52,182 nucleotides of DNA from positions 1-52,182 of the IMG/VR virus record IMGVR_UViG_3300024262_004288; one strand, written 5' to 3'. Positions 1 through 52,182 of the stretch are shown here, piece after piece. The notes under the pieces were generated by a model. That model did no database searches. It was not told where the DNA came from and was given only the letters and a program-made list of their open reading frames with translations. Both the position numbers and the translations under genes were made by a program. The stretch comes from a virus (taxonomy: Duplodnaviria > Caudoviricetes). Numbering within the stretch: position 1 is the first letter of the stretch; every line of letters starts with the position of its first letter.

Positions 1-23
1 ATAGGACCAAGCCCCGCGGTCGC

Positions 24-572
24 GTGGATATCACCTTTGCCGATCCTGGGACGCATAAGGTGATTTCAGTATCGGTTCCTCGCACAAGATTGCCCGTCTG
101 TCTATCCGACGAGGTTCCGGCGTCTGCCATTCAGTCTAGTACAGACTTTAGGCGTTTTCTGGGCAAGAAGATTTTGGAGTTAGTAGATCCCGAGGTTGCC
201 ACAAAAGAGCTAGATACCGATGATGCACGAGAAGAACTCGCTGCACTATCGGAGTCTCAGTATGCTAGCTCTGGTGCCGCTCCTGCCTTTGGTCCGGGTG
301 GTCCTCTACAGCCGAATAATGCTAACAATGCGGATGACTTTGAGTTCGAAAATCTGCAAGACGATATGATTAATGCCAGGGTATTGCAGATTGTCGCTAG
401 TTTGGATACGGAGGATATGCAGGTTCGTCAGGCATTACAGGAATTGCGTGCAATGGAAGATGAGCTAACAATGGAAGACTGCTCTTACATCATTGCGCGT
501 GGTCGTGCCGGTCAGGTGCGTAAGCTAGCACAAAAGGTTCTATCATCACTTACATCTAAGGACGTTTCATAA
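24..572 (+). CDS. hypothetical protein (probably 5'-truncated by window edge)
   Basis: 182-aa ORF; the frame is open back to position 3, so the true start may lie upstream of the window. Confidence 0.7.
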   Translation: MDITFADPGTHKVISVSVPRTRLPVCLSDEVPASAIQSSTDFRRFLGKKILELVDPEVATKELDTDDAREELAALSESQYASSGAAPAFGPGGPLQPNNANNADDFEFENLQDDMINARVLQIVASLDTEDMQVRQALQELRAMEDELTMEDCSYIIARGRAGQVRKLAQKVLSSLTSKDVS

Positions 573-581
573 GGAGCTAGC

Positions 582-1307
582 ATGGCTGGTGTCACAGAAG
601 TTATAGTTGATGATATTGAGCAACTACTAGAGAAGTATACAGCAGATTCTTCTGTAGATACCAGCTATCGTAAGCGTCTTCCATTTATTATGACAAGAGA
701 GTCCTGGCTTACCGCAGATTATGCGGGCACTGGTGATATTGATGTTGCGGCGATTAGGGCTGCTGCTGAGAGGGAGTCCTCAATGGGCCTTGTCAGCGGC
801 TCCTATATCGTTGCAAACATCAATCCCAGTGAAGTGTCCTTTAGACTTGCTCTAAGATCTACAGAACAAAAGGTTCGTGGAGGTACAGTTACGCATACTT
901 GGTTTGATCGAACAAGAGGAACATTTTTTGATGAGCCTGTCTTGTCCTTTACATTCCAATCGGGTAACTGTATGCCTGTTCGCATGGAAAATGGTGAGCT
1001 ATCAATGCCTCGGGGATTGAATGCTTTTCATTCATTCATGAACTTGCTAGATACCGAAAATACGCTACCCGACGGCAGACCTAACTACGTATATATTATC
1101 TATAATAGCTTAAAGTTTCCAACATTAACATTGGTTGGATTCTTTGCGCCAGGTGGAATTAGTTTTACGGACTCTTCGCAGAGCGCCAGTGAGATGTCCT
1201 GGTCGGCAGATTTTATCTGCCATTTTACCAGTCCTAAACTAACATCTTCTACGGAATTACGTCAACGCTTTGTTGAGGTCCACACTGAACTTGGGACTGT
1301 CCGTTAG
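582..1307 (+). CDS. hypothetical protein, possibly virion baseplate/tube-initiator-like
   Basis: AAGGAG SD; NPSEVSF...EQKVRGG...W...LSFTFQSGN pattern resembles contractile-tail hub proteins (weak recollection). Confidence 0.5.
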   Translation: MAGVTEVIVDDIEQLLEKYTADSSVDTSYRKRLPFIMTRESWLTADYAGTGDIDVAAIRAAAERESSMGLVSGSYIVANINPSEVSFRLALRSTEQKVRGGTVTHTWFDRTRGTFFDEPVLSFTFQSGNCMPVRMENGELSMPRGLNAFHSFMNLLDTENTLPDGRPNYVYIIYNSLKFPTLTLVGFFAPGGISFTDSSQSASEMSWSADFICHFTSPKLTSSTELRQRFVEVHTELGTVR

Positions 1308-2177
1308 AGCAGTTACTCTATCTTTTAGCCATAGCAAGTAATCTTCTCCGATAGAACCTGGATCTTCTCCCTCAGGCAATGTGACACTGAACAACTTAAA
1401 AGTGTCCCTAGCATCATTTTCTATTTGATGTTGCATTGCTCTGCCACTTTCATCCCCATCAGGTAGAATAATAAGTGTGTCTACACCCAACGTTGTTAGA
1501 TCACTTTGGCTAATACTACTCCACTGCCCTGCCCCCAGCAGAGCTACGGCAGGTATCTTGTAAAACTGTAGACGAAGGGCATCGTAGGGGCCTTCGACAA
1601 TAACAGCAACATTATTTGTAATCTTGTTAAAGGGAAATAGCACGCGATGTGCATCAAGGCCCATACTATTACGATACTTAGGAAACACCTTGTCGGTGCT
1701 GTCTATCTTTGCAGCTACCCATCCTAACAGATCATCCCAGATATGGATAGGAAAGAGAATACGGTATCCATGGGAAGAGTCATCGTACCATCGATATGCA
1801 GGTAGCTCTCTAAGCCATTCTTCACTAATACTACGCCAAGCACCATGCTTCCAGCGAACCAACCCTAGTGGTAGTTCGGGCTCTCTCAGTCCCTTTTCCT
1901 CATGCATGCTCAACTTATTACGTAATAAAGAGAACTCATCGATATCTTGGTCATTAAGGGCCTTACCTCCAATTTCAGCCGCTAAGGTGTTCCAGTTACC
2001 TTTCCATCCACAATGCGGAACCCAGCAGCGCGCCATAGATCCTGATTTATGAATCCATAGCTTAAATCCAAAACTCTTGTGAAATGGGCATGGAATGGAG
2101 ATATCATTCTTACGTACTTCAAAGGGAAGACCGAGCCTAGTTAACTCAGCTAAGATATGCTGCTCTGTGGTTAACAT
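1257..2177 (-). CDS. dnaG: DNA primase (Zn-binding domain + TOPRIM)
   Basis: CPFH...C-x4-C zinc domain; KYRNS; IVEGPYDAL; DGDESG DxD; GEDPG. Confidence 0.85.
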   Translation of the reverse strand: MLTTEQHILAELTRLGLPFEVRKNDISIPCPFHKSFGFKLWIHKSGSMARCWVPHCGWKGNWNTLAAEIGGKALNDQDIDEFSLLRNKLSMHEEKGLREPELPLGLVRWKHGAWRSISEEWLRELPAYRWYDDSSHGYRILFPIHIWDDLLGWVAAKIDSTDKVFPKYRNSMGLDAHRVLFPFNKITNNVAVIVEGPYDALRLQFYKIPAVALLGAGQWSSISQSDLTTLGVDTLIILPDGDESGRAMQHQIENDARDTFKLFSVTLPEGEDPGSIGEDYLLWLKDRVTALTDSPKFSVDLNKALT

Positions 2178-2426
2178 CTTTCAATCCACAAGTCATCGTT
2201 TTTCGCGCACCAGAATCGAAATTCCAGCGCTTGTACTTTGCAGTATATCTTAGCAGCTTCTGCTTTTGCCTGCACTATATTATCTACTATTAGTAGGCGC
2301 GGTTTTACTTCAACAATAACTTTTTTTGTCTTCATACTGTATTTTTCTTGATATCCGACACTCGGATAAGTGTCTGCAAGATAAGCAAATGTCTCTACTA
2401 TCTGCCAAATAATTATGTAATGTCAT
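2171..2426 (-). pseudogene. frameshifted TnsA-N/T4 gp4-like nuclease fragment (38-aa + 54-aa ORFs joined across an A7 run)
   Basis: AGGAG SD + ATG at 2426; second frame reads KVIVEVKP...QAKAEAAKIYCKVQALEF; removing one A at 2321-2327 fuses the two frames. Confidence 0.45.
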
Positions 2427-2479
2427 ATTCTCCTAACCAGATATAATGTTCTATCATGTAAATATTTTACAGGGAACAT

Positions 2480-3331
2480 ATGAAAGATTATACCACCAAC
2501 AAGGGTACGCCCAAGTCTTCTATTTACATACTTCTAAATGATGTCTTAAAAGAGGTGAAAAAGGCTGCTCGGCCTGCTGCTGCTCGGTGGGACTTTCGGG
2601 CTAGTGGTCAGCCCATTTGTGCACGAGATTTTGTCTTTTGGCAATTGACTGAGGATGGTAAGAGACCACCAGACGAAGAATCCTTCCGTATGGATTTTTA
2701 TACAGAGATCGGCACCGCCGTACACTCTGTTATGCAACGATGGTTGGGCCGAGTCAATCAAATCTACGGTAACTGGTCTTGCCAGAATCCCAAATGCCAG
2801 TACTACGAAGCAGTTGTTATCAAAAACCACTTAGGTGTAGGTCCTTGTCCGCATTGTGACAGAGAAACTATCTACGAGGAGTATTTACTAACGCACTCTT
2901 CTGGGTTGTCTGCTCATCCCGATGGATTACTTCCCTACGAAGATGGTTATCTCTTGTGGGAGTTCAAGACAACTGGTCTATTATCTAAGTTGAGTTTTCC
3001 CCGACATAGTTATCTTCTACAGACAAACATCTACGCAGCTCTGTTGGAAGACGCGGGGATGCCTATTAAGAAAATAGCCATTGTATACATTTCACGACTC
3101 AATCCCGAGTTTAAGGTATTCTTACTGAAACCTAATAGAGATGTTTTCAATGAGATAGTTGAACGTTACTTACTTGCAAAGAAAGCCCTGCATGAGGGGG
3201 AAGTTCCCATTGGATTATGCTTTACTCCTGCAGAAGCTGTTATGTATGAGTGTCCTTGGAAGGAATATTGCTTTGACCAAGATCCCTACGCAGTGCTGAG
3301 TAAGTTGCATAATTCCCGAGGCAATCAGTAA
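2480..3331 (+). CDS. Cas4-like PD-(D/E)XK exonuclease with zinc-ribbon insertion
   Basis: N-terminal C, GTAVH, HPDG..WEFKT, QTNIYA, C-terminal C..CPW..YC; inserted CQNPKC/CPHC. Confidence 0.8.
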   Translation: MKDYTTNKGTPKSSIYILLNDVLKEVKKAARPAAARWDFRASGQPICARDFVFWQLTEDGKRPPDEESFRMDFYTEIGTAVHSVMQRWLGRVNQIYGNWSCQNPKCQYYEAVVIKNHLGVGPCPHCDRETIYEEYLLTHSSGLSAHPDGLLPYEDGYLLWEFKTTGLLSKLSFPRHSYLLQTNIYAALLEDAGMPIKKIAIVYISRLNPEFKVFLLKPNRDVFNEIVERYLLAKKALHEGEVPIGLCFTPAEAVMYECPWKEYCFDQDPYAVLSKLHNSRGNQ

Positions 3332-3362
3332 AAAACAGGGAACATTTTCGTTGGGAGAATAG

Positions 3363-4757
3363 ATGTACACATGGGTGCCCGCTGGCTGTTGGAAAAATGG
3401 CATAACGGACGGTTTTGTCTATATAAAATACGGCAAGACCGGTGTTACACATATTGAGGTAACTGATGACCCTACGATTGGTCAGGGTGGAAAGATCCGA
3501 CTTCCCGATCGTGAGATCGTCGTTTCACATCATCAAGATAAACGCCCTATCGATTGGGATTTTGATGAATGCCTTTGCACGAGTATTTACTCTGAAGGGG
3601 GCTTGGGAGAACGCTATCTCAAATATATTCTGATTAGTGCACATAATGGATTCGAGCAGAAGATCAAGAACAGGGATTGGTTAAAGAATGATCTAAAACT
3701 CATAGGGGACTCAGGGGGTGCACAATTAAAAGGTGGGTCTTCTGATTGGATTGATCCCTACCGGGTTATTGATTGGCATAATCGTGTTGTCGATATTGGG
3801 GCGACTCTAGATGTTCCTCCTCGGCCCATTGATCATGGGGACAATCGAGTCATCAGAGCTCTGGCCGAAGTGCAGCTTCGCAACAACAAAATCTTTTTGG
3901 AACATAAACGAAAAGACCTCAAACTATTTAATGTCATCCATGGTTATGATCACCAACAATCCAGTGATTGGGCCAAGCATGTAGCTAACGACGAGTTTTA
4001 TGGCTGGGCTGCTGGTGCCGATAACTATGGGTCTGATCTAGCCAACTTCAGAAATCTATTAACCGCTATCTTGGAGCAACCTCGTGTTCCGCATTACCAT
4101 TTCTTCGGTGTTAGTGGTGGACAGCGTATGCCAGCGATTGCTTGGATTGGTAGTTATGTTGATTGTATTACCGCAGATTCTACAGTCTACTTGCAGGGTA
4201 CCAACAAAATGATGTATTGGTTGACCCCTGACATGAAACTCAAGCAGTTGAATGTTGGTGATAAGTCAACTCTCTATTGGGATCATCTAACCCCTTTGCC
4301 TTGTAGTTGCGAAGCTTGTTCTCGTGTGCGATATTGGCAGGTCTATAGTTTGCCTGCTAACTATGGTACATCTTTCTTGTTGGCTTGGCATAATCTAACA
4401 GTCGTGGCTAGACAAGCTATGTACTGGAATGCGCTTGCCCAGAAGTTAAGCTACCAAGACTATATCAAAATTGTGGAAGCGACTTATGGTGCTACCTCTG
4501 CGGCGTATAGGCGCACCGAGTACGTAGAACGAGTTTTTCAAGATGGTATCGAAAAGGCAGACGCCCGCTATTCAGCAAAAGACTTAGGAAGCCAGCCATT
4601 ACGTGCAGGTCGAATGGCTATGCTATTTGAAGCGGCCGAGGAAAAGAAACAGAACTTTCTTAACCTGCCAGATCGTGAGAGTATTATTGAGAAGGTTCTC
4701 CCTCGCTATCTAACGGCACAAGAAATCGCGGATTTTGGTATTAAGATTAGGGCTTGA
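3363..4757 (+). CDS. TGT-family guanine transglycosylase (DpdA-like)
   Basis: IGDSGG, TLDVPP, NVIHG, HFFGVS, TADST and Zn site PCSCEAC...HNL. Confidence 0.8.
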   Translation: MYTWVPAGCWKNGITDGFVYIKYGKTGVTHIEVTDDPTIGQGGKIRLPDREIVVSHHQDKRPIDWDFDECLCTSIYSEGGLGERYLKYILISAHNGFEQKIKNRDWLKNDLKLIGDSGGAQLKGGSSDWIDPYRVIDWHNRVVDIGATLDVPPRPIDHGDNRVIRALAEVQLRNNKIFLEHKRKDLKLFNVIHGYDHQQSSDWAKHVANDEFYGWAAGADNYGSDLANFRNLLTAILEQPRVPHYHFFGVSGGQRMPAIAWIGSYVDCITADSTVYLQGTNKMMYWLTPDMKLKQLNVGDKSTLYWDHLTPLPCSCEACSRVRYWQVYSLPANYGTSFLLAWHNLTVVARQAMYWNALAQKLSYQDYIKIVEATYGATSAAYRRTEYVERVFQDGIEKADARYSAKDLGSQPLRAGRMAMLFEAAEEKKQNFLNLPDRESIIEKVLPRYLTAQEIADFGIKIRA

Positions 4758-5259
4758 GTAGCTTTTTAATATCTGGTGGGAGTTGGTGTTTTCGACGACC
4801 AATATATTGGTTACGTCGTCTACTAACAACGGCAGCCGCAACTTGCTGCAGTTTAGGTTGAACCACAGTAGCTGGTCGTGCAGCAAAATAAGCATGTTTG
4901 CATAAATGCGGTACGAACTTGGGATTACGAATGCGAGGAAAGTTTCCGTTACTATCTAGTACAGTAGATGATCCCCTAGCGGCTAGGGCTACTTCAATAT
5001 AATAGGTGAAATACTCACATGAACAATGTACCCATAGAGGTTCATCAATGTATGTTGCCAACGATGAACCAGAAGGACCATAAAAACGATAACGTACTAG
5101 CCTTGGATCAGTAGTGCATCCTACTTGCATGTGCACTTCTTTATACTTGCCGTTGTCATCGTTCCCCTCGAATGCCGTTACAACCCGAATACGACATCCC
5201 CGGATGTTCTGTCGAATATTCTTAGGTGTCGTCATCATAAGTTGTCTTAGCGTCAGCAT
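4747..5259 (-). CDS. SWIM zinc-finger protein
   Basis: VHCSCEYF...LCKH SWIM signature. Confidence 0.7.
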   Translation of the reverse strand: MLTLRQLMMTTPKNIRQNIRGCRIRVVTAFEGNDDNGKYKEVHMQVGCTTDPRLVRYRFYGPSGSSLATYIDEPLWVHCSCEYFTYYIEVALAARGSSTVLDSNGNFPRIRNPKFVPHLCKHAYFAARPATVVQPKLQQVAAAVVSRRRNQYIGRRKHQLPPDIKKLLKP

Positions 5260-5298
5260 TTGAGTCTCCTAGACTTCTATTATATAACCCTTGATGGA

Positions 5299-6564
5299 AT
5301 GATGATGGACAACACAGGTGTAAGCGCAATTAGTCAGTTATATAAGGAGATATTTCGATATCCCTTACTTAGTAAAACACACATGCGTGTGCTCTTTTCG
5401 GAGTTTGAGGCAATAATCTTTCGGGCTTCCGATGAGCTACTGAATCAAGGTGATTTTGTTGAACATTACATCGCTGATCTACTTGTAGAAGTGTCTGCAG
5501 GAATCACGCGGGGTCGGACATTATTTATCCAACAAAAGGCTAAAGATAAATCCGATGAGCGACTATACGATGACACTCAGATAGCTGCTCTTTCTCGGGG
5601 AATGTGCTGGATGAATTTATTATCTTCAGGCAAGCCATCTATTGCCGCGACTAAACAGTGTCTTGATGATTTGCAATTTACCCGAGCTGTTTATGAGAGT
5701 ATGCTTGAGCTATTTGCCGAAGTAGTTAAGGACTATCCTGAGCAGCTATTGGAAGCTATGGAAATTCGTCAACAGATAGAAGATGGTCTTGAAGAAGAAG
5801 AAAGATATGCAGGCATCAATCAATCCTTGCTATTAACGGAGAGGGCCGCGCATATCAATAGATATGAGCTTTATCAGTTATGCCAATCTATTGATCAGAC
5901 ATTTTTGGAGCTAAAAAGTATTCGAGGGAAAGTCATGCGCCCCTACTTACGCCTGGTCTTCAAAATAGCTCGGGGTCATTCCGCTAGTGAGCAACAAATA
6001 CTGGACAATTTCCAGAATGGCGCAACGGGATTAATGCGCGCTGTTTCATATTTCGACTTTCATAACTATTCCAACTTTTCTTCTTACGCCCGTTGGTGGG
6101 TTAGTCAATCGATCTTGCTATTGTTAAAAGAACAGGCTAACTTCATTCGTCTTCCAATAGGCGTCTGGCAAAACTATAACTGGTTGGAAACAGTTAGGTC
6201 TAAGATCACCGCAGAGCAGGGTGGTTGTTCGACCGGCGTGTTAGCCAAGGAGACTGGTTATTCCATTGACCAGCTTCATTCAATCTATGAAGGTGTTGGA
6301 ACAAGTAATGTTTGTTCCTTAGATTATTTCATAGACCAAGACGAGAAAGTCCCACTTAGTAGTGTCATAGCAGATGAAACTATTAAGCAGCCCGATGAGC
6401 TAGAAGTTCCAATTACACAGTATTTAAGTTTCCTTGATGATGAACTTCGTAAGATAATCTGTTTGCATCATGGACTCTTAGAATACGTACCTCGCGATCC
6501 CTTGTCCAGATTAGATATCTACAAGGAACGCTTACGCCAACGCTGGAGGAGTGATGTCAACTAA
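5299..6564 (+). CDS. sigma70-family RNA polymerase sigma factor
   Basis: Region 2 LRLVFKIAR...QNGATGLMRAVSYFD...FSSYARWWVSQSI, IRLP, region 3.2 SLD; start moved to the ATG at 5299. Confidence 0.85.
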   Translation: MMMDNTGVSAISQLYKEIFRYPLLSKTHMRVLFSEFEAIIFRASDELLNQGDFVEHYIADLLVEVSAGITRGRTLFIQQKAKDKSDERLYDDTQIAALSRGMCWMNLLSSGKPSIAATKQCLDDLQFTRAVYESMLELFAEVVKDYPEQLLEAMEIRQQIEDGLEEEERYAGINQSLLLTERAAHINRYELYQLCQSIDQTFLELKSIRGKVMRPYLRLVFKIARGHSASEQQILDNFQNGATGLMRAVSYFDFHNYSNFSSYARWWVSQSILLLLKEQANFIRLPIGVWQNYNWLETVRSKITAEQGGCSTGVLAKETGYSIDQLHSIYEGVGTSNVCSLDYFIDQDEKVPLSSVIADETIKQPDELEVPITQYLSFLDDELRKIICLHHGLLEYVPRDPLSRLDIYKERLRQRWRSDVN

Positions 6565-7207
6565 CGATGATCCCAGAATGATTATTGCGGATCCTGATGA
6601 TATATTTAACAAACTAAAAGAGTATATAATTGAAGTAGCCGAAGCTGATGGCACAGATGGTTCTAAAATAGCATTGGGAGATGAGAGCAATAATATTACA
6701 TACTCTCGTCCGAATAATCCCAACGGAGACAAAATAATAGAAACGGGTCAGACCTGGAAGGAAAGTCTAGATGAAGATGGCCATTCCTACATTCCTCCTA
6801 AATACAAGCCATTTTATGTTTTGATCAAGGGTATTGCCGCTTGGTTGGCGGATTTTGCCTGGCAGGGCGTTGGCGGTGTATACCATTGCGCTGCATCTAT
6901 TTCGATAGGAAAAGCTGTATATGTTTACAATAATGATAGTATTACTTTGGCTGATGCCTCTGCTGTAGGTACAATGCCAGCTATTGGCATCGTAATTGCT
7001 AAGCCATCCGATAGCAGAGCAATAGTACAGTTCGTGGGAGAGGTGGATTTTGGTACAGCATTGTTTGTGGCCGGTGCCCCTTACTTCTTAGCTAATGTTG
7101 CTGGAGATTTGGCGGCAGCGCCCGGTGTCATCCCCCAACGAGTAGGCACCGCTAAGTCGACATCTGTCTTAATTCTAGATGGTGTGTCTCAGGTTACGAC
7201 GTTCTAA
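6551..7207 (+). CDS. putative virion structural/decoration protein
   Basis: C-terminal GKAVYV..LADAS...AIGIV...GEV...GAPYFL...G.L...P...QRVG.A pattern seen in virion accessory proteins. Confidence 0.45.
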   Translation: MMSTNDDPRMIIADPDDIFNKLKEYIIEVAEADGTDGSKIALGDESNNITYSRPNNPNGDKIIETGQTWKESLDEDGHSYIPPKYKPFYVLIKGIAAWLADFAWQGVGGVYHCAASISIGKAVYVYNNDSITLADASAVGTMPAIGIVIAKPSDSRAIVQFVGEVDFGTALFVAGAPYFLANVAGDLAAAPGVIPQRVGTAKSTSVLILDGVSQVTTF

Positions 7208-8025
7208 TGCCTGAATTGCCAGAAGTACAAACTGTTGTTAATGATCTGCAAAGTCTTAATGGTTTTGTGATCAAGACCGCTAAATTTCCTCGAGAGCAGT
7301 TGAAAAAGCATTGGATAGGTCAACAAGTGCTTGGCCAGAAGCTTCTATCTATTTCTCGTCGAGGGAAGTATATTATCATGAACTTTCAACCGGGAGTTCT
7401 TGCTATACATTTAGGAATGTCTGGTAGGCTTGTATTCAAAGAAATAAAGCATACCAGAGCTAGCTTCGAGTTTGTACATTATAATAAGGGATTAGTCACC
7501 AAGCAGATTGTTTGTTACTTCGATGACATTCGCTGCTTCGGAAGATTATATACTTACGACAATGCCCTGGTTTATCACCAAGCATTTGATATCGGCCCCG
7601 ATGTTTACGAAATCGATGCAGAAGACTTTGTTAAACGCCTTAGGTTACGAAACAACCAAAGTATCAAATGCGCATTACTTGATCAGTCGATAATATCGGG
7701 TTACGGCAATATCTATGCAGCTGAGGCGTGTTTTATGACGGGCGTAGATCCGGCAACTAAGGTAGTTAACTGTTCGGATGAGATTTTGCAGATACTTTAT
7801 CGTTTGAGTAGTTCTATGTTTGATACGGCTATTGCCCTTCGTGGAACTACTTTCGATGCCTATCGTGGGGTTGATGGTCAGCCTGGATTAGCCTTAAATG
7901 CGTTATATGTTTATGGAAAGACCCGCTGCATTTGCTGCGGTAGCCCTATCAATAAGATAAAACAAGAAGGGCGTACTACTTGGTATTGCCCCACTTGTCA
8001 GGCTGGAGATTGTCATGCTAGTTGA
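7207..8025 (+). CDS. mutM: formamidopyrimidine-DNA glycosylase (Fpg)
   Basis: MPELPEV start, RRGKY, HLGMSG, LLDQSIISGYGNIYAAE H2TH, C-terminal C4 finger with GRTTWYCPTCQ. Confidence 0.95.
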   Translation: MPELPEVQTVVNDLQSLNGFVIKTAKFPREQLKKHWIGQQVLGQKLLSISRRGKYIIMNFQPGVLAIHLGMSGRLVFKEIKHTRASFEFVHYNKGLVTKQIVCYFDDIRCFGRLYTYDNALVYHQAFDIGPDVYEIDAEDFVKRLRLRNNQSIKCALLDQSIISGYGNIYAAEACFMTGVDPATKVVNCSDEILQILYRLSSSMFDTAIALRGTTFDAYRGVDGQPGLALNALYVYGKTRCICCGSPINKIKQEGRTTWYCPTCQAGDCHAS

Positions 8026-8779
8026 GCTAGAAGATGCTAAGATTGCAGCGTTACAGCAAGAAGATCGTGTCTTAGCTAAAAAGATAGATGCTCAGCTATT
8101 ACTAGCTCATAGCAAGTTATCTGATAGAGTCTCCGATATGTTGGGTGAGTTCATTGAATCTGGCGGCGCAGCCGAGCTGATTTGGAGTTCACTCAAAGGC
8201 CTGACTCGTGAGATCATTAAAGAGTTACTCCGGCAAAAAGATAAGGATTTTGGTAAGCCCCTGGGAAAAGAGTCAGAAGAAGATATCAAGAAGACCCTTG
8301 ATGGTTTGTCAAATGAAGAGATTGAACGCCTACACAAAGTCCTACTAAATTTGGGTGTGAGTGCTCAAGAAGTAGTAGATCGTATACATAATCTATTGGT
8401 TAAGTGGCTACCTAGTTATGTAAAAGATATCTTAGGTTGGAGAATAAAGGAACGTCGTCCCTTTATCCGAGCTATTAGAGCCAGACAAGGCTCAGGTTTG
8501 GGTTTATCGATGACAATCAAACAAGAGGCTGAAATTCGATTACCGGGAGAGAAACAATATAGACAGTTAGTTATAACAATCATTGGGCACAGTTGGACAG
8601 ATAATGGCGCCAAAGCTACAGCTGTTCTTGATAAATGGAAAGCGTCGCATGACTTAATCTATCATGGCATGAAATATCCGGGCCATGGAGCAAGCTGGGA
8701 TTTTGAATATCAATTCACAAGAGCAATGCAAGATAGTATTACCGTCGTCCTGCAACGAATCAAAACAGATATCCTGTAA
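8015..8779 (+). CDS. hypothetical protein
   Basis: 254-aa ORF with GGAG SD, overlapping the fpg end. Confidence 0.7.
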   Translation: MLVELEDAKIAALQQEDRVLAKKIDAQLLLAHSKLSDRVSDMLGEFIESGGAAELIWSSLKGLTREIIKELLRQKDKDFGKPLGKESEEDIKKTLDGLSNEEIERLHKVLLNLGVSAQEVVDRIHNLLVKWLPSYVKDILGWRIKERRPFIRAIRARQGSGLGLSMTIKQEAEIRLPGEKQYRQLVITIIGHSWTDNGAKATAVLDKWKASHDLIYHGMKYPGHGASWDFEYQFTRAMQDSITVVLQRIKTDIL

Positions 8780-8850
8780 AGGAAAATCATTAATAGATCC
8801 GATTCAAACCCCGGATCACTTTTAAACTACGTTCCACTAGGAGATTCAAA

Positions 8851-9675
8851 ATGGGTATGAAAGGCTGGAAGTCCGCTACTAGTTATAATCAAGAAGAAAA
8901 ATGGGAAGACAATGTTCGTTGGGGAGATTTTGCGAACAAGTTTAAGTCGTTTCGCCCCGTTGGAGGTATTTGGCCCGTAGCTCGCCATTGGATCGAAGCC
9001 AAGTCTGGCAAGTTCTTTCCCATGTGGTGTCCCAAATACAACGCAGATACCGAGGAATTTGAGGAGGGCCGTGATTGCGCCGCTCACGATGCTGGTCTTC
9101 GTGCAACTCGAATGGCTCTAGGTAACTTCATCGATCGTGAACTTCAGCAGAAAGGCGACACAAATCCTATCGTTGTTCTTTCGCTTCCCACAACCGTGAT
9201 GCAAGCTATCTCCGGAATCATCGACCTAATCGGCGTGGATCCAGCAGATCCCGTGAATGGCGTGGATCTTTACTTTAAGTATGACGCTAGCCAGTCCGGT
9301 ACGGATAAGTATAGTGTGCAGCGCGGAGATAAATGTACGCTAACTACTGAAGAGGCTGCTTACGATTTATTCCCCTTGGATGAGATCTATCAGCCAGCCA
9401 AGAATGCCGATATCAAAGAGGCGCTTCGTCGCCATGGTTATTATGAGAACGTGGAACCTGCTTCAACGACGGAGTCTGTTCCGATATCTACGGACCTTGG
9501 TAGTCCCCCACCCCCGGCTCCCGTTAAGCCTGTAACTCAAGTCAAGGCACCTTCCCCACCAGTTGCAGTCTCTGGGGAGCTACCCGAATGCTTCAAGCAG
9601 TATAATGGCACACAGCGTTGTTTGCGCTGTCCGGTCAAGCATGACTGTATTGACTCTACTGACGATGACGACTAA
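8851..9675 (+). CDS. T4 gp32-like single-stranded DNA-binding protein
   Basis: RHW..CP..DCAAH zinc-site pattern, NFIDR, DPVNGVDL..KYSV, acidic DDDD tail; AGGAG SD. Confidence 0.65.
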   Translation: MGMKGWKSATSYNQEEKWEDNVRWGDFANKFKSFRPVGGIWPVARHWIEAKSGKFFPMWCPKYNADTEEFEEGRDCAAHDAGLRATRMALGNFIDRELQQKGDTNPIVVLSLPTTVMQAISGIIDLIGVDPADPVNGVDLYFKYDASQSGTDKYSVQRGDKCTLTTEEAAYDLFPLDEIYQPAKNADIKEALRRHGYYENVEPASTTESVPISTDLGSPPPPAPVKPVTQVKAPSPPVAVSGELPECFKQYNGTQRCLRCPVKHDCIDSTDDDD

Positions 9676-9752
9676 GTTAAGTCTGCTTCAGCCAAGGTTA
9701 CGGTTTGCATTAACAAGGACGCATTTTAAGCGAAAGCTTCATAGTAGTTTTT

Positions 9753-10079
9753 ATGTCTTTGTTGACAGAATCACAGATTTCTCAGATAGATCTAGCGGAA
9801 CTAAAAAATCTGCACTCAAAGATTGTACTATTCTGTGATGAGTCGGAACTTTGCAAAAAGTTCCTAAGCGCAATAGTAGAGTCCAATAATGCAGGTCATC
9901 TTTGGCTGGGCAGGTTTGAGTTATTCTTCCATCTAATCACTTCGGATAACGCGCACTTAATTCCAATCTTGCGCGTTCCTCAAATTAGAGTCTATCAAAA
10001 TGGAGCAGTCATTGGTAAGGTTGAGGGCTTCTGCGGTTACGAAGAAATAAACATATTGCTGGAGAAGCTCAATGAGTAA
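9753..10079 (+). CDS. thioredoxin-fold protein (atypical Cys spacing)
   Basis: VLFCDESELCKKF...RVPQIRVYQNGAVIGKVEG matches thioredoxin topology; no canonical CxxC. Confidence 0.6.
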   Translation: MSLLTESQISQIDLAELKNLHSKIVLFCDESELCKKFLSAIVESNNAGHLWLGRFELFFHLITSDNAHLIPILRVPQIRVYQNGAVIGKVEGFCGYEEINILLEKLNE

Positions 10080-10311
10080 GTTAACGAATAGATTCATTCC
10101 TGGAGAGAAGTTACAGATTTTTGTTCATTCCGGTCTTCCAATTGAAGGAGAGATAACGGATGTAGGTGATGATTTTATTTGTGTAATAAAACCCGATGGC
10201 ACAAATGTGACTATTGAGAAGCATGCTTTAATTTCAACAGTAAGAGATTCTCATGAAGCTTCTGATCGTAGAAAGTCCCACCAAAGCAAAGAAGATAAGC
10301 GGTATTCTTAA
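10072..10311 (+). CDS. Hfq/Sm-like RNA-binding protein
   Basis: LQIFVHSGLPIEGEITDVGDDFICV (Sm1) and TIEKHALISTV (cf. Hfq VYKHAISTV). Confidence 0.65.
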   Translation: MSKLTNRFIPGEKLQIFVHSGLPIEGEITDVGDDFICVIKPDGTNVTIEKHALISTVRDSHEASDRRKSHQSKEDKRYS

Positions 10312-12124
10312 ATACCTCTATCCCAATGATACTTGGGAAGTAGTGGCTTCTATTGGCCATCTAATTGATCTTCCACACGATGAGATAGCCGTTGATGTAG
10401 ATAAGAATTTTAATGCTACGTTTATAGTGACCAATAAACAAGCTCTCGATAAAATCGTTGACAAAGCTAGTAAGGCTACCGAAATTTACTTAGGTGCAGA
10501 TGCAGACGTTGAGGGTGAGGGCATAGCTAGACGTATTCATGACCAATTGCTATCACTAGGCAAGCCTCTACATCGAGTTCGTTTTAACGCGATTACAGCT
10601 AATGTTATCAAAAAGGCAATTGATGCTCCCGAACAACTTGACTGGTCCTTAGCTGAAGCACAGGCTGCTCGTCGAATTTTGGATCGTATTATCGGGTACA
10701 AGATAAGTCCGGTGCTTTGGCACCAGTTGGGTGGTCAGCTATCCGCAGGACGAGTACAGAGTTGTGCCTTAAAGTTGCTAGTTGATCGCACGGTAGCACG
10801 TAGAAATTTCAAGCCCGAAGAATTTTGGCAATTGGCAATTAAACTATCCGACGGCACAGTTGCCTATAGTGATAGATTTGATACTAAAGTAGAAGTCCAA
10901 GTATTACAGGCTAAGTTACCTTCTGCTACATTACAAATCACTGTAACGCCTGATCAAGTTAAACCGGCACCCCCGTTCACCACCGCCGGTTTATTACAAT
11001 TTGCTACAGGCTATCTTCGTAAATCAAGTAAAGAAGTAATGGGACTATGTCAAACACTTTTTCAAAAAGGTGCCATAACGTATCATCGGACAGAATCTAT
11101 CGGCCTAGCTCCCTACTTTATTCAAGAAGCTCGCAATTATATTGATACCCAACTTGGCAAGGCTTTGCTAAATCCCAAGCAACGCTTTTATCCTTCGAAG
11201 GGTGCACATGAGGCCATTCGTCCTACGAAGGCAGATGTTACAGCCACACAATTACAAGGTGTTTCTAAAGATGGCGAACAATTATACCGCGCTATTTGGG
11301 CACGCTCTTTAGCAACACAAGCTATCCCCGCAGATATCGAACGTCAGCATGCCGTTATTACTGCTAGTGATGGTCAGATTCTTGCTAAAGCGTCTGGCGT
11401 TAAACTTGTGACTCCTGGGTGGTACCAAGTTAGTCTAAATCTATTTACACCAAAATATCACGCAATTGATCCGAATGCTAATATTGACTCCAATAGCATT
11501 GTTTCTAGTTGGACAGAACCGCCCCAACGATATTCTGAATCCCGATTAATTCGTAAGCTAGAAAAAGAAGGAGTAGGGCGTCCATCTACTTACGCTACGA
11601 TCGTTAGTTCACTTTTTAAGCATAGTTACGTATTATACAAAAAAGGTGGCATGGACTCGACTGCTCGTGGAGAGCTACTTACAATGTTCATGCAAAGTTG
11701 CTTTCCTGATCTACTACAGATGAACTTCACCGCAGAAATGGAAGAGTGGCTAGATCGTTTAGCTAGTGGTGAAGATAGTGTTTTAAGTAGAACTATCTTA
11801 CTACAGCGATATTGGGAATGGTTACTTCCTCTACTAAACTCCGCAGCCACACATATTATATCAACTGCAGATGTTTGCTCCTGTGGAAAAGACCTGCAAG
11901 TCTTTGTTTCTAGAAAGGGTGCGCCCTACTTAAAGTGCTCAACTTGTGGAACGTTTCATGGATTCGATGTAGATGAGCAAGGGGACATCCGAATATTCAA
12001 GCCAGCTAAATTAACAGGCACTTGCTCCAAGTGTGGAGCAGACGATTTATACTCGGCCCAAAGCCAATATGGTCGTTACATTCGTTGCCACTCTTGCAAC
12101 ACGGCACACAAGGATAATCAATGA
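10253..12124 (+). CDS. topA: DNA topoisomerase I (type IA)
   Basis: LLIVESPTKAK, ASIGH, DADVEGE, SAGRVQ, catalytic ITYHRT, AHEAIRPT, GRPSTYA, C-terminal zinc ribbons. Confidence 0.95.
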   Translation: MKLLIVESPTKAKKISGILKYLYPNDTWEVVASIGHLIDLPHDEIAVDVDKNFNATFIVTNKQALDKIVDKASKATEIYLGADADVEGEGIARRIHDQLLSLGKPLHRVRFNAITANVIKKAIDAPEQLDWSLAEAQAARRILDRIIGYKISPVLWHQLGGQLSAGRVQSCALKLLVDRTVARRNFKPEEFWQLAIKLSDGTVAYSDRFDTKVEVQVLQAKLPSATLQITVTPDQVKPAPPFTTAGLLQFATGYLRKSSKEVMGLCQTLFQKGAITYHRTESIGLAPYFIQEARNYIDTQLGKALLNPKQRFYPSKGAHEAIRPTKADVTATQLQGVSKDGEQLYRAIWARSLATQAIPADIERQHAVITASDGQILAKASGVKLVTPGWYQVSLNLFTPKYHAIDPNANIDSNSIVSSWTEPPQRYSESRLIRKLEKEGVGRPSTYATIVSSLFKHSYVLYKKGGMDSTARGELLTMFMQSCFPDLLQMNFTAEMEEWLDRLASGEDSVLSRTILLQRYWEWLLPLLNSAATHIISTADVCSCGKDLQVFVSRKGAPYLKCSTCGTFHGFDVDEQGDIRIFKPAKLTGTCSKCGADDLYSAQSQYGRYIRCHSCNTAHKDNQ

Positions 12125-13350
12125 AAAACTATAGGGCGGTAGCTAAGGCTACAGAATTCAATTTCGAGGACGCGGTTAACGCAATAGGCAAAGACTTGGA
12201 TATGGATCCAGTATCCTTAGATAGAAAGTCTTTCGTCGATGGTTCCATTAGCTTAGATAGTTTGACACTAGATTTGATTATGGGAGGAGGAATAGCTCCA
12301 CGACGCTGGACTACCTTCTTCGGATTTGAGGGCAGCGGGAAGTCGACAGCGGCTTTCCATGGAATGCGTTCTGCGGTCAATATGAAGATCCCTTGTTTAT
12401 TCTTTGATTATGAGGGAGCCGATCCCCTATATCTATCCCGTATTGGGCTTGATATTAAGAATCCCTTGCTAAAGATTTTCCATCCAACTACTGGTGAGCA
12501 GACGTATCGCTTTATTAAACGTTTTGCATCGTTACTTCCAGAACAGCATTCTGGTCAGGTGCAAGCAGCTTTCTTCATTGATTCCTTCACGGCCATGCTA
12601 CCAGAGGCTATTGATGAAAATGATGAATTTGGTCAGCGCGCAGTTGCAGCCTCAATGCATTCTTCGAAGATTCCCCTTATCCGTAGCATGCTAAACCGCA
12701 AGTCCTGTGCCCTAGTAGGAACCAATCAGTTGCGACTTTCTCCACAGGCCATGTTTGGTAGCCCTGAATATGAGCCTGGTGGTGAAGCCCTCAAGTTCTA
12801 TAGTGACGTACGCCTTCGCATGCAGATGATTAGTCCTCGAACCGTGGGTGCTACTCCCATGACAGAGGCTGGTAAAACCAAGCTGGAAGAAGAGCCCTGC
12901 GTCGTGGGTAAGGGAGTTGATCGCTATACGTACTCAACCGCACGTACGGTCAAGAATAAAGCGTTTTCGCCTTTCCGAACAAGTTTCCTTCGGTTCTGGA
13001 CGGAGCATCGAGGAATGCCTGGCCATGGTATTGACCCTGTTTATGATACCTATCAGTTCTTGGTAGAAACTGGACAGGCAGTATACAAACGTGGTCGCAT
13101 GAATATTAGTATTCAAGGTTTCAATGATAAATCTTTTACGTGGCTAGAATTCAAGAAATTAATCATTGATGACGAAGATGAGGTGTTAAATAACGAAGGA
13201 TTGACCCTTCGTGAAGTTTGTCGTTCGCAAATTGCTGATAGCACCGCCTTTGAGATGTTCTTTAATGTTTCTGGTGGGCTGGGACTTGTCAGCAATGAAA
13301 AGGAAACTGGAAGAGATGACGAAGATGGAAGTTTCGCTCCGGAGGAATAA
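12121..13350 (+). CDS. recA: RecA/UvsX recombinase
   Basis: GFEGSGKST Walker A, IDS, TNQLR, MFGSPE..PGGEALKFYSDVRL, VKNK. Confidence 0.92.
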   Translation: MKNYRAVAKATEFNFEDAVNAIGKDLDMDPVSLDRKSFVDGSISLDSLTLDLIMGGGIAPRRWTTFFGFEGSGKSTAAFHGMRSAVNMKIPCLFFDYEGADPLYLSRIGLDIKNPLLKIFHPTTGEQTYRFIKRFASLLPEQHSGQVQAAFFIDSFTAMLPEAIDENDEFGQRAVAASMHSSKIPLIRSMLNRKSCALVGTNQLRLSPQAMFGSPEYEPGGEALKFYSDVRLRMQMISPRTVGATPMTEAGKTKLEEEPCVVGKGVDRYTYSTARTVKNKAFSPFRTSFLRFWTEHRGMPGHGIDPVYDTYQFLVETGQAVYKRGRMNISIQGFNDKSFTWLEFKKLIIDDEDEVLNNEGLTLREVCRSQIADSTAFEMFFNVSGGLGLVSNEKETGRDDEDGSFAPEE

Positions 13351-13625
13351 TGAGTAAGAAAGATGAAGTTCAGCACTCGATAGGAACCATTGGAGATAGA
13401 GTTCCTATTAACTCGGCAGCAGCTCATCGTATGCACGCCATATACAACTACCAGGTTGGAACCTTTAGATCAGTAAAGGGAGGATTGGACGCTACTCTTT
13501 ATCAGTCACGTGAAGGAATCAGATACGTCGTAGGTACCTTGCAACTGCGTAATCAGATTGCAGGGTCTTTTGATCGCTCACATTATTCTATGCTTGATGT
13601 GCCTATTCCTGAACAATTTCAATAG
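13350..13625 (+). CDS. hypothetical protein
   Basis: TAATG-coupled to recA, GGAGG SD. Confidence 0.65.
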   Translation: MSKKDEVQHSIGTIGDRVPINSAAAHRMHAIYNYQVGTFRSVKGGLDATLYQSREGIRYVVGTLQLRNQIAGSFDRSHYSMLDVPIPEQFQ

Positions 13626-13633
13626 GAAAAGAT

Positions 13634-14410
13634 ATGTCTAACTCTGTAGTAATGTTGCTATCTGGTGGAATAGATTCCACCGTTGTTGCTACCAATCTAA
13701 AGCTTGCACATGCTAAAATCCATGCGGTATTTCTTCAGCAGGAGTTGGTGCGGCATAGGCAACAGACAGAGCACATTGTTCAGTATCTTAATGAAAATTT
13801 TGAGGGCCCCGATATCGAATTTCATGCAGCCGATGTACAATCGTTACTACATATGCTCAAGTTACCAGATACAGGCTATGTACCTGGGTATCAGTTATTC
13901 AATCATTTGGTAGCTTTGGCTATGGCCGATAAATACGATACTACATTCATCTACACGGGAGAAATCCATAATGCAGTATTTGTCAGTAATAGTACGGAGG
14001 AAGATGCCGACCATCATATGTATTTAGACTTCCTAGGCAAGGAAGATGATACATTCTACGAAGCTCATTATAGTACACGAGACAAAATGGCAGAGGCATA
14101 TTCCTACGCCTATAGCGGTCATACCTGGGGCTATCGTTTTATTGATCCTTTGCTAGGATTAACAAAGTCGCAGGTTACTAAACTGGGAGTACATTTAGGT
14201 GCTCCCTTACAATTATCGGTAACCTGTCGTGCTCCCGATATGGATGAATGGTCATCCGATGACGTCTTTCATTGTGGTCGTAGTAACTGTTACTTCTGCT
14301 GTCATCGCCGCTTGGGATATCTTCGTGCAGAAATTGATGATTCAGTCAAGTATCATGTTATCGAGGATCTTCCGCCAGATATTCAGGCATTAGTTAATAT
14401 TAAGGATTGA
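13634..14410 (+). CDS. queC: divergent QueC-like PP-loop ATPase (7-cyano-7-deazaguanine synthase family)
   Basis: LLSGGIDSTV PP-loop, GYVP, PLLGLTKSQV..LG, SVTC...HCG..NCYFCCHR Zn site. Confidence 0.75.
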   Translation: MSNSVVMLLSGGIDSTVVATNLKLAHAKIHAVFLQQELVRHRQQTEHIVQYLNENFEGPDIEFHAADVQSLLHMLKLPDTGYVPGYQLFNHLVALAMADKYDTTFIYTGEIHNAVFVSNSTEEDADHHMYLDFLGKEDDTFYEAHYSTRDKMAEAYSYAYSGHTWGYRFIDPLLGLTKSQVTKLGVHLGAPLQLSVTCRAPDMDEWSSDDVFHCGRSNCYFCCHRRLGYLRAEIDDSVKYHVIEDLPPDIQALVNIKD

Positions 14411-14411
14411 T

Positions 14412-15353
14412 GTGTTCAAGCTATTAGATAATCTGGATTTAATTTGGGCAATGAATGATGAATTGTCACATGCCTGTTGGCAAAACTGTCCTTTGCTGGG
14501 ATGGCTCTTTGTTAAGACGGGCCTTTGTGAAATACAGCCGATGGTAGATATTATCAGCTTTCTTTACAAGCATCCAGAGTCTGCTCCAGAGGGACTTTTA
14601 GTTAACAAGAGTTTTATGTTACCTCGGACGGGCGATCGCCAGAAAATTAGTAGGGCACTATTGCAAACGGCACTTCCTATAGAATGCATCTCAGATCCAC
14701 AACTCATTGCATCGTGGCCTTTTGCTACCCAGCTACAAGATTTTGAACCGATGCTTGAGACTAAAAAACTGCTAAACTTGCCTGGTGGTAAATTAGCTAA
14801 AGAACGTAATGGGATCAAACGTTGGTCGACAAAGTGGATTACGACTATTGCTGAGTATGATATAGACAAAGCGATTGTTATGTATGATCAATGGGTCTCC
14901 GATATGAAAGGTAAGGTAGAAGCTAATTCTATTGTCTTCCAGCGTTATCTTTTATCCAATCTTCCCCAGATCTCTACTATCTATCCCATTACCCTAGCTT
15001 GCTTAGAAAGAGATGGCGAGTATCTTTCGGTGTCTATTGGAGCCAAAGTTAGTATCTCTACTTGGACTTCGTTAGTACGGATTAGTCGCCGTGGTAAGGA
15101 CTTTCAGTATGCCTCCGACGCTGCCTTTGTCCAGATAGCCCGGCAATCCACTCAACAGTTCGAAGCAGATGGTTGGATGGGGTATTATGATGAAGAGATA
15201 TTCGGAGGATTAATTCGTTATAAAAAGAAGTTTTTATCGATAGGAAGGGCTAAGCCCTTGTATGCACTGTCTTCTACTCCATTGAAGAAGAATAGTGTTT
15301 TAATCAATCCGGCAGTTGAAAAATCCGGTATTTGGGAGATTGAAAATGGCTAA
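14412..15353 (+). CDS. DUF2156/FemABX-like GNAT-fold transferase (putatively aminoacyl-tRNA-dependent)
   Basis: LLNLPGGKLAKERNGIKRW (cf. L.G.K...KRN.INRF) and GGLIRYKKKF (cf. GL..yK..f). Confidence 0.6.
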   Translation: MFKLLDNLDLIWAMNDELSHACWQNCPLLGWLFVKTGLCEIQPMVDIISFLYKHPESAPEGLLVNKSFMLPRTGDRQKISRALLQTALPIECISDPQLIASWPFATQLQDFEPMLETKKLLNLPGGKLAKERNGIKRWSTKWITTIAEYDIDKAIVMYDQWVSDMKGKVEANSIVFQRYLLSNLPQISTIYPITLACLERDGEYLSVSIGAKVSISTWTSLVRISRRGKDFQYASDAAFVQIARQSTQQFEADGWMGYYDEEIFGGLIRYKKKFLSIGRAKPLYALSSTPLKKNSVLINPAVEKSGIWEIENG

Positions 15354-15627
15354 GTGGGCAAAAGTTGGCGTCCTTTGGAATCGTCCTAGTGGATACTCGG
15401 GATCGATTAGTTTAGGTATTCTGGGTGAGATCAATATCCAGATCAAGCCCAATTCAGACAAGCGCAACGACAATGAGCCAGACTATAATATTATTGCCCT
15501 GCGAGGGGAACTTCCACTAAATCAGCTTGGTCGTGATACTAGCATCTCTATTCGAGAGTTAACTCCTTGTGCAGGCAAAGGCACCATCAAGGCCCACGAA
15601 GACTGGAGGAAAACAGATGCGGAGTAA
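15346..15627 (+). CDS. DUF736-like small protein
   Basis: VGVLW..SGYSGSI...IQIKPNSDKRNDNEPDYNI; start ATG at 15346. Confidence 0.55.
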   Translation: MAKWAKVGVLWNRPSGYSGSISLGILGEINIQIKPNSDKRNDNEPDYNIIALRGELPLNQLGRDTSISIRELTPCAGKGTIKAHEDWRKTDAE

Positions 15628-16210
15628 GCTTCTAGAATTATATCGTAAGCTATATAAAGCAACCTCTGATATTACTATTGGTTGTGGTAGCTACGGTTGT
15701 GGTAGACTTTGCGAAGAAGGGCCCGATGCCTTTGACCTATTAAAGCCAGGAGAGTGTTGGGTTCCTTGGGAGTTCTATCTTCTACCATGGGAGCACGAAC
15801 TTCTAGCAGAGGTAGCAGAAGAGAAAGAAACACGATTTTCTGTTGTTAATATTGGCGGCATGCCCATTGCTACTGTAAAGTTTGATGATTATTGTCCTTA
15901 CTACACTTTGGGCGCAGGACTGTGCCAAATATTTGACGAGCGGCCTATGATTTGTCGTAGTTATCCTTTGTGGCCGCATATCAACTTAACTAAACGCTCT
16001 GTATCGTTTTCACAAATTGACTTCTGTCCTGCAAAACTGGCACCAGAGTTTATCAGTCGTTACACAGATATTTACAATCAATTAATTCCGGAAGTGTCTG
16101 AGACATACTGGCGTTTCCACAACGTTTTGGGAGAAGGATCGCTTGTTCCCCTCTCTACCAAACATACCAGTGACTGGTATACCCGATTCAAGAACCGGAA
16201 GAAGAAATGA
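15617..16210 (+). CDS. YkgJ-family cysteine-cluster protein
   Basis: C..GCG.LC...CPYY...CQIFDERPMICRSYP; GGAGG SD before ATG 15617. Confidence 0.8.
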   Translation: MRSKLLELYRKLYKATSDITIGCGSYGCGRLCEEGPDAFDLLKPGECWVPWEFYLLPWEHELLAEVAEEKETRFSVVNIGGMPIATVKFDDYCPYYTLGAGLCQIFDERPMICRSYPLWPHINLTKRSVSFSQIDFCPAKLAPEFISRYTDIYNQLIPEVSETYWRFHNVLGEGSLVPLSTKHTSDWYTRFKNRKKK

Positions 16211-16827
16211 AAAAGATTTACTTTGTCCGGCATGCTGAATGCGAAAGTGATATTCAGCATATTCTAGCTGGTCAATATAATTACGTACTGACTCCTCGTG
16301 GACATCAGCAGGCTGCAAAGTTTGCTACTAGTATTCCCAAGGATATGCGGGCACTTACTAGTCCATTAGCGCGGGCTACTGAAACCGCGTCTCCTTATAG
16401 GGATAGCGCAAGAGGACAGTTACTGGAACATAATATGGATCTTCGTGAGCGTAGTTGGGGTCTGTTTGATGGTAAGACACGCTCCTCCTTCACTGATGCT
16501 GAGAAAGTGTTGATGAAGAGACTTCGTGATCCATTGGATGATCTGCAGGGATCGATCACTAGTCGTGCCCTAGAAGTCGAAGAGCGATCCGCTGTTTTCA
16601 ATAGAATGTTTGCTATACTAAAATCATTGACAACGGGGCAAGTTGAAAATACTGTCTGTTTTTCACATGGACATGCTATTGCAACTTTAGTCGAAGGAAT
16701 GACAGGACTGGCAGTTCCTTTGATTGGTCCTTGCGGCTATGTAATATTCACATTTAGTGATTATGGGGAATGTTACGGATATGAGGTTTTTACAAACCGC
16801 GGATCTTCATCTGGGAAAGTCGCGTAA
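16207..16827 (+). CDS. histidine phosphatase (phosphoglycerate mutase family)
   Basis: FVRHAE, LTPRGHQQA, SPLARATETA, LRERSWG, FSHG. Confidence 0.88.
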   Translation: MKKIYFVRHAECESDIQHILAGQYNYVLTPRGHQQAAKFATSIPKDMRALTSPLARATETASPYRDSARGQLLEHNMDLRERSWGLFDGKTRSSFTDAEKVLMKRLRDPLDDLQGSITSRALEVEERSAVFNRMFAILKSLTTGQVENTVCFSHGHAIATLVEGMTGLAVPLIGPCGYVIFTFSDYGECYGYEVFTNRGSSSGKVA

Positions 16828-17779
16828 GCTCCCCGATTACTTACCTAGGCAACAGCAAATGTTGCGTCAGATCTTTAGTCTTGCCAAACAGGAGCAAGTT
16901 GATGCTCTGGTAATCGCTGGGGATATTTACGATCGAACAGATTTACGAGATGAAGAACGAAATATCTTTCTGGAAATCTTACTGCAGTATGATGGTAAAT
17001 TTCCCATCTTAATTATCAATGGTAACCATTGTATGCATGGACATGAACAGTTGACTGCTCTACATTTTCTAAAGACCCTAGAGAATCATGACAAGTTTAA
17101 GTCTGTGCATATCGCAGAATTAGAGCCACGCATAGTATCTATTATGGGAGTAGATTTTGCTTTATTGCCTTATCGATACTATAATAGCCAAACTTTTGCT
17201 ACTGCGGCTAGGTCCTTGGTTGCACAAGCCACCGAAGATAAGATTGTGGTAGTTTGTCACGAGTGTATCAATGGGGCATCCACCGATACTGGATGGAAAG
17301 CTTCACATGGCTTCATTGAGTTGCCCAATATACCAGAAGTTACTTTCTGGGCGTTAGGCGATATTCATAAGCAGCAAGCCGTGCGCAAGAATGCCCACTA
17401 TCCAGGTAGCCCTATACAGCATACCTTCGGAGATGCCCCAACCGGTAAAGGAGTATTGTTAGTCGATACCGATCATCCTACCACGATTCAAAAGATTCCT
17501 TTGCTAGGAATCAAGCCCTTATTGACACTAACTGAAGTGCCAGATGAATGGCCAGATGCATATATTCGTATCGTGGGAATTAAAGAAGTACCGCGAGATC
17601 TACCTGATGATGTAATTTACACATCTCCACAAGAACAGGAGCCTATTGATATCGCTGTGCAGGATGATATCCTTCAAGGCTTGATTGAAGTCTTAGCGGA
17701 TCGTGGGCTAAAAGGTCAGCATCAGGCCGAGGCTATTGAATTAGCTACAGGCTTACTTAAAAGTATCAACGTTGACTAG
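16781..17779 (+). CDS. sbcD: SbcD/Mre11 nuclease
   Basis: TADLHLG, AGDIYD, NGNH, ALGDIH, YPGSP; start ATG 16781. Confidence 0.9.
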   Translation: MRFLQTADLHLGKSRKLPDYLPRQQQMLRQIFSLAKQEQVDALVIAGDIYDRTDLRDEERNIFLEILLQYDGKFPILIINGNHCMHGHEQLTALHFLKTLENHDKFKSVHIAELEPRIVSIMGVDFALLPYRYYNSQTFATAARSLVAQATEDKIVVVCHECINGASTDTGWKASHGFIELPNIPEVTFWALGDIHKQQAVRKNAHYPGSPIQHTFGDAPTGKGVLLVDTDHPTTIQKIPLLGIKPLLTLTEVPDEWPDAYIRIVGIKEVPRDLPDDVIYTSPQEQEPIDIAVQDDILQGLIEVLADRGLKGQHQAEAIELATGLLKSINVD

Positions 17780-17790
17780 TTGGAGAATTC

Positions 17791-18915
17791 ATGGAAAGTT
17801 ATGAACCTATGGCTTTGCGGTACCGACCGCAAACTATTGACCAGCTCATTGGGCAACCTACTGTTGCTAAGTCCTTGCGTGGAATGGTTAGTAGCCAGCG
17901 CATAACAAGAACGTTACTAATTCATGGCCCATTCGGTTCGGGAAAGACTACAACTGCTCGGCTAATCGCAAGATATGTCAATTGTGAAGCGAGGGAGCCC
18001 TCCGGAGATCCTTGTGGAGTTTGTGCTTCGTGCACCACAATGGCAGATGGTAACCATCCCGATGTTGTAGAGCTAAATGCGGCAGATGCTCGTGGCATTG
18101 ATACGATCCGAGAGATTATTGAGCACGCTAACTTCTCCCCGCGGCATGTCTACCGTTGCTATATACTCGACGAAGTACATCAGCTTACTCCGCAAGCGGT
18201 ACAAGCGATGCTTAAAATTTTAGAGGAACCACCCAGCAAGACTATCTTTATGCTAGTCACAACTGAGCCGGGGAGGCTACCTTTTACTATTCGTAGCCGC
18301 TGCGTCCAGCTTAAACTAATGCCTGTCGAGCCCGAAGTTACAGCAAAGCATTTGGGAAACATCTGTACTGCCGAAGGGATCGAGGGCGTTGATTCCGAAA
18401 TTCTTTTAGAGATAGCCAGGGCCGTTAATGGTCATCCACGCGATGCTTTGTCTGCACTAGAGCAAGTCATTCATCACCTAGATACACTGGCAGATAAGTC
18501 TCAGATAAAGGCAATGCTACCACAAGTGATTGAAGAAGTGGTAGGCATACCTCCTGAGGTACAGGTTATGAAATACCTTATCTCTATTCTACGAGGAAGA
18601 GAAGGATTGGCCTTACGGATGATTCGTGGTATCAAAAATCCCGATGCCTTTCTTCACCAAAGTATTAAGTTAATTCAGCAAGTTCTTTTTGATAGTGTTT
18701 CTACGACATTATCCGATCAATATTACCGTAAGTTTTTCGACGAACTTGATAAGAAAGAAGTAATTGCTTCTATCAGTGTATTAGCCAAATTACTTGAGCT
18801 TCATATGTCTTCGTATGAAAAAGCTAAGACATACGTCTTAGAAGCCGAGGATCTATTGATTCTTACGGCAGTTAAAAGTACTGAGATTGTTAAGGCGCAC
18901 TCTAGTGAATTGTGA
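17791..18915 (+). CDS. dnaX: DNA polymerase III clamp loader gamma/tau
   Basis: LRYRPQT, GPFGSGKTT, PCGVCASC, ELNAAD, LDEVH, LKILEEPP, TIRSRC. Confidence 0.93.
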   Translation: MESYEPMALRYRPQTIDQLIGQPTVAKSLRGMVSSQRITRTLLIHGPFGSGKTTTARLIARYVNCEAREPSGDPCGVCASCTTMADGNHPDVVELNAADARGIDTIREIIEHANFSPRHVYRCYILDEVHQLTPQAVQAMLKILEEPPSKTIFMLVTTEPGRLPFTIRSRCVQLKLMPVEPEVTAKHLGNICTAEGIEGVDSEILLEIARAVNGHPRDALSALEQVIHHLDTLADKSQIKAMLPQVIEEVVGIPPEVQVMKYLISILRGREGLALRMIRGIKNPDAFLHQSIKLIQQVLFDSVSTTLSDQYYRKFFDELDKKEVIASISVLAKLLELHMSSYEKAKTYVLEAEDLLILTAVKSTEIVKAHSSEL

Positions 18916-19180
18916 TAATTGTCCAGCACCTTGCTGCGGTGAGGGATATCTTTCCTTACTAGATCATAAAGCTAGGATCGGCGGCCAATACGAAATCATG
19001 CCCGTTAGACCCGAGTTCGGTTTGTACGCCTTAAAGCAAATTGATGGTAAATGTGTTTACTATAACGAGGGTTGTACTATTTACGAGGAGCGCCCAAGAC
19101 ACTGTCGTGAGTATGATTGTCGTTTAGATACGAGAAAGCCAACTACTAGTAAATACTGGCCATTTGATGATAACGTTTGA
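18905..19180 (+). CDS. small YkgJ-family cysteine-cluster protein
   Basis: CDNCPAPCC...CVYY..GCTIYEERPRHCREYDC; GTG start 18905. Confidence 0.75.
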   Translation: MNCDNCPAPCCGEGYLSLLDHKARIGGQYEIMPVRPEFGLYALKQIDGKCVYYNEGCTIYEERPRHCREYDCRLDTRKPTTSKYWPFDDNV

Positions 19181-21551
19181 GAAAATATCATTTCGAAATG
19201 CTCTATCCTGGTTACAGGGAGATATTCAATTAGCTGATCAGGGTCTAGTTCTAATTTGTGGGGAGAACCGCGACGCTAGTCGTAATCAAGGTAGCTCTAA
19301 CGGCGCAGGTAAAAGCTCTATCTTTGAATTATTGACACATGTATTCTATCATCAGACTAGTAAGGGGATTAAACTCGAAGCTGTTGTCAACGCAATGGTC
19401 AACGAAGATTGCGAAATTGCCGTTGATTTTAGTGTAGGTTCTAAGAAATGTAGGATTGAGCAATTTCAGGCTTCTAGAAAGCATGGTAACAAAACATTCA
19501 TTAAAGAGGACAACAAATCTGTTACTCCCCATACTCGCACCGATGCCAAGAAGTATATTCCCGATTTATTGGGATTATCCTTAGAAGAATTTCTTGGTGT
19601 TATTTACTTAAGTCAGGGATCCATTCATACCTTGATCGAGGGAACGGGTGGACTTCGGATGGATTATATCGGTCGTCTATTTCAGCTATATAGATATGAT
19701 CGCTTAGTTGAAGAGCTAAAAAACATCAGAGATACAATGAGTCCTCGCATTAATGTGTTAGAGGTAGCTGCTATCAAAGCAAGGCATATTAATGATAGAC
19801 TTGCCAATATTCCTAAGACAACACATTTAGCGGAACAAATAGATTTGATTGAAAAGGGAATTCAGCAAGCAGCAAGCCAGAAGCATGACTGGTCACGACA
19901 TGTCATTGATTTACGCATGCTTATTGAACAATTAAAAGAAAGAGAGTGTATTGAAAGTCAGGGTGCCTCTGCAGATGCCGCAGAGCAGTTGATTCGCAAA
20001 GAACAGCGCAAGGCAACGCTAGATAGTTCTATTGCTGCCATGGAACAAATGCGAACGCAGACAGTTGAAAGAAAATCTCTGGTTGCTAAGCTGGGTGATT
20101 TGAATGATATTGATCTAACGGAAATAACAAGTGAGTTAGCTGCTAGTCGTGCAATCAAAGAAGAATTGCCTCGTAAGATAACCAAAGCCAATGAAAGAGC
20201 CCGACTGGAACAGGCTGTTAGATCTGCGATAGTTGAAGCTTCTTTCGACGCTTGTGACTCTACTACATTGACTAATCTAGAGCAGACTGTAGAGAAACTA
20301 ACTAAGGAATTGGCAGGATCTCGCACCGATCTTAAACGCGATAAAGAGACTTTGCAGAATCTATCGGCAATCGATTCAACGACTTGTCCCACGTGCTTGC
20401 AAAGTGTATCTCCAGAATATCTGGGCCCCCAGCGAACCCATTATCAAGATCATGTTTCTCAGCTAGAAAAAGATGTCGCTATAGCTAAGTCTAATCTTGA
20501 TCAATTAAAGCAGGATTTGGGGATAGCCCGTCAAGTTAACAGTTGGCAAAATCAAATGCTGGGTCTACCAGCAGAAAGTCCTTTGGAACTACAGCAACAG
20601 TTTTCTTCTCTTGAAAGAAGAATAAAAGAACTGTCCGAGCAGTCTAGTGTGGCTAAGGATATTCATCTAATTAAAAGTCGCTTAGAGGTTCTACCTAATG
20701 AAGAGGTTTCTACAATTGATGAAGATCTAACTCTACTCAGAAAAAAGATTACAATTCTACAAGATGCTATCCATCGTTTAAATGCGGAGAAGTCTAGACA
20801 CGATCTCCTACAAAGATTACCCGCCGGTTCCATTAGTAGTTGCAATGATGATCTGCAGCGAGTAGAATCTTTACTTAGAGAGATCGAAAGTCTTTTGCAT
20901 GAAGCTGCTCAGATATCTGCTGCACAGAAGAGTTCATTGGAAGAGCGAACAAGGCTAGAGGACGAGCTTACTCCACTGGAAACGGATCTATCGGAATTAA
21001 AATCATTGCAACATAAGCACTACCTTTGCCAGGAGTTAATTCGAGCAATAGGAGTACTTAAACAAAAGCGCACCCGTGGAATCTTATCGGCTATTCAGAG
21101 TATCTTGCCCGCATATACGCAAATGATGTTTTCTGAACCAGGACTATCTTTTATGCTGGCAGATGATCTTGAAGAAAATTCCATTGATATTCTTGTTAAG
21201 AGATATACAAAGGTTAAAGGCAAACTAATTCCTCACACATTTCCTATTAAGAGACTAAGTGGGGGAGAGAAAAAACGCTTGGGTGTAGCTTTACTGTTTA
21301 CCTTGCAGCGAGTTCTTAGTCCAGGTAAGCAATCTAACATCTTAGTATTGGATGAAGCTGATACTGGATTAGATACCTTGGGTCGAGAAGCATTTATTCA
21401 GGCGGTACGAAGTTTGACAGGATATAGCAGTGTGTTCGTTATCACTCAAACACCAGAGATGGCTGAGGATCATTACTTCGATCAAACATGGACAATCATC
21501 AAGGAAAATGGAACTAGTAGATTGAAAATCAATAGGCCGGCTATCCTGTAA
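19164..21551 (+). CDS. sbcC: SbcC/Rad50 SMC-family ATPase
   Basis: NGAGKSS Walker A, Q-loop LSQG, coiled coils, CPTC zinc hook, LSGGE signature, VLDEAD. Confidence 0.92.
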   Translation: MMITFEKISFRNALSWLQGDIQLADQGLVLICGENRDASRNQGSSNGAGKSSIFELLTHVFYHQTSKGIKLEAVVNAMVNEDCEIAVDFSVGSKKCRIEQFQASRKHGNKTFIKEDNKSVTPHTRTDAKKYIPDLLGLSLEEFLGVIYLSQGSIHTLIEGTGGLRMDYIGRLFQLYRYDRLVEELKNIRDTMSPRINVLEVAAIKARHINDRLANIPKTTHLAEQIDLIEKGIQQAASQKHDWSRHVIDLRMLIEQLKERECIESQGASADAAEQLIRKEQRKATLDSSIAAMEQMRTQTVERKSLVAKLGDLNDIDLTEITSELAASRAIKEELPRKITKANERARLEQAVRSAIVEASFDACDSTTLTNLEQTVEKLTKELAGSRTDLKRDKETLQNLSAIDSTTCPTCLQSVSPEYLGPQRTHYQDHVSQLEKDVAIAKSNLDQLKQDLGIARQVNSWQNQMLGLPAESPLELQQQFSSLERRIKELSEQSSVAKDIHLIKSRLEVLPNEEVSTIDEDLTLLRKKITILQDAIHRLNAEKSRHDLLQRLPAGSISSCNDDLQRVESLLREIESLLHEAAQISAAQKSSLEERTRLEDELTPLETDLSELKSLQHKHYLCQELIRAIGVLKQKRTRGILSAIQSILPAYTQMMFSEPGLSFMLADDLEENSIDILVKRYTKVKGKLIPHTFPIKRLSGGEKKRLGVALLFTLQRVLSPGKQSNILVLDEADTGLDTLGREAFIQAVRSLTGYSSVFVITQTPEMAEDHYFDQTWTIIKENGTSRLKINRPAIL

Positions 21552-21571
21552 AATATGTTTGGAGGACTTAA

Positions 21572-22351
21572 ATGTTAGGGTTCGCTTATACTAGCCCAGA
21601 GGTTGTACATATCACCTTGGACCGTTCACGCTTTAAGCTATTTGTAGCTACGAAGGATGATCTATCTATCGTAGAAACTGATGGGCGTAAAGCCGTGCTA
21701 TTGGTACCTTCAATTAAGGCGCTACGCAATCTCGATCTTAAACCGTTTGGCGCGGTTGTCATTTTCGATACACCACAACTACTTTCCCGTCTTCCAGAAG
21801 TTACCATTGTTGATGCTAAACAGCATGATGGTAGCGTCTGGAATAAGCAGACGTTGGATATCTCTATTATCAACGATGCTGTTGATGGTAAGCTTAGCGG
21901 AGCACCGGCGGAGGTGGACTTGACTGTTGTGGATACAGTCTTGGCTGATTACAAGCCCCCACCAAAGAAGCGTGGTCGTTCCCGTAGCGGTTTCAGTGAG
22001 GCACTATCCAGTGTCTTAGAAAGTATGAAAGATAGCTCAGACAAAGCCGAACTAGAATTAGCCTCATGTCGTTATGTCACAGGCTTGGCGCAGGTTAAAG
22101 ACTATAATGCTGCTAAGAAGGCTGCTCTGGCTGCTGGTGCGGAAAAAGATTCTCTTGACAAGCTGCTGCGTACAATGAATGGTAAAACAGGCCAGTGCCT
22201 CTTCTCAGCATATTACCATCATTGCATGTCGGGAAAGTCTATTGCCGATGCCGCAACGGAATATAAAGTCGAAGTCGATGACCTGAACTATCTGGCCGAG
22301 ATAATCCCACCTTCAGATAAGCTCTCCTTCTTGGCCACTCCCCCCAAATAG
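21572..22351 (+). CDS. hypothetical protein
   Basis: 259-aa ORF, GGAGG SD. Confidence 0.75.
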   Translation: MLGFAYTSPEVVHITLDRSRFKLFVATKDDLSIVETDGRKAVLLVPSIKALRNLDLKPFGAVVIFDTPQLLSRLPEVTIVDAKQHDGSVWNKQTLDISIINDAVDGKLSGAPAEVDLTVVDTVLADYKPPPKKRGRSRSGFSEALSSVLESMKDSSDKAELELASCRYVTGLAQVKDYNAAKKAALAAGAEKDSLDKLLRTMNGKTGQCLFSAYYHHCMSGKSIADAATEYKVEVDDLNYLAEIIPPSDKLSFLATPPK

Positions 22352-22367
22352 ATTTCTTAACCCTTTC

Positions 22368-22428
22368 CAAGTATAATAGATATAGAAGGGTCGGGTGAAG
22401 TTTGTTTTAAACTTCACCTGATCCTTCT
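22368..22428 (+). promoter_or_regulatory. TATAAT box followed by 20-bp hairpin (unit 1)
   Basis: CAAGTATAATA at 22368; stem 22384-22403/22409-22428 with two G-U pairs. Confidence 0.65.
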
Positions 22429-22475
22429 TGTTGTACAGCTGAAACCGCGCAAACCACTCACGGGGAGATACGCAG

Positions 22476-22844
22476 ATGCGCCGTAGCGAACGGAACTTGG
22501 ATGGAGTTATTGTCTTGGTTCGGGGTCCTGGTAGGGAGTATGTACTACGAAATGAACGTCCTTGTCTGGTAGGATTGCCCAGCATCTTCGACTTAATATT
22601 ACAGCCACGCAGTGATATCGCACGAATATATTTCTTGCGTGTTGTGGCGGCTGGACAGAAATTGACAGCAGCACAGGCCAAGAAGATCGTCGGTTTGTTC
22701 AGAGGAACCGAGGCGAAGATCTTCGCCTGCACTATCCTGTACGAAACCGTACAAGATGAAGAAAATTGGGCGACAACTTTGAGCATCTTACCCACAGTAC
22801 ATGATGCTGATCGCGTTGCCAATTTATTGGGAATGGGGACGTAA
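22476..22844 (+). CDS. hypothetical protein
   Basis: 122-aa ORF with GGGGAG SD downstream of hairpin unit 1. Confidence 0.55.
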   Translation: MRRSERNLDGVIVLVRGPGREYVLRNERPCLVGLPSIFDLILQPRSDIARIYFLRVVAAGQKLTAAQAKKIVGLFRGTEAKIFACTILYETVQDEENWATTLSILPTVHDADRVANLLGMGT

Positions 22845-22882
22845 ATAATGATAGGTAATTAATCCTTTTATTACATATTTAT

Positions 22883-22957
22883 CAAGTATAATATTAATAG
22901 GAATAGGTTAGGTGAAGTATGTTTGATTTAATCTACTTCACCTAACCTATTCCTATT
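22883..22957 (+). promoter_or_regulatory. TATAAT box followed by perfect 24-bp hairpin (unit 2)
   Basis: CAAGTATAATA at 22883; perfect inverted repeat 22896-22919/22934-22957. Confidence 0.65.
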
Positions 22958-23043
22958 TTCTTTGAGGCCAAGAACAACAAATTTACTTCCGGCGATGGCC
23001 TCCGTAGTGCGCCGGTGGTATAACTTGGGGATGGAGTATCATC

Positions 23044-23463
23044 ATGGACGGAATCAAAATCGGAATCGCTGCGACCGCAACAGTCGTCGCGGTCGTTGGC
23101 ACCCTTCTTGGCGTCAAGGCAGTGAAGGGCAGGGACAAGGAGGCCAAGGCCATCCACGGCGAGCGCGCCGATGCCCGCCACTCCGCCAAGGCCACCTGCA
23201 AGGACGCGACGCACGGTGCCAAGTCCACCTGCAAGGAGGCCATCAGGTCCGCGAAGGATGAGCGGGATGCCAAGATCCGCGACGCGGTCACCCAGAGGAA
23301 CGAGGCCATCAAGGCCGCCAAGTCCGCGAAGTCCGAAGCGTTCATCGCAGCGGATGACGCGCACCAGTCAGCCCTGATGGCCTTGAAGGCGTCGCGGAAC
23401 GAGAATGAGAAGAAGGACGAGGAGCCCAAGGCCGCCAAGGGCAAGAAGTCCAAGGCCGCATAG
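23044..23463 (+). CDS. membrane-anchored Ala/Lys-rich helical protein
   Basis: N-terminal hydrophobic helix IGIAATATVVAVVGTLLGV, 11-residue-like repeats, very GC-rich third codon positions, GGAG SD. Confidence 0.75.
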   Translation: MDGIKIGIAATATVVAVVGTLLGVKAVKGRDKEAKAIHGERADARHSAKATCKDATHGAKSTCKEAIRSAKDERDAKIRDAVTQRNEAIKAAKSAKSEAFIAADDAHQSALMALKASRNENEKKDEEPKAAKGKKSKAA

Positions 23464-23474
23464 TTCACCTGAAC

Positions 23475-23512
23475 GTGGATGGGCTCTCGAGATTACTTGG
23501 GAGCCCATCCAC
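23475..23512 (+). terminator. 17-bp hairpin after the 23044 gene (terminator or processing site)
   Basis: GTGGATGGGCTCTCGAG-ATTA-CTTGGGAGCCCATCCAC; no U-tract. Confidence 0.55.
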
Positions 23513-23580
23513 ACAGGAGTTATTAAATTAACTAATACTAATACTAAACTACAATTCAAATAGTATTTAATATATCTTTG

Positions 23581-24142
23581 GGATGTGTGCCCAGCGGGCT
23601 GCGAAAGCGGCCTGCCCGGCAGGGTGTTAGCTCACTTTTCTGTTGCCAAATAGGCAATGGATTAATCCTCCTTCATGAGGTGTCTTTGGACAGTAGCTCT
23701 TTGAGATACGATCTAAATACTTAGATCCTTCCAACGAGGGACTGAGGAGGGGTAGCTTGCTACCTAAGCTCCAAAGAACTTTTCGCACAACGAGAAAAAC
23801 CGTGTAGTCGAGAGTCTTTCTTGAAGACGGAGAAACCTCCGGGGAAAGACAAGGACATCTTGACTATGTAACCAACGGGAAACAGTGGAGAGCGATACCG
23901 CCAGTATCGCCAGTAGCGGATTTCTTCTCCGCGATGGATTACCCCCACTGGAAGGATGATGGCCAATGACCTGCGCCTCAGGTATCGGAAAGGTGGCGTC
24001 ATTGTGATCCCCTACTCCGAAGAGTCCTCAACTTCAGAGTTAGCCGACGATCCTTTCTCATCAGTTGTGCGTCAAACCGTGGATAAGTGGGTGCGAAGTT
24101 CCTAGGCCCACACCTACCATTAGTAGGTCAAAGCGGAGGCGC
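23581..24142 (+). ncRNA. putative large (~560 nt) structured non-coding RNA, family unknown
   Basis: No plus-strand ORF in the track; more than a dozen nested stems, G-U pairs on + strand, GAAA tetraloop, sharp AT-rich borders. Confidence 0.7.
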
Positions 24143-24193
24143 TATTAAATTCTTGAATTGAATTATCGAAATTGAATTAAACTGAACAAACAA

Positions 24194-24296
24194 GTGGGTA
24201 CAAAACATCGTGGTACTACCTGAGGGTTACCCGCCACATCAGGGGATGCGGTGAAGCCACGATCGGCAAAACCTGGGTGCCGATCATAAAACCCGG
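24194..24296 (+). ncRNA. tandem-pseudoknot 5' leader
   Basis: GTGGGTA/TACCCGC crosses ATCGTGGT/GCCACGAT; GATCGGCA/TGCCGATC hairpin whose loop CTGGGT pairs with ACCCGG. Confidence 0.5.
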
Positions 24297-24317
24297 TGAA
24301 AGCAGAAAAAAGTAGAA

Positions 24318-25403
24318 ATGACTCAGTTGAAAGATGCGTTCGATAAAGCGGCGGACAAAGACGGTAATAAGGCCATCAAGGCCGCCGTCACTCGTGCGGG
24401 TGTGAATCCGACTAATTACGACGAGAATGCTCGGCTCGTATTCAGCACTCGTAGTGAGTGGCTACGCTTTGCGAATCGTGAGCGCGAGCTTTCCGAACAG
24501 CAGAGATCATTACAGCAGGCTATTCAGCCCAACGCACTGCGTGCTCTCGCAGAGGCGTTGGAAGTGGAGGAGATCACCGAGCTCACAGATGAGCTCGGAA
24601 ATAAGATGGCTTCTATGGACAAGTCCAAGCTCAAAGCCGCAGAGCAGAATTGGAAGGCCGCAGAGCAGCACTTCGCCGCACGCGATGCGTTGGTCCAGAT
24701 TTCAATGGAACTAAGCGCTCTCCGCAAGGAGATGAACCAGCATAAGCGGGAGCAGTTCGTCCCGCTACGCCGGAATCTGTCGAATATCCTGCGGGATCTT
24801 CCCCGTACGGAGTCATGCGGCAAGTACGCGCATGGGGCAAACGATCCCACCATTTGCGACACTTGTCGCGAGGCACTGAAGATGCGGTCCGGACCGGGTA
24901 AGATCACGAAGCAGGCTAAGAAGGCTTCGGATCAGAAGATGTTGGAATGTACCAACATGTATCCCGATTTGACCATGGCCGCCAGGCAGTCTGGATTTAT
25001 TAATACTGGCTCCATGCCCTGGGGTCAGGTCCGCAAGTACTACTTGGAAGAGGTTGGTACCTCGCCACAGCAGGGAGCACTCGAGATAGGCGAGCAGTCG
25101 GCCGTCGATCCCATCGTCTCGTGTGCGTTGCAGATCAAGTCCCTGCAACGACAGCTCGGGGCCTGCGAGACCGTCGAAGTTCCCGGCAACCTTCCGCAGC
25201 AGCTCGGCAAGGCCCGCAAGGCCGTGGAGACGAAGCGCGAGGAACTCGATGTCGCGGAGGCCAAACTCGCGGAACTCGAAGAGTTGCAGACCCGCTCCGA
25301 GCGGCCGGCTCAACTCAAGGATGAGCTCGTGGAGCAGCAGCAGGAGATGATGCGGCTCATGAACGATTCCGAGACCCCCAACGACAACAACGGGGCCGAC
25401 TAG
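24318..25403 (+). CDS. coiled-coil protein with putative zinc finger
   Basis: 361 aa, heptad-rich ends, CGKYAH...CDTC; GC-rich codons; no SD. Confidence 0.8.
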   Translation: MTQLKDAFDKAADKDGNKAIKAAVTRAGVNPTNYDENARLVFSTRSEWLRFANRERELSEQQRSLQQAIQPNALRALAEALEVEEITELTDELGNKMASMDKSKLKAAEQNWKAAEQHFAARDALVQISMELSALRKEMNQHKREQFVPLRRNLSNILRDLPRTESCGKYAHGANDPTICDTCREALKMRSGPGKITKQAKKASDQKMLECTNMYPDLTMAARQSGFINTGSMPWGQVRKYYLEEVGTSPQQGALEIGEQSAVDPIVSCALQIKSLQRQLGACETVEVPGNLPQQLGKARKAVETKREELDVAEAKLAELEELQTRSERPAQLKDELVEQQQEMMRLMNDSETPNDNNGAD

Positions 25404-25409
25404 ACAACT

Positions 25410-25696
25410 ATCCTCTGGCTATCCTGACGTCGTATATTCTACGATGATTGGTTAACCAGAGGTTAACCTGAGGGTGTACCTAATGGCGCGAAAAGAGTTG
25501 CTGATACAGCACAAGAGTTGCCACCCTCTAACTACAACTATGCCATTATTCGAAAGTGTCAAGGAACAGACTCGCCTCTAGCCCCTGACATATTTCCCAC
25601 GTTCCCCGGCGCTACCAGCGCCGGGGAGCCTAGGGAGGGTGGGTTTCCATCCAGGACGTTTAGTCCCTAACGCCAACCGACTTTTTCTCTGGCGAG
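25410..25696 (+). ncRNA. structured intergenic RNA (pseudoknotted; possible leader of the ligase operon)
   Basis: CCTCTGG/CCAGAGG, GAGGGTG/CACCCTC crossing TAATGGC/GCCATTA, 13-bp hairpin 25601-25629, CTCGCC/GGCGAG at the SD. Confidence 0.55.
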
Positions 25697-25702
25697 GAGC
25701 CT

Positions 25703-25963
25703 TTGAACGACACATCTGAAAAGGAGATTACTATAACTCTACGAGGAAATAAAATAGCAATCGACAAGATTCTAATACTAGTTGGACTTATGGAAGTTGC
25801 TGGTAATCGTACGATTGATATTGCATTATGTTCTCTAAATACTGATAAGCTAGTTAGTGATTTACCACCAGCCTTATCTGATATAGAAATGGAACTTATT
25901 CTTAATAATCAGAGAGTTATTCTTTACGATAAAAGAGGGCAGGTCCTTCTGCTGCCAGGATGA
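25703..25963 (+). CDS. hypothetical protein
   Basis: GAGGAG SD + TTG start; ATGA overlap with the ligase. Confidence 0.6.
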   Translation: MNDTSEKEITITLRGNKIAIDKILILVGLMEVAGNRTIDIALCSLNTDKLVSDLPPALSDIEMELILNNQRVILYDKRGQVLLLPG

Positions 25964-26916
25964 CTTTCCAATTTAGGGGCTGTCAGTTAGCCCGAAAGTA
26001 TACTCCATCAGATGCTATTCCCTTTCCGGTATTTGTTGAACCAAAGATTGATGGGGGCCGGTTAATCATAGCCATTGATAAGCATAAGCCAGAAGGATTT
26101 AGTCGAAGTGGTAATCCCAAACCGGGACTACTTCCTATTCTCGAACCTTTAACTGCAATTAATGGTTGGGTATTTGATTCCGAAGGATGGCGCAATAGTT
26201 GGGGCGAAACAATGAGTGTTTTCCAACGAGCCAATCCCAATCCTCAGCATCTAAAAGAGTTCCAGGTTTTCGTTTTTGATTTGATTCCAATTGCTACTTA
26301 TCCTCGGGGCGCTTGGGGAACAGATCAACGGCAACGAAAGAGTCTTCTCAAGAATGCCTTATCGCGTTTAGGTACGATGCAATTGGTCATCGATCTGGAT
26401 GCTGGAGAAGTTAATACAATTCCTTTAGGTTCTAGGGTAAGGGCGCCTAACATAGTTTACGTCAATCATGTTGAGGTAAATAACCATCGTGATATTCGAG
26501 ATGCTTACTTACTTTTCAGAGAAAAGGGTTTTGAGGGTGCGATGATTAAAGCACCACAAGCTGGTTACATGTTAGATCGTGTAGGAGCTTGGAGAAAGGT
26601 CAAACCTTTCAAAATGATCTCAGGTATAATAACTCGCTGTGTCGAGGGTGACGGCAAGAATGTTGGTCGCTTAGGATCTTTTAGGGCTCGTCTTCCCGAA
26701 GGTGGAGAATGTGGAGTGGGAACTTTCTTGATGGGTTGCTTAAAGAATGCTGAGGGCACTCCCTTAAATGATGCGGACGTTCGACAATACTTTTGGGATC
26801 GTCGAGCTATGCTAATAGGAAAAAGAATCAACTTCAAAGTTCAAGACGATAATACCCCTGTTAGTGAAGCAAGGCACCCTATCTTTGTGTCTATCGAGGA
26901 GGATAATGGCCAATAA
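25960..26916 (+). CDS. ATP-dependent DNA ligase, minimal form
   Basis: EPKIDG, FSRSG, FDSE, VFDL, EGAMIK, WRKVK, OB domain GRLGS..GVGT..RHPIF. Confidence 0.85.
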   Translation: MTFQFRGCQLARKYTPSDAIPFPVFVEPKIDGGRLIIAIDKHKPEGFSRSGNPKPGLLPILEPLTAINGWVFDSEGWRNSWGETMSVFQRANPNPQHLKEFQVFVFDLIPIATYPRGAWGTDQRQRKSLLKNALSRLGTMQLVIDLDAGEVNTIPLGSRVRAPNIVYVNHVEVNNHRDIRDAYLLFREKGFEGAMIKAPQAGYMLDRVGAWRKVKPFKMISGIITRCVEGDGKNVGRLGSFRARLPEGGECGVGTFLMGCLKNAEGTPLNDADVRQYFWDRRAMLIGKRINFKVQDDNTPVSEARHPIFVSIEEDNGQ

Positions 26917-28072
26917 GTGTGGGGAATGTGCTTGGTTAGAACAGAAATCTCGGGGCAAGACTTGCATTGACCGCGGTAAGTCAGCAGAAGATGATGCCTG
27001 CCCTGACTTTGAGGGAGCCAAGCCAGCTAGTAAAAATGCCGTGTTAATCACGGAGATGTCTGATACTGCCGGAGCTTATTTACTGATTTCTGGAGATGAA
27101 GCCAAGAAGGTTTACTCCAAACGTAAAGAGCTAACTACTCTGGGTTGGAAATGGTTTAAGAAGGATACCTATTGGTGGCACGATAAGCCAGCAGATCCTG
27201 TTGGGATCACGAATCTTCTAGAGGAACTAGAAGATATCAAGATCGAATATGATATAGGGTTCGAGTACGTAGCAGAGGACAAACCCTCTATCACTGTTAG
27301 CGAAGAGATCGGTGACATTGGTGGAATAGCTGAGAACAGTAATTGCTCTGATTGTCGTTTCTTCCGAGAGAGTGGTGCTTACCACAAAACGGACTCATGT
27401 CGGGATATGGGCAAGAAGCCTACTAATTATTGTCCGAAGTTTGAGTTAGAAGTTCGAATTGATATTGCCGATACTGGCATGGCCGAACATGAAAAGGTAA
27501 AACTAGATCACTTGGTTGATGATAAAGTTGCAATCGATGAAGAAGTAAAAGATATCAATCGTCGCTGGGAAGAGAACAAAGATGAGCTCATGACTTTCAT
27601 GTTGAGTCACGGCACGGTCACGGAGCCCAAAGAAACTTCCGTTCAAGGCGAAACTAATCCCGGGTCCCGGGTATTATTCAGCAATGGTTGGAAGGTCCTG
27701 CTTTCCTACGTTGCTAAAATGACATATAGTGAAGCTACTGCAATTAAGTATTGTACTGACCATAAACTAGATGCAGTTGCATCCAAACCAATTTTAGACT
27801 GGGATCGCTGGGAGGCCCTCCGCTTGGAGGGCAAGATTCCTAGTCAGGTAGTTAATAAGGTAGCCAAACCCAAACCACATTACACTCTAAGGTTGTTTGC
27901 AACTAAGGAGCAGGAGTGTCCTGCTTGCGGGCAAATTGTGGACAAGTCTTCTACTTTCTGTTCCCACTGTGGAACCAATATGAAAGAAAAAATTAAAGTA
28001 TGCTCCTCTTGTGGAGGCCAGCTCACGGTTAATATGGCATTCTGTGGGCAGTGTGGGACAAAGGCGGCTTAG
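26906..28072 (+). CDS. multi-domain Cys-rich protein with C-terminal double zinc ribbon
   Basis: Two CxxC...C...CP.F modules; CPACG..FCSHCG..CSSCG..FCGQCG; GAGGAGG SD, ATG 26906. Confidence 0.8.
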   Translation: MANKCGECAWLEQKSRGKTCIDRGKSAEDDACPDFEGAKPASKNAVLITEMSDTAGAYLLISGDEAKKVYSKRKELTTLGWKWFKKDTYWWHDKPADPVGITNLLEELEDIKIEYDIGFEYVAEDKPSITVSEEIGDIGGIAENSNCSDCRFFRESGAYHKTDSCRDMGKKPTNYCPKFELEVRIDIADTGMAEHEKVKLDHLVDDKVAIDEEVKDINRRWEENKDELMTFMLSHGTVTEPKETSVQGETNPGSRVLFSNGWKVLLSYVAKMTYSEATAIKYCTDHKLDAVASKPILDWDRWEALRLEGKIPSQVVNKVAKPKPHYTLRLFATKEQECPACGQIVDKSSTFCSHCGTNMKEKIKVCSSCGGQLTVNMAFCGQCGTKAA

Positions 28073-28281
28073 TGCGTGTTTTCGACCCCAAAGTTGCGAT
28101 ACCCCTTGCCTCTAAGGTCAAAATACTTTTGCAACTCCTTCCCGTAAAATTAGATATAAGTGTACCCGGTAACTCTGGTGCAATTATCTCTTTCAATGTT
28201 AGGTTAAAGGTAGAACCCATCGATATGGTCAATCCAGACACGAAACCTGCCGAAAAGAAAGAAGAGGAGAAGAGTGAGTAA
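28072..28281 (+). CDS. small hypothetical protein
   Basis: GTG overlapping the upstream TAG; fills the gap to the MoxR gene. Confidence 0.4.
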   Translation: MRVFDPKVAIPLASKVKILLQLLPVKLDISVPGNSGAIISFNVRLKVEPIDMVNPDTKPAEKKEEEKSE

Positions 28282-29494
28282 CATTTTGACAAAGATTGGC
28301 ATCATCGGTTGGGACGATTGCTCCGCAGTCGTGATGTCGGCATTGACCGCGAAGTTACCCATTTGCTTCGTGGGAGAACACGGCACGAATAAGACAGATG
28401 GTTCTGGTGAGATTGCTCGTGCAGTATTAGGTAATTGTCGTTTTACGAAATATGACGTTCCTCTCCTAAATATTGACGATCTTCTGGGATATCCCGATCC
28501 CTCTTCCTTGGCTGATCCAAAGAGCGAGGAAGTACGGTTCAAGGGTACGCCTACTTCAATTTGGAAATGTGATGCGGTCTTGTTCGATGAGATCAACCGC
28601 GCTTCCCCTTTCATTGGAGCAAAGTTGATTGAAGTCGTCCGCACCGGTAGGGTGATGGGTAAGCAGACGAACGTTCAATTAGTCTTTGCTGCAATCAATC
28701 CTCCAGACAAATATGATTCCGCCTTTATGGATTTGGCACAAGCCAGTCGATTCGTATATGTGAAGGTTCCATCCCTGGGACAAATGACTTCTTCCGAACA
28801 GCAGGCCATTCTGGATATGCATACTAGAGGATCTCATTCGACGGGTGCAGAATTTCTGGAGACTATTACCGAGGCCCGTAAGGTGATGGAGCAGTTCTCC
28901 TTGGAAGATTTGGCTACCACCAAGCATACGGTATTGAAATGTACACAAGTTATCAATACTCAAAAGAGGGGTATTATTTATAGTGCCAGACAAGCTCAGT
29001 ATTTGGTGAGGCTATTCCTGGCAGCACAGGCACTAAAAGTGGTAGACCCTAATTCCTACAATTGGTCGGATTCCGATTATTGTAGTCTGGTAGTGGCCAC
29101 TACTCCCGAAGTCAATGGCATTGTCCGTAAGATTGTTAATCCCGCAGATATCAGTGGTCCAATTCAGCAAGTATTGGTCGGTTTCAAACTGAACGATCCT
29201 TTGACAACAGCAAGGTCGTTGAGAGACTTGCTCAGGATCAGAATCTCCGATCAGATGGCCTGGGCAGGTACTACCAAGGAATTCATTGAAAAAGAAAAAG
29301 ATGGAGACATTTTACGCGAAGCGATACAGAATATTGTGGAGCGTCAGTCACGGGGTGATGTCGAGAAAGAACTCTGTAACAGCCTATGCAAGGCCGCCGC
29401 GGGCAAGTTGCTAACAACCGGAACATTGCAGGACTTCCCATTCTCCCTTCGTAATCTGAATGACGAAACGCTGAAAATGCTAGGAGTCAAATGA
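28274..29494 (+). CDS. MoxR-family AAA+ ATPase
   Basis: GEHGTNKT Walker A variant, DDLLGYP, LFDEINRA, AAINP, AQASRF. Confidence 0.85.
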   Translation: MSNILTKIGIIGWDDCSAVVMSALTAKLPICFVGEHGTNKTDGSGEIARAVLGNCRFTKYDVPLLNIDDLLGYPDPSSLADPKSEEVRFKGTPTSIWKCDAVLFDEINRASPFIGAKLIEVVRTGRVMGKQTNVQLVFAAINPPDKYDSAFMDLAQASRFVYVKVPSLGQMTSSEQQAILDMHTRGSHSTGAEFLETITEARKVMEQFSLEDLATTKHTVLKCTQVINTQKRGIIYSARQAQYLVRLFLAAQALKVVDPNSYNWSDSDYCSLVVATTPEVNGIVRKIVNPADISGPIQQVLVGFKLNDPLTTARSLRDLLRIRISDQMAWAGTTKEFIEKEKDGDILREAIQNIVERQSRGDVEKELCNSLCKAAAGKLLTTGTLQDFPFSLRNLNDETLKMLGVK

Positions 29495-29967
29495 GTTTTC
29501 ATCATATCAAAGTAGACTTGGGCGAGCCTTTCCGCAACTTGGCCCAAGACAAGGTTTGGCGATTCTTCGATCCCAAATCCGTCGTTAAGATTGCCAATAA
29601 AGATCTTCCTTGCAAGGAAGTTGGCCCAAAAGAGTCCGACGATCCCGAAAAAAGGGAACCTGATATCACTGAGGACGAAGTTCGTCAACTTATGGGATCT
29701 ACGATCATTGTCATTCATGTTGATGACTTGTTGTACATTATTGATCCAGCAGAAGACAATATTCGCTACTTCAATCAGGATGGCACTACTGATAGTGATT
29801 CTTGGGGACTATACCACGAGTATGGCATCTGTACTTTCTGTCCCGATCCCAGTAATTCGATACTTCATTCCTTTGTGGCCAATCCTTCCTGGATGGACAT
29901 ACAACAAATGGGCTTCGGTGACATTCTAAAAAATTATGTCATGGAGAATCTGGAATTCACTGATTAA
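29491..29967 (+). CDS. hypothetical protein
   Basis: ATGA-coupled, acidic 158 aa. Confidence 0.7.
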   Translation: MSFHHIKVDLGEPFRNLAQDKVWRFFDPKSVVKIANKDLPCKEVGPKESDDPEKREPDITEDEVRQLMGSTIIVIHVDDLLYIIDPAEDNIRYFNQDGTTDSDSWGLYHEYGICTFCPDPSNSILHSFVANPSWMDIQQMGFGDILKNYVMENLEFTD

Positions 29968-29968
29968 T

Positions 29969-31804
29969 ATGCTAAAAATTTCAGCGGAAGCGGCGGCTCG
30001 CACCCAGAGGCAGCAGATAGATAAGATCAAAAGGCTTCTGCTGAGCGATCGTCCCCATGAAGCAGCATCTGCACTATACATGCTACTATTTAATCGTACC
30101 ACATTACGAGTATGGGAATTGGCTGTCGCGGACGGTAGTCGACTGCCACAGATACTAAACTATCTACGTAGGATAGAATTCAAGAATAAAGGAGTACCCA
30201 CCGCAGGAGTGAATCTACGAACGGGTCTACTAGTAATTGGTAGTAAGTTCTTTGTTGACTTTATCGAAGACACCTTCGATATCTTCTGGTTGCTTTTGCA
30301 TGAACGCAATCATGTGATTATTCGCGATATTTTAGATCTGCCCGTTCCTTCAATGACACATTCATTGATTAACTTTGCAGAAGATGCTTATATTAATGCC
30401 GTTGCTCGCAAGCAGATTCCATCGGGGATGCCCGAGCGATTTTACGCAGATCAACGGATACTAGAAAAGATATTAGCCGAAGCCCAGAAAGAAAAGGGTG
30501 AGGAAGAATTAACTGAAGAAGAAAAACAGGTGCTAGAAGAGCGTATGTCTCGACTGCATCAAATGTTAACTACGCGCTCTGATATTGTCAGTGAAGTCGT
30601 GCGTGAGCCCTTCGCTTTAACAGATCGAGTTAAGATTTCTGATAGTCTTTGTGATGCCTTAGTTGGTGCTCATCATGCACTTTACAAGGATACCGTTGTA
30701 GGTAAACAATACTTTGATAATAATCCCTTCACTCCTAATGGTGGTCATTATTACGCTGACTACGGCGCTTGGATGAAGGCATTTTACGAATGGTGGCGTA
30801 AACTAAACGATGAGGCTAAGAAGCAGTTTGAGAAAGTGCTAGCTCAACTTCCTCCACTAGTTAAAAGTGGATCTTGTCAAAATCAGCATGGAGATTATGG
30901 CCCGGAATTCGATATACCGGGAATGAATGAAGGACAAGGAGGAGAAGATCCGAAGGAGCCCGGAGAGGAAGACTTCGATCCCGATGCCTTTGAAGATCAA
31001 TATGACATTCCGGAGCAGAAGAAAGAAGACATCCCCATTAAAACAGCTGAAGATTGCGGTGACGATGAGACACACGGCAATGGTGTGTCTCATCAAGGAC
31101 GCGATATTCAAGGACATCCATTCCAATCAGTCAAGCCTTGTTCCTTTGAGCATGGCCTATTAAGCAGTACTTTCGATCAGCAAGATGATGCCCGCAACTT
31201 CGGTTCCATGATGAGCGCTATTAGTTCCACTAACTTGGATAAGATTGGGGAAGTCTGTGGAACTATCCTTAGTCTTCGTTCCGTGGAATCAATAATGGAG
31301 GGATCGACCTTTTATCCTCCTAGTAGTTTGAGTCGTCGCGATCTGGCCTTGCTTGCTTGCGGCCACACCCCCGTACTCTATCGCTTTGGTCTGGGTATTA
31401 CTCAGCCGCGACTAAAAGTCTACATGGATGTTAGTGGATCCATGCATGCTTATTTACCCTACATTCCTTTTATCTCCGAACAACTAAAAGAACATGCTGA
31501 TCGCTTCTTCCAGTTTTCCACCGAGCTAGTAGAAGTTGACGCGGATGAGAAATATTATTATTCAACCGGTGGAACACGATATGATATTGTAGCAAAGCAC
31601 ATTTTGCGAAATAGCTTTAGATCTGTCATCATTGTTACAGATGAGACGGATAGTATCAGCCCCGAGTTGAAAGAGCAGTTAAAAGTCAATGTTGAGGAGC
31701 TATATCTTGTGGTTACACCTTGCGGTTGGGGCGATAATAGCCGAGGTTTCACCGCTTTGGCTACACATCTTTCCAAGATTACCGACACTGAACAATGCGA
31801 TTAA
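29969..31804 (+). CDS. VWA-domain protein with HExxH metallopeptidase-like N-domain (DUF2201-like)
   Basis: LLHERNH, NFAEDAYIN, acidic linker, MIDAS DVSGSM...TGGT...VTD. Confidence 0.8.
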   Translation: MLKISAEAAARTQRQQIDKIKRLLLSDRPHEAASALYMLLFNRTTLRVWELAVADGSRLPQILNYLRRIEFKNKGVPTAGVNLRTGLLVIGSKFFVDFIEDTFDIFWLLLHERNHVIIRDILDLPVPSMTHSLINFAEDAYINAVARKQIPSGMPERFYADQRILEKILAEAQKEKGEEELTEEEKQVLEERMSRLHQMLTTRSDIVSEVVREPFALTDRVKISDSLCDALVGAHHALYKDTVVGKQYFDNNPFTPNGGHYYADYGAWMKAFYEWWRKLNDEAKKQFEKVLAQLPPLVKSGSCQNQHGDYGPEFDIPGMNEGQGGEDPKEPGEEDFDPDAFEDQYDIPEQKKEDIPIKTAEDCGDDETHGNGVSHQGRDIQGHPFQSVKPCSFEHGLLSSTFDQQDDARNFGSMMSAISSTNLDKIGEVCGTILSLRSVESIMEGSTFYPPSSLSRRDLALLACGHTPVLYRFGLGITQPRLKVYMDVSGSMHAYLPYIPFISEQLKEHADRFFQFSTELVEVDADEKYYYSTGGTRYDIVAKHILRNSFRSVIIVTDETDSISPELKEQLKVNVEELYLVVTPCGWGDNSRGFTALATHLSKITDTEQCD

Positions 31805-31831
31805 AAACATAAAACCCGTAAAAAGAGAAGT

Positions 31832-33223
31832 ATGAATGGTGTAGATTTAACTGAATTACTTCGGCGTGTCATAAAACTTGTGCATAAGCACATTAAAAAG
31901 GAGACTGCATCTCTTACAACGTTTGCAGTTCCAGATGATATGCTGGACATTTTGGAATTACTTGAGAACTCTTTCGAGTTCATTCATATGACTGATTCTC
32001 ATTATTTATATAGGCAGCCGGGGGTTGGGGATATAGACTTACATCTGGCCGACGGAATCGGAACGTTCGAGTTGCGACTCCGAAAAGTCCTTCCACCCGA
32101 ACTTCAACTCGAACTAGATAAGCAATTAGAGATTTGGCGGGGGCCGGAATTTTCCGATTCCCTACTCAGTCTATCCCCCCGATCATTTATTATCGAATAC
32201 ATCACACAACAGCAGTCCGGCCCACATAACGAGCTATTCCGAATCCATCGTGAACTCGTGTGGGACTATCTAAACAAAGAGCTACACAAAGAGGAGAGCT
32301 CAGAAACCATGTCGACCGCAATCACTCTACACAAGACCGAAGACAAAGATGGAAAGTACCTCCAGACCGACAAGGGACTGGCGGACAATGACGACGTCGT
32401 GAAGGCGCTCGAAGCAAGCGGCTTCGCGGTCTACGGCAAGCAGAAGCGGGCTCAGCTCTGGTGGATCGCGCGTCCCGAAGAGGACAAGGGTATCGCTACC
32501 CTGGTCAAGACGCTGAAGAAGGCTGGCGTCGAGGCCACCCTCGAGGAGCCGCCCGTTGCCAAGAAGCGGGGTCGTCCGACGAAGGACGATGAGGCCAAGG
32601 ACGATGAGGCCAAGGCCGAAGCCGCGCCGGAGCCCGAGGTGGAAACCAAGGAGCCCGAGGTGGAAACCAAGGCCGTCGAGTCCAAGGTGGAGTCCGCCGC
32701 TGCCGAACCAGAAGTCGTCGAGCCCGAGGCCAAGCCCATCGAGAAGGCCAATGGCGAGGTCATCCGTCTCTCCCGTGACACCTCCGGCAAGGAGGACTTC
32801 CTCTTCACGACCAATGACCCCGAGGATCTCAAGGACATCCTAGGAGTCCTGGAAGCGGCAGGATTCTCCCACTTCGAGAAGGATTACAAGAAGGCTCCGA
32901 AGGCCGACTACTGGTGGATTCAGACCCCCGAGAACGTCGGAGTGCTGATGACTCAGCTTCAGGAGCTGGGCACCGCGCCGGAGCTCGAAGGCTTCGCCGC
33001 CGGAAAGGCCGCGAAGGAGATTCTGCAGACCCTATTCGATGCCGCCGGCGTCAAGGCCCACATCAAAGGCAAGCTGTCGGATCCCACGGCCGAGATGAAT
33101 GGTGTGACGGTCGCGGTTCAGGAAAGTGGCTTCTTCAGTGTTGCCATCAAGACCGAGATCAACACGGCAACTACCAATATCGATGCCGTCGCGGAGTTCC
33201 TTCGCGTGGCTTCGGGCCTGTAG
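31832..33223 (+). CDS. hypothetical protein; major start probably the internal ATG 32309
   Basis: GAGGAG SD at 32291 and an abrupt switch to GC-rich codons at 32309; two similar ...LEAxGF...WWI domains and an acidic repeat linker. Confidence 0.7.
   Translation: MNGVDLTELLRRVIKLVHKHIKKETASLTTFAVPDDMLDILELLENSFEFIHMTDSHYLYRQPGVGDIDLHLADGIGTFELRLRKVLPPELQLELDKQLEIWRGPEFSDSLLSLSPRSFIIEYITQQQSGPHNELFRIHRELVWDYLNKELHKEESSETMSTAITLHKTEDKDGKYLQTDKGLADNDDVVKALEASGFAVYGKQKRAQLWWIARPEEDKGIATLVKTLKKAGVEATLEEPPVAKKRGRPTKDDEAKDDEAKAEAAPEPEVETKEPEVETKAVESKVESAAAEPEVVEPEAKPIEKANGEVIRLSRDTSGKEDFLFTTNDPEDLKDILGVLEAAGFSHFEKDYKKAPKADYWWIQTPENVGVLMTQLQELGTAPELEGFAAGKAAKEILQTLFDAAGVKAHIKGKLSDPTAEMNGVTVAVQESGFFSVAIKTEINTATTNIDAVAEFLRVASGL
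32022..32267 (+). ncRNA. structured RNA element embedded in the ORF / leader of the 32309 start
   Basis: Two perfect 10-bp nested stems, a closing stem and an 8-bp crossing pair. Confidence 0.55.
32582..32671 (+). repeat. in-frame tandem duplications (15 bp x2, 21 bp x2)
   Basis: AAGGACGATGAGGCC x2; GGAGCCCGAGGTGGAAACCAA x2. Confidence 0.9.
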
Positions 33224-33249
33224 ACTCGATCCGTAAATAGAAGATGGAG

Positions 33250-33276
33250 GCCTCGCCAGGAATTGCCTGGCGGGGC
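33250..33276 (+). terminator. GC-rich hairpin after the 32309 gene
   Basis: GCCTCGCCAGG-AATTG-CCTGGCGGGGC. Confidence 0.5.
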
Positions 33277-33289
33277 ACCCCATCAACCT

Positions 33290-33886
33290 ATGACCAATCA
33301 AACAAGAGAAGCATTTGATGCTATTTTAACTCTGCGGGAAGTTGTTGATGCTAAAACCGCAGAGCTGGAAGAGCAAATTTTAATCCCTTGCAAACGTGGG
33401 TGTTCTCGTTGCTGTTACCAGCCGATTAGTTTGTACCTAGTCGAATACCTTCTAATCAGGGAATCTTGTCGCCAGCTAAAACGGGACAAATGGTTAAGAG
33501 TTTTATCGCAAGCTGAAAAGGCTTGCCGTAAAATAGATAAGTTTATACAAGTAAATAGATTGTCAGAGTCTACAGCGGATATGCACCGCTTAGAATTAGA
33601 ATGTGAAATTCGTTGTCCTTTCCTATTTCATAACGACTGTATGATTTATGAGTATAGACCTATTTGTTGCCGTGTTTATGGTTGGCCTCAATCTTTAGGT
33701 GATGGATCGTTCTTTGGTTGCGCTTGGATCGAGGGCCCAACAAAAGTAGATATCTCCATCTCGATGGAAGCCTACATTGGAATTCAAAGCGATGCAAATA
33801 AAAGATTACACCAATCCTCAAGAATCCACGCCCCTTCCGTTTCACTGCTTCCACAATACTTGCGAGACTTGCCAGATGATTCATAA
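33290..33886 (+). CDS. YkgJ-family cysteine-cluster protein
   Basis: PCKRGCSRCC...CPFL...CMIYEYRPICCRVYG; ATG 33290 preferred because the TTG lies in a hairpin. Confidence 0.85.
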   Translation: MTNQTREAFDAILTLREVVDAKTAELEEQILIPCKRGCSRCCYQPISLYLVEYLLIRESCRQLKRDKWLRVLSQAEKACRKIDKFIQVNRLSESTADMHRLELECEIRCPFLFHNDCMIYEYRPICCRVYGWPQSLGDGSFFGCAWIEGPTKVDISISMEAYIGIQSDANKRLHQSSRIHAPSVSLLPQYLRDLPDDS

Positions 33887-35195
33887 AGCTTTCGATGCCC
33901 TTGCCTTGTTAGAGGCGGACAATAGTCGTAACGCTAAACTGGCAGTGCTAAGGGACCAAAAAGACAATAGCGTCCTTAAGCGAATATTCCAGTTAGCCTA
34001 CGATTGGATGACGCCTTACAATATTGCTCAATTAGAGAAAACCACTCCTATGGATATGCCTAGTGTTGGAGAGTGGTGTATGGCGGCCAGCTTCAAGGAG
34101 TTCGAAGAATTACTGACTGCCTTGAATAAGCGAACAATTACGGGGAATGTTGCTCGCGAACAGGTTAGCTCATTTCTATCTTCAGTATCTCCTATTGAGC
34201 ATATGTGGTATCAACGGATATTACTTCGAGACTTGCGAGTAGGGGCTAAGGAAGGAACCTTCCTCAAGGTCTGGCCGAATTTAATTGCGCAATGGGATAT
34301 CATGCTTGCGGATACTTACAAAAATCAAGCATTGACTTATCCTCTTATTGTTGAGCCCAAATTAGATGGCGTACGTATTACTATTGTCGTTAAAGACGGC
34401 AAGGGTATCGCTATGACGCGTGGCCGTCAAGATCACAGCGAACGCATGTCGCATATTATCGATCAGATTACTGCAGTTGTTCCCGGTGATAATGTTTGGG
34501 ATGGAGAATTCTTTTTCGAAACTTGGAATAAATCCATTTCGATTCTTCGTTCCAAAACAATGACACCAGCAAAAATCGCAGATTTGGCCAAGGCAAAGTT
34601 CCACTTGTTTGATTGTCTGTCCCTGGAGGAATTCAAGGCAGGCGTTAGCAAGTCTCCTTTGACCGAGAGGCGGAAGACAATTGAACGTGTCTTGGCTTAT
34701 TGGAAAGATCCTGCTAACTGGGCAGTCGGTACACCCAGAACTATTAACTTGACGGGTGTTGATCAGCATTGGGCCAAGACTGAGGAAGAGGTCATGGAAT
34801 ATTACGACCTTTTCTTAGAACAAGGTTTCGAGGGGATCATGATCAAAGATCCCCGTGGCTTATATGTCTGCAAGCGAGGGGATGCTTGGTTAAAGTATAA
34901 ACCGGAAGAAACTATTGATCTTGAGATCGTCAGAGTCAATCTAGGTAACGGTCGTCATTCGGGCCGTTTGGGTGCCTTCGATTGTCTGACCGTGGATGGG
35001 GAAGAAGTTCGTGTTGGTGGAGGATTCTCCGACCAGCAAAGAGATGAGTTTTGGGCGAAGCGAGGCGAATTGCTTGGTACAATTATTGAAGCTAAGCAGC
35101 AAAAAGAAAAAGTTAAAGTTGCTAAAGCTAGATTTCCAATATTTAAGTGTATAAGATATGATAGAGCCAAGTTTGAATTTTCTGCGAGGACTTGA
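33876..35195 (+). CDS. ATP-dependent DNA ligase (T4 gp30-like, with N-terminal domain)
   Basis: SRNAK..L, MLA, EPKLDGVR, WDGE, FDCL, EGIMIK, WLKYK, VGGGFSD, RFPIF. Confidence 0.92.
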   Translation: MIHKAFDALALLEADNSRNAKLAVLRDQKDNSVLKRIFQLAYDWMTPYNIAQLEKTTPMDMPSVGEWCMAASFKEFEELLTALNKRTITGNVAREQVSSFLSSVSPIEHMWYQRILLRDLRVGAKEGTFLKVWPNLIAQWDIMLADTYKNQALTYPLIVEPKLDGVRITIVVKDGKGIAMTRGRQDHSERMSHIIDQITAVVPGDNVWDGEFFFETWNKSISILRSKTMTPAKIADLAKAKFHLFDCLSLEEFKAGVSKSPLTERRKTIERVLAYWKDPANWAVGTPRTINLTGVDQHWAKTEEEVMEYYDLFLEQGFEGIMIKDPRGLYVCKRGDAWLKYKPEETIDLEIVRVNLGNGRHSGRLGAFDCLTVDGEEVRVGGGFSDQQRDEFWAKRGELLGTIIEAKQQKEKVKVAKARFPIFKCIRYDRAKFEFSART

Positions 35196-35587
35196 TGGCA
35201 TTTCATCTACAGGTTGTAGCGGAACGAAGAAAAAAGTTCCGCTTCCTAGTACGAGGAGAAGCATTCGATAAACGCGTTGTTGATTTTATTGCGCAGAATC
35301 TTGGCATGGAAACGACGATTGCACAAATTATCGAACTTGCGCGAGTAGACCATGGAACCTGGCTACCGGAGATCGGTAAAATAACAAGGTCAATTGCTAG
35401 ACAATATGGGGCAGAAGTTCCCGTAGGAAATGCTAATTATCAGGGGAAAATAATTTCTCCCTTAGTGTTTGATCTATCAACAGTTTTACTTTGCACCAAT
35501 TGCGGGCGTGTAGGCTCTGCGGAATGTCTCGCAGAAGGCTTCCTAGTAGATAGTCCCGCCTGTGCATATCATCGAACAAGGAGATGA
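35192..35587 (+). CDS. hypothetical protein with C-terminal Cys/His cluster
   Basis: CTNC...C...CAYH. Confidence 0.65.
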   Translation: MMAFHLQVVAERRKKFRFLVRGEAFDKRVVDFIAQNLGMETTIAQIIELARVDHGTWLPEIGKITRSIARQYGAEVPVGNANYQGKIISPLVFDLSTVLLCTNCGRVGSAECLAEGFLVDSPACAYHRTRR

Positions 35588-36528
35588 TAATGGCTAAGCA
35601 GAAGATATTTTATTGTAAGTGCAGCGACTGCATTTGGTGGAACCTTGTTGAGTGGAGGAAGTCCACTTGTGAAGGACGCCACAAGGATGGTAAGCTAACA
35701 GGAGTTGATCCTGACTTGGGTTGCAGCAATTTCAAACTGATTTCCTCTACCGTATTCTGCAGAGATTGCGCCGGCTTCGATGAGAAACCCCATCGCGGCA
35801 AGACATGCAAGGATCGGGGGTTTGATCCCAATACTCCCGTCACTGAAGTGGCCGATCGTCCTTGCCGTAGCAAGTCGAATGAAGATGGTCGCTTCGAGCA
35901 GAAGCTTGCCGTTAATATTGTCGACAATACGGACTTCTTCTATGATGGAGCCTTGGCGACAGTGGTCGTTTGTAAAAACCCACAGCCGGTGTGCATCAAG
36001 ATGGGATCTTCCGCACTGGTGGTCGTCCCACAGCGGGTGGATGATGACATCAGATTTAAGGCTTGCTTCTTCGACATGTCCAGCGAGCCTGCTGGTTGTG
36101 TTCCAATAATCATTGATGGTGCTTCGGGGCCTGTGGTCGTGACACCAGAACCCGTAGTGTCTTCGGAAGCCCCTGGACCCGTAGTCGAGGCATCTGAGGA
36201 GCCCGAGGTCGAGCCAGAGCCTGAAGTCGCGCCCGAGGTCGAGCCAGAGCCTGAAGTCGCGCCCGAGGTCGAGCCAGAGCCTGAAGTCGCGCCCGAGGTT
36301 GAGACTACCCCCGCGGTGGCTGTAGAGCCCGAAGAAGAAGAAGGATTTCCTTCCTGGCTAGATGCCAAGAAATTCAAGGACACCGTTACTCAGATGAAGG
36401 ATCTGATCGGTAAGGGTGTTCCCGGGGCGAAGGCGGTCAATCGCATGGTTCGTCTCTTCGCCACTGAGAATAGCATTGATGACGGCCAGCAGGACAAGCT
36501 ATCGGAGCTACTACTGGCCGAGCAGTAG
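35584..36528 (+). CDS. Cys-rich protein with Pro/Glu repeat linker
   Basis: CSDC...C...C and CRDC..RGKTCKDRG modules; PEVEPEPEVA repeats. Confidence 0.75.
   Translation: MIMAKQKIFYCKCSDCIWWNLVEWRKSTCEGRHKDGKLTGVDPDLGCSNFKLISSTVFCRDCAGFDEKPHRGKTCKDRGFDPNTPVTEVADRPCRSKSNEDGRFEQKLAVNIVDNTDFFYDGALATVVVCKNPQPVCIKMGSSALVVVPQRVDDDIRFKACFFDMSSEPAGCVPIIIDGASGPVVVTPEPVVSSEAPGPVVEASEEPEVEPEPEVAPEVEPEPEVAPEVEPEPEVAPEVETTPAVAVEPEEEEGFPSWLDAKKFKDTVTQMKDLIGKGVPGAKAVNRMVRLFATENSIDDGQQDKLSELLLAEQ
36201..36299 (+). repeat. 30-bp tandem repeat x3.3 (coding)
   Basis: GCCCGAGGTCGAGCCAGAGCCTGAAGTCGC repeated exactly. Confidence 0.95.
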
Positions 36529-36541
36529 AAAGTAAACGAGG

Positions 36542-36569
36542 GCCCGGCGGAACTAGATTTCCGCCGGGC
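36542..36569 (+). terminator. hairpin terminator
   Basis: GCCCGGCGGAA...TTCCGCCGGGC followed by ATTGT. Confidence 0.6.
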
Positions 36570-36577
36570 ATTGTATA

Positions 36578-36835
36578 ATGTCACGCAAAAGAACTCGCCC
36601 CACATTTGAAGCGTCTTTTCGTCTGTATCATAAAGACGTACAGCTAGCGGATATTTTGGTACGTCTTGTACAATCGGGACACGTCGAGAGTATTCCGGCA
36701 TTAATTAGACGATCGTTACTCCTCTATTTGCAAAATGTTGGGATGATAACTTCCGATGGACAAATAGACAAAGCGGCTTATAATAGTTTAGTGGCTGCAA
36801 CGGACAAGCCTCTAAAAATGACTAAGCTTTTCTAA
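36578..36835 (+). CDS. small ribbon-helix-helix-like protein
   Basis: ASFRL...LVQSGHVESIPALIRRSL pattern. Confidence 0.5.
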   Translation: MSRKRTRPTFEASFRLYHKDVQLADILVRLVQSGHVESIPALIRRSLLLYLQNVGMITSDGQIDKAAYNSLVAATDKPLKMTKLF

Positions 36836-37398
36836 TGCGAAAAACAGTTGATTATTACAAGGCTAGTCCCGCCGAGAAGATTTTGTACTTGGCAGGAATT
36901 CCCAAACGCTACTGGCATATTGATCATTCGATCCTGGTACCGCGACCCATTGTTACAGAAAGAACAGTCATCAATGCAGAGCGACAACAGGAATGGCTAG
37001 ACAAAATGCAAGAACCAGAAAAACTATCCGGTGTGATTATTGGTATAGGCTCCGATCCCACGGACGATCTAGCATTAGCTGCTGGCTTTAGTGCGGTGCG
37101 TTCCATGGTTCAGCAGAGAAGCGATACTGGTGATGTACTCGTCGTGGATCCAGCCAATACTCAATATGATACAATGATCAATCCTAAAATAGTGATGATT
37201 CATAACGTAACAGTTGATTCGACTCGTCCTAGAGTCCAGGACGTACGAGATTGGCTGCGGTGTTATGAGGGAGTACCTCGCATTGTGGCTGTTGCTGGAA
37301 TGGATCCGGTAACTTTCTTTGACACCCGGCTATATAGTATTTTGCATTATGCATTGTACTTCGAAGGCAAGTTGACACAAAGACATAGAAACCTGTAG
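36835..37398 (+). CDS. degenerate DnaC/IstB-like protein
   Basis: AGIPKRYW N-terminus and alpha/beta core; Walker A/B not intact. Confidence 0.4.
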   Translation: MRKTVDYYKASPAEKILYLAGIPKRYWHIDHSILVPRPIVTERTVINAERQQEWLDKMQEPEKLSGVIIGIGSDPTDDLALAAGFSAVRSMVQQRSDTGDVLVVDPANTQYDTMINPKIVMIHNVTVDSTRPRVQDVRDWLRCYEGVPRIVAVAGMDPVTFFDTRLYSILHYALYFEGKLTQRHRNL

Positions 37399-37409
37399 GA
37401 GAAAACATT

Positions 37410-38474
37410 TTGGACAGATCTCAGTTCCAGAACAATCTCGAGTCCATACTGACTCGTTCGCAAGACATTGATACAATTCTTGAGCAATTGCTCAATCATT
37501 GGAAGTTCGATTTGTTCAGTCGTAGTCCCCATCGTGGCGCGGATAGCATTATCGATCTAGACCTGGCTTGCTTCATGGCAGCCCTGGTGGATCGTGGCGC
37601 CGTCATCAATATTCCAGCATACAAGAGTGCACGGGGACGTACCCGCCGTGAAGGTGAGCATGTCGTCAGTGCAGGCAATCGCCACGGCAAGATGATGGGA
37701 TTGGTCTCCAACAAGGACGTCTTCTCGTTCAGCGTTCGAATCGATGACGCTAACGTAATGACAACCGATTCGGTGGGAGCACCCCGTAATTTCATGATCG
37801 TCGGACTCGATGGTGAATGGTACGATGGTTGGAAGACCATCGAATTCTTGCCCTCCGCGAAGGAGAACAACTTCCTGGATGCGGCAGATGCCTGGGATGG
37901 CTATGTCGATGGCAGGATCACATTCAAGCACTTCGTTCATCCCAATAGGTGGACATCCTTCTACGGCAGGCATTACTTCCTCAGTAAGACGATGATCGTC
38001 AGGCTGACCGAATATGCAAAGTTCTGCAAGAATGAGGTCGAGCGACTTCTGTCCGTTGGGGTCACCTTCCCACTGGGTGAGAAGTCCGCTCCCAAGGAAT
38101 GGCCCAAGTCTACCAGAGACGCCACAGTCGCCAAGACGTTCACAGCTTTCGAGGCTGAGGTGGAGACTCCTCCGGTGGATGGCGAGTTCGCTTCCTTCGA
38201 TGAAACGCAGGAAGATCTGGTTCGTGCTTCCCGTGAGCGTCGTCGGATGGAGGGCGCCCTGGCCCAGCTCCGCTTCGCGACTCGAGCCACGGAGCTGGCC
38301 TATTACCGACATGGATTGGGCAATAAGGTTCCAGTGTGGATCGAAGGCTCCTGGACCGAAAACTATCGAGAGGCTGGCAAGCGCAAGAACTGGAACCGCC
38401 TGCTACCCTTCGAGGATTCATCCATTGCTCTTCGCTGGCGGGCCTGGGACAAGTCCGAACGAGTAGCTCCGTAG
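37410..38474 (+). CDS. hypothetical protein
   Basis: AGGAG SD + TTG, 354 aa, GC-rich codons. Confidence 0.8.
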   Translation: MDRSQFQNNLESILTRSQDIDTILEQLLNHWKFDLFSRSPHRGADSIIDLDLACFMAALVDRGAVINIPAYKSARGRTRREGEHVVSAGNRHGKMMGLVSNKDVFSFSVRIDDANVMTTDSVGAPRNFMIVGLDGEWYDGWKTIEFLPSAKENNFLDAADAWDGYVDGRITFKHFVHPNRWTSFYGRHYFLSKTMIVRLTEYAKFCKNEVERLLSVGVTFPLGEKSAPKEWPKSTRDATVAKTFTAFEAEVETPPVDGEFASFDETQEDLVRASRERRRMEGALAQLRFATRATELAYYRHGLGNKVPVWIEGSWTENYREAGKRKNWNRLLPFEDSSIALRWRAWDKSERVAP

Positions 38475-38484
38475 ATTAGGTAGG

Positions 38485-38517
38485 GAGCCCCGTCCGGTAT
38501 TTGTTCGGACGGGGCTT
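38485..38517 (+). terminator. hairpin terminator
   Basis: GAGCCCCGTCCGG...TCGGACGGGGCTT. Confidence 0.65.
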
Positions 38518-38524
38518 TCCGCCC

Positions 38525-38959
38525 ATGTTCGTAAAACAGCATATTGGAAGACATACTAGAATAATCCACATAATTCAAAACGATAATCCTTGTAGTAAGT
38601 CTTTTGCAGGTGCGTTGGCTTTATGGCAACAATTACGATCACAAGATTCAGAATATTTAAGGACACATTGGCGTACCTGGTTACATTTTCGTAATCGTTG
38701 GATGAGAACACAGGAGAAATCTTACAAGGGTACGTTACAATGTGTTTATTGTGGGAAGAGAGTTTTTCGCAAGTACAAAACGTTGGGCCTATTAGCGACG
38801 GTTGATCATGTCCAACCGATAAGTAAAGGCGGGGAAAGATATAATCCGGACAATTTAGCAATAGCATGTTTTGGATGCAATCACCGAAAAGGTGATGAAG
38901 TTTGGGAGCTAAAGCATGGACGAGAACAAACGAGCGGTACTAAAGAAGCTTCAATATAA
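38525..38959 (+). CDS. HNH endonuclease
   Basis: CVYCG...ATVDHVQPISKGG..NLAIACFGCNHRKG. Confidence 0.9.
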   Translation: MFVKQHIGRHTRIIHIIQNDNPCSKSFAGALALWQQLRSQDSEYLRTHWRTWLHFRNRWMRTQEKSYKGTLQCVYCGKRVFRKYKTLGLLATVDHVQPISKGGERYNPDNLAIACFGCNHRKGDEVWELKHGREQTSGTKEASI

Positions 38960-39158
38960 AATTCAGCCCTGCTGCTTCCTGTGTTCACATGCAAGCTTGA
39001 CCGGAATATGGGGCACTTGTAGTAAGCATGCTTATATGCATCTTAAACATTCTGAAGCATTAAGAGAGTTGAGTATTTCACAAGTTGGTCATTGTGATGG
39101 CTTTGAAGAATCTTCTCAAAAGATATTGGCGTTAGGAAAGTTTGCCGAATTCTTCTAA
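38916..39158 (+). CDS. small Cys-rich protein
   Basis: CCFLC...GTCSKH...HCDGFE. Confidence 0.65.
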   Translation: MDENKRAVLKKLQYKIQPCCFLCSHASLTGIWGTCSKHAYMHLKHSEALRELSISQVGHCDGFEESSQKILALGKFAEFF

Positions 39159-39185
39159 ATAGGTAGATCTGTAAAGTAAATAATA

Positions 39186-40490
39186 ATGCGGAAATTCAAT
39201 TCTAAGGCAGAGGTCATTGCTATCAAGACTATACTTGACGGCAAGGATGCTCTTAGAAATAAATTACTAACCATTTGTTGGCGTGACCATTTTGGATATC
39301 AGCCCTCTTTAGAGGTATTCGATCGAATCTCTTCCTTAATGCAAGCGGGTAACGAACTTCCATCCAGCATCATCTTTTCCACCGACCCCATCCTTAGTGA
39401 CTCCGCAAGAGCATTACTTGCGGGAGACACCTTAAAAGCCGTACACACTGAAGAGGACGCTCAAGCAATCTTTCGGACGTTGGATGAGCATCGCAAGGTC
39501 AGACATCTTCTTAGTGCGGCTTCTCAGATTGCAGACACGTATGCTGGTTCAGGAGAAGCGGCAGCAGAAGAAGGATTAAATGTCTTAGAGACAGAATTAG
39601 TTGCCGCCCGGCGCAGTAGCGAGGGTATTAAGATGCTACATGCTGGCATGGGCAGCAACGCTGAGGAAAAGATTAAGAAGATTCTAGAGTCGTCCAAGCC
39701 ACCCTTAATCCGCACGGGATTTAAGGTCTTCGATACGAAGACTGGGGGTTTTGCCCGAGGTAACCTAGTAATCTTAGCATCAAATTATGGTGGCGGAAAG
39801 TCAGTCACCGGCATGCAGATGGCACTTAACATGTACTACAACCCCGCAAGGGTTGCTCTCGTCACTCTGGAAATGGATGAAGATGAGTACATGGAAAGGG
39901 TTCTGGCGAACGTTAGTGGAGTTCAGCACGACCTACTACGACGAAGAGCCTATAGTGTTACACAGAAACTAAAAATCTATAAAGCATGGAAGGAGTTCGA
40001 AGATTACGGGGAACTAAACGAAGCAAGGTTCACAGTATTCGCTCAGCCTGGGTTGTCCACTGGTGAATTACTGATGTACTTTAAGCCCCTAGCTCCCGAT
40101 GTATTAATTGTTGATTACTTAAATCTACTAGATTCACCCAAAAGTGGTGCACAACAATGGGAAGAGCTAGGAGCTACGGCTAGACAGCTAAAGATCCTGG
40201 GGGGACAACTTAATTGTGTAGTGGTTGCATTGACGCAGATGAATGAAGATATGCAAGTTAAGTATTCGAGAGCGATTGCGGAACATGCCAATTATGTCTG
40301 GATGTGGCGGTACACGGACGACGAACGTGCTACTCATATCATCCGGGTAATTCAGCATAAGGCCAGAAATGCTCCCTTGTACGATTTCTATTTATCCGAA
40401 GATTTTGCTACAATGTCCGTCAATCATCATGACGGTCCAGCCGACTACACACTAGCAGATGAAGATGATGACGAAGAACAAGCCATCTAA
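39186..40490 (+). CDS. dnaB: replicative DNA helicase
   Basis: TGF..FD..TGG..RGNL, GGGKS, TLEM, IVDYLNL, TQMN, HKARN. Confidence 0.9.
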   Translation: MRKFNSKAEVIAIKTILDGKDALRNKLLTICWRDHFGYQPSLEVFDRISSLMQAGNELPSSIIFSTDPILSDSARALLAGDTLKAVHTEEDAQAIFRTLDEHRKVRHLLSAASQIADTYAGSGEAAAEEGLNVLETELVAARRSSEGIKMLHAGMGSNAEEKIKKILESSKPPLIRTGFKVFDTKTGGFARGNLVILASNYGGGKSVTGMQMALNMYYNPARVALVTLEMDEDEYMERVLANVSGVQHDLLRRRAYSVTQKLKIYKAWKEFEDYGELNEARFTVFAQPGLSTGELLMYFKPLAPDVLIVDYLNLLDSPKSGAQQWEELGATARQLKILGGQLNCVVVALTQMNEDMQVKYSRAIAEHANYVWMWRYTDDERATHIIRVIQHKARNAPLYDFYLSEDFATMSVNHHDGPADYTLADEDDDEEQAI

Positions 40491-40505
40491 CAGGAGGCCC
40501 GAAAG

Positions 40506-40802
40506 ATGAGTTCTAACGAGATGACCCTAGAAGACGTTATTCATGGAATTATTTGTAAATTAGTAGACAAGCCCGAAGAAGTTAAAGTCGCAATTACAGC
40601 ATCTAAGTATTCCGGTATCGTGGAAATTGAAGTTGATCCCGAAGATGTCGGAAAAGTGATTGGCAAGCTTGGGCATACGGCTGGAGCCTTGCGGCATCTA
40701 ATTTCCGCTTTTGGCGGTTGCCAGAAGAAGCGACTTATTATGGAATTAGTCAACGAGAGGAAAGATGGAACCACTGTTCGGAACGACGACTATCGCAACT
40801 AA
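40506..40802 (+). CDS. khpA: KH-domain RNA-binding protein (KhpA/YlqC family)
   Basis: LVDKPEEVKV...VDPEDVGKVIGKLGHTAGALR (GxxG). Confidence 0.88.
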   Translation: MSSNEMTLEDVIHGIICKLVDKPEEVKVAITASKYSGIVEIEVDPEDVGKVIGKLGHTAGALRHLISAFGGCQKKRLIMELVNERKDGTTVRNDDYRN

Positions 40803-41676
40803 TTCGCTGAGCAAAGCGGATATTGCTCTGGTTATTGATGTCAGCAATTTGGCCTGGCGCCAGTCTACGGCAAACCAATGGTCCAAAACTTCCACCCGAA
40901 AATTTTCGGGTCATATTTATGGAACTATGAATTCACTATTGTCAATACTGGGTTCAGCAATTGGTGGATTCGCAGCCCCGCAACGAACAGCGATGTTTGT
41001 ATTCGTTACTGATGGTACTCCCGTTCGGGCCAAGAAAGCGTATCCCGAGTACAAGGCTGGACGAATTAAACCATCATTTAGTCCCGTGGCCGATGTGGTT
41101 GAATTATGTAAAGCTATTCCAGGAATATGGTTACATAACGCAGTAGAAGAAGCTGATTTCGTTATCGCTTCGTTTGTGCGGCAGCAGAGCATACCTTGTC
41201 AAATCATTACCACCGATCATGATATGTGGCAGCTAATGAACGCACAAGTTGATATTGTGGGATTGCAGCAGAGGACAATTCGCATGGATGATTTGGAAGC
41301 GTACTTTGGAGGTATAGGTCCTCAGCATATTCCATTATACAAAGCAATTTATGGAGACAAATCCGACAACATTCCATCGGTTACGGGTCTTGGTCGAAAG
41401 AAACATGCCCATATTGTTCCGCTAATTCGACAAGCAACCAACCCCTCAGAGTTCTTTGACTTGGCCGATGATGATTTGGACCTTCCTCTAGAAGTGTATG
41501 GTTCATTATATAATCAGCGTAAGCAGATTGAGACTATGTTTGATATTGTCAGTCTTGCTCGCGATGTTTCATACGATACCATCATCACAGGCGATCTTGC
41601 TCGTCTTGCTAAAATTATGCAGGAGTATGAATGCCGTTCATTGGTTACACGCATAGGAGAAGCCTTTAAGGAATAG
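40765..41676 (+). CDS. 5'-3' exonuclease (PolI-N/FEN family)
   Basis: IDVSN, YPEYKAGR, EEAD, TTDHDMWQ, GDKSDNIP. Confidence 0.9.
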   Translation: MEPLFGTTTIATNSLSKADIALVIDVSNLAWRQSTANQWSKTSTRKFSGHIYGTMNSLLSILGSAIGGFAAPQRTAMFVFVTDGTPVRAKKAYPEYKAGRIKPSFSPVADVVELCKAIPGIWLHNAVEEADFVIASFVRQQSIPCQIITTDHDMWQLMNAQVDIVGLQQRTIRMDDLEAYFGGIGPQHIPLYKAIYGDKSDNIPSVTGLGRKKHAHIVPLIRQATNPSEFFDLADDDLDLPLEVYGSLYNQRKQIETMFDIVSLARDVSYDTIITGDLARLAKIMQEYECRSLVTRIGEAFKE

Positions 41677-41681
41677 TAGTA

Positions 41682-42059
41682 ATGCGGTGGAATACATTAC
41701 CATTGTGGAATATTATCCAATTACAAAATACATACGTCCTCAAGGTTGATGAGACGATTGAGGATACCCTTGTAACGGATTCCCCTGGAGATTCCTCTGT
41801 CTCACTAGAAGTACATCATACTACAAATGGAAAACTGGTAGGATATCAGTTATCGTACCAAGATAATCCTCGCTTGATAATTAAACGATGGTATCTTGGG
41901 ATGTTCTATCGTATTGATCCCAAAGATGATCAAACTATAACTATCTTGTATCACGACCAACAAACTCGTTTACTTAGCTTTGGTAAAGATGCTAAAGATT
42001 ATTTATGGGTTGCTCGCTGGCATCCCGACCCTTTCAGGAGTAATGATGACTCATCATAA
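41682..42059 (+). CDS. hypothetical protein
   Basis: 125-aa ORF in an operon-like run. Confidence 0.6.
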   Translation: MRWNTLPLWNIIQLQNTYVLKVDETIEDTLVTDSPGDSSVSLEVHHTTNGKLVGYQLSYQDNPRLIIKRWYLGMFYRIDPKDDQTITILYHDQQTRLLSFGKDAKDYLWVARWHPDPFRSNDDSS

Positions 42060-42789
42060 GAAGTTGACTACAGCCTATAGTAAGATTGTTGACACAATGA
42101 AGGAGATGGGCTATTCCTCTCCTAATGATGTTGCCAACTTTGAGGGAACACCCGAGCGGGCAGCAAAGGCATTGCTGCAGTTGATTCAGCCACGGAGCGT
42201 TATCCACACAGAGATTGATGGCATGCTTGCGAAGATATTTCCCGCAGGTAACATGCGAGACATGATCATCTCACAAGGCAACTTGGTATTTGGCATGTGT
42301 CCACATCATCTGCTTCCCGTCATCTATCGAGTGACAATTGCATATGTCCCCAAAGACAAGGTAATTGGTATTTCAAAACTAACTCGTATTGCAAAGTTAT
42401 TAGCTGGTCGTCCTGTACTGCAGGAACAGTTTACACATGATCTAGCTAATGTATTTTACTATGAGCCCGATCCTAATCAGCAAGTGCAGCTACAAGCTAA
42501 GATGGAAGAACTTGCTCAGAAGGTAGATGTTAATAAGGAAGAGCGGGCACAGCAGCTCGTTGATTTTAGTGCTGAACTAGTTGACCAGTTTCGAACATTT
42601 CCCTCAATGCAGACGGTAGGGTCCGCAGTATATACGGAGGCACTACACATGTGTATGGCATGTCGTGGGGCAGAGCATCCCGAAGTTAGGATTAAGACTT
42701 CCGCCGTTCGCGGAATTTTCCGCACGCAGCCAGAGACCCGGAAAGAATTCTTTGATCAGATTAATTTGACAACTAGCTTGCTTCCTTGA
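42046..42789 (+). CDS. folE: GTP cyclohydrolase I with helical insertion
   Basis: TPERAA, MCPHHLLP, IGISKLTR, LQEQFT, HMCMACRG; AGGAG SD before ATG 42046. Confidence 0.92.
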   Translation: MTHHKKLTTAYSKIVDTMKEMGYSSPNDVANFEGTPERAAKALLQLIQPRSVIHTEIDGMLAKIFPAGNMRDMIISQGNLVFGMCPHHLLPVIYRVTIAYVPKDKVIGISKLTRIAKLLAGRPVLQEQFTHDLANVFYYEPDPNQQVQLQAKMEELAQKVDVNKEERAQQLVDFSAELVDQFRTFPSMQTVGSAVYTEALHMCMACRGAEHPEVRIKTSAVRGIFRTQPETRKEFFDQINLTTSLLP

Positions 42790-43445
42790 CACTACCTGCT
42801 GACCTAGAAAAGATCAATAAACTTCTATCCGCAACTAGATCATTAGTTTCATTCTCATTCCAGCTACACAATTTATTGCCGCCTTCCCATAGATTCTACC
42901 CTGCGCATGTGCAACGTGGATTTAATCGTAGGGCAACTGAGAAGGTGCAAAATCTTGCTCCCTGGCAAGTGCATTTCTATCTTAAGCGATTACGACAGTT
43001 CAAAAAGTTGTCTGCCGAGGTAGATAGCCTGGTCACAAGATATATTGCCTTGCTAGAAGAAGATTGTGCCCAGCGTCCCTATGCGGCAGCTCCCTCAGGC
43101 ATAGCACATCCCAGCCAACTAGACAATCTAATTAAGTCCTTGAACGATGTCAAGCCTGCTCACGGCATCCTAGCTAAATCGCAGCGTGCTTGGTACGTAT
43201 ACCTCGAAACACATTCCGCTGGCCTACAGCCCATTTCAATTAAAGCAATTAGGCATTCGATGAGTTTTAATCATCAACATTATCGTCTTCGATATGTCAG
43301 TTGTCCGGGCTCGAAGGTCGATTTTTGTATGGAGCATGGTCGTGTTGGTTTTCAGCCTGTCACTAAGGTGGAATTCATTAATGTAATCCGTCGGGGTGGA
43401 GGACCGCTAAAACGAATGCTACAGTTTTATATAGGAGAAACATGA
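42786..43445 (+). CDS. hypothetical protein
   Basis: TTGA-coupled 219-aa ORF. Confidence 0.6.
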   Translation: MTLPADLEKINKLLSATRSLVSFSFQLHNLLPPSHRFYPAHVQRGFNRRATEKVQNLAPWQVHFYLKRLRQFKKLSAEVDSLVTRYIALLEEDCAQRPYAAAPSGIAHPSQLDNLIKSLNDVKPAHGILAKSQRAWYVYLETHSAGLQPISIKAIRHSMSFNHQHYRLRYVSCPGSKVDFCMEHGRVGFQPVTKVEFINVIRRGGGPLKRMLQFYIGET

Positions 43446-43720
43446 TAACGATAACTCTTCGTAGATATTTTGAACACGTGGGTAGCCCTCGGGATTTGAT
43501 AATTGCGGCGGAAGAACTAGCAGCAGCTGCTGAGATGTTAGAAGATCAAGATGAAGACATGGACCTTATGTTTGTCATGGACGATCATGATCCTCGCATC
43601 GAAGAGGTTACGGATCCTCATCGGACATTGCCTGCTAATGCGATTCCTCCTCGCCAAATATTACCCGAGGATCCGCTTTGGTCCAATGTTGACTGGACTC
43701 CCATCGTACTAAAGAAGTAA
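43442..43720 (+). CDS. hypothetical protein
   Basis: AGGAG SD, ATGA overlap. Confidence 0.7.
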   Translation: MITITLRRYFEHVGSPRDLIIAAEELAAAAEMLEDQDEDMDLMFVMDDHDPRIEEVTDPHRTLPANAIPPRQILPEDPLWSNVDWTPIVLKK

Positions 43721-44106
43721 TGCCGAGCAGTCAAGATTTTGTTATCATCATAGCTCAGATGGTTCGTGGTAAGTCATCTGGGCCTAAAGGATTCTCACGA
43801 TACAAACCATTCAAGTATAAAAATTCATACAACAGCCATCCCATTGTTTACGCAAATGTTTTATTCGACTGCGATGGTCCCTCCGCTATTGCCCAAGCAA
43901 AGATAGCCTACAGGGAGATGCGTAGTATTTTTAGTTCCAATAGAGGACGCGATATTAAATCGTGGGGATTGGTTTTGCATGATGTTCGATACGATCACGC
44001 CGTGCCGTTATTTATGAAGCATGATAGCCTATCGGATGATGGCTATTTGTACGATGGCACCAATAGTTATAACAACTTACTTAGAAAGTGGCATATCCTG
44101 GGATGA
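43720..44106 (+). CDS. hypothetical protein
   Basis: TAATG coupling. Confidence 0.65.
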   Translation: MPSSQDFVIIIAQMVRGKSSGPKGFSRYKPFKYKNSYNSHPIVYANVLFDCDGPSAIAQAKIAYREMRSIFSSNRGRDIKSWGLVLHDVRYDHAVPLFMKHDSLSDDGYLYDGTNSYNNLLRKWHILG

Positions 44107-44378
44107 CCGAAAAACGAAGACCGTTGACTGAAGATGAAGAAGAAGCCTTGCAGGCCTTGCGGGGCAACTTTAAAGAAGATTTACATATTGATGTTCGAGC
44201 AAAATTTGCCCGTCAGGTAGCGCAGCATGAAGCTAATTATGGCATACGCTTCCAAGATTTGGTTCCTCTGGAAATGTGGTCTTTCATGGACATTGTCATC
44301 CAATGGGAAGATGTGTATCGTGACCAGATGATTGGTGTCATTGATGCTCTGCTAGCGAATGGGGTTGAGGATAAATGA
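44103..44378 (+). CDS. hypothetical protein
   Basis: ATGA overlap at 44103. Confidence 0.65.
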   Translation: MTEKRRPLTEDEEEALQALRGNFKEDLHIDVRAKFARQVAQHEANYGIRFQDLVPLEMWSFMDIVIQWEDVYRDQMIGVIDALLANGVEDK

Positions 44379-44494
44379 CTTTCCTATGGGAACGTCTTTT
44401 TCCTGAGATTTTTCCTGTTGTCGGTCGTCTACATGCTTATGGATATTTACTGGGAACTATAATACTAGCCACCTGTTTTTGGAGAGGACGATGA
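44375..44494 (+). CDS. 39-aa small hydrophobic protein (absent from the ORF track)
   Basis: MTFLWERLFPEIFPVVGRLHAYGYLLGTIILATCFWRGR; ATGA overlaps at both ends; GAGG SD. Confidence 0.55.
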   Translation: MTFLWERLFPEIFPVVGRLHAYGYLLGTIILATCFWRGR

Positions 44495-44967
44495 TCATCA
44501 ACCTCAATGATCGCGACGCCGTCGAATGGTTCCAGCAGCATCTATCCACGGTGAATGGGGTCGTGGGGATGACTAGCGGGGGCTGGGATCTCTTCCATTA
44601 CATGCACTTGGTTTACTTGGAACGCTGTCGCAGACGTTGCGCTCTGCTGATTGTCGGTGTTGACAGTGATGACACGTTACGGAATGGTAAGGGTGATGAT
44701 CGACCCTTCGTGCCCGAGCATATGCGCATGGCCATTGTAGATGCCCTTCGATACGTGGGCGCCGTATTCATTATGGAGGGGCTGGATGACTGGCGTCGAG
44801 CACTTGACCTGTTCCAGCCGAATAGGGTCTTCAAGAATGATGAGTTCAAGCCGGAAGATGTCATTGCGGGGAAAGCCGAAATCGTGATCATTCCTGATGT
44901 CTACGCACCACTAAATACCACAGGGATAGCAGCTGAGATCGCGAGGCGGTATGCCACCAAGGTTTAG
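44491..44967 (+). CDS. cytidylyltransferase-family nucleotidyltransferase (RfaE domain II-like)
   Basis: GGWDLFHYMH (HxGH variant), LIVGVDSD..LR.GKGDDRPF..EHMR...ALRYV, NTT. Confidence 0.82.
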   Translation: MIINLNDRDAVEWFQQHLSTVNGVVGMTSGGWDLFHYMHLVYLERCRRRCALLIVGVDSDDTLRNGKGDDRPFVPEHMRMAIVDALRYVGAVFIMEGLDDWRRALDLFQPNRVFKNDEFKPEDVIAGKAEIVIIPDVYAPLNTTGIAAEIARRYATKV

Positions 44968-45226
44968 CAAAGATCCTTACGGAGCAGGGTTACATATGTT
45001 GGGATCCATTGACGAAATCTTACTGATGGCCTATGATGCGGGGGTAACACCTGCGGGTGTGTTTACAGGTAGACACCCCGTCAGGTCTCGTAGCGAGGGA
45101 TTCGACGAACCTTATGCATCACTAAGCATAAAGCTGCAGCCTATTGACTTCGAGGAGGGTTTGCAACAAGCTCTGGCTTTTATTGCAGAGCATCGGGATA
45201 AGGCCATTCTTGTGGAGACTACGTAA
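44951..45226 (+). CDS. hypothetical protein
   Basis: overlapping-start ORF in an operon. Confidence 0.6.
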   Translation: MPPRFSKDPYGAGLHMLGSIDEILLMAYDAGVTPAGVFTGRHPVRSRSEGFDEPYASLSIKLQPIDFEEGLQQALAFIAEHRDKAILVETT

Positions 45227-45474
45227 TGGGCGGCTGGGAAGTATTGCGCAAGAAAGAAAATGAAAATAAAGTCCTCAAAAGAGGAGATAGAGTATCAGAC
45301 AGTAATGGACATAAGGGGGTTGTAGTAAAAATTGTAAAAGGTACTGATAATCAAAATCACGGAACAATCTACGTGTGGCAAGAAGATAGATATAGTTATG
45401 GTGCTGATAATTGTGAGCACTATGCAGAAATTAACTGGAAATCCTCGTTAAAGATATTAGATGAAGAAGCTTGA
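45226..45474 (+). CDS. small hypothetical protein (AT-rich, SH3-like pattern)
   Basis: KRGDRV....KGVVVKI. Confidence 0.6.
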   Translation: MGGWEVLRKKENENKVLKRGDRVSDSNGHKGVVVKIVKGTDNQNHGTIYVWQEDRYSYGADNCEHYAEINWKSSLKILDEEA

Positions 45475-45541
45475 AGCAAAGCCGTGTGTAGTTACATGGT
45501 CGAGCCATGATCCAGAAAACCTGTTCTAGGAGAAGAAGACG

Positions 45542-46219
45542 ATGATCGAAGGCAAAAAGGGCGAACTGATCGAGACAACTCGTTCCGGACTCAAGGTGGG
45601 TGGAGACATCCAATTCACTCGTAAGGACTTGGCCACCGTGGCGGTCTCGCGCTACGAAACGCAATTGATGAAGCGCCGCTCCGAGCTGGAGGCGCGGGTT
45701 CACCAGACCAATAGCAAGCGGATGCGGGCCCAGCGCGAAGCGAAGGATCTGCTCAAGACGACGGCAGATTCCCTGTTGGTGGAGGAAATGAAGAAAGCCG
45801 AAGATGCCCTGAACGCCATGGGCTTCAATATCAATACGAATCGTACGCATATCGTCAAAGATGATAAGCTGCAGGTCAACTTCGTCTTGAAGTCCGACTC
45901 CGGCGAGAATCGGAGTTACAACCAATTGTCCCTCACGCGTACCTACGATCTGCCCGAGGGATTCGCCGCATTGGAGGCCAGGATTGAGGACGCCACCAAC
46001 TACCTGCGTACCTTGGGAGAGAATATCTCCACCGTGCAGCAGGGTCTGGCAAACATGGGAGCACTGGAGCGGCGCGCCACCGCGGCACTGACTGAGGCAG
46101 TGTTGAATGAGTCGGAGGAAGGCCAGCGCCTGGCCGCGAGTCTGACCTCTTTGGATGTCGATGGCATCATTCCGAGCCTTCCCGAATTGGAAGCGCCCGG
46201 AGCTGACGACAAAGGCTGA
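45542..46219 (+). CDS. hypothetical coiled-coil protein
   Basis: AGGAG SD, GC-rich codons. Confidence 0.8.
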   Translation: MIEGKKGELIETTRSGLKVGGDIQFTRKDLATVAVSRYETQLMKRRSELEARVHQTNSKRMRAQREAKDLLKTTADSLLVEEMKKAEDALNAMGFNINTNRTHIVKDDKLQVNFVLKSDSGENRSYNQLSLTRTYDLPEGFAALEARIEDATNYLRTLGENISTVQQGLANMGALERRATAALTEAVLNESEEGQRLAASLTSLDVDGIIPSLPELEAPGADDKG

Positions 46220-47260
46220 GTGGCCAACGACACACTAAGACCTGACGTCGACCCCGAGGTGCAGCGTATACTGCATTCGGTCGGGGTCGACATCAGTGTC
46301 GGTTCAACTCCGGAAGAAGTCCCTTGGTTACCACCAAATCCGGAGGATACTAATGTAAAGGAATTAGAAAAGATTTATGATAGTAATTTGTCGGACTCCG
46401 CCCACGAACCTCATGTCAGAGAAATTTGGCGTATTAAACAGTCTATTGGTTATTATGACAGTACGAAAAGCGTACTAAGAATTATTACAACGGAAGATCC
46501 CTATAAGACATTATCTGACATGAATCCTTGTGATGTGGGTAGCTTTGTATTAAAGAGCTTCGCGAGCTACACCGTACTAGATACACCAATATTTCTGCAG
46601 ATCGATGCAGATACTATTGCCATGACAAAGCGTTTGGGTAAAGTGCTGTTGAATTCCAGACCTAATATTAACAAATGCATTAGATTGGGTCAGTATTCAG
46701 AAACACTATTCTTAAAAGAAGATACCGCTATTGTGATTCGGACTAAGACTAACAATAATAGTTACTTAGAAGTATCCTATGAGCCATCCGCATATAGTCG
46801 TACTGTCAAGTCTTTAGCAGAAAAAAGCAAGAAGAAGGTAGCCTCTGGTAATATTCCTATTAGCCTTCTGGTTACTTTGTGTAAAGGATTAAAGCCGTAC
46901 ATTGAGAATACCATCCCTGCAATGTTATTACAACATATTAGATTTATTGCCCCCGGTCGTGCTAGAGTTAGTAAATTCCAGTATATTATGGGAGCCACTA
47001 CATTAATCAAGAATCTAAATAGTCGGAAGTGCTTTTACCGTAACAAAGATTTTTGTGATTTAATTATTACTCTACAGCCATATATTAAAGGGCTTTTGGA
47101 TTATACGCCAGCATTAGATAAGACAGAGAGTCCTTGTTACGGCCAAAGACAAAAAGTAATGAGACCCGAAAGCTCAGTTGAGCGAGATAAAAGAATAGCG
47201 AAAGAGTTCGGTGAATGGCTCAAGACAGAAGTGCGCGCGGCTAGGCGCCAAAGGAGATAG
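46220..47260 (+). CDS. hypothetical protein
   Basis: 346-aa ORF abutting the previous stop. Confidence 0.7.
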   Translation: MANDTLRPDVDPEVQRILHSVGVDISVGSTPEEVPWLPPNPEDTNVKELEKIYDSNLSDSAHEPHVREIWRIKQSIGYYDSTKSVLRIITTEDPYKTLSDMNPCDVGSFVLKSFASYTVLDTPIFLQIDADTIAMTKRLGKVLLNSRPNINKCIRLGQYSETLFLKEDTAIVIRTKTNNNSYLEVSYEPSAYSRTVKSLAEKSKKKVASGNIPISLLVTLCKGLKPYIENTIPAMLLQHIRFIAPGRARVSKFQYIMGATTLIKNLNSRKCFYRNKDFCDLIITLQPYIKGLLDYTPALDKTESPCYGQRQKVMRPESSVERDKRIAKEFGEWLKTEVRAARRQRR

Positions 47261-47261
47261 T

Positions 47262-49310
47262 GTGATAACATTCAGAAGTAACAAAGATATTATCGACGGT
47301 GCTGTTGAAAAATGTGTCATCGATCTTACTGCTAGTGCGCAGGTTCTGGCCTTCAGGGATAAAGAAGGTAACCTTCAAGTAGCATCCTCGAACGAAGCTT
47401 CTTGGTGGCTTGAGGAGATTCCCGATAGCAAGTCTCCCTTCATAGCAGTCGTTCCTGAAGGAGAAGCATATCACAAGGATAACCAAGAGTGGTACTACGC
47501 CACCGACGCTTTCTATCGCAAGGGATATAACCGTGGCGAAAAAGTTCCTTGGAATTATATCAAGCTAAAGGTAACAGATTTAGTTACAAAGGAATCAGCT
47601 ATAGGTGAATTGCGATTCCATTATCCCATTCCAACAGCCCTGCAAAAGGATGGTTCGGGCATTTCCGAATTCTTTGGCAAGTCACGCCCAGTAAGCGTGA
47701 ATCTTGACTCATTGGCAGTCGTACAGCATATTGACGCGCACGGCACGTACGAACTAGGCAACGATAAGCTCTGGTTGCGCTTCTTAGAGACTCACACTAT
47801 TGAACCCATTGATAAGACTGCGTTGAAGGCTGTGGAGAAACGTAAAGACATCGCAGCAATATTGGCCAAGCTCCCAGAAGAGCCAATGCTATATGCCTGC
47901 TATAATATGCTGCATTATGGAAAGTCCTCCGGAGGAGTCAGTAATAATCAATTGATCGCTGCCATGCTCAAGCAGTGTAAGAAATATGAAGATTTGGCGG
48001 CGGCATTGAATTCAGTTATGAATCAATTGAGGACGCACAAGAAGGATGATCCCTTCCGGCATAGGGGCTATCGCGAGGCAAGGACTGGGCAAGAACTCAT
48101 TCGGGAGTTGTGTGTGGGAATGCCTGGCGCACAGGAACTAGTTGTTGCGAAAGATAAGAAGAAAAATTGGGCCAAGCTGAAGAGCAATGCCGACAAGGCT
48201 TCCATGCTGGGCATCGATGAGAAGCGCCATAAGTTGACCCATGCGGCAATCTCCGCAGGCAAGCTTCCTGCTGCTCTTTTCCACGAACCAGGCAAAGAGA
48301 ATCAGCTGGTCAATATCGAATTCGATTTGTGGGAGAAGTCACTCAAGCGCAAGGGTTGGGCTGAAGTGCTCTTCGAGATTGCCGCACGCGCAGCAACGCG
48401 TGGGACATACACCCATCGCATGAGTTCATACATGGCCTTCATGTTCAAATTGGAGAATTTTCTTCAGCGTCATACTGAAGGACGCAAGCGTTGGAAGTGT
48501 ATGCCGCGCTTCGTGCAGTCCGAATCGGAATTGTCCATGACCGACACCAATGACAATGGCACGGTCAAGGAACGATCGGCATTGACTCCGCAAGCCAACC
48601 TGGAAACACGTGTGGTTACGGTGCCTTACGCCGCGTTACGAATCTACGGTTTCGGTACTTCCTACTGCTACTCCGACCGCTTCGTCTTATTCGAAGAAGG
48701 AATGAATGATCCTGGTGACTTCACCAGTAGTACCGGGGGCGTCGTCGAACACGACTTGGCCGAGAAGCTCAACGGCCGAGATGACTATGGTTTGATGTAC
48801 TACACATTGACGGGCACGGCTCGCAACCAGGGCTACCCTACATTCCTCATCATCTTCGAACGGACGAACCGACATGGTACCAGGGTGCACTTCCACAGAG
48901 TCCATCCCAATCGTTCCAAGAATGGTAATCCTACTCCCTCTTGCCGATTGATCGAAGAGTGTTATCGATTCATGGCAGGCAACGTCCGTGCCGAGAATAT
49001 TGATGCCCAGCAGGGCGACTTGATTTTCACCAAGAAGGAAAGTTTTGGTCAGAAGGTTTCTGATCCTCGACCAGTAGCTTCCTTTGAGAGCCACGCATTT
49101 ATTCCCGTAACTGGGGTCGTCACCTTGCGGGAAAGCACCAAGAAGACGAAGGGCAATCTATTGGGTTGGATTGAGTCGGCTGCTGCCTTTATGGTGGATC
49201 ATCCCGAGCATGAGCCCCTGGAAGAAATGTCCGCGGGCATCTGGGAAATTCGTCGCTGCAAATCGTTCGAGGCCAATCCCAATGCTACTTGGTCTGGGAC
49301 GATTGATTAA
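47262..49310 (+). CDS. large hypothetical phage protein
   Basis: AAGGAG SD + GTG 47262; C-terminal QQGDL...SH...HPEH...GIWEIRR motif. Confidence 0.8.
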   Translation: MITFRSNKDIIDGAVEKCVIDLTASAQVLAFRDKEGNLQVASSNEASWWLEEIPDSKSPFIAVVPEGEAYHKDNQEWYYATDAFYRKGYNRGEKVPWNYIKLKVTDLVTKESAIGELRFHYPIPTALQKDGSGISEFFGKSRPVSVNLDSLAVVQHIDAHGTYELGNDKLWLRFLETHTIEPIDKTALKAVEKRKDIAAILAKLPEEPMLYACYNMLHYGKSSGGVSNNQLIAAMLKQCKKYEDLAAALNSVMNQLRTHKKDDPFRHRGYREARTGQELIRELCVGMPGAQELVVAKDKKKNWAKLKSNADKASMLGIDEKRHKLTHAAISAGKLPAALFHEPGKENQLVNIEFDLWEKSLKRKGWAEVLFEIAARAATRGTYTHRMSSYMAFMFKLENFLQRHTEGRKRWKCMPRFVQSESELSMTDTNDNGTVKERSALTPQANLETRVVTVPYAALRIYGFGTSYCYSDRFVLFEEGMNDPGDFTSSTGGVVEHDLAEKLNGRDDYGLMYYTLTGTARNQGYPTFLIIFERTNRHGTRVHFHRVHPNRSKNGNPTPSCRLIEECYRFMAGNVRAENIDAQQGDLIFTKKESFGQKVSDPRPVASFESHAFIPVTGVVTLRESTKKTKGNLLGWIESAAAFMVDHPEHEPLEEMSAGIWEIRRCKSFEANPNATWSGTID

Positions 49311-49597
49311 TGCCTCCGGGATTCAAAGGATACACCAATAGCGAACCACAAATGTCCTCGCGAAAGGCAGAGAGGGAAATCGCTATTATTAATGAAGGAT
49401 GTATTGTTCCATCATTAGATGTTGCGGCTTTAGTTGCTGCTTGCGAATCCTATGATGAAGGACCTGGCACCGTACTTGGCTGCGGAGGACAGGGCACCGA
49501 GGAAGCCCAGAAGATGCTCTTACAGTTTCTCGGTGTAACTATTTCATGGGATACTATTAGTGTGCTGGCCGATGCCGCGGGATACTACGACAAGTAA
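49310..49597 (+). CDS. hypothetical protein
   Basis: TAATG coupling. Confidence 0.6.
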   Translation: MPPGFKGYTNSEPQMSSRKAEREIAIINEGCIVPSLDVAALVAACESYDEGPGTVLGCGGQGTEEAQKMLLQFLGVTISWDTISVLADAAGYYDK

Positions 49598-49848
49598 TGG
49601 CAGATGATCCACAAGGTTTTCGCGTCAGGCAGGAAGCTCTGGAAGAACAACTAGACGAAGCCCGCGTCGATCTGGAAGCAGGTGAAGTCACTGTAAATAT
49701 GTTATCCCACGGAGGCGCCAATGTTATTGCACGGATTCGTGGAATAGATACCGTGCATACGGCCGTGATTGACGCCGAAGCGATGGGATTAGGGGAGTTC
49801 ACGGAAGTGGCTATCGATGGAGATGACATAGTCTTCAAAGTGAGGTAA
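49597..49848 (+). CDS. hypothetical protein
   Basis: TAATG coupling. Confidence 0.65.
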   Translation: MADDPQGFRVRQEALEEQLDEARVDLEAGEVTVNMLSHGGANVIARIRGIDTVHTAVIDAEAMGLGEFTEVAIDGDDIVFKVR

Positions 49849-49849
49849 C

Positions 49850-50104
49850 ATGCCAGACGATGGAGCAGCATTTGATAAGTTGAAGGAGTTGAAGGAACTG
49901 TTAGCTACACGCCACATTAATTCCCGTTTTCAAAATCCGGGTGAGTTAGTGGTAGATACAGGACATATTGCGACTTGGAAAGCTGATCGGGGGTTTGCGC
50001 TAACTATTCAAGATATGTTTGACTCTACTACTGAGGTTGTTGCATTCCTAGGAGACGCATGGGATGACGCCTCTGACAGGGATTGGGATGAACTAAACCC
50101 GTAA
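49850..50104 (+). CDS. hypothetical protein
   Basis: GAGG SD. Confidence 0.65.
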   Translation: MPDDGAAFDKLKELKELLATRHINSRFQNPGELVVDTGHIATWKADRGFALTIQDMFDSTTEVVAFLGDAWDDASDRDWDELNP

Positions 50105-50115
50105 AGTAAAGAGAA

Positions 50116-50188
50116 GCCGGAGTAGCTCAGTTGGCAGAGCAACTGACCTGTAATCAGTAGGCCAGGGGTTCGAACCCCCTCTCCGGCC
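50116..50188 (+). tRNA. tRNA-Thr(UGU), with C at position 33
   Basis: GCCGGAG/CTCCGGC acceptor, GCTC/GAGC D stem, ACTGA-CCTGTAA-TCAGT, AGGGG-TTCGAAC-CCCCT; no encoded CCA. Confidence 0.9.
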
Positions 50189-50200
50189 CTCTTACCAAAT

Positions 50201-50274
50201 GCCCATGTAGCTCAGCCCGGTAGAGCAGCGTACTCGTAATACGCAGGTCGCTGGTTCGATTCCAGTCATGGGCC
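50201..50274 (+). tRNA. tRNA-Thr(CGU)
   Basis: GCCCATG/CATGGGC acceptor, GCGTA-CTCGTAA-TACGC, GCTGG-TTCGATT-CCAGT. Confidence 0.95.
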
Positions 50275-50291
50275 CAGTCTTAGGAGTCTTA

Positions 50292-50573
50292 GTGCAAGCA
50301 TCAGAGTATGATGACATTCAGGATCAGTATGAGCAGCTACTACGTGACGGAAAACTCGTCACGCGCCAAACATTACATTTAGTCATGTATCCCGGAGATA
50401 TCGATGGTAACGATTTTATTACCACCGATCTGACTACTATTGCTCCCCACACTCCTGTGACCTTTCACCTCAAGAGCCGAGGAGTTCTTTTGGTGAAATT
50501 CTCAGACGAAATTGCAGCACTACAAAACGATGCAGATCTATCCGATCTATTTCAGGAGAAGAAAGATGCTTAA
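50292..50573 (+). CDS. hypothetical protein
   Basis: AGGAG SD + GTG 50292; the track start at 50268 lies inside the tRNA. Confidence 0.65.
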   Translation: MQASEYDDIQDQYEQLLRDGKLVTRQTLHLVMYPGDIDGNDFITTDLTTIAPHTPVTFHLKSRGVLLVKFSDEIAALQNDADLSDLFQEKKDA

Positions 50574-52104
50574 CAAGAATGACGCTATTATCAAAGCCGT
50601 CAAGGCTTTGCATTTCGATGATTTATATCTGCACGACAGGGTCAAGGCATTTGGGTTGCATCCCAACATGCTGACATACGAAGTGATGTTACTGGGTGAG
50701 GCCGGGGGCTATTCTCCTCGTGCGCAGCTTTGGAACATCAAGGGAATCCGCATGGACCGCGCGGAGCCTCAAACGGTTACTTCCGTCTTGGCCCGGAACG
50801 TGCCGGGCCCAGGTTACACTCATTACGAAAAGCATGGAATTTGGACGAAGGCATTGCCCTTCAATGGAGACACTGAAGACGAGCGTCGAATGATCGATGC
50901 TGCAACGTTGTTGGGGGCTGTTGCGTCAACGATGCAGAACTTCGACAACGTCGAAGATCCTTTCAATCAAGGCAATACATTAACTGGCAGTCTTTGTCGG
51001 CAAGGAGACTTCCGTTACGGTGCGTTGGTCATCACGGCCGTCAATGGTGCCGCAGTGCCGCCACAGGTTATCTATGGCACGACAAAACTAGCCTATCCCT
51101 TTACCACTTCTTCGAAGGGTGAAGAGAATCGCGATTACCAACGATTCCCAGCAAAGGTCATCTCGGTGCATGCATACGAGAAGTTGGATGGTACCAACAT
51201 CCTCCAGTATTCGTATACGGACGTGCTTGGCCGGCGTTACGTAACTTACAAGACACGGCTCTCTCCTGTGCTACAGGAGAGTCGCTTCGGAAACTTCATT
51301 GCTCTTTGGAAAGAGATGCTGGAAAAGTATCCCGAGATTGATGTAAATCCAATTGTACGATCCGGAGAATATACTTGCTCGTACGAATTGTACGGTGCTC
51401 GTAATCATCATACTATTCTTTACGAGGATGACCTTGAGACCCGATTGCTCTTCGCTGTCCGTCAGGAAGATGCTAAGTTAACTACTCCTGCTGATATCAT
51501 GCAGAACATTGGAGTTCCCAAATTACAGATTCTGGAAACATGTCGAAATGCAGATGACCTATTGGCACTATACGAAAGACTCCGATTAGAATCCAATGAG
51601 ACCAACCGTAAGGTCAATGCCCAGCGAGATGATCCCAAGGCAGAGGGTGATGCCTACGTTATTGGCACCGAGGGTTACGTCTTTTACGTACTAGGCACCA
51701 ACAAGGATGACGACCTACCCAAGTGGTATCCCTTCAAGTGCAAGCCCGAGATGATCGAGGCGATGCATTGGACGACATCCTCAATTCCTGAGTCAATTAT
51801 TCTACCCACCATTCGTAACTCCTTCGAGCATTTGGATATTCCTACTGTCGATGACATCAAGGAGATGTTGGCAGAAGAGTTTACAACTCAGCAGATTGCC
51901 AAATCTGAGATTCGCATTGGGCATTGCCTCCAAATTGTTCTGGAGCAGCGGACTTTCCAAGTGAGGCTACGGGAATTATTTGAGGACATTGAGGACAAAT
52001 CAAATACGGGTTCGATTATGCGCGCACTTTCTCAGCATTTGCCCCGAGAGAAAATGAATTCTGCCTTTACTGCTCTAGAGAAGATGGGATTGGTGAAACG
52101 CTGA
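50566..52104 (+). CDS. RNA ligase (covalent nucleotidyltransferase superfamily)
   Basis: YEKLDGTNI motif I, YKTR, YELYG, LLFAV, EGYVF, FKCK; AGGAG SD before ATG 50566. Confidence 0.75.
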   Translation: MLNKNDAIIKAVKALHFDDLYLHDRVKAFGLHPNMLTYEVMLLGEAGGYSPRAQLWNIKGIRMDRAEPQTVTSVLARNVPGPGYTHYEKHGIWTKALPFNGDTEDERRMIDAATLLGAVASTMQNFDNVEDPFNQGNTLTGSLCRQGDFRYGALVITAVNGAAVPPQVIYGTTKLAYPFTTSSKGEENRDYQRFPAKVISVHAYEKLDGTNILQYSYTDVLGRRYVTYKTRLSPVLQESRFGNFIALWKEMLEKYPEIDVNPIVRSGEYTCSYELYGARNHHTILYEDDLETRLLFAVRQEDAKLTTPADIMQNIGVPKLQILETCRNADDLLALYERLRLESNETNRKVNAQRDDPKAEGDAYVIGTEGYVFYVLGTNKDDDLPKWYPFKCKPEMIEAMHWTTSSIPESIILPTIRNSFEHLDIPTVDDIKEMLAEEFTTQQIAKSEIRIGHCLQIVLEQRTFQVRLRELFEDIEDKSNTGSIMRALSQHLPREKMNSAFTALEKMGLVKR

Positions 52105-52182
52105 TGGAAATAGTCGAGGGTTAAGCGTGGCTATCTGGGAATAGGGTAGCCGAGACACTTGCGATGAATACTTATTAGTTGA

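Follow-up and report, generated by a model that had tools for sequence, protein, structure and literature searches.

What could a large uncultured phage achieve with a QueC-family gene stripped of the usual substrate motifs and followed immediately by a gene resembling aminoacyl-tRNA-dependent transferases? The original prediction was that this pair represents a candidate new DNA base hypermodification, in which an amino acid is appended to a deazaguanine base. Neither gene is an artefact, and both are unusual; DNA modification by them is a candidate reading. The analysed window, i.e., the whole stretch of 52,182 bases, belongs to a record that CheckV puts at about 13% completeness, leaving 87% of the genome outside view. 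The features discussed below are collected in Table 1.

Table 1. Coding features of the locus and the GTP cyclohydrolase gene of the same window
Feature	Position	Strand	Remarks
91-aa ORF, function unassigned	13350..13625	+	Start and UvsX/RecA-like stop overlap; 8 nt from its end to the QueC-like gene
Divergent QueC-family PP-loop/Zn enzyme, 258 aa	13634..14410	+	Pfam QueC, phrog_1550
DUF2156 (LPG_synthase_C)-like soluble protein of 313 aa, tandem-GNAT type; putative aminoacyl-tRNA transferase	14412..15353	+	hhalign versus PF09924
Small DUF736-like ORF, 93 aa	15346..15627	+	From ATG 15346 behind GGGAGA; overlaps both neighbours
YkgJ-type CxxCxxCC Cys-cluster protein	15617..16210	+	PF03692, 25.5 bits
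Histidine phosphatase superfamily (branch 1), His_Phos_1	16207..16827	+	PF00300, 82.9 bits; 4-nt overlap with the YkgJ-like stop
GTP cyclohydrolase I (FolE) with internal insert	41980..42789	+	PF01227, 127.6 bits, in two stretches

Based on Pfam and PHROG matches, the neighbours of the pair include UvsX, SbcCD and the clamp loader, a DNA-metabolism or replication-repair setting. The 91-aa ORF has no match among the Pfam, PHROG and PADLOC models. A YkgJ-type Cys-cluster protein and a histidine phosphatase had been said to follow the pair; both are present, but a small DUF736-like ORF sits before the YkgJ-type gene. The DUF736 match of this ORF is weak (21.3 bits versus a cut-off of 22.1; E value 2.6e-4, scored on its 103-aa form). 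The YkgJ-type gene most likely starts at the ATG at 15617, behind GGAGGA, rather than at the GTG at 15569, and is one of three such paralogues in the window, the other two lying at 18887–19180 (31.6 bits) and 33263–33886 (20.2 bits). With the ribazole phosphatase model TIGR03162, the histidine phosphatase scores 52 bits, under the cut-off of 162.9.

The QueC-like gene product

Model searches and alignments show the product of the first gene to be a divergent member of the QueC family (PF06508), predicted to act as a PP-loop ATP-pyrophosphatase with a putative zinc site. It matches the Pfam QueC model with 47.1 bits (2.7e-12; gathering threshold 22) over essentially the full length (residues 5–231 versus model positions 2–208 of 210), where a canonical phage QueC reaches 194 bits, and it also matches phrog_1550, annotated ‘QueC-like’ (2.6e-19). 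The NCBIfam equivalog of QueC, TIGR00364, yields 27.9 bits versus a cut-off of 150.3 and matches the PP-loop residues 6–36 only, while the PADLOC QueC model gives a partial match of 28.9 bits.

The protein was aligned with five canonical QueC sequences, four bacterial and one from a phage. It resembles canonical QueC (PF06508 cluster 1; EC 6.3.4.20) in length, in the colinearity of the Pfam match, in the SGGxDS PP-loop, retained as SGGIDS at residues 10–15, and in a C-terminal four-Cys zinc site, whose residues C198, C214, C219 and C222 are invariant across five clade members. In contrast, the Cys spacing is C-x15-C-x4-C-x2-C instead of C-x8-C-x2-C-x2-C, the sequence F(D/N)Y(G/N/S)Q(R/K)H of the YxQxHxxE motif reads FLQQELVRH, YVP(F/N)RN (the VPxRN motif) has become YVPGYQ, the SGYPDC sequence (YPDC motif) is missing, and the first Cys is followed by Arg where the canonical proteins have Tyr. 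A loop of about 20 residues (LT..I.V) has been deleted and about 35 residues have been inserted; residues 109–160 hold 12 D/E versus 3 K/R, and the net charge of the whole protein is -17. Nor is there a queD or queE gene nearby. The reading on which the original prediction was built, namely a divergent QueC with PP-loop and Zn site retained, the usual YGQRH and YPDC absent, VPGYQ in place of VPxRN, and an acidic insert, thus stands in each of these particulars.

Residues Y35, R99, Y131 and Y189 of the E. coli enzyme are essential according to mutagenesis (PMC13329287), and all four equivalent positions are substituted in the phage protein. Because the substrate motifs as well as all four essential residues are missing, we infer that the enzyme has ceased to be a preQ0 synthase. 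Four relatives share the altered motifs Y(V/I)(P/A)GY(Q/R)L and YTGE together with the insert, a conservation that speaks for selection of a new pocket and against decay. These four are the only relatives found in 5.8e9 clusters, three of them having 32–33% identity. A tblastn search of 50,697 phage records gave no match, and no related locus was found when the alignment was scanned against viral contigs and genome contigs. The single metagenome-contig locus that emerged from the alignment scan has a glutamine amidotransferase gene behind a canonical QueC gene (194 bits), and is not a clade member. The 2026 survey of the QueC family deals with the ten largest clusters, and its available text reports no viral clade bearing such a signature (PMC13329287).

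Recent work has shown that, in bacterial defence, enzymes of the QueC family have been turned from making small molecules to ligating proteins with nucleobases: remodelled members deazaguanylate proteins in QatABCD and type IV CBASS, and QatC, whose pocket is remodelled, ligates carboxy-deazaguanine to a protein amine (PMC13329287). The phage protein resembles QatC and Cap9 in keeping the QueC scaffold, the ATP loop and the Cys cluster, and shares with QatC the replacement of the canonical substrate motifs, which makes an amide-ligase role plausible (PMC13329287). Amide ligation to a new acceptor, which the original prediction had offered as an alternative, would fit both the remodelled pocket and the QatC/Cap9 precedent (PMC13329287). 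The phage-borne clade has a third kind of rebuilt pocket. The protein differs from both enzymes in being phage-borne and in having 258 aa versus about 400 (QatC) or about 185 (Cap9). Moreover, the motifs and extensions specific to QatC are not seen, and the model scores are far below the cut-offs, with 28 bits versus 280 for the NCBIfam model (NF041925) and 25.2 bits for a partial PADLOC match; the partial QatC-model matches from both collections fall on the Cys-cluster region.

The DUF2156-like gene product

The product of the second gene has no match among the Pfam, PHROG, NCBIfam and PADLOC models, nor among PDB sequences when used either as a single protein or as a 2-row profile. In particular, Pfam PF09924 gives it no score, with hmmscan at E≤0.1 or in six-frame searches at E≤10 (gathering threshold 27.5 bits). 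When compared by hhalign with 59 PF09924 (LPG_synthase_C) domains, however, it produces a colinear match (residues 15–285 versus 23–295) with a probability of 94.4, a P value of 8.7e-8 and a score of 53.8, versus a best score of 19.8 among 40 reversed or shuffled controls. The identity to the 59 domains is 9–16%, and a custom HMM built from them scores the protein at 21.6 bits and its homologue P0002 at 26.7 bits. Since comparisons with 29 FemAB (PF02388) proteins (probability 0.3; P 0.23), Acetyltransf_6 (P 0.84) and QueC (P 0.61) all gave P values of at least 0.23, the match is specific to DUF2156. Among neighbours in a protein language model (Atlas), 23 of the 30 named ones carry PF09924, and those listed have scores of 0.95 with 189–195 shared features. 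No membrane segment is evident, the maximum Kyte-Doolittle mean over 19 residues being 1.17. Taken at profile level, these comparisons show a very divergent, membrane-less protein that is assigned to the DUF2156/LPG_synthase_C (MprF-C-type) tandem-GNAT family as a putative member. Studied members of this family are aminoacyl-tRNA transferases.

The protein contains the motifs LPGGKLAKERNGIKRW and GGLIRYKKKF, both of which are conserved in P0002 and align to the L..L.G.K....R...N.F and GLR..K..Y.P consensus of the 59 domains. Residues R132, W161, G266, L267 and K271 match columns conserved in 83–98% of these domains. The likeness to the family, which includes the MprF synthase domain and the free-standing proteins 2HQY and 5VRV, thus extends to a length of about 300 aa, to colinearity across both halves, and to the retained L..L.G.K....R basic helix, W161 and C-terminal GL..K; the differences are that the 313-aa protein is phage-encoded, lacks a flippase or membrane domain and has no Pfam match. 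The GTG start is supported by P0002, which aligns from residue 1. Earlier, motifs of the types GGK...RN.IKRW and GL.RYKKKF, the absence of a membrane domain, and a relationship to the MprF C-domain or FemABX had been proposed; of these, only the FemABX part was not borne out.

A positively charged helix between GNAT I and GNAT II is common to aminoacyl-tRNA transferases, where it binds the tRNA's acceptor stem (PMC7334510, PMC6103681). The basic residues K127, K130, R132, K136 and R137 are found at a predicted helix spanning positions 126–136, the placement of which leans on the family alignment; R132 falls in a column that is 83% Arg, within a segment that aligns to the G.K....R motif of the family. 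AlphaFold2 modelling from the single sequence gave a pLDDT of 29.6. A model from a mixed alignment, the input of which contained DUF2156 sequences, reached a pLDDT of 73.6 and a pTM of 0.75, and its best PDB matches were 2HQY, 5VRV, Sbb17, MprF and FemX, with Sbb17 and Sba18 (PDB 9WQW–9WQY) at ranks 9–13. Because the alignment already included DUF2156 sequences, these fold matches are not independent evidence. Sbb17 and Sba18 are aminoacyl-tRNA-dependent peptide synthases of antibiotic pathways and, as judged from this alignment-driven model, would share the soluble tandem-GNAT architecture. Such synthases, as well as VlmA, PacB, DhpH/K and Orf11, move an amino acid from tRNA to a soluble amine or hydroxyl acceptor (PMC6103681). 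They differ from the phage protein, to which they have no detectable sequence similarity, and the phage locus is devoid of a biosynthetic cluster of that kind.

With a single homologue (P0002) in about 15 billion proteins, two members of this lineage are known. The homologue search at E≤0.001 retained 2 of 786 candidates, i.e., the protein itself and P0002, and the 2-row profile found no further member (2 of 3002 candidates at E≤10). An exhaustive search covering 1.84e9 representatives returned, besides the protein itself, P0008; this repeat protein of 1408 aa, with 10 short matching stretches, was discarded as spurious. No match was obtained by tblastn in 50,697 phage records, and no related locus in a scan of viral contigs. 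Whatever its relation to the QueC-like gene, the protein would mean that very divergent soluble DUF2156 enzymes occur in phages and are missed by all standard annotation models.

One pathway or two

Adjacency is the sole link between the two genes. The TGA stop of the QueC-like gene (14408–14410) is followed by one base and then by the GTG at 14412, exactly as the original prediction had it, and this spacing is compatible with coupled translation. It is not special here, however, because nearly all genes of the stretch abut or overlap. Structural prediction of a complex of the two proteins returned a score of 0.00, which we count neither for nor against their association.

We tentatively favor, at a little under even chances, a coupled ATP-dependent ligase and aminoacyl-tRNA transferase that act on a soluble acceptor. 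The QueC-like enzyme would use ATP to adenylate a carboxylate, possibly 7-carboxy-7-deazaguanine, as QatC and Cap9 do, and would join this to a non-ammonia amine. Speaking against the reading as a whole, no match to the CDG-making genes QueD and QueE was found in the window. The DUF2156-like enzyme would move an amino acid from aminoacyl-tRNA to a soluble, non-lipid acceptor. Both would most likely belong to one pathway that leads to an amino-acid-bearing adduct, the final target of which could be a free metabolite, a nucleotide, DNA or a protein. To our knowledge, the DUF2156 family is known only for aminoacyl-tRNA transferases acting on lipids, sterols and antibiotic intermediates. If both genes cooperate, phages could channel charged tRNA towards the chemistry of nucleobases or metabolites, and such cooperation would bear on DNA hypermodification, counter-defence and enzyme discovery.

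A different explanation, which we regard as rather unlikely, is that the two are unrelated neighbours in a packed replication and repair module, each enzyme having its own job: the QueC-like enzyme might act on tRNA, a nucleotide or a protein, and the DUF2156-like enzyme on a host lipid, a cell-wall precursor or another metabolite. The layout of the region would accommodate this, since the genes from 12121 to 21551, with UvsX, SbcCD and the clamp loader close by, all run in the same direction (ORF list), and a promoter and terminator scan gave no signal above the shuffled background and no detectable operon boundary. The same explanation is favored by the distribution of the DUF2156-like gene, which was found in none of 22 distantly related large-phage records, chosen by relatedness of their UvsX-like gene (28–35% identity). 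The PF06508 matches in these records were rejected as QueC because they are confined to the PP-loop and lie within other proteins. Likewise, no QueC or QueC-like gene is present in the 14–20 kb examined of three GenBank records titled ‘Bacteriophage sp.’ that have a canonical DUF2156 gene, and no DUF2156-like counterpart was detectable for the three further QueC-like clade members with 32–33% identity. Set against unrelatedness is the fact that these are the two rarest genes of the neighbourhood: the nearest homologue of each is a single rare protein found only in metagenomic fragments, and the only close homologues are P0002 and P0004. The spacing that allows coupled translation also speaks for a connection, and a lipid role is at odds with the DUF2156-like protein having neither a membrane domain nor a flippase partner.

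Deazaguanine DNA and the remaining readings

Less probable than either is the synthesis by the pair of an aminoacylated 7-deazaguanine that is inserted into DNA by a DpdA-type transglycosylase, i.e., a new tRNA-dependent DNA hypermodification, to which we give a slim chance. Phage 7-deazaguanine systems comprise DpdA, FolE, QueD, QueE and QueC along with tailoring enzymes, and DpdA is the signature of 7-deazaguanine DNA; the QueC and FolE genes of phages are otherwise tied to this modification (10.1101/2023.04.13.536721). The locus resembles these systems in having a FolE and a QueC-family gene in one genome among replication and DNA-metabolism genes. Of the eight known phage derivatives, dCDG and dPreQ1 would offer a carboxyl or amine handle, and none of the eight described in that source carries an amino acid (10.1101/2023.04.13.536721). 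The locus differs in that no match to DpdA/TGT (PF01702), QueD (PF01242) or radical-SAM QueE (PF04055) was found at E≤1 in the 52,182 bases, although positive controls for these models were detected in 14/14, 10/14 and 14/14 genomes, respectively; divergent DpdA subfamilies may escape PF01702. FolE, the sole recognisable gene of the deazaguanine/pterin pathway in the window, is 27 kb downstream of the pair among unrelated genes. Since the record is only about 13% complete, genes missing from the window decide nothing. However, the QueC-like protein is without the catalytic signature, the four residues essential to the deazaguanine chemistry of QueC being replaced, and our literature search found no example of a tRNA-dependent modification of a nucleic-acid base.

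The broader form of the proposal, in which the pair would be the core of a tRNA-dependent nucleobase hypermodification that yields an amino-acid-bearing 7-deazaguanine or another base adduct, installed in DNA by a transglycosylase encoded elsewhere, is in our estimate very improbable. If true, it would add a ninth class to the phage deazaguanines and would be the first case of a nucleic-acid base modified with an amino acid taken from aminoacyl-tRNA.

It is similarly very improbable that the DUF2156 likeness is real but that the protein is non-catalytic or a CoA-dependent GNAT derivative, with no tRNA involved. The consensus E, H, N and P are replaced at positions 211, 223, 257 and 276, and because several family-conserved positions differ, catalysis by the protein is not assured. 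The missing Pfam score is also in keeping with such a derivative, as are the weaker fold matches, which comprise acyl-CoA tandem GNATs, e.g., 2wpw, VipF and N-myristoyltransferases. On the other hand, both known members retain the basic helix and the GL..K sequence, in which the family is most conserved, and the profile match is specific to DUF2156. A protein deazaguanylation of the Cap9/QatC type, in which a phage protein, or a host defence protein hijacked by the phage, would receive carboxy-deazaguanine at its N-terminus from the QueC-like enzyme, with the DUF2156-like protein as target or accessory, can draw on the QatABCD and type IV CBASS precedent and on the weak partial QatC-model matches, but is the least credible of all given how far those matches fall below the cut-off, the absence of Qat or CBASS partners (PF07693, PF01026, PF18144; QatA, QatD, CD-NTase) among the Pfam-scanned neighbours, and the N-termini of the DUF2156-like protein and P0002, which differ at residues 2–5 and have no N-terminal glycine.

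Public sequencing runs were also searched. An RNA library of a separate study contains nine identical contigs of 150–240 nt, some of them within both genes of the pair; these RNA-library contigs do not show transcription. The whole stretch is present in one DNA run, possibly that of the source sample, and one 186-nt piece occurs in another run. Longer contigs with the identical proteins exist as well, of 85 kb in the protein search and, as the longest record of one run, 100 kb. These occurrences show that the phage is present in more than one study.

Family assignment of the 313-residue protein

The 313-residue protein encoded next to the QueC-like gene is nearly an orphan. It matched no Pfam, PHROG, NCBIfam or PADLOC model and no PDB sequence, and the Pfam model for DUF2156 (PF09924) gave no match in six frames of the window at E<=10. 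A word-indexed search (2 of 786 candidates) yielded one homologue, P0002, with 56% identity; no further credible homologue came from an exhaustive search of 1.84 billion representatives or from a profile of the two sequences. Another candidate, P0008 (1408 residues), was set aside as a repeat protein. The first outside lead came from a language-model atlas, in which 22 of 30 named-cluster neighbours fell in a set with PF09924, one combined PF09924 with PF13480, two carried PF13480, and five had no common family. Among the rows shown, the PF09924 neighbours had a score of 0.95 and 189–195 shared features.

A test set of 59 PF09924 domains was assembled from 29 of 32 loci of one bacterial phylum (three fragments were dropped) and 30 of a second, proteins longer than 400 residues being trimmed to the C-terminal 340–345 residues. 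With the alignment of the 313-residue protein and P0002 as query, hhalign matched the 59 domains with 94.4% probability (P 8.7e-8; score 53.8) and the 29 first-phylum domains alone with 65% (P 5.9e-5; score 38.3). The corresponding values were 0.3% (P 0.23; score 16.6) for 29 FemAB proteins, 0.0% (P 0.84; score 10.7) for 22 Acetyltransf_6 proteins, and 0.1% (P 0.61; score 12.1) for five QueC proteins. At a permissive setting the 59-domain match was colinear (query residues 15–285 with 23–295), and one reversed and 39 column-shuffled control queries scored at most 19.8, while 30 controls against the first-phylum alignment scored at most 19.6. An HMM built from the 59 domains gave 21.6 bits for the protein and 26.7 bits for P0002.

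Twenty-five columns have a consensus of at least 60% in the 59 domains. The protein matches such columns at G74, L123, G125, R132, W161, G266, L267 and K271, and departs from others, among them positions 211, 223, 257 and 276, where the consensus is E, H, N and P. Its segment KLAKERNGIKR (residues 126–136) is the counterpart of the PF09924 motif G.K....R; the portions consulted of two reports describe a positively charged helix between the GNAT halves, common to aminoacyl-tRNA transferases, that binds the tRNA acceptor stem (PMC7334510, PMC6103681). We conclude from these comparisons that the protein is probably a very divergent, soluble tandem GNAT of the DUF2156 type. The original prediction of an MprF C-domain/FemABX-like transferase with no membrane domain is thereby strengthened: its DUF2156 part stood, as did the lack of a membrane domain (no hydrophobic segment was found), whereas its FemABX part did not. 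At the level of family, the interpretation is right as far as sequence can tell.

AlphaFold2 gave a pLDDT of 29.6 from the single sequence, and 73.6 (pTM 0.75) from an alignment including the 59 DUF2156 domains. Because that alignment drove the model, its structural matches serve only as a consistency check. The best PDB matches include 2HQY, a free-standing protein without assigned function, 5VRV, labelled DUF2156, the MprF synthase domains, FemX, and the aminoacyl-tRNA-dependent peptide synthases Sbb17 and Sba18. With the last two, the solved relatives include enzymes that aminoacylate soluble amines and not lipids alone.

The remodelled QueC-like protein

The QueC-like protein matches phrog_1550 ('QueC-like') and the Pfam QueC model over the full domain with 47.1 bits (cut-off 22), against 194 bits for a canonical phage QueC from a metagenome locus, L003. 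The NCBI equivalog model reached 27.9 bits (cut-off 150.3) on the PP-loop alone, and QueC was absent among the PDB chains listed by phmmer (E<=1). Judged by these scores, the protein is far from the canonical enzyme. Alignment with four bacterial QueC sequences and that of L003 confirmed what had been read from the sequence: SGGIDS and four cysteines (C198, C214, C219, C222) are kept, FLQQELVRH replaces F(D/N)Y.Q.H, YVPGYQ replaces YVP.RN, and SGYPDC is missing, as is the tyrosine that follows the first cysteine. The protein has also lost a loop of about 20 residues and gained an insert of about 35; residues 109–160 contain 12 D/E against 3 K/R.

In the portion consulted of a 2026 study, mutagenesis found Y35, R99, Y131 and Y189 of E. 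coli QueC each essential for queuosine formation (PMC13329287). All four positions are substituted here, and preQ0-synthase function was therefore rejected. Among 5.8 billion protein clusters there were four relatives, P0004 (73% identity) and P0005–P0007 (32–33%). The new motifs Y(V/I)(P/A)GY(Q/R)L and YTGE recur in them, as does most of the insert, and 37 alignment columns are invariant, which argues that the changes are not decay. The same portion describes QatC as a QueC scaffold with all substrate motifs replaced that has kept the ability to ligate carboxy-deazaguanine, in its case to a protein amine (PMC13329287); a remodelled pocket alone thus does not exclude a deazaguanine substrate. 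Judged by model scores and neighbouring genes, the protein in the window is neither QatC nor Cap9.

In L003, a 123-kb contig, the stretch 9989–11382 (+ strand) holds the canonical QueC and, directly after it, a separate class-II glutamine amidotransferase gene, an arrangement that resembles a split Gat-QueC. Both lie between UvsX-like and DnaB-like helicase genes, the flanks being read from translations.

The two genes and their surroundings

The window is one IMG/VR virus record of 52,182 bases, classed as linear, and CheckV estimates its completeness at 13%; it therefore represents part of a large phage genome. The + strand carries nearly all of the genes, and the pair is located within a block of replication and repair genes.

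Features of the window, with coordinates
Feature	Position	Strand	Remarks
Sigma-70 region 2 protein	5260–6564	+	434 aa
Fpg/Nei-type formamidopyrimidine-DNA glycosylase	7207–8025	+	complete: N-terminal, H2TH, zinc-finger domains
Topoisomerase I	10253–12124		replication/repair block
UvsX/RecA-like recombinase	12121–13350		block, before pair
QueC-like gene	13634–14410		258 aa
DUF2156-like gene	14412–15353		313 aa
ORF, 93 aa	15346–15627	+	GGGAGA Shine-Dalgarno
CxxCxxCC protein (PF03692, YkgJ-type)	15617–16210	+	adjoins pair
SbcD-like nuclease	16757–17779		block, after pair
Clamp-loader subunit	17791–18915		block
CxxCxxCC protein	18887–19180	+	paralogue
SbcC-like ATPase	19164–21551		block
ATP-dependent DNA-ligase domain	25960–26916	+
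CxxCxxCC protein	33263–33886	+	paralogue
ATP-dependent DNA-ligase domain	33777–35195	+	also N-terminal and OB domains
KhpA/KhpB-type KH-domain protein	40506–40802	+	small
FolE (GTP cyclohydrolase I)	41980–42789	+
tRNA-Thr (TGT)	50116–50189	+	only tRNAs of window,
tRNA-Thr (CGT)	50201–50275	+	adjacent

We lean, at a little short of an even chance, towards the two genes forming a coupled module: an enzyme derived from QueC would act as an ATP-dependent ligase and the DUF2156-like enzyme as an aminoacyl-tRNA transferase, on a soluble acceptor. For such a unit speak the one-base spacing between the TGA of the QueC-like gene and the GTG start of its partner, the extreme rarity common to both genes, and the fact that each of them has a metagenomic fragment of its own as nearest relative. 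The main rival, which we regard as less likely, holds that they are unrelated neighbours; counted on its side or as neutral, all genes from 12121 to 21551 abut or overlap their neighbours, and no promoter or terminator signal rose above shuffled background. The adjoining YkgJ-type gene is not specific evidence for a common pathway, since the window has three paralogues.

Through the UvsX-like gene, 22 searchable large-phage records were collected (28–35% identity; 17 at least 90% complete). A two-row profile found relatives of the 313-residue protein in 0 of 22, a 61-row profile matched one of 23 records, the window itself as positive control, and PF06508 (QueC) matched only the PP-loop of other proteins in the 22. 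Canonical DUF2156 genes are rare in phages (7 and 8 of 50,697 GenBank phage records with two queries), and no QueC or QueC-like gene was present within the 14–20 kb examined in three records carrying one. Because of its absence from these two sets, the pair is not a general phage theme. The combination has no description in the literature searched.

Missing from the original prediction, the 93-residue ORF shares 8 nt with the end of the transferase-like gene, stop included, and 11 nt with the likely start of the YkgJ-like gene; it matches DUF736 weakly (21.3 bits, just below the 22.1 cut-off).

DNA modification as a possible outcome

An aminoacylated deazaguanine placed in phage DNA, as first proposed, is a reasonable guess, unsupported so far, to which we give a slim chance. 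The part consulted of a 2023 preprint lists eight phage deazaguanine derivatives, none with an amino acid, and names DpdA as the signature of deazaguanine DNA (10.1101/2023.04.13.536721). The window gave no match to PF01702 (TGT), PF01242 (QueD) or PF04055 (radical SAM) at E<=1, in searches positive for 14, 10 and 14 of 14 control genomes, respectively, and PHROG and Pfam scans found no transglycosylase among its larger unassigned ORFs. Since 87% of the genome lies outside the window, such absences neither support nor refute DNA modification. FolE, 27 kb from the pair, adjoins a 5'-3' exonuclease and unassigned ORFs, with neither QueD nor QueE as neighbour; its Pfam match falls in two pieces around an insert of about 40 residues, with MCPHHLLP at the metal-site motif. 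The literature searched contained no tRNA-dependent modification of a nucleic-acid base, no paper joining aminoacyl-tRNA dependence, bacteriophage and hypermodification, and none linking DUF2156 to phages; the one paper that came up for the latter two was unrelated.

The Fpg/Nei-type glycosylase might be relevant if the DNA has modified purines. Pieces identical to the phage (window 12000–18000) were found in public sequencing runs, namely an RNA library of another study, where they attest occurrence of the phage and not transcription, and a third run (DNA); its occurrence thus extends beyond a single sample.

Follow-up and report, generated by a model that had tools for sequence, protein, structure and literature searches.

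The window analyzed in this study, by which we mean the entire stretch of DNA, is the whole of an IMG/VR virus record of 52,182 bases. CheckV places its completeness at 13%, which marks the window as one piece of a very large phage genome. Encoded here, nearly all on the + strand, is a replication, repair, and nucleotide module: a Toprim primase-like protein, a sigma factor, an Fpg glycosylase, a topoisomerase IA, a UvsX-like recombinase, QueC, SbcD, SbcC, a clamp loader, two ATP-dependent ligases, DnaB, a 5'-3' exonuclease, GTP cyclohydrolase I, and an HNH endonuclease. Several of these are placed as follows:

5260-6564: the phage's own sigma factor
13634-14410: QueC
25960-26916: ATP-dependent DNA ligase
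33777-35195: second ATP-dependent DNA ligase
41980-42789: GTP cyclohydrolase I

The co-occurrence of QueC and GTP cyclohydrolase I genes suggests 7-deazaguanine modification. Relatives of this phage are scarce. When SbcC was compared with cultured phages (1390 records), every one fell below 60% identity, and the best-covering records were ~22% identical; the ligase has a single relative (57% identity, on a 2.7-kb contig), as does the topoisomerase (60% identity, on an 11.4-kb contig). Among billions of sequences, none of its replication proteins has more than a single relative near 60% identity, a measure of how isolated the phage is.

Within the module, a gap of 854 nt (23464-24317) lies between the stop codon of a 139-aa ORF, ending at 23463, and the ATG of a 361-aa ORFan, at 24318. 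The locus is laid out as follows:

23044-23463, + strand: P0001, a 139-aa ORF with an N-terminal hydrophobic helix followed by a K/A/E-rich region, belonging to no family
23475-23512, + strand: hairpin after the P0001 stop, with 17-nt arms (88% complementary), a 4-nt loop, and no T-run
23513-23580, + strand: AT-rich block with a sigma-70-like site, TTAACT-16-TACAAT, at 23528-23555 (9/12)
23581-24142, + strand: candidate structured RNA, as first drawn
24143-24194, + strand: second AT-rich block, with TTGAATT at 24153, 24158, and 24172 and no promoter-like site called
24195-24317, + strand: proximal leader of the 361-aa ORF, its last ~22 nt A-rich and unpaired in the MFE fold
24318-25403, + strand: P0002, the 361-aa ORFan

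The gap is real and non-coding. TAA, TAG, and TGA are all present in each of its six frames, and the longest open stretch is 87 codons; an alternative genetic code that would open the gap was considered and rejected, as recoding any single stop still yields at most 121 codons. Codon-usage log-odds trained on 35 ORFs of the window (training mean 0.26) are at most 0.02 in all six frames across nine 180-nt windows starting at 23440-24160; the gap frames are summarized as negative, with a table maximum of 0.02. The 180-nt window starting at 24250, which overlaps the 361-aa ORF, scores 0.22 in the frame of that ORF, and the flanking ORFs score 0.34 (P0001) and 0.30 (P0002) in frame. Ten stop-to-stop pieces of the gap were searched against protein families: none matched in PHROG, and one of the ten had Pfam matches, both at E 0.16-0.17 and far under the cut-off. 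The same sequence is present in a separate assembly of DNA run X1, the possible source run, on a 13,336-nt contig over 22895-28000, and since the two show zero differences across the gap, the region is no assembly artefact.

The first-pass annotation, a reading of the letters and open reading frames, had described a non-coding gap of 850 bp in an otherwise gap-free genome. Both the gap and its non-coding character are borne out: all frames are stopped, codon usage is non-coding, and no protein family is matched. "Gap-free" holds more loosely, in that these 854 nt are the largest stretch lacking coding signal in an otherwise tightly packed window, which also contains two shorter stretches without ORFs, one of 302 nt (2178-2479) and one of 299 nt (25404-25702). 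The latter includes a GC-rich hairpin with 18-nt arms at 25596-25634.

By sequence comparison, the candidate RNA is a member of no described family. Rfam includes ROOL, GOLLD, OLE, raiA, HEARO, RNase P, 6S, SRP, and group I and II introns; when all 4227 models of Rfam 15 were searched against the whole window, the gathering score was reached only by two distant tRNAs. At E<=10, five matches fall within 23400-24400, all with E>=3.5 and scores of 12-19 bits against cut-offs of 39-87, and none is to a large RNA family. ARAGORN recovers two tRNA-Thr genes and no tmRNA in the window, the Rfam tmRNA models are likewise unmatched, and group I and II intron models have no match at E<=10 in 23400-24400. 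The earlier statement that the region lacks tmRNA and intron signatures is upheld by these searches, and with no strong Rfam match, its proposed novelty with respect to known families stands as well.

Homologues of the RNA were sought widely, in collections that may lack records of this genome or its nearest kin, and none emerged. There was no blastn match among 50,697 INPHARED phage records; three exact 23-27-mers had 0 matches each in IMG/VR; and a gapped 22-base pattern had 2 matches in 596 Gb of GTDB prokaryote genomes, against ~2 expected by chance, with no further similarity around them. Searches of IMG/VR anchored on the 361-aa ORFan, the ligase, and a 259-aa ORF returned no relatives. 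A metagenome scan with a ligase alignment recovered five loci (ligases 26-32% identical), none similar to the RNA, and missed the 57% relative. A literature search brought up only the known ROOL/GOLLD reports. As it stands, the case is built on one sequence, and the candidate is a lead, not a discovery.

The RNA was originally drawn as a densely folded molecule of ~560 nt (23581-24142) with a preference for the + strand. Over this span, the + strand folds at -202.8 kcal/mol (z -3.92, with 0/100 dinucleotide shuffles as good) and the - strand reaches z -2.38, in agreement with the proposed strand preference. The excess resides in the 5' portion. From 23581 to 23985, the + strand folds at -151.2 kcal/mol (z -4.59, 0/100 shuffles equal; - strand z -2.59); 150-nt windows on the + strand show excess only across ~23500-23950 (z -3.2 to -3.8), and from 23950 to 24320 it is gone (z +1.1 to -1.0). 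The 3' remainder, 23986-24317, has z -1.56, with 9/100 shuffles equally good. Because the folding excess ends at ~23956, the structured object is ~376 nt long (23581-23956) and not 562 nt, and the original extent has to be cut back to a structured part of ~376-405 nt. The predicted fold consists of the following parts:

23581-23668, + strand: 5' domain of three hairpins, closed loosely by GGAU/AUCC (P 0.51)
23588-23621, + strand: first hairpin of the 5' domain, GAAA-capped (P 0.90-1.00)
23622-23637, + strand: weaker hairpin of the 5' domain (P 0.64)
23639-23661, + strand: third hairpin of the 5' domain (P 0.98)
23669-23956, + strand: large multi-branched domain with a closing long-range helix, 23669-23674/23951-23956 (P 0.87)
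23682-23749, + strand: poorly determined part of the branched domain (P 0.07-0.54)
23750-23765, + strand: hairpin within the branched domain (P 0.97)
23780-23796, + strand: further hairpin within the branched domain (P 0.79)
23800-23878, + strand: irregular 79-nt hairpin (P 0.85-1.00)
23883-23950, + strand: three-way junction (P 0.94-0.97)
23957-24142, + strand: 3' part of the RNA as first drawn, with hairpins such as 24112-24117/24123-24128 and no excess over shuffles

Most of the core is covered by helices with P>=0.85, and G-U pairs make up 14 of the 133 MFE pairs. All stems named in the first-pass annotation exist in the sequence at about the positions given there, and most belong to the MFE fold with P 0.94-1.00, among them 23594-23602/23607-23615 (P 1.00), 23639-23647/23653-23661 (P 0.98), 23804-23813/23858-23867 (P 0.99), 23883-23888/23945-23950 (P 0.97), 23892-23898/23904-23910 (P 0.94), and 23916-23920/23928-23932 (P 0.97). 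The exception is the helix TCTTTGGA/TCCAAAGA, which, together with the stems it was thought to enclose, is not the preferred fold; this is the region of the poorly determined 23682-23749. The further suggestion of a ribozyme found nothing in its favor.

How unusual such folding is within this genome was gauged with 92 non-overlapping 562-nt tiles over the whole window, each compared with 15 shuffles. The median tile has z -1.11, seven of the 92 have z<=-3.9, and the tile covering most of the candidate reaches only z -3.27 at this shuffle number. Four of the seven high-scoring tiles lie around the locus (21919-24728): those from 22481 and 24167 mix AT-rich blocks with GC-rich genes, which can inflate z, and the tile from 23043 contains the self-complementary K/A-rich gene. 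The other three are distant and in mostly coding sequence. With 100 shuffles, tile 563-1124 (coding except for its first 19 nt) has z -4.90 on the + strand and -3.34 on the - strand, the same strand asymmetry as the candidate, and tile 33159-33720 (coding except for a 39-nt intergenic hairpin region) has z -5.49 and -5.43, respectively; the mostly coding stretch 46085-46646 is also far above its shuffles (z -5.4, 15 shuffles). As mostly coding tiles match the candidate, folding energy and strand asymmetry alone do not single the region out. The excess folding that the first-pass annotation called for is present in the core beyond its own shuffles, but it is shared with mostly coding sequence.

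The tile 23043-23604, which holds the 139-aa gene, shows the most extreme folding in the window (z -10.1, 15 shuffles). It contains many internal inverted repeats arising from AAGGCC/GGCCTT-type codon strings, and long ORFs are present on its opposite strand too; codon usage still prefers the + frame.

These controls lend some weight to a functionless interpretation, in which the gap is a long spacer or 5' UTR, transcribed between a promoter and its gene, and its fold expresses the ordinary self-complementarity of the genome. Mostly coding tiles fold as well as the candidate or better relative to shuffles, the stretch 23682-23749 is poorly determined, and everything past 23956 is unremarkable; the lineage is so sparsely sampled that a lack of homologues says nothing either way, and huge phages tolerate more non-coding DNA. 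We nevertheless consider this interpretation unlikely, given that a window maximum of 854 nt without coding signal sits amid otherwise tight packing, that the folding is strand-asymmetric with many helices at P>=0.9, and that the deepest coverage in an RNA library falls exactly on the structured part.

That library, X2, is a 103-million-letter marine metatranscriptome whose study and habitat label differ from those of DNA run X1. It contains 67% of the sampled words of 23450-24330, and five of its contigs, all strand-less, map within 20000-28000:

23604-23980: 377 nt with 0 differences, word depth 17.3, the maximum of the locus
24086-24334: depth 7.5, spanning 24142, the second AT-rich block, and the ATG of the 361-aa ORF
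24375-24634: depth 6.2
24850-25071: depth 4.7
25337-25503: depth 2.9

Four of the five show no difference from the window, and one has a single differing letter. The deepest coincides with the structured core; the other four lie on or reach into P0002, one of them (24086-24334) from the leader. The contigs are confined to 23604-25503, and the empty flanks are not evidence of silence. The transcript anticipated in the first-pass annotation is thus represented in an RNA library, by assembled contigs that give mean depth only, carry no strand or ends, and may include DNA carry-over; a single contig over two features does not prove one transcript. The last contig extends 100 nt beyond the stop of the 361-aa gene, to 25503, into the 299-nt ORF-free stretch. 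Phage sequence that is identical save for 1 letter in 1,275 (23604-25503) thereby occurs in two studies, a subsurface metagenome (DNA) and a marine metagenome (RNA). Two additional runs, X3 and X4, overlap the window solely within the low-complexity 139-aa gene, over 33-37 nt and with 4 differences, before diverging, and were set aside as other organisms.

The contig depths are what a free-standing RNA gene might produce. Under this alternative, the locus encodes a new large ncRNA of ~380-560 nt, transcribed from a promoter of its own and ending near 23980 or 24142; it may act in trans as a scaffold, a decoy, or an RNP partner, possibly with the 361-aa protein, as first suggested, while the ORF may be read from a second start in the AT block 24143-24194 or by read-through. 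The core contig is 2.3 to 6 times deeper than the ORF contigs, although contig depth is a poor measure of abundance, and it matches the zone of folding excess, with its GNRA-capped hairpins, three-way junction, and long-range closing helix; no known family matches it, but neither do the searches yield homologues that would constitute a family. One contig, however, runs across 24142 into the ORF, and this bridging makes a 5' leader no less likely than an RNA gene standing by itself. P0002, moreover, has no recognizable RNA-binding domain. We regard an independent RNA gene as rather unlikely.

The AT-rich block 23513-23580 would be the promoter of the RNA, as judged from its sequence. Its sigma-70-like site is the only one on the + strand in 22800-25700; it lies just upstream of the core, and none precedes the ORF. 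Such sites are no more frequent than in shuffles (2 found, 1.8 expected), and, as a sigma factor is encoded by the phage itself, promoters of this phage may differ from the sigma-70 type. A 15-mer at 23515-23529 recurs at 24137-24151 with 13/15 letters identical, the second copy falling just after the last hairpins of the RNA as first drawn, and an AT-rich block follows each copy. This arrangement, a hairpin and then the 15-mer and an AT-rich block, before the RNA and again before the ORF leader, is congenial to a free-standing RNA gene; yet by our arithmetic chance alone would produce such a repeat ~0.3 times in a region as large as this one, and an alignment of the two AT blocks with two other promoter-like regions reveals nothing in common beyond the 15-mer. 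Neither candidate 3' end of a free-standing RNA, 23980 or 24142, is terminator-like, nor is there a terminator-like site after the 139-aa ORF, and the second AT block has no promoter-like site. The hairpin at 23475-23512 is possibly the 3' end or a stabilizer of the upstream unit. Before the ATG of the 361-aa ORF, a GGAG-type ribosome-binding site is absent; neighboring genes have GGAG. A Bacteroidota-type -7 box (TAnnTTTG, 23573-23580) was considered and dropped, as the motif is not tied to gene starts and the neighbors use GGAG.

The repeated 15-mer also invites a reading of the region as a remnant, whether a decayed gene, an ORF-less intron, a small mobile insertion bounded by TATTAAATT direct repeats, or an origin transcript resembling an RNA II primer. 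In its favor, a unit of 622 nt is bounded by a direct 9-mer (a 15-mer if 2 mismatches are allowed), the surrounding genes serve replication and repair (SbcCD, clamp loader, ligases), and each side has an AT-rich block in which TTGAATT clusters, including an inverted copy at 23553-23559. Against it, our arithmetic has a repeat of such length arising by chance, the window shows no enrichment of TTGAATT (18 found vs 13.5 expected), and cumulative GC skew climbs steadily across the locus with no turn. No protein-family trace is found in any frame. An intron is unlikely because both flanking ORFs are intact, the first closing with its own stop (23461-23463) and the second opening with its own ATG (24318); the intron models have no match, and no splice joint is seen in the X2 contigs, which can miss rare forms. 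All of these origins together strike us as highly improbable.

Upstream of the locus, two promoter-like AAGTATAATA boxes precede the 122-aa and 139-aa ORFs (22369-22430, 22884-22957). Each is followed by a strong hairpin, the arms of which share GGTGAAGT/ACTTCACC, the second forming an inverted repeat of 24 nt without mismatch; across the window, GGTGAAGT is seen 7 times vs 1.36 expected, a number reached by 0/100 shuffles. In the assembly of the DNA run there is a break at 22878-22924, and on one contig 22385 is linked to 22878 through 2477 letters of other sequence. Given the break and the alternative join, the AAGTATAATA/hairpin element is probably repeated elsewhere in the genome.

The gene downstream of the core offers few clues of its own. 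P0002 finds only itself among 5.8 billion clustered proteins (8000 word-sharing candidates scored) and, with HMMER, only itself among 1.84 billion representative proteins; matches in Pfam, PHROG, and PADLOC are at chance level at most, and the ESM Atlas has no usable match. Its AlphaFold (AF2) model is all-helical and of low confidence (pLDDT 54.7). Both flanking ORFs are outliers in GC3, at 0.86 for P0001, the window maximum, and 0.70 for P0002, against a window median of 0.41. A moron is an add-on phage transcription unit with deviant composition and its own promoter and terminator. On the basis of the GC3 outliers and the unit's own promoter-like block, the 139-aa gene and the 361-aa unit would fit a moron-type add-on cassette: the composition is deviant, the promoter-like site occurs at chance level, and a terminator-like site is missing. 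GC3-rich ORFs (0.58-0.86) are scattered among AT-richer core genes, the full set lying at 23044-23463, 24318-25403, 31832-33223, 35584-36528, 37410-38474, 44479-44967, and 45542-46219. The six that were scanned, all but 44479-44967, have no Pfam family, and the set resembles a patchwork of add-on genes that differ in origin or in expression pressure.

Of the interpretations considered, we favor, at a little less than even confidence, a structured 5' RNA module belonging to the transcription unit of the 361-aa ORFan. Transcription would start in the AT-rich block, at ~23530-23580, and continue through the 361-aa gene to at least 25503, such that the gap would be the non-coding 5' part of one unit. 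The first ~380 nt (23581-23956) would fold, on the + strand only, into the three-hairpin 5' domain and the large branched domain. We infer that this structured part is present in RNA at a higher level than the coding part, and that the module either outlasts the body of the mRNA or is made in excess over it, whether because it resists 5'-end-dependent decay, because termination is partial, or because the RNA is cleaved in the AU-rich sequence that follows. It may then affect, in cis, how long the transcript lives, or it may be set free as a stable RNA. As the start codon of P0002 is open and lies ~360 nt from the core, riboswitch-type occlusion is argued against. Several observations weigh against the 5' module as a whole: its RNA evidence consists of contigs, its folding is matched by mostly coding tiles, it has no homologue to show covariation or selection on the structure, and its promoter count is at chance. 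A bolder proposal, which we hold to be doubtful, is that the ~380-nt core (23581-23956) is the first of a new class of large structured phage RNA, a stable species either released from the ORFan mRNA or made ahead of it; it would be trans-acting as a scaffold or decoy while this deep-branching huge phage infects its host, and perhaps bound by the co-expressed coiled-coil ORFan protein.

The region is of interest under either form of the RNA. Large structured phage RNAs such as ROOL and GOLLD are among the few RNA classes of unknown function, and new examples are rare. Should the core prove to be a separate, stable RNA species, structural and functional studies would gain a tractable new subject; if it is only a leader, it would be an unusually long one, marking an actively expressed ORFan cassette. 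There is direct evidence of its presence in environmental RNA from a second study, and the core would be plentiful enough to have assembled at depth 17 out of a metatranscriptome of 103 million letters.

Comparison with known systems places the candidate close to several, with clear differences from each. ROOL and GOLLD are Rfam families associated with phages and with nearby tRNA genes; a family of this kind is defined by base pairs that covary across several diverged homologues. A recent report describes them as large, ornate RNAs of unknown function (bioRxiv 10.1101/2024.12.08.627333). The candidate resembles them in being hundreds of nucleotides long, rich in hairpins, and located in phage or prophage DNA. 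It differs in that it is unmatched in Rfam even at E<=10 and has no consensus structure, in that the nearest tRNA genes are 26 kb away, and in that its well-folded part is ~380 nt and seems continuous with the downstream mRNA. The likeness to phage morons lies in the promoter-like block, the deviant GC3, and the insertion between core replication genes; unlike them, the unit has no intrinsic terminator, and its cargo is an ORFan and a long ncRNA, not a recognizable host-fitness gene. The long structured 5' leaders known from operons of bacteria and phages form a third class of comparison, comprising riboswitches, T-boxes, put/EAR-type antitermination RNAs, and 5' stabilizer hairpins. The candidate is far larger than these, matches no Rfam cis-regulatory model, and has a core that ends ~360 nt before an unpaired start codon, and no terminator/antiterminator alternative was found in it. 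However, like such leaders, it would lie at the 5' end of its unit and on the coding strand, and, as in 5' stabilizers, a hairpin stands within ~10-25 nt of the inferred start.
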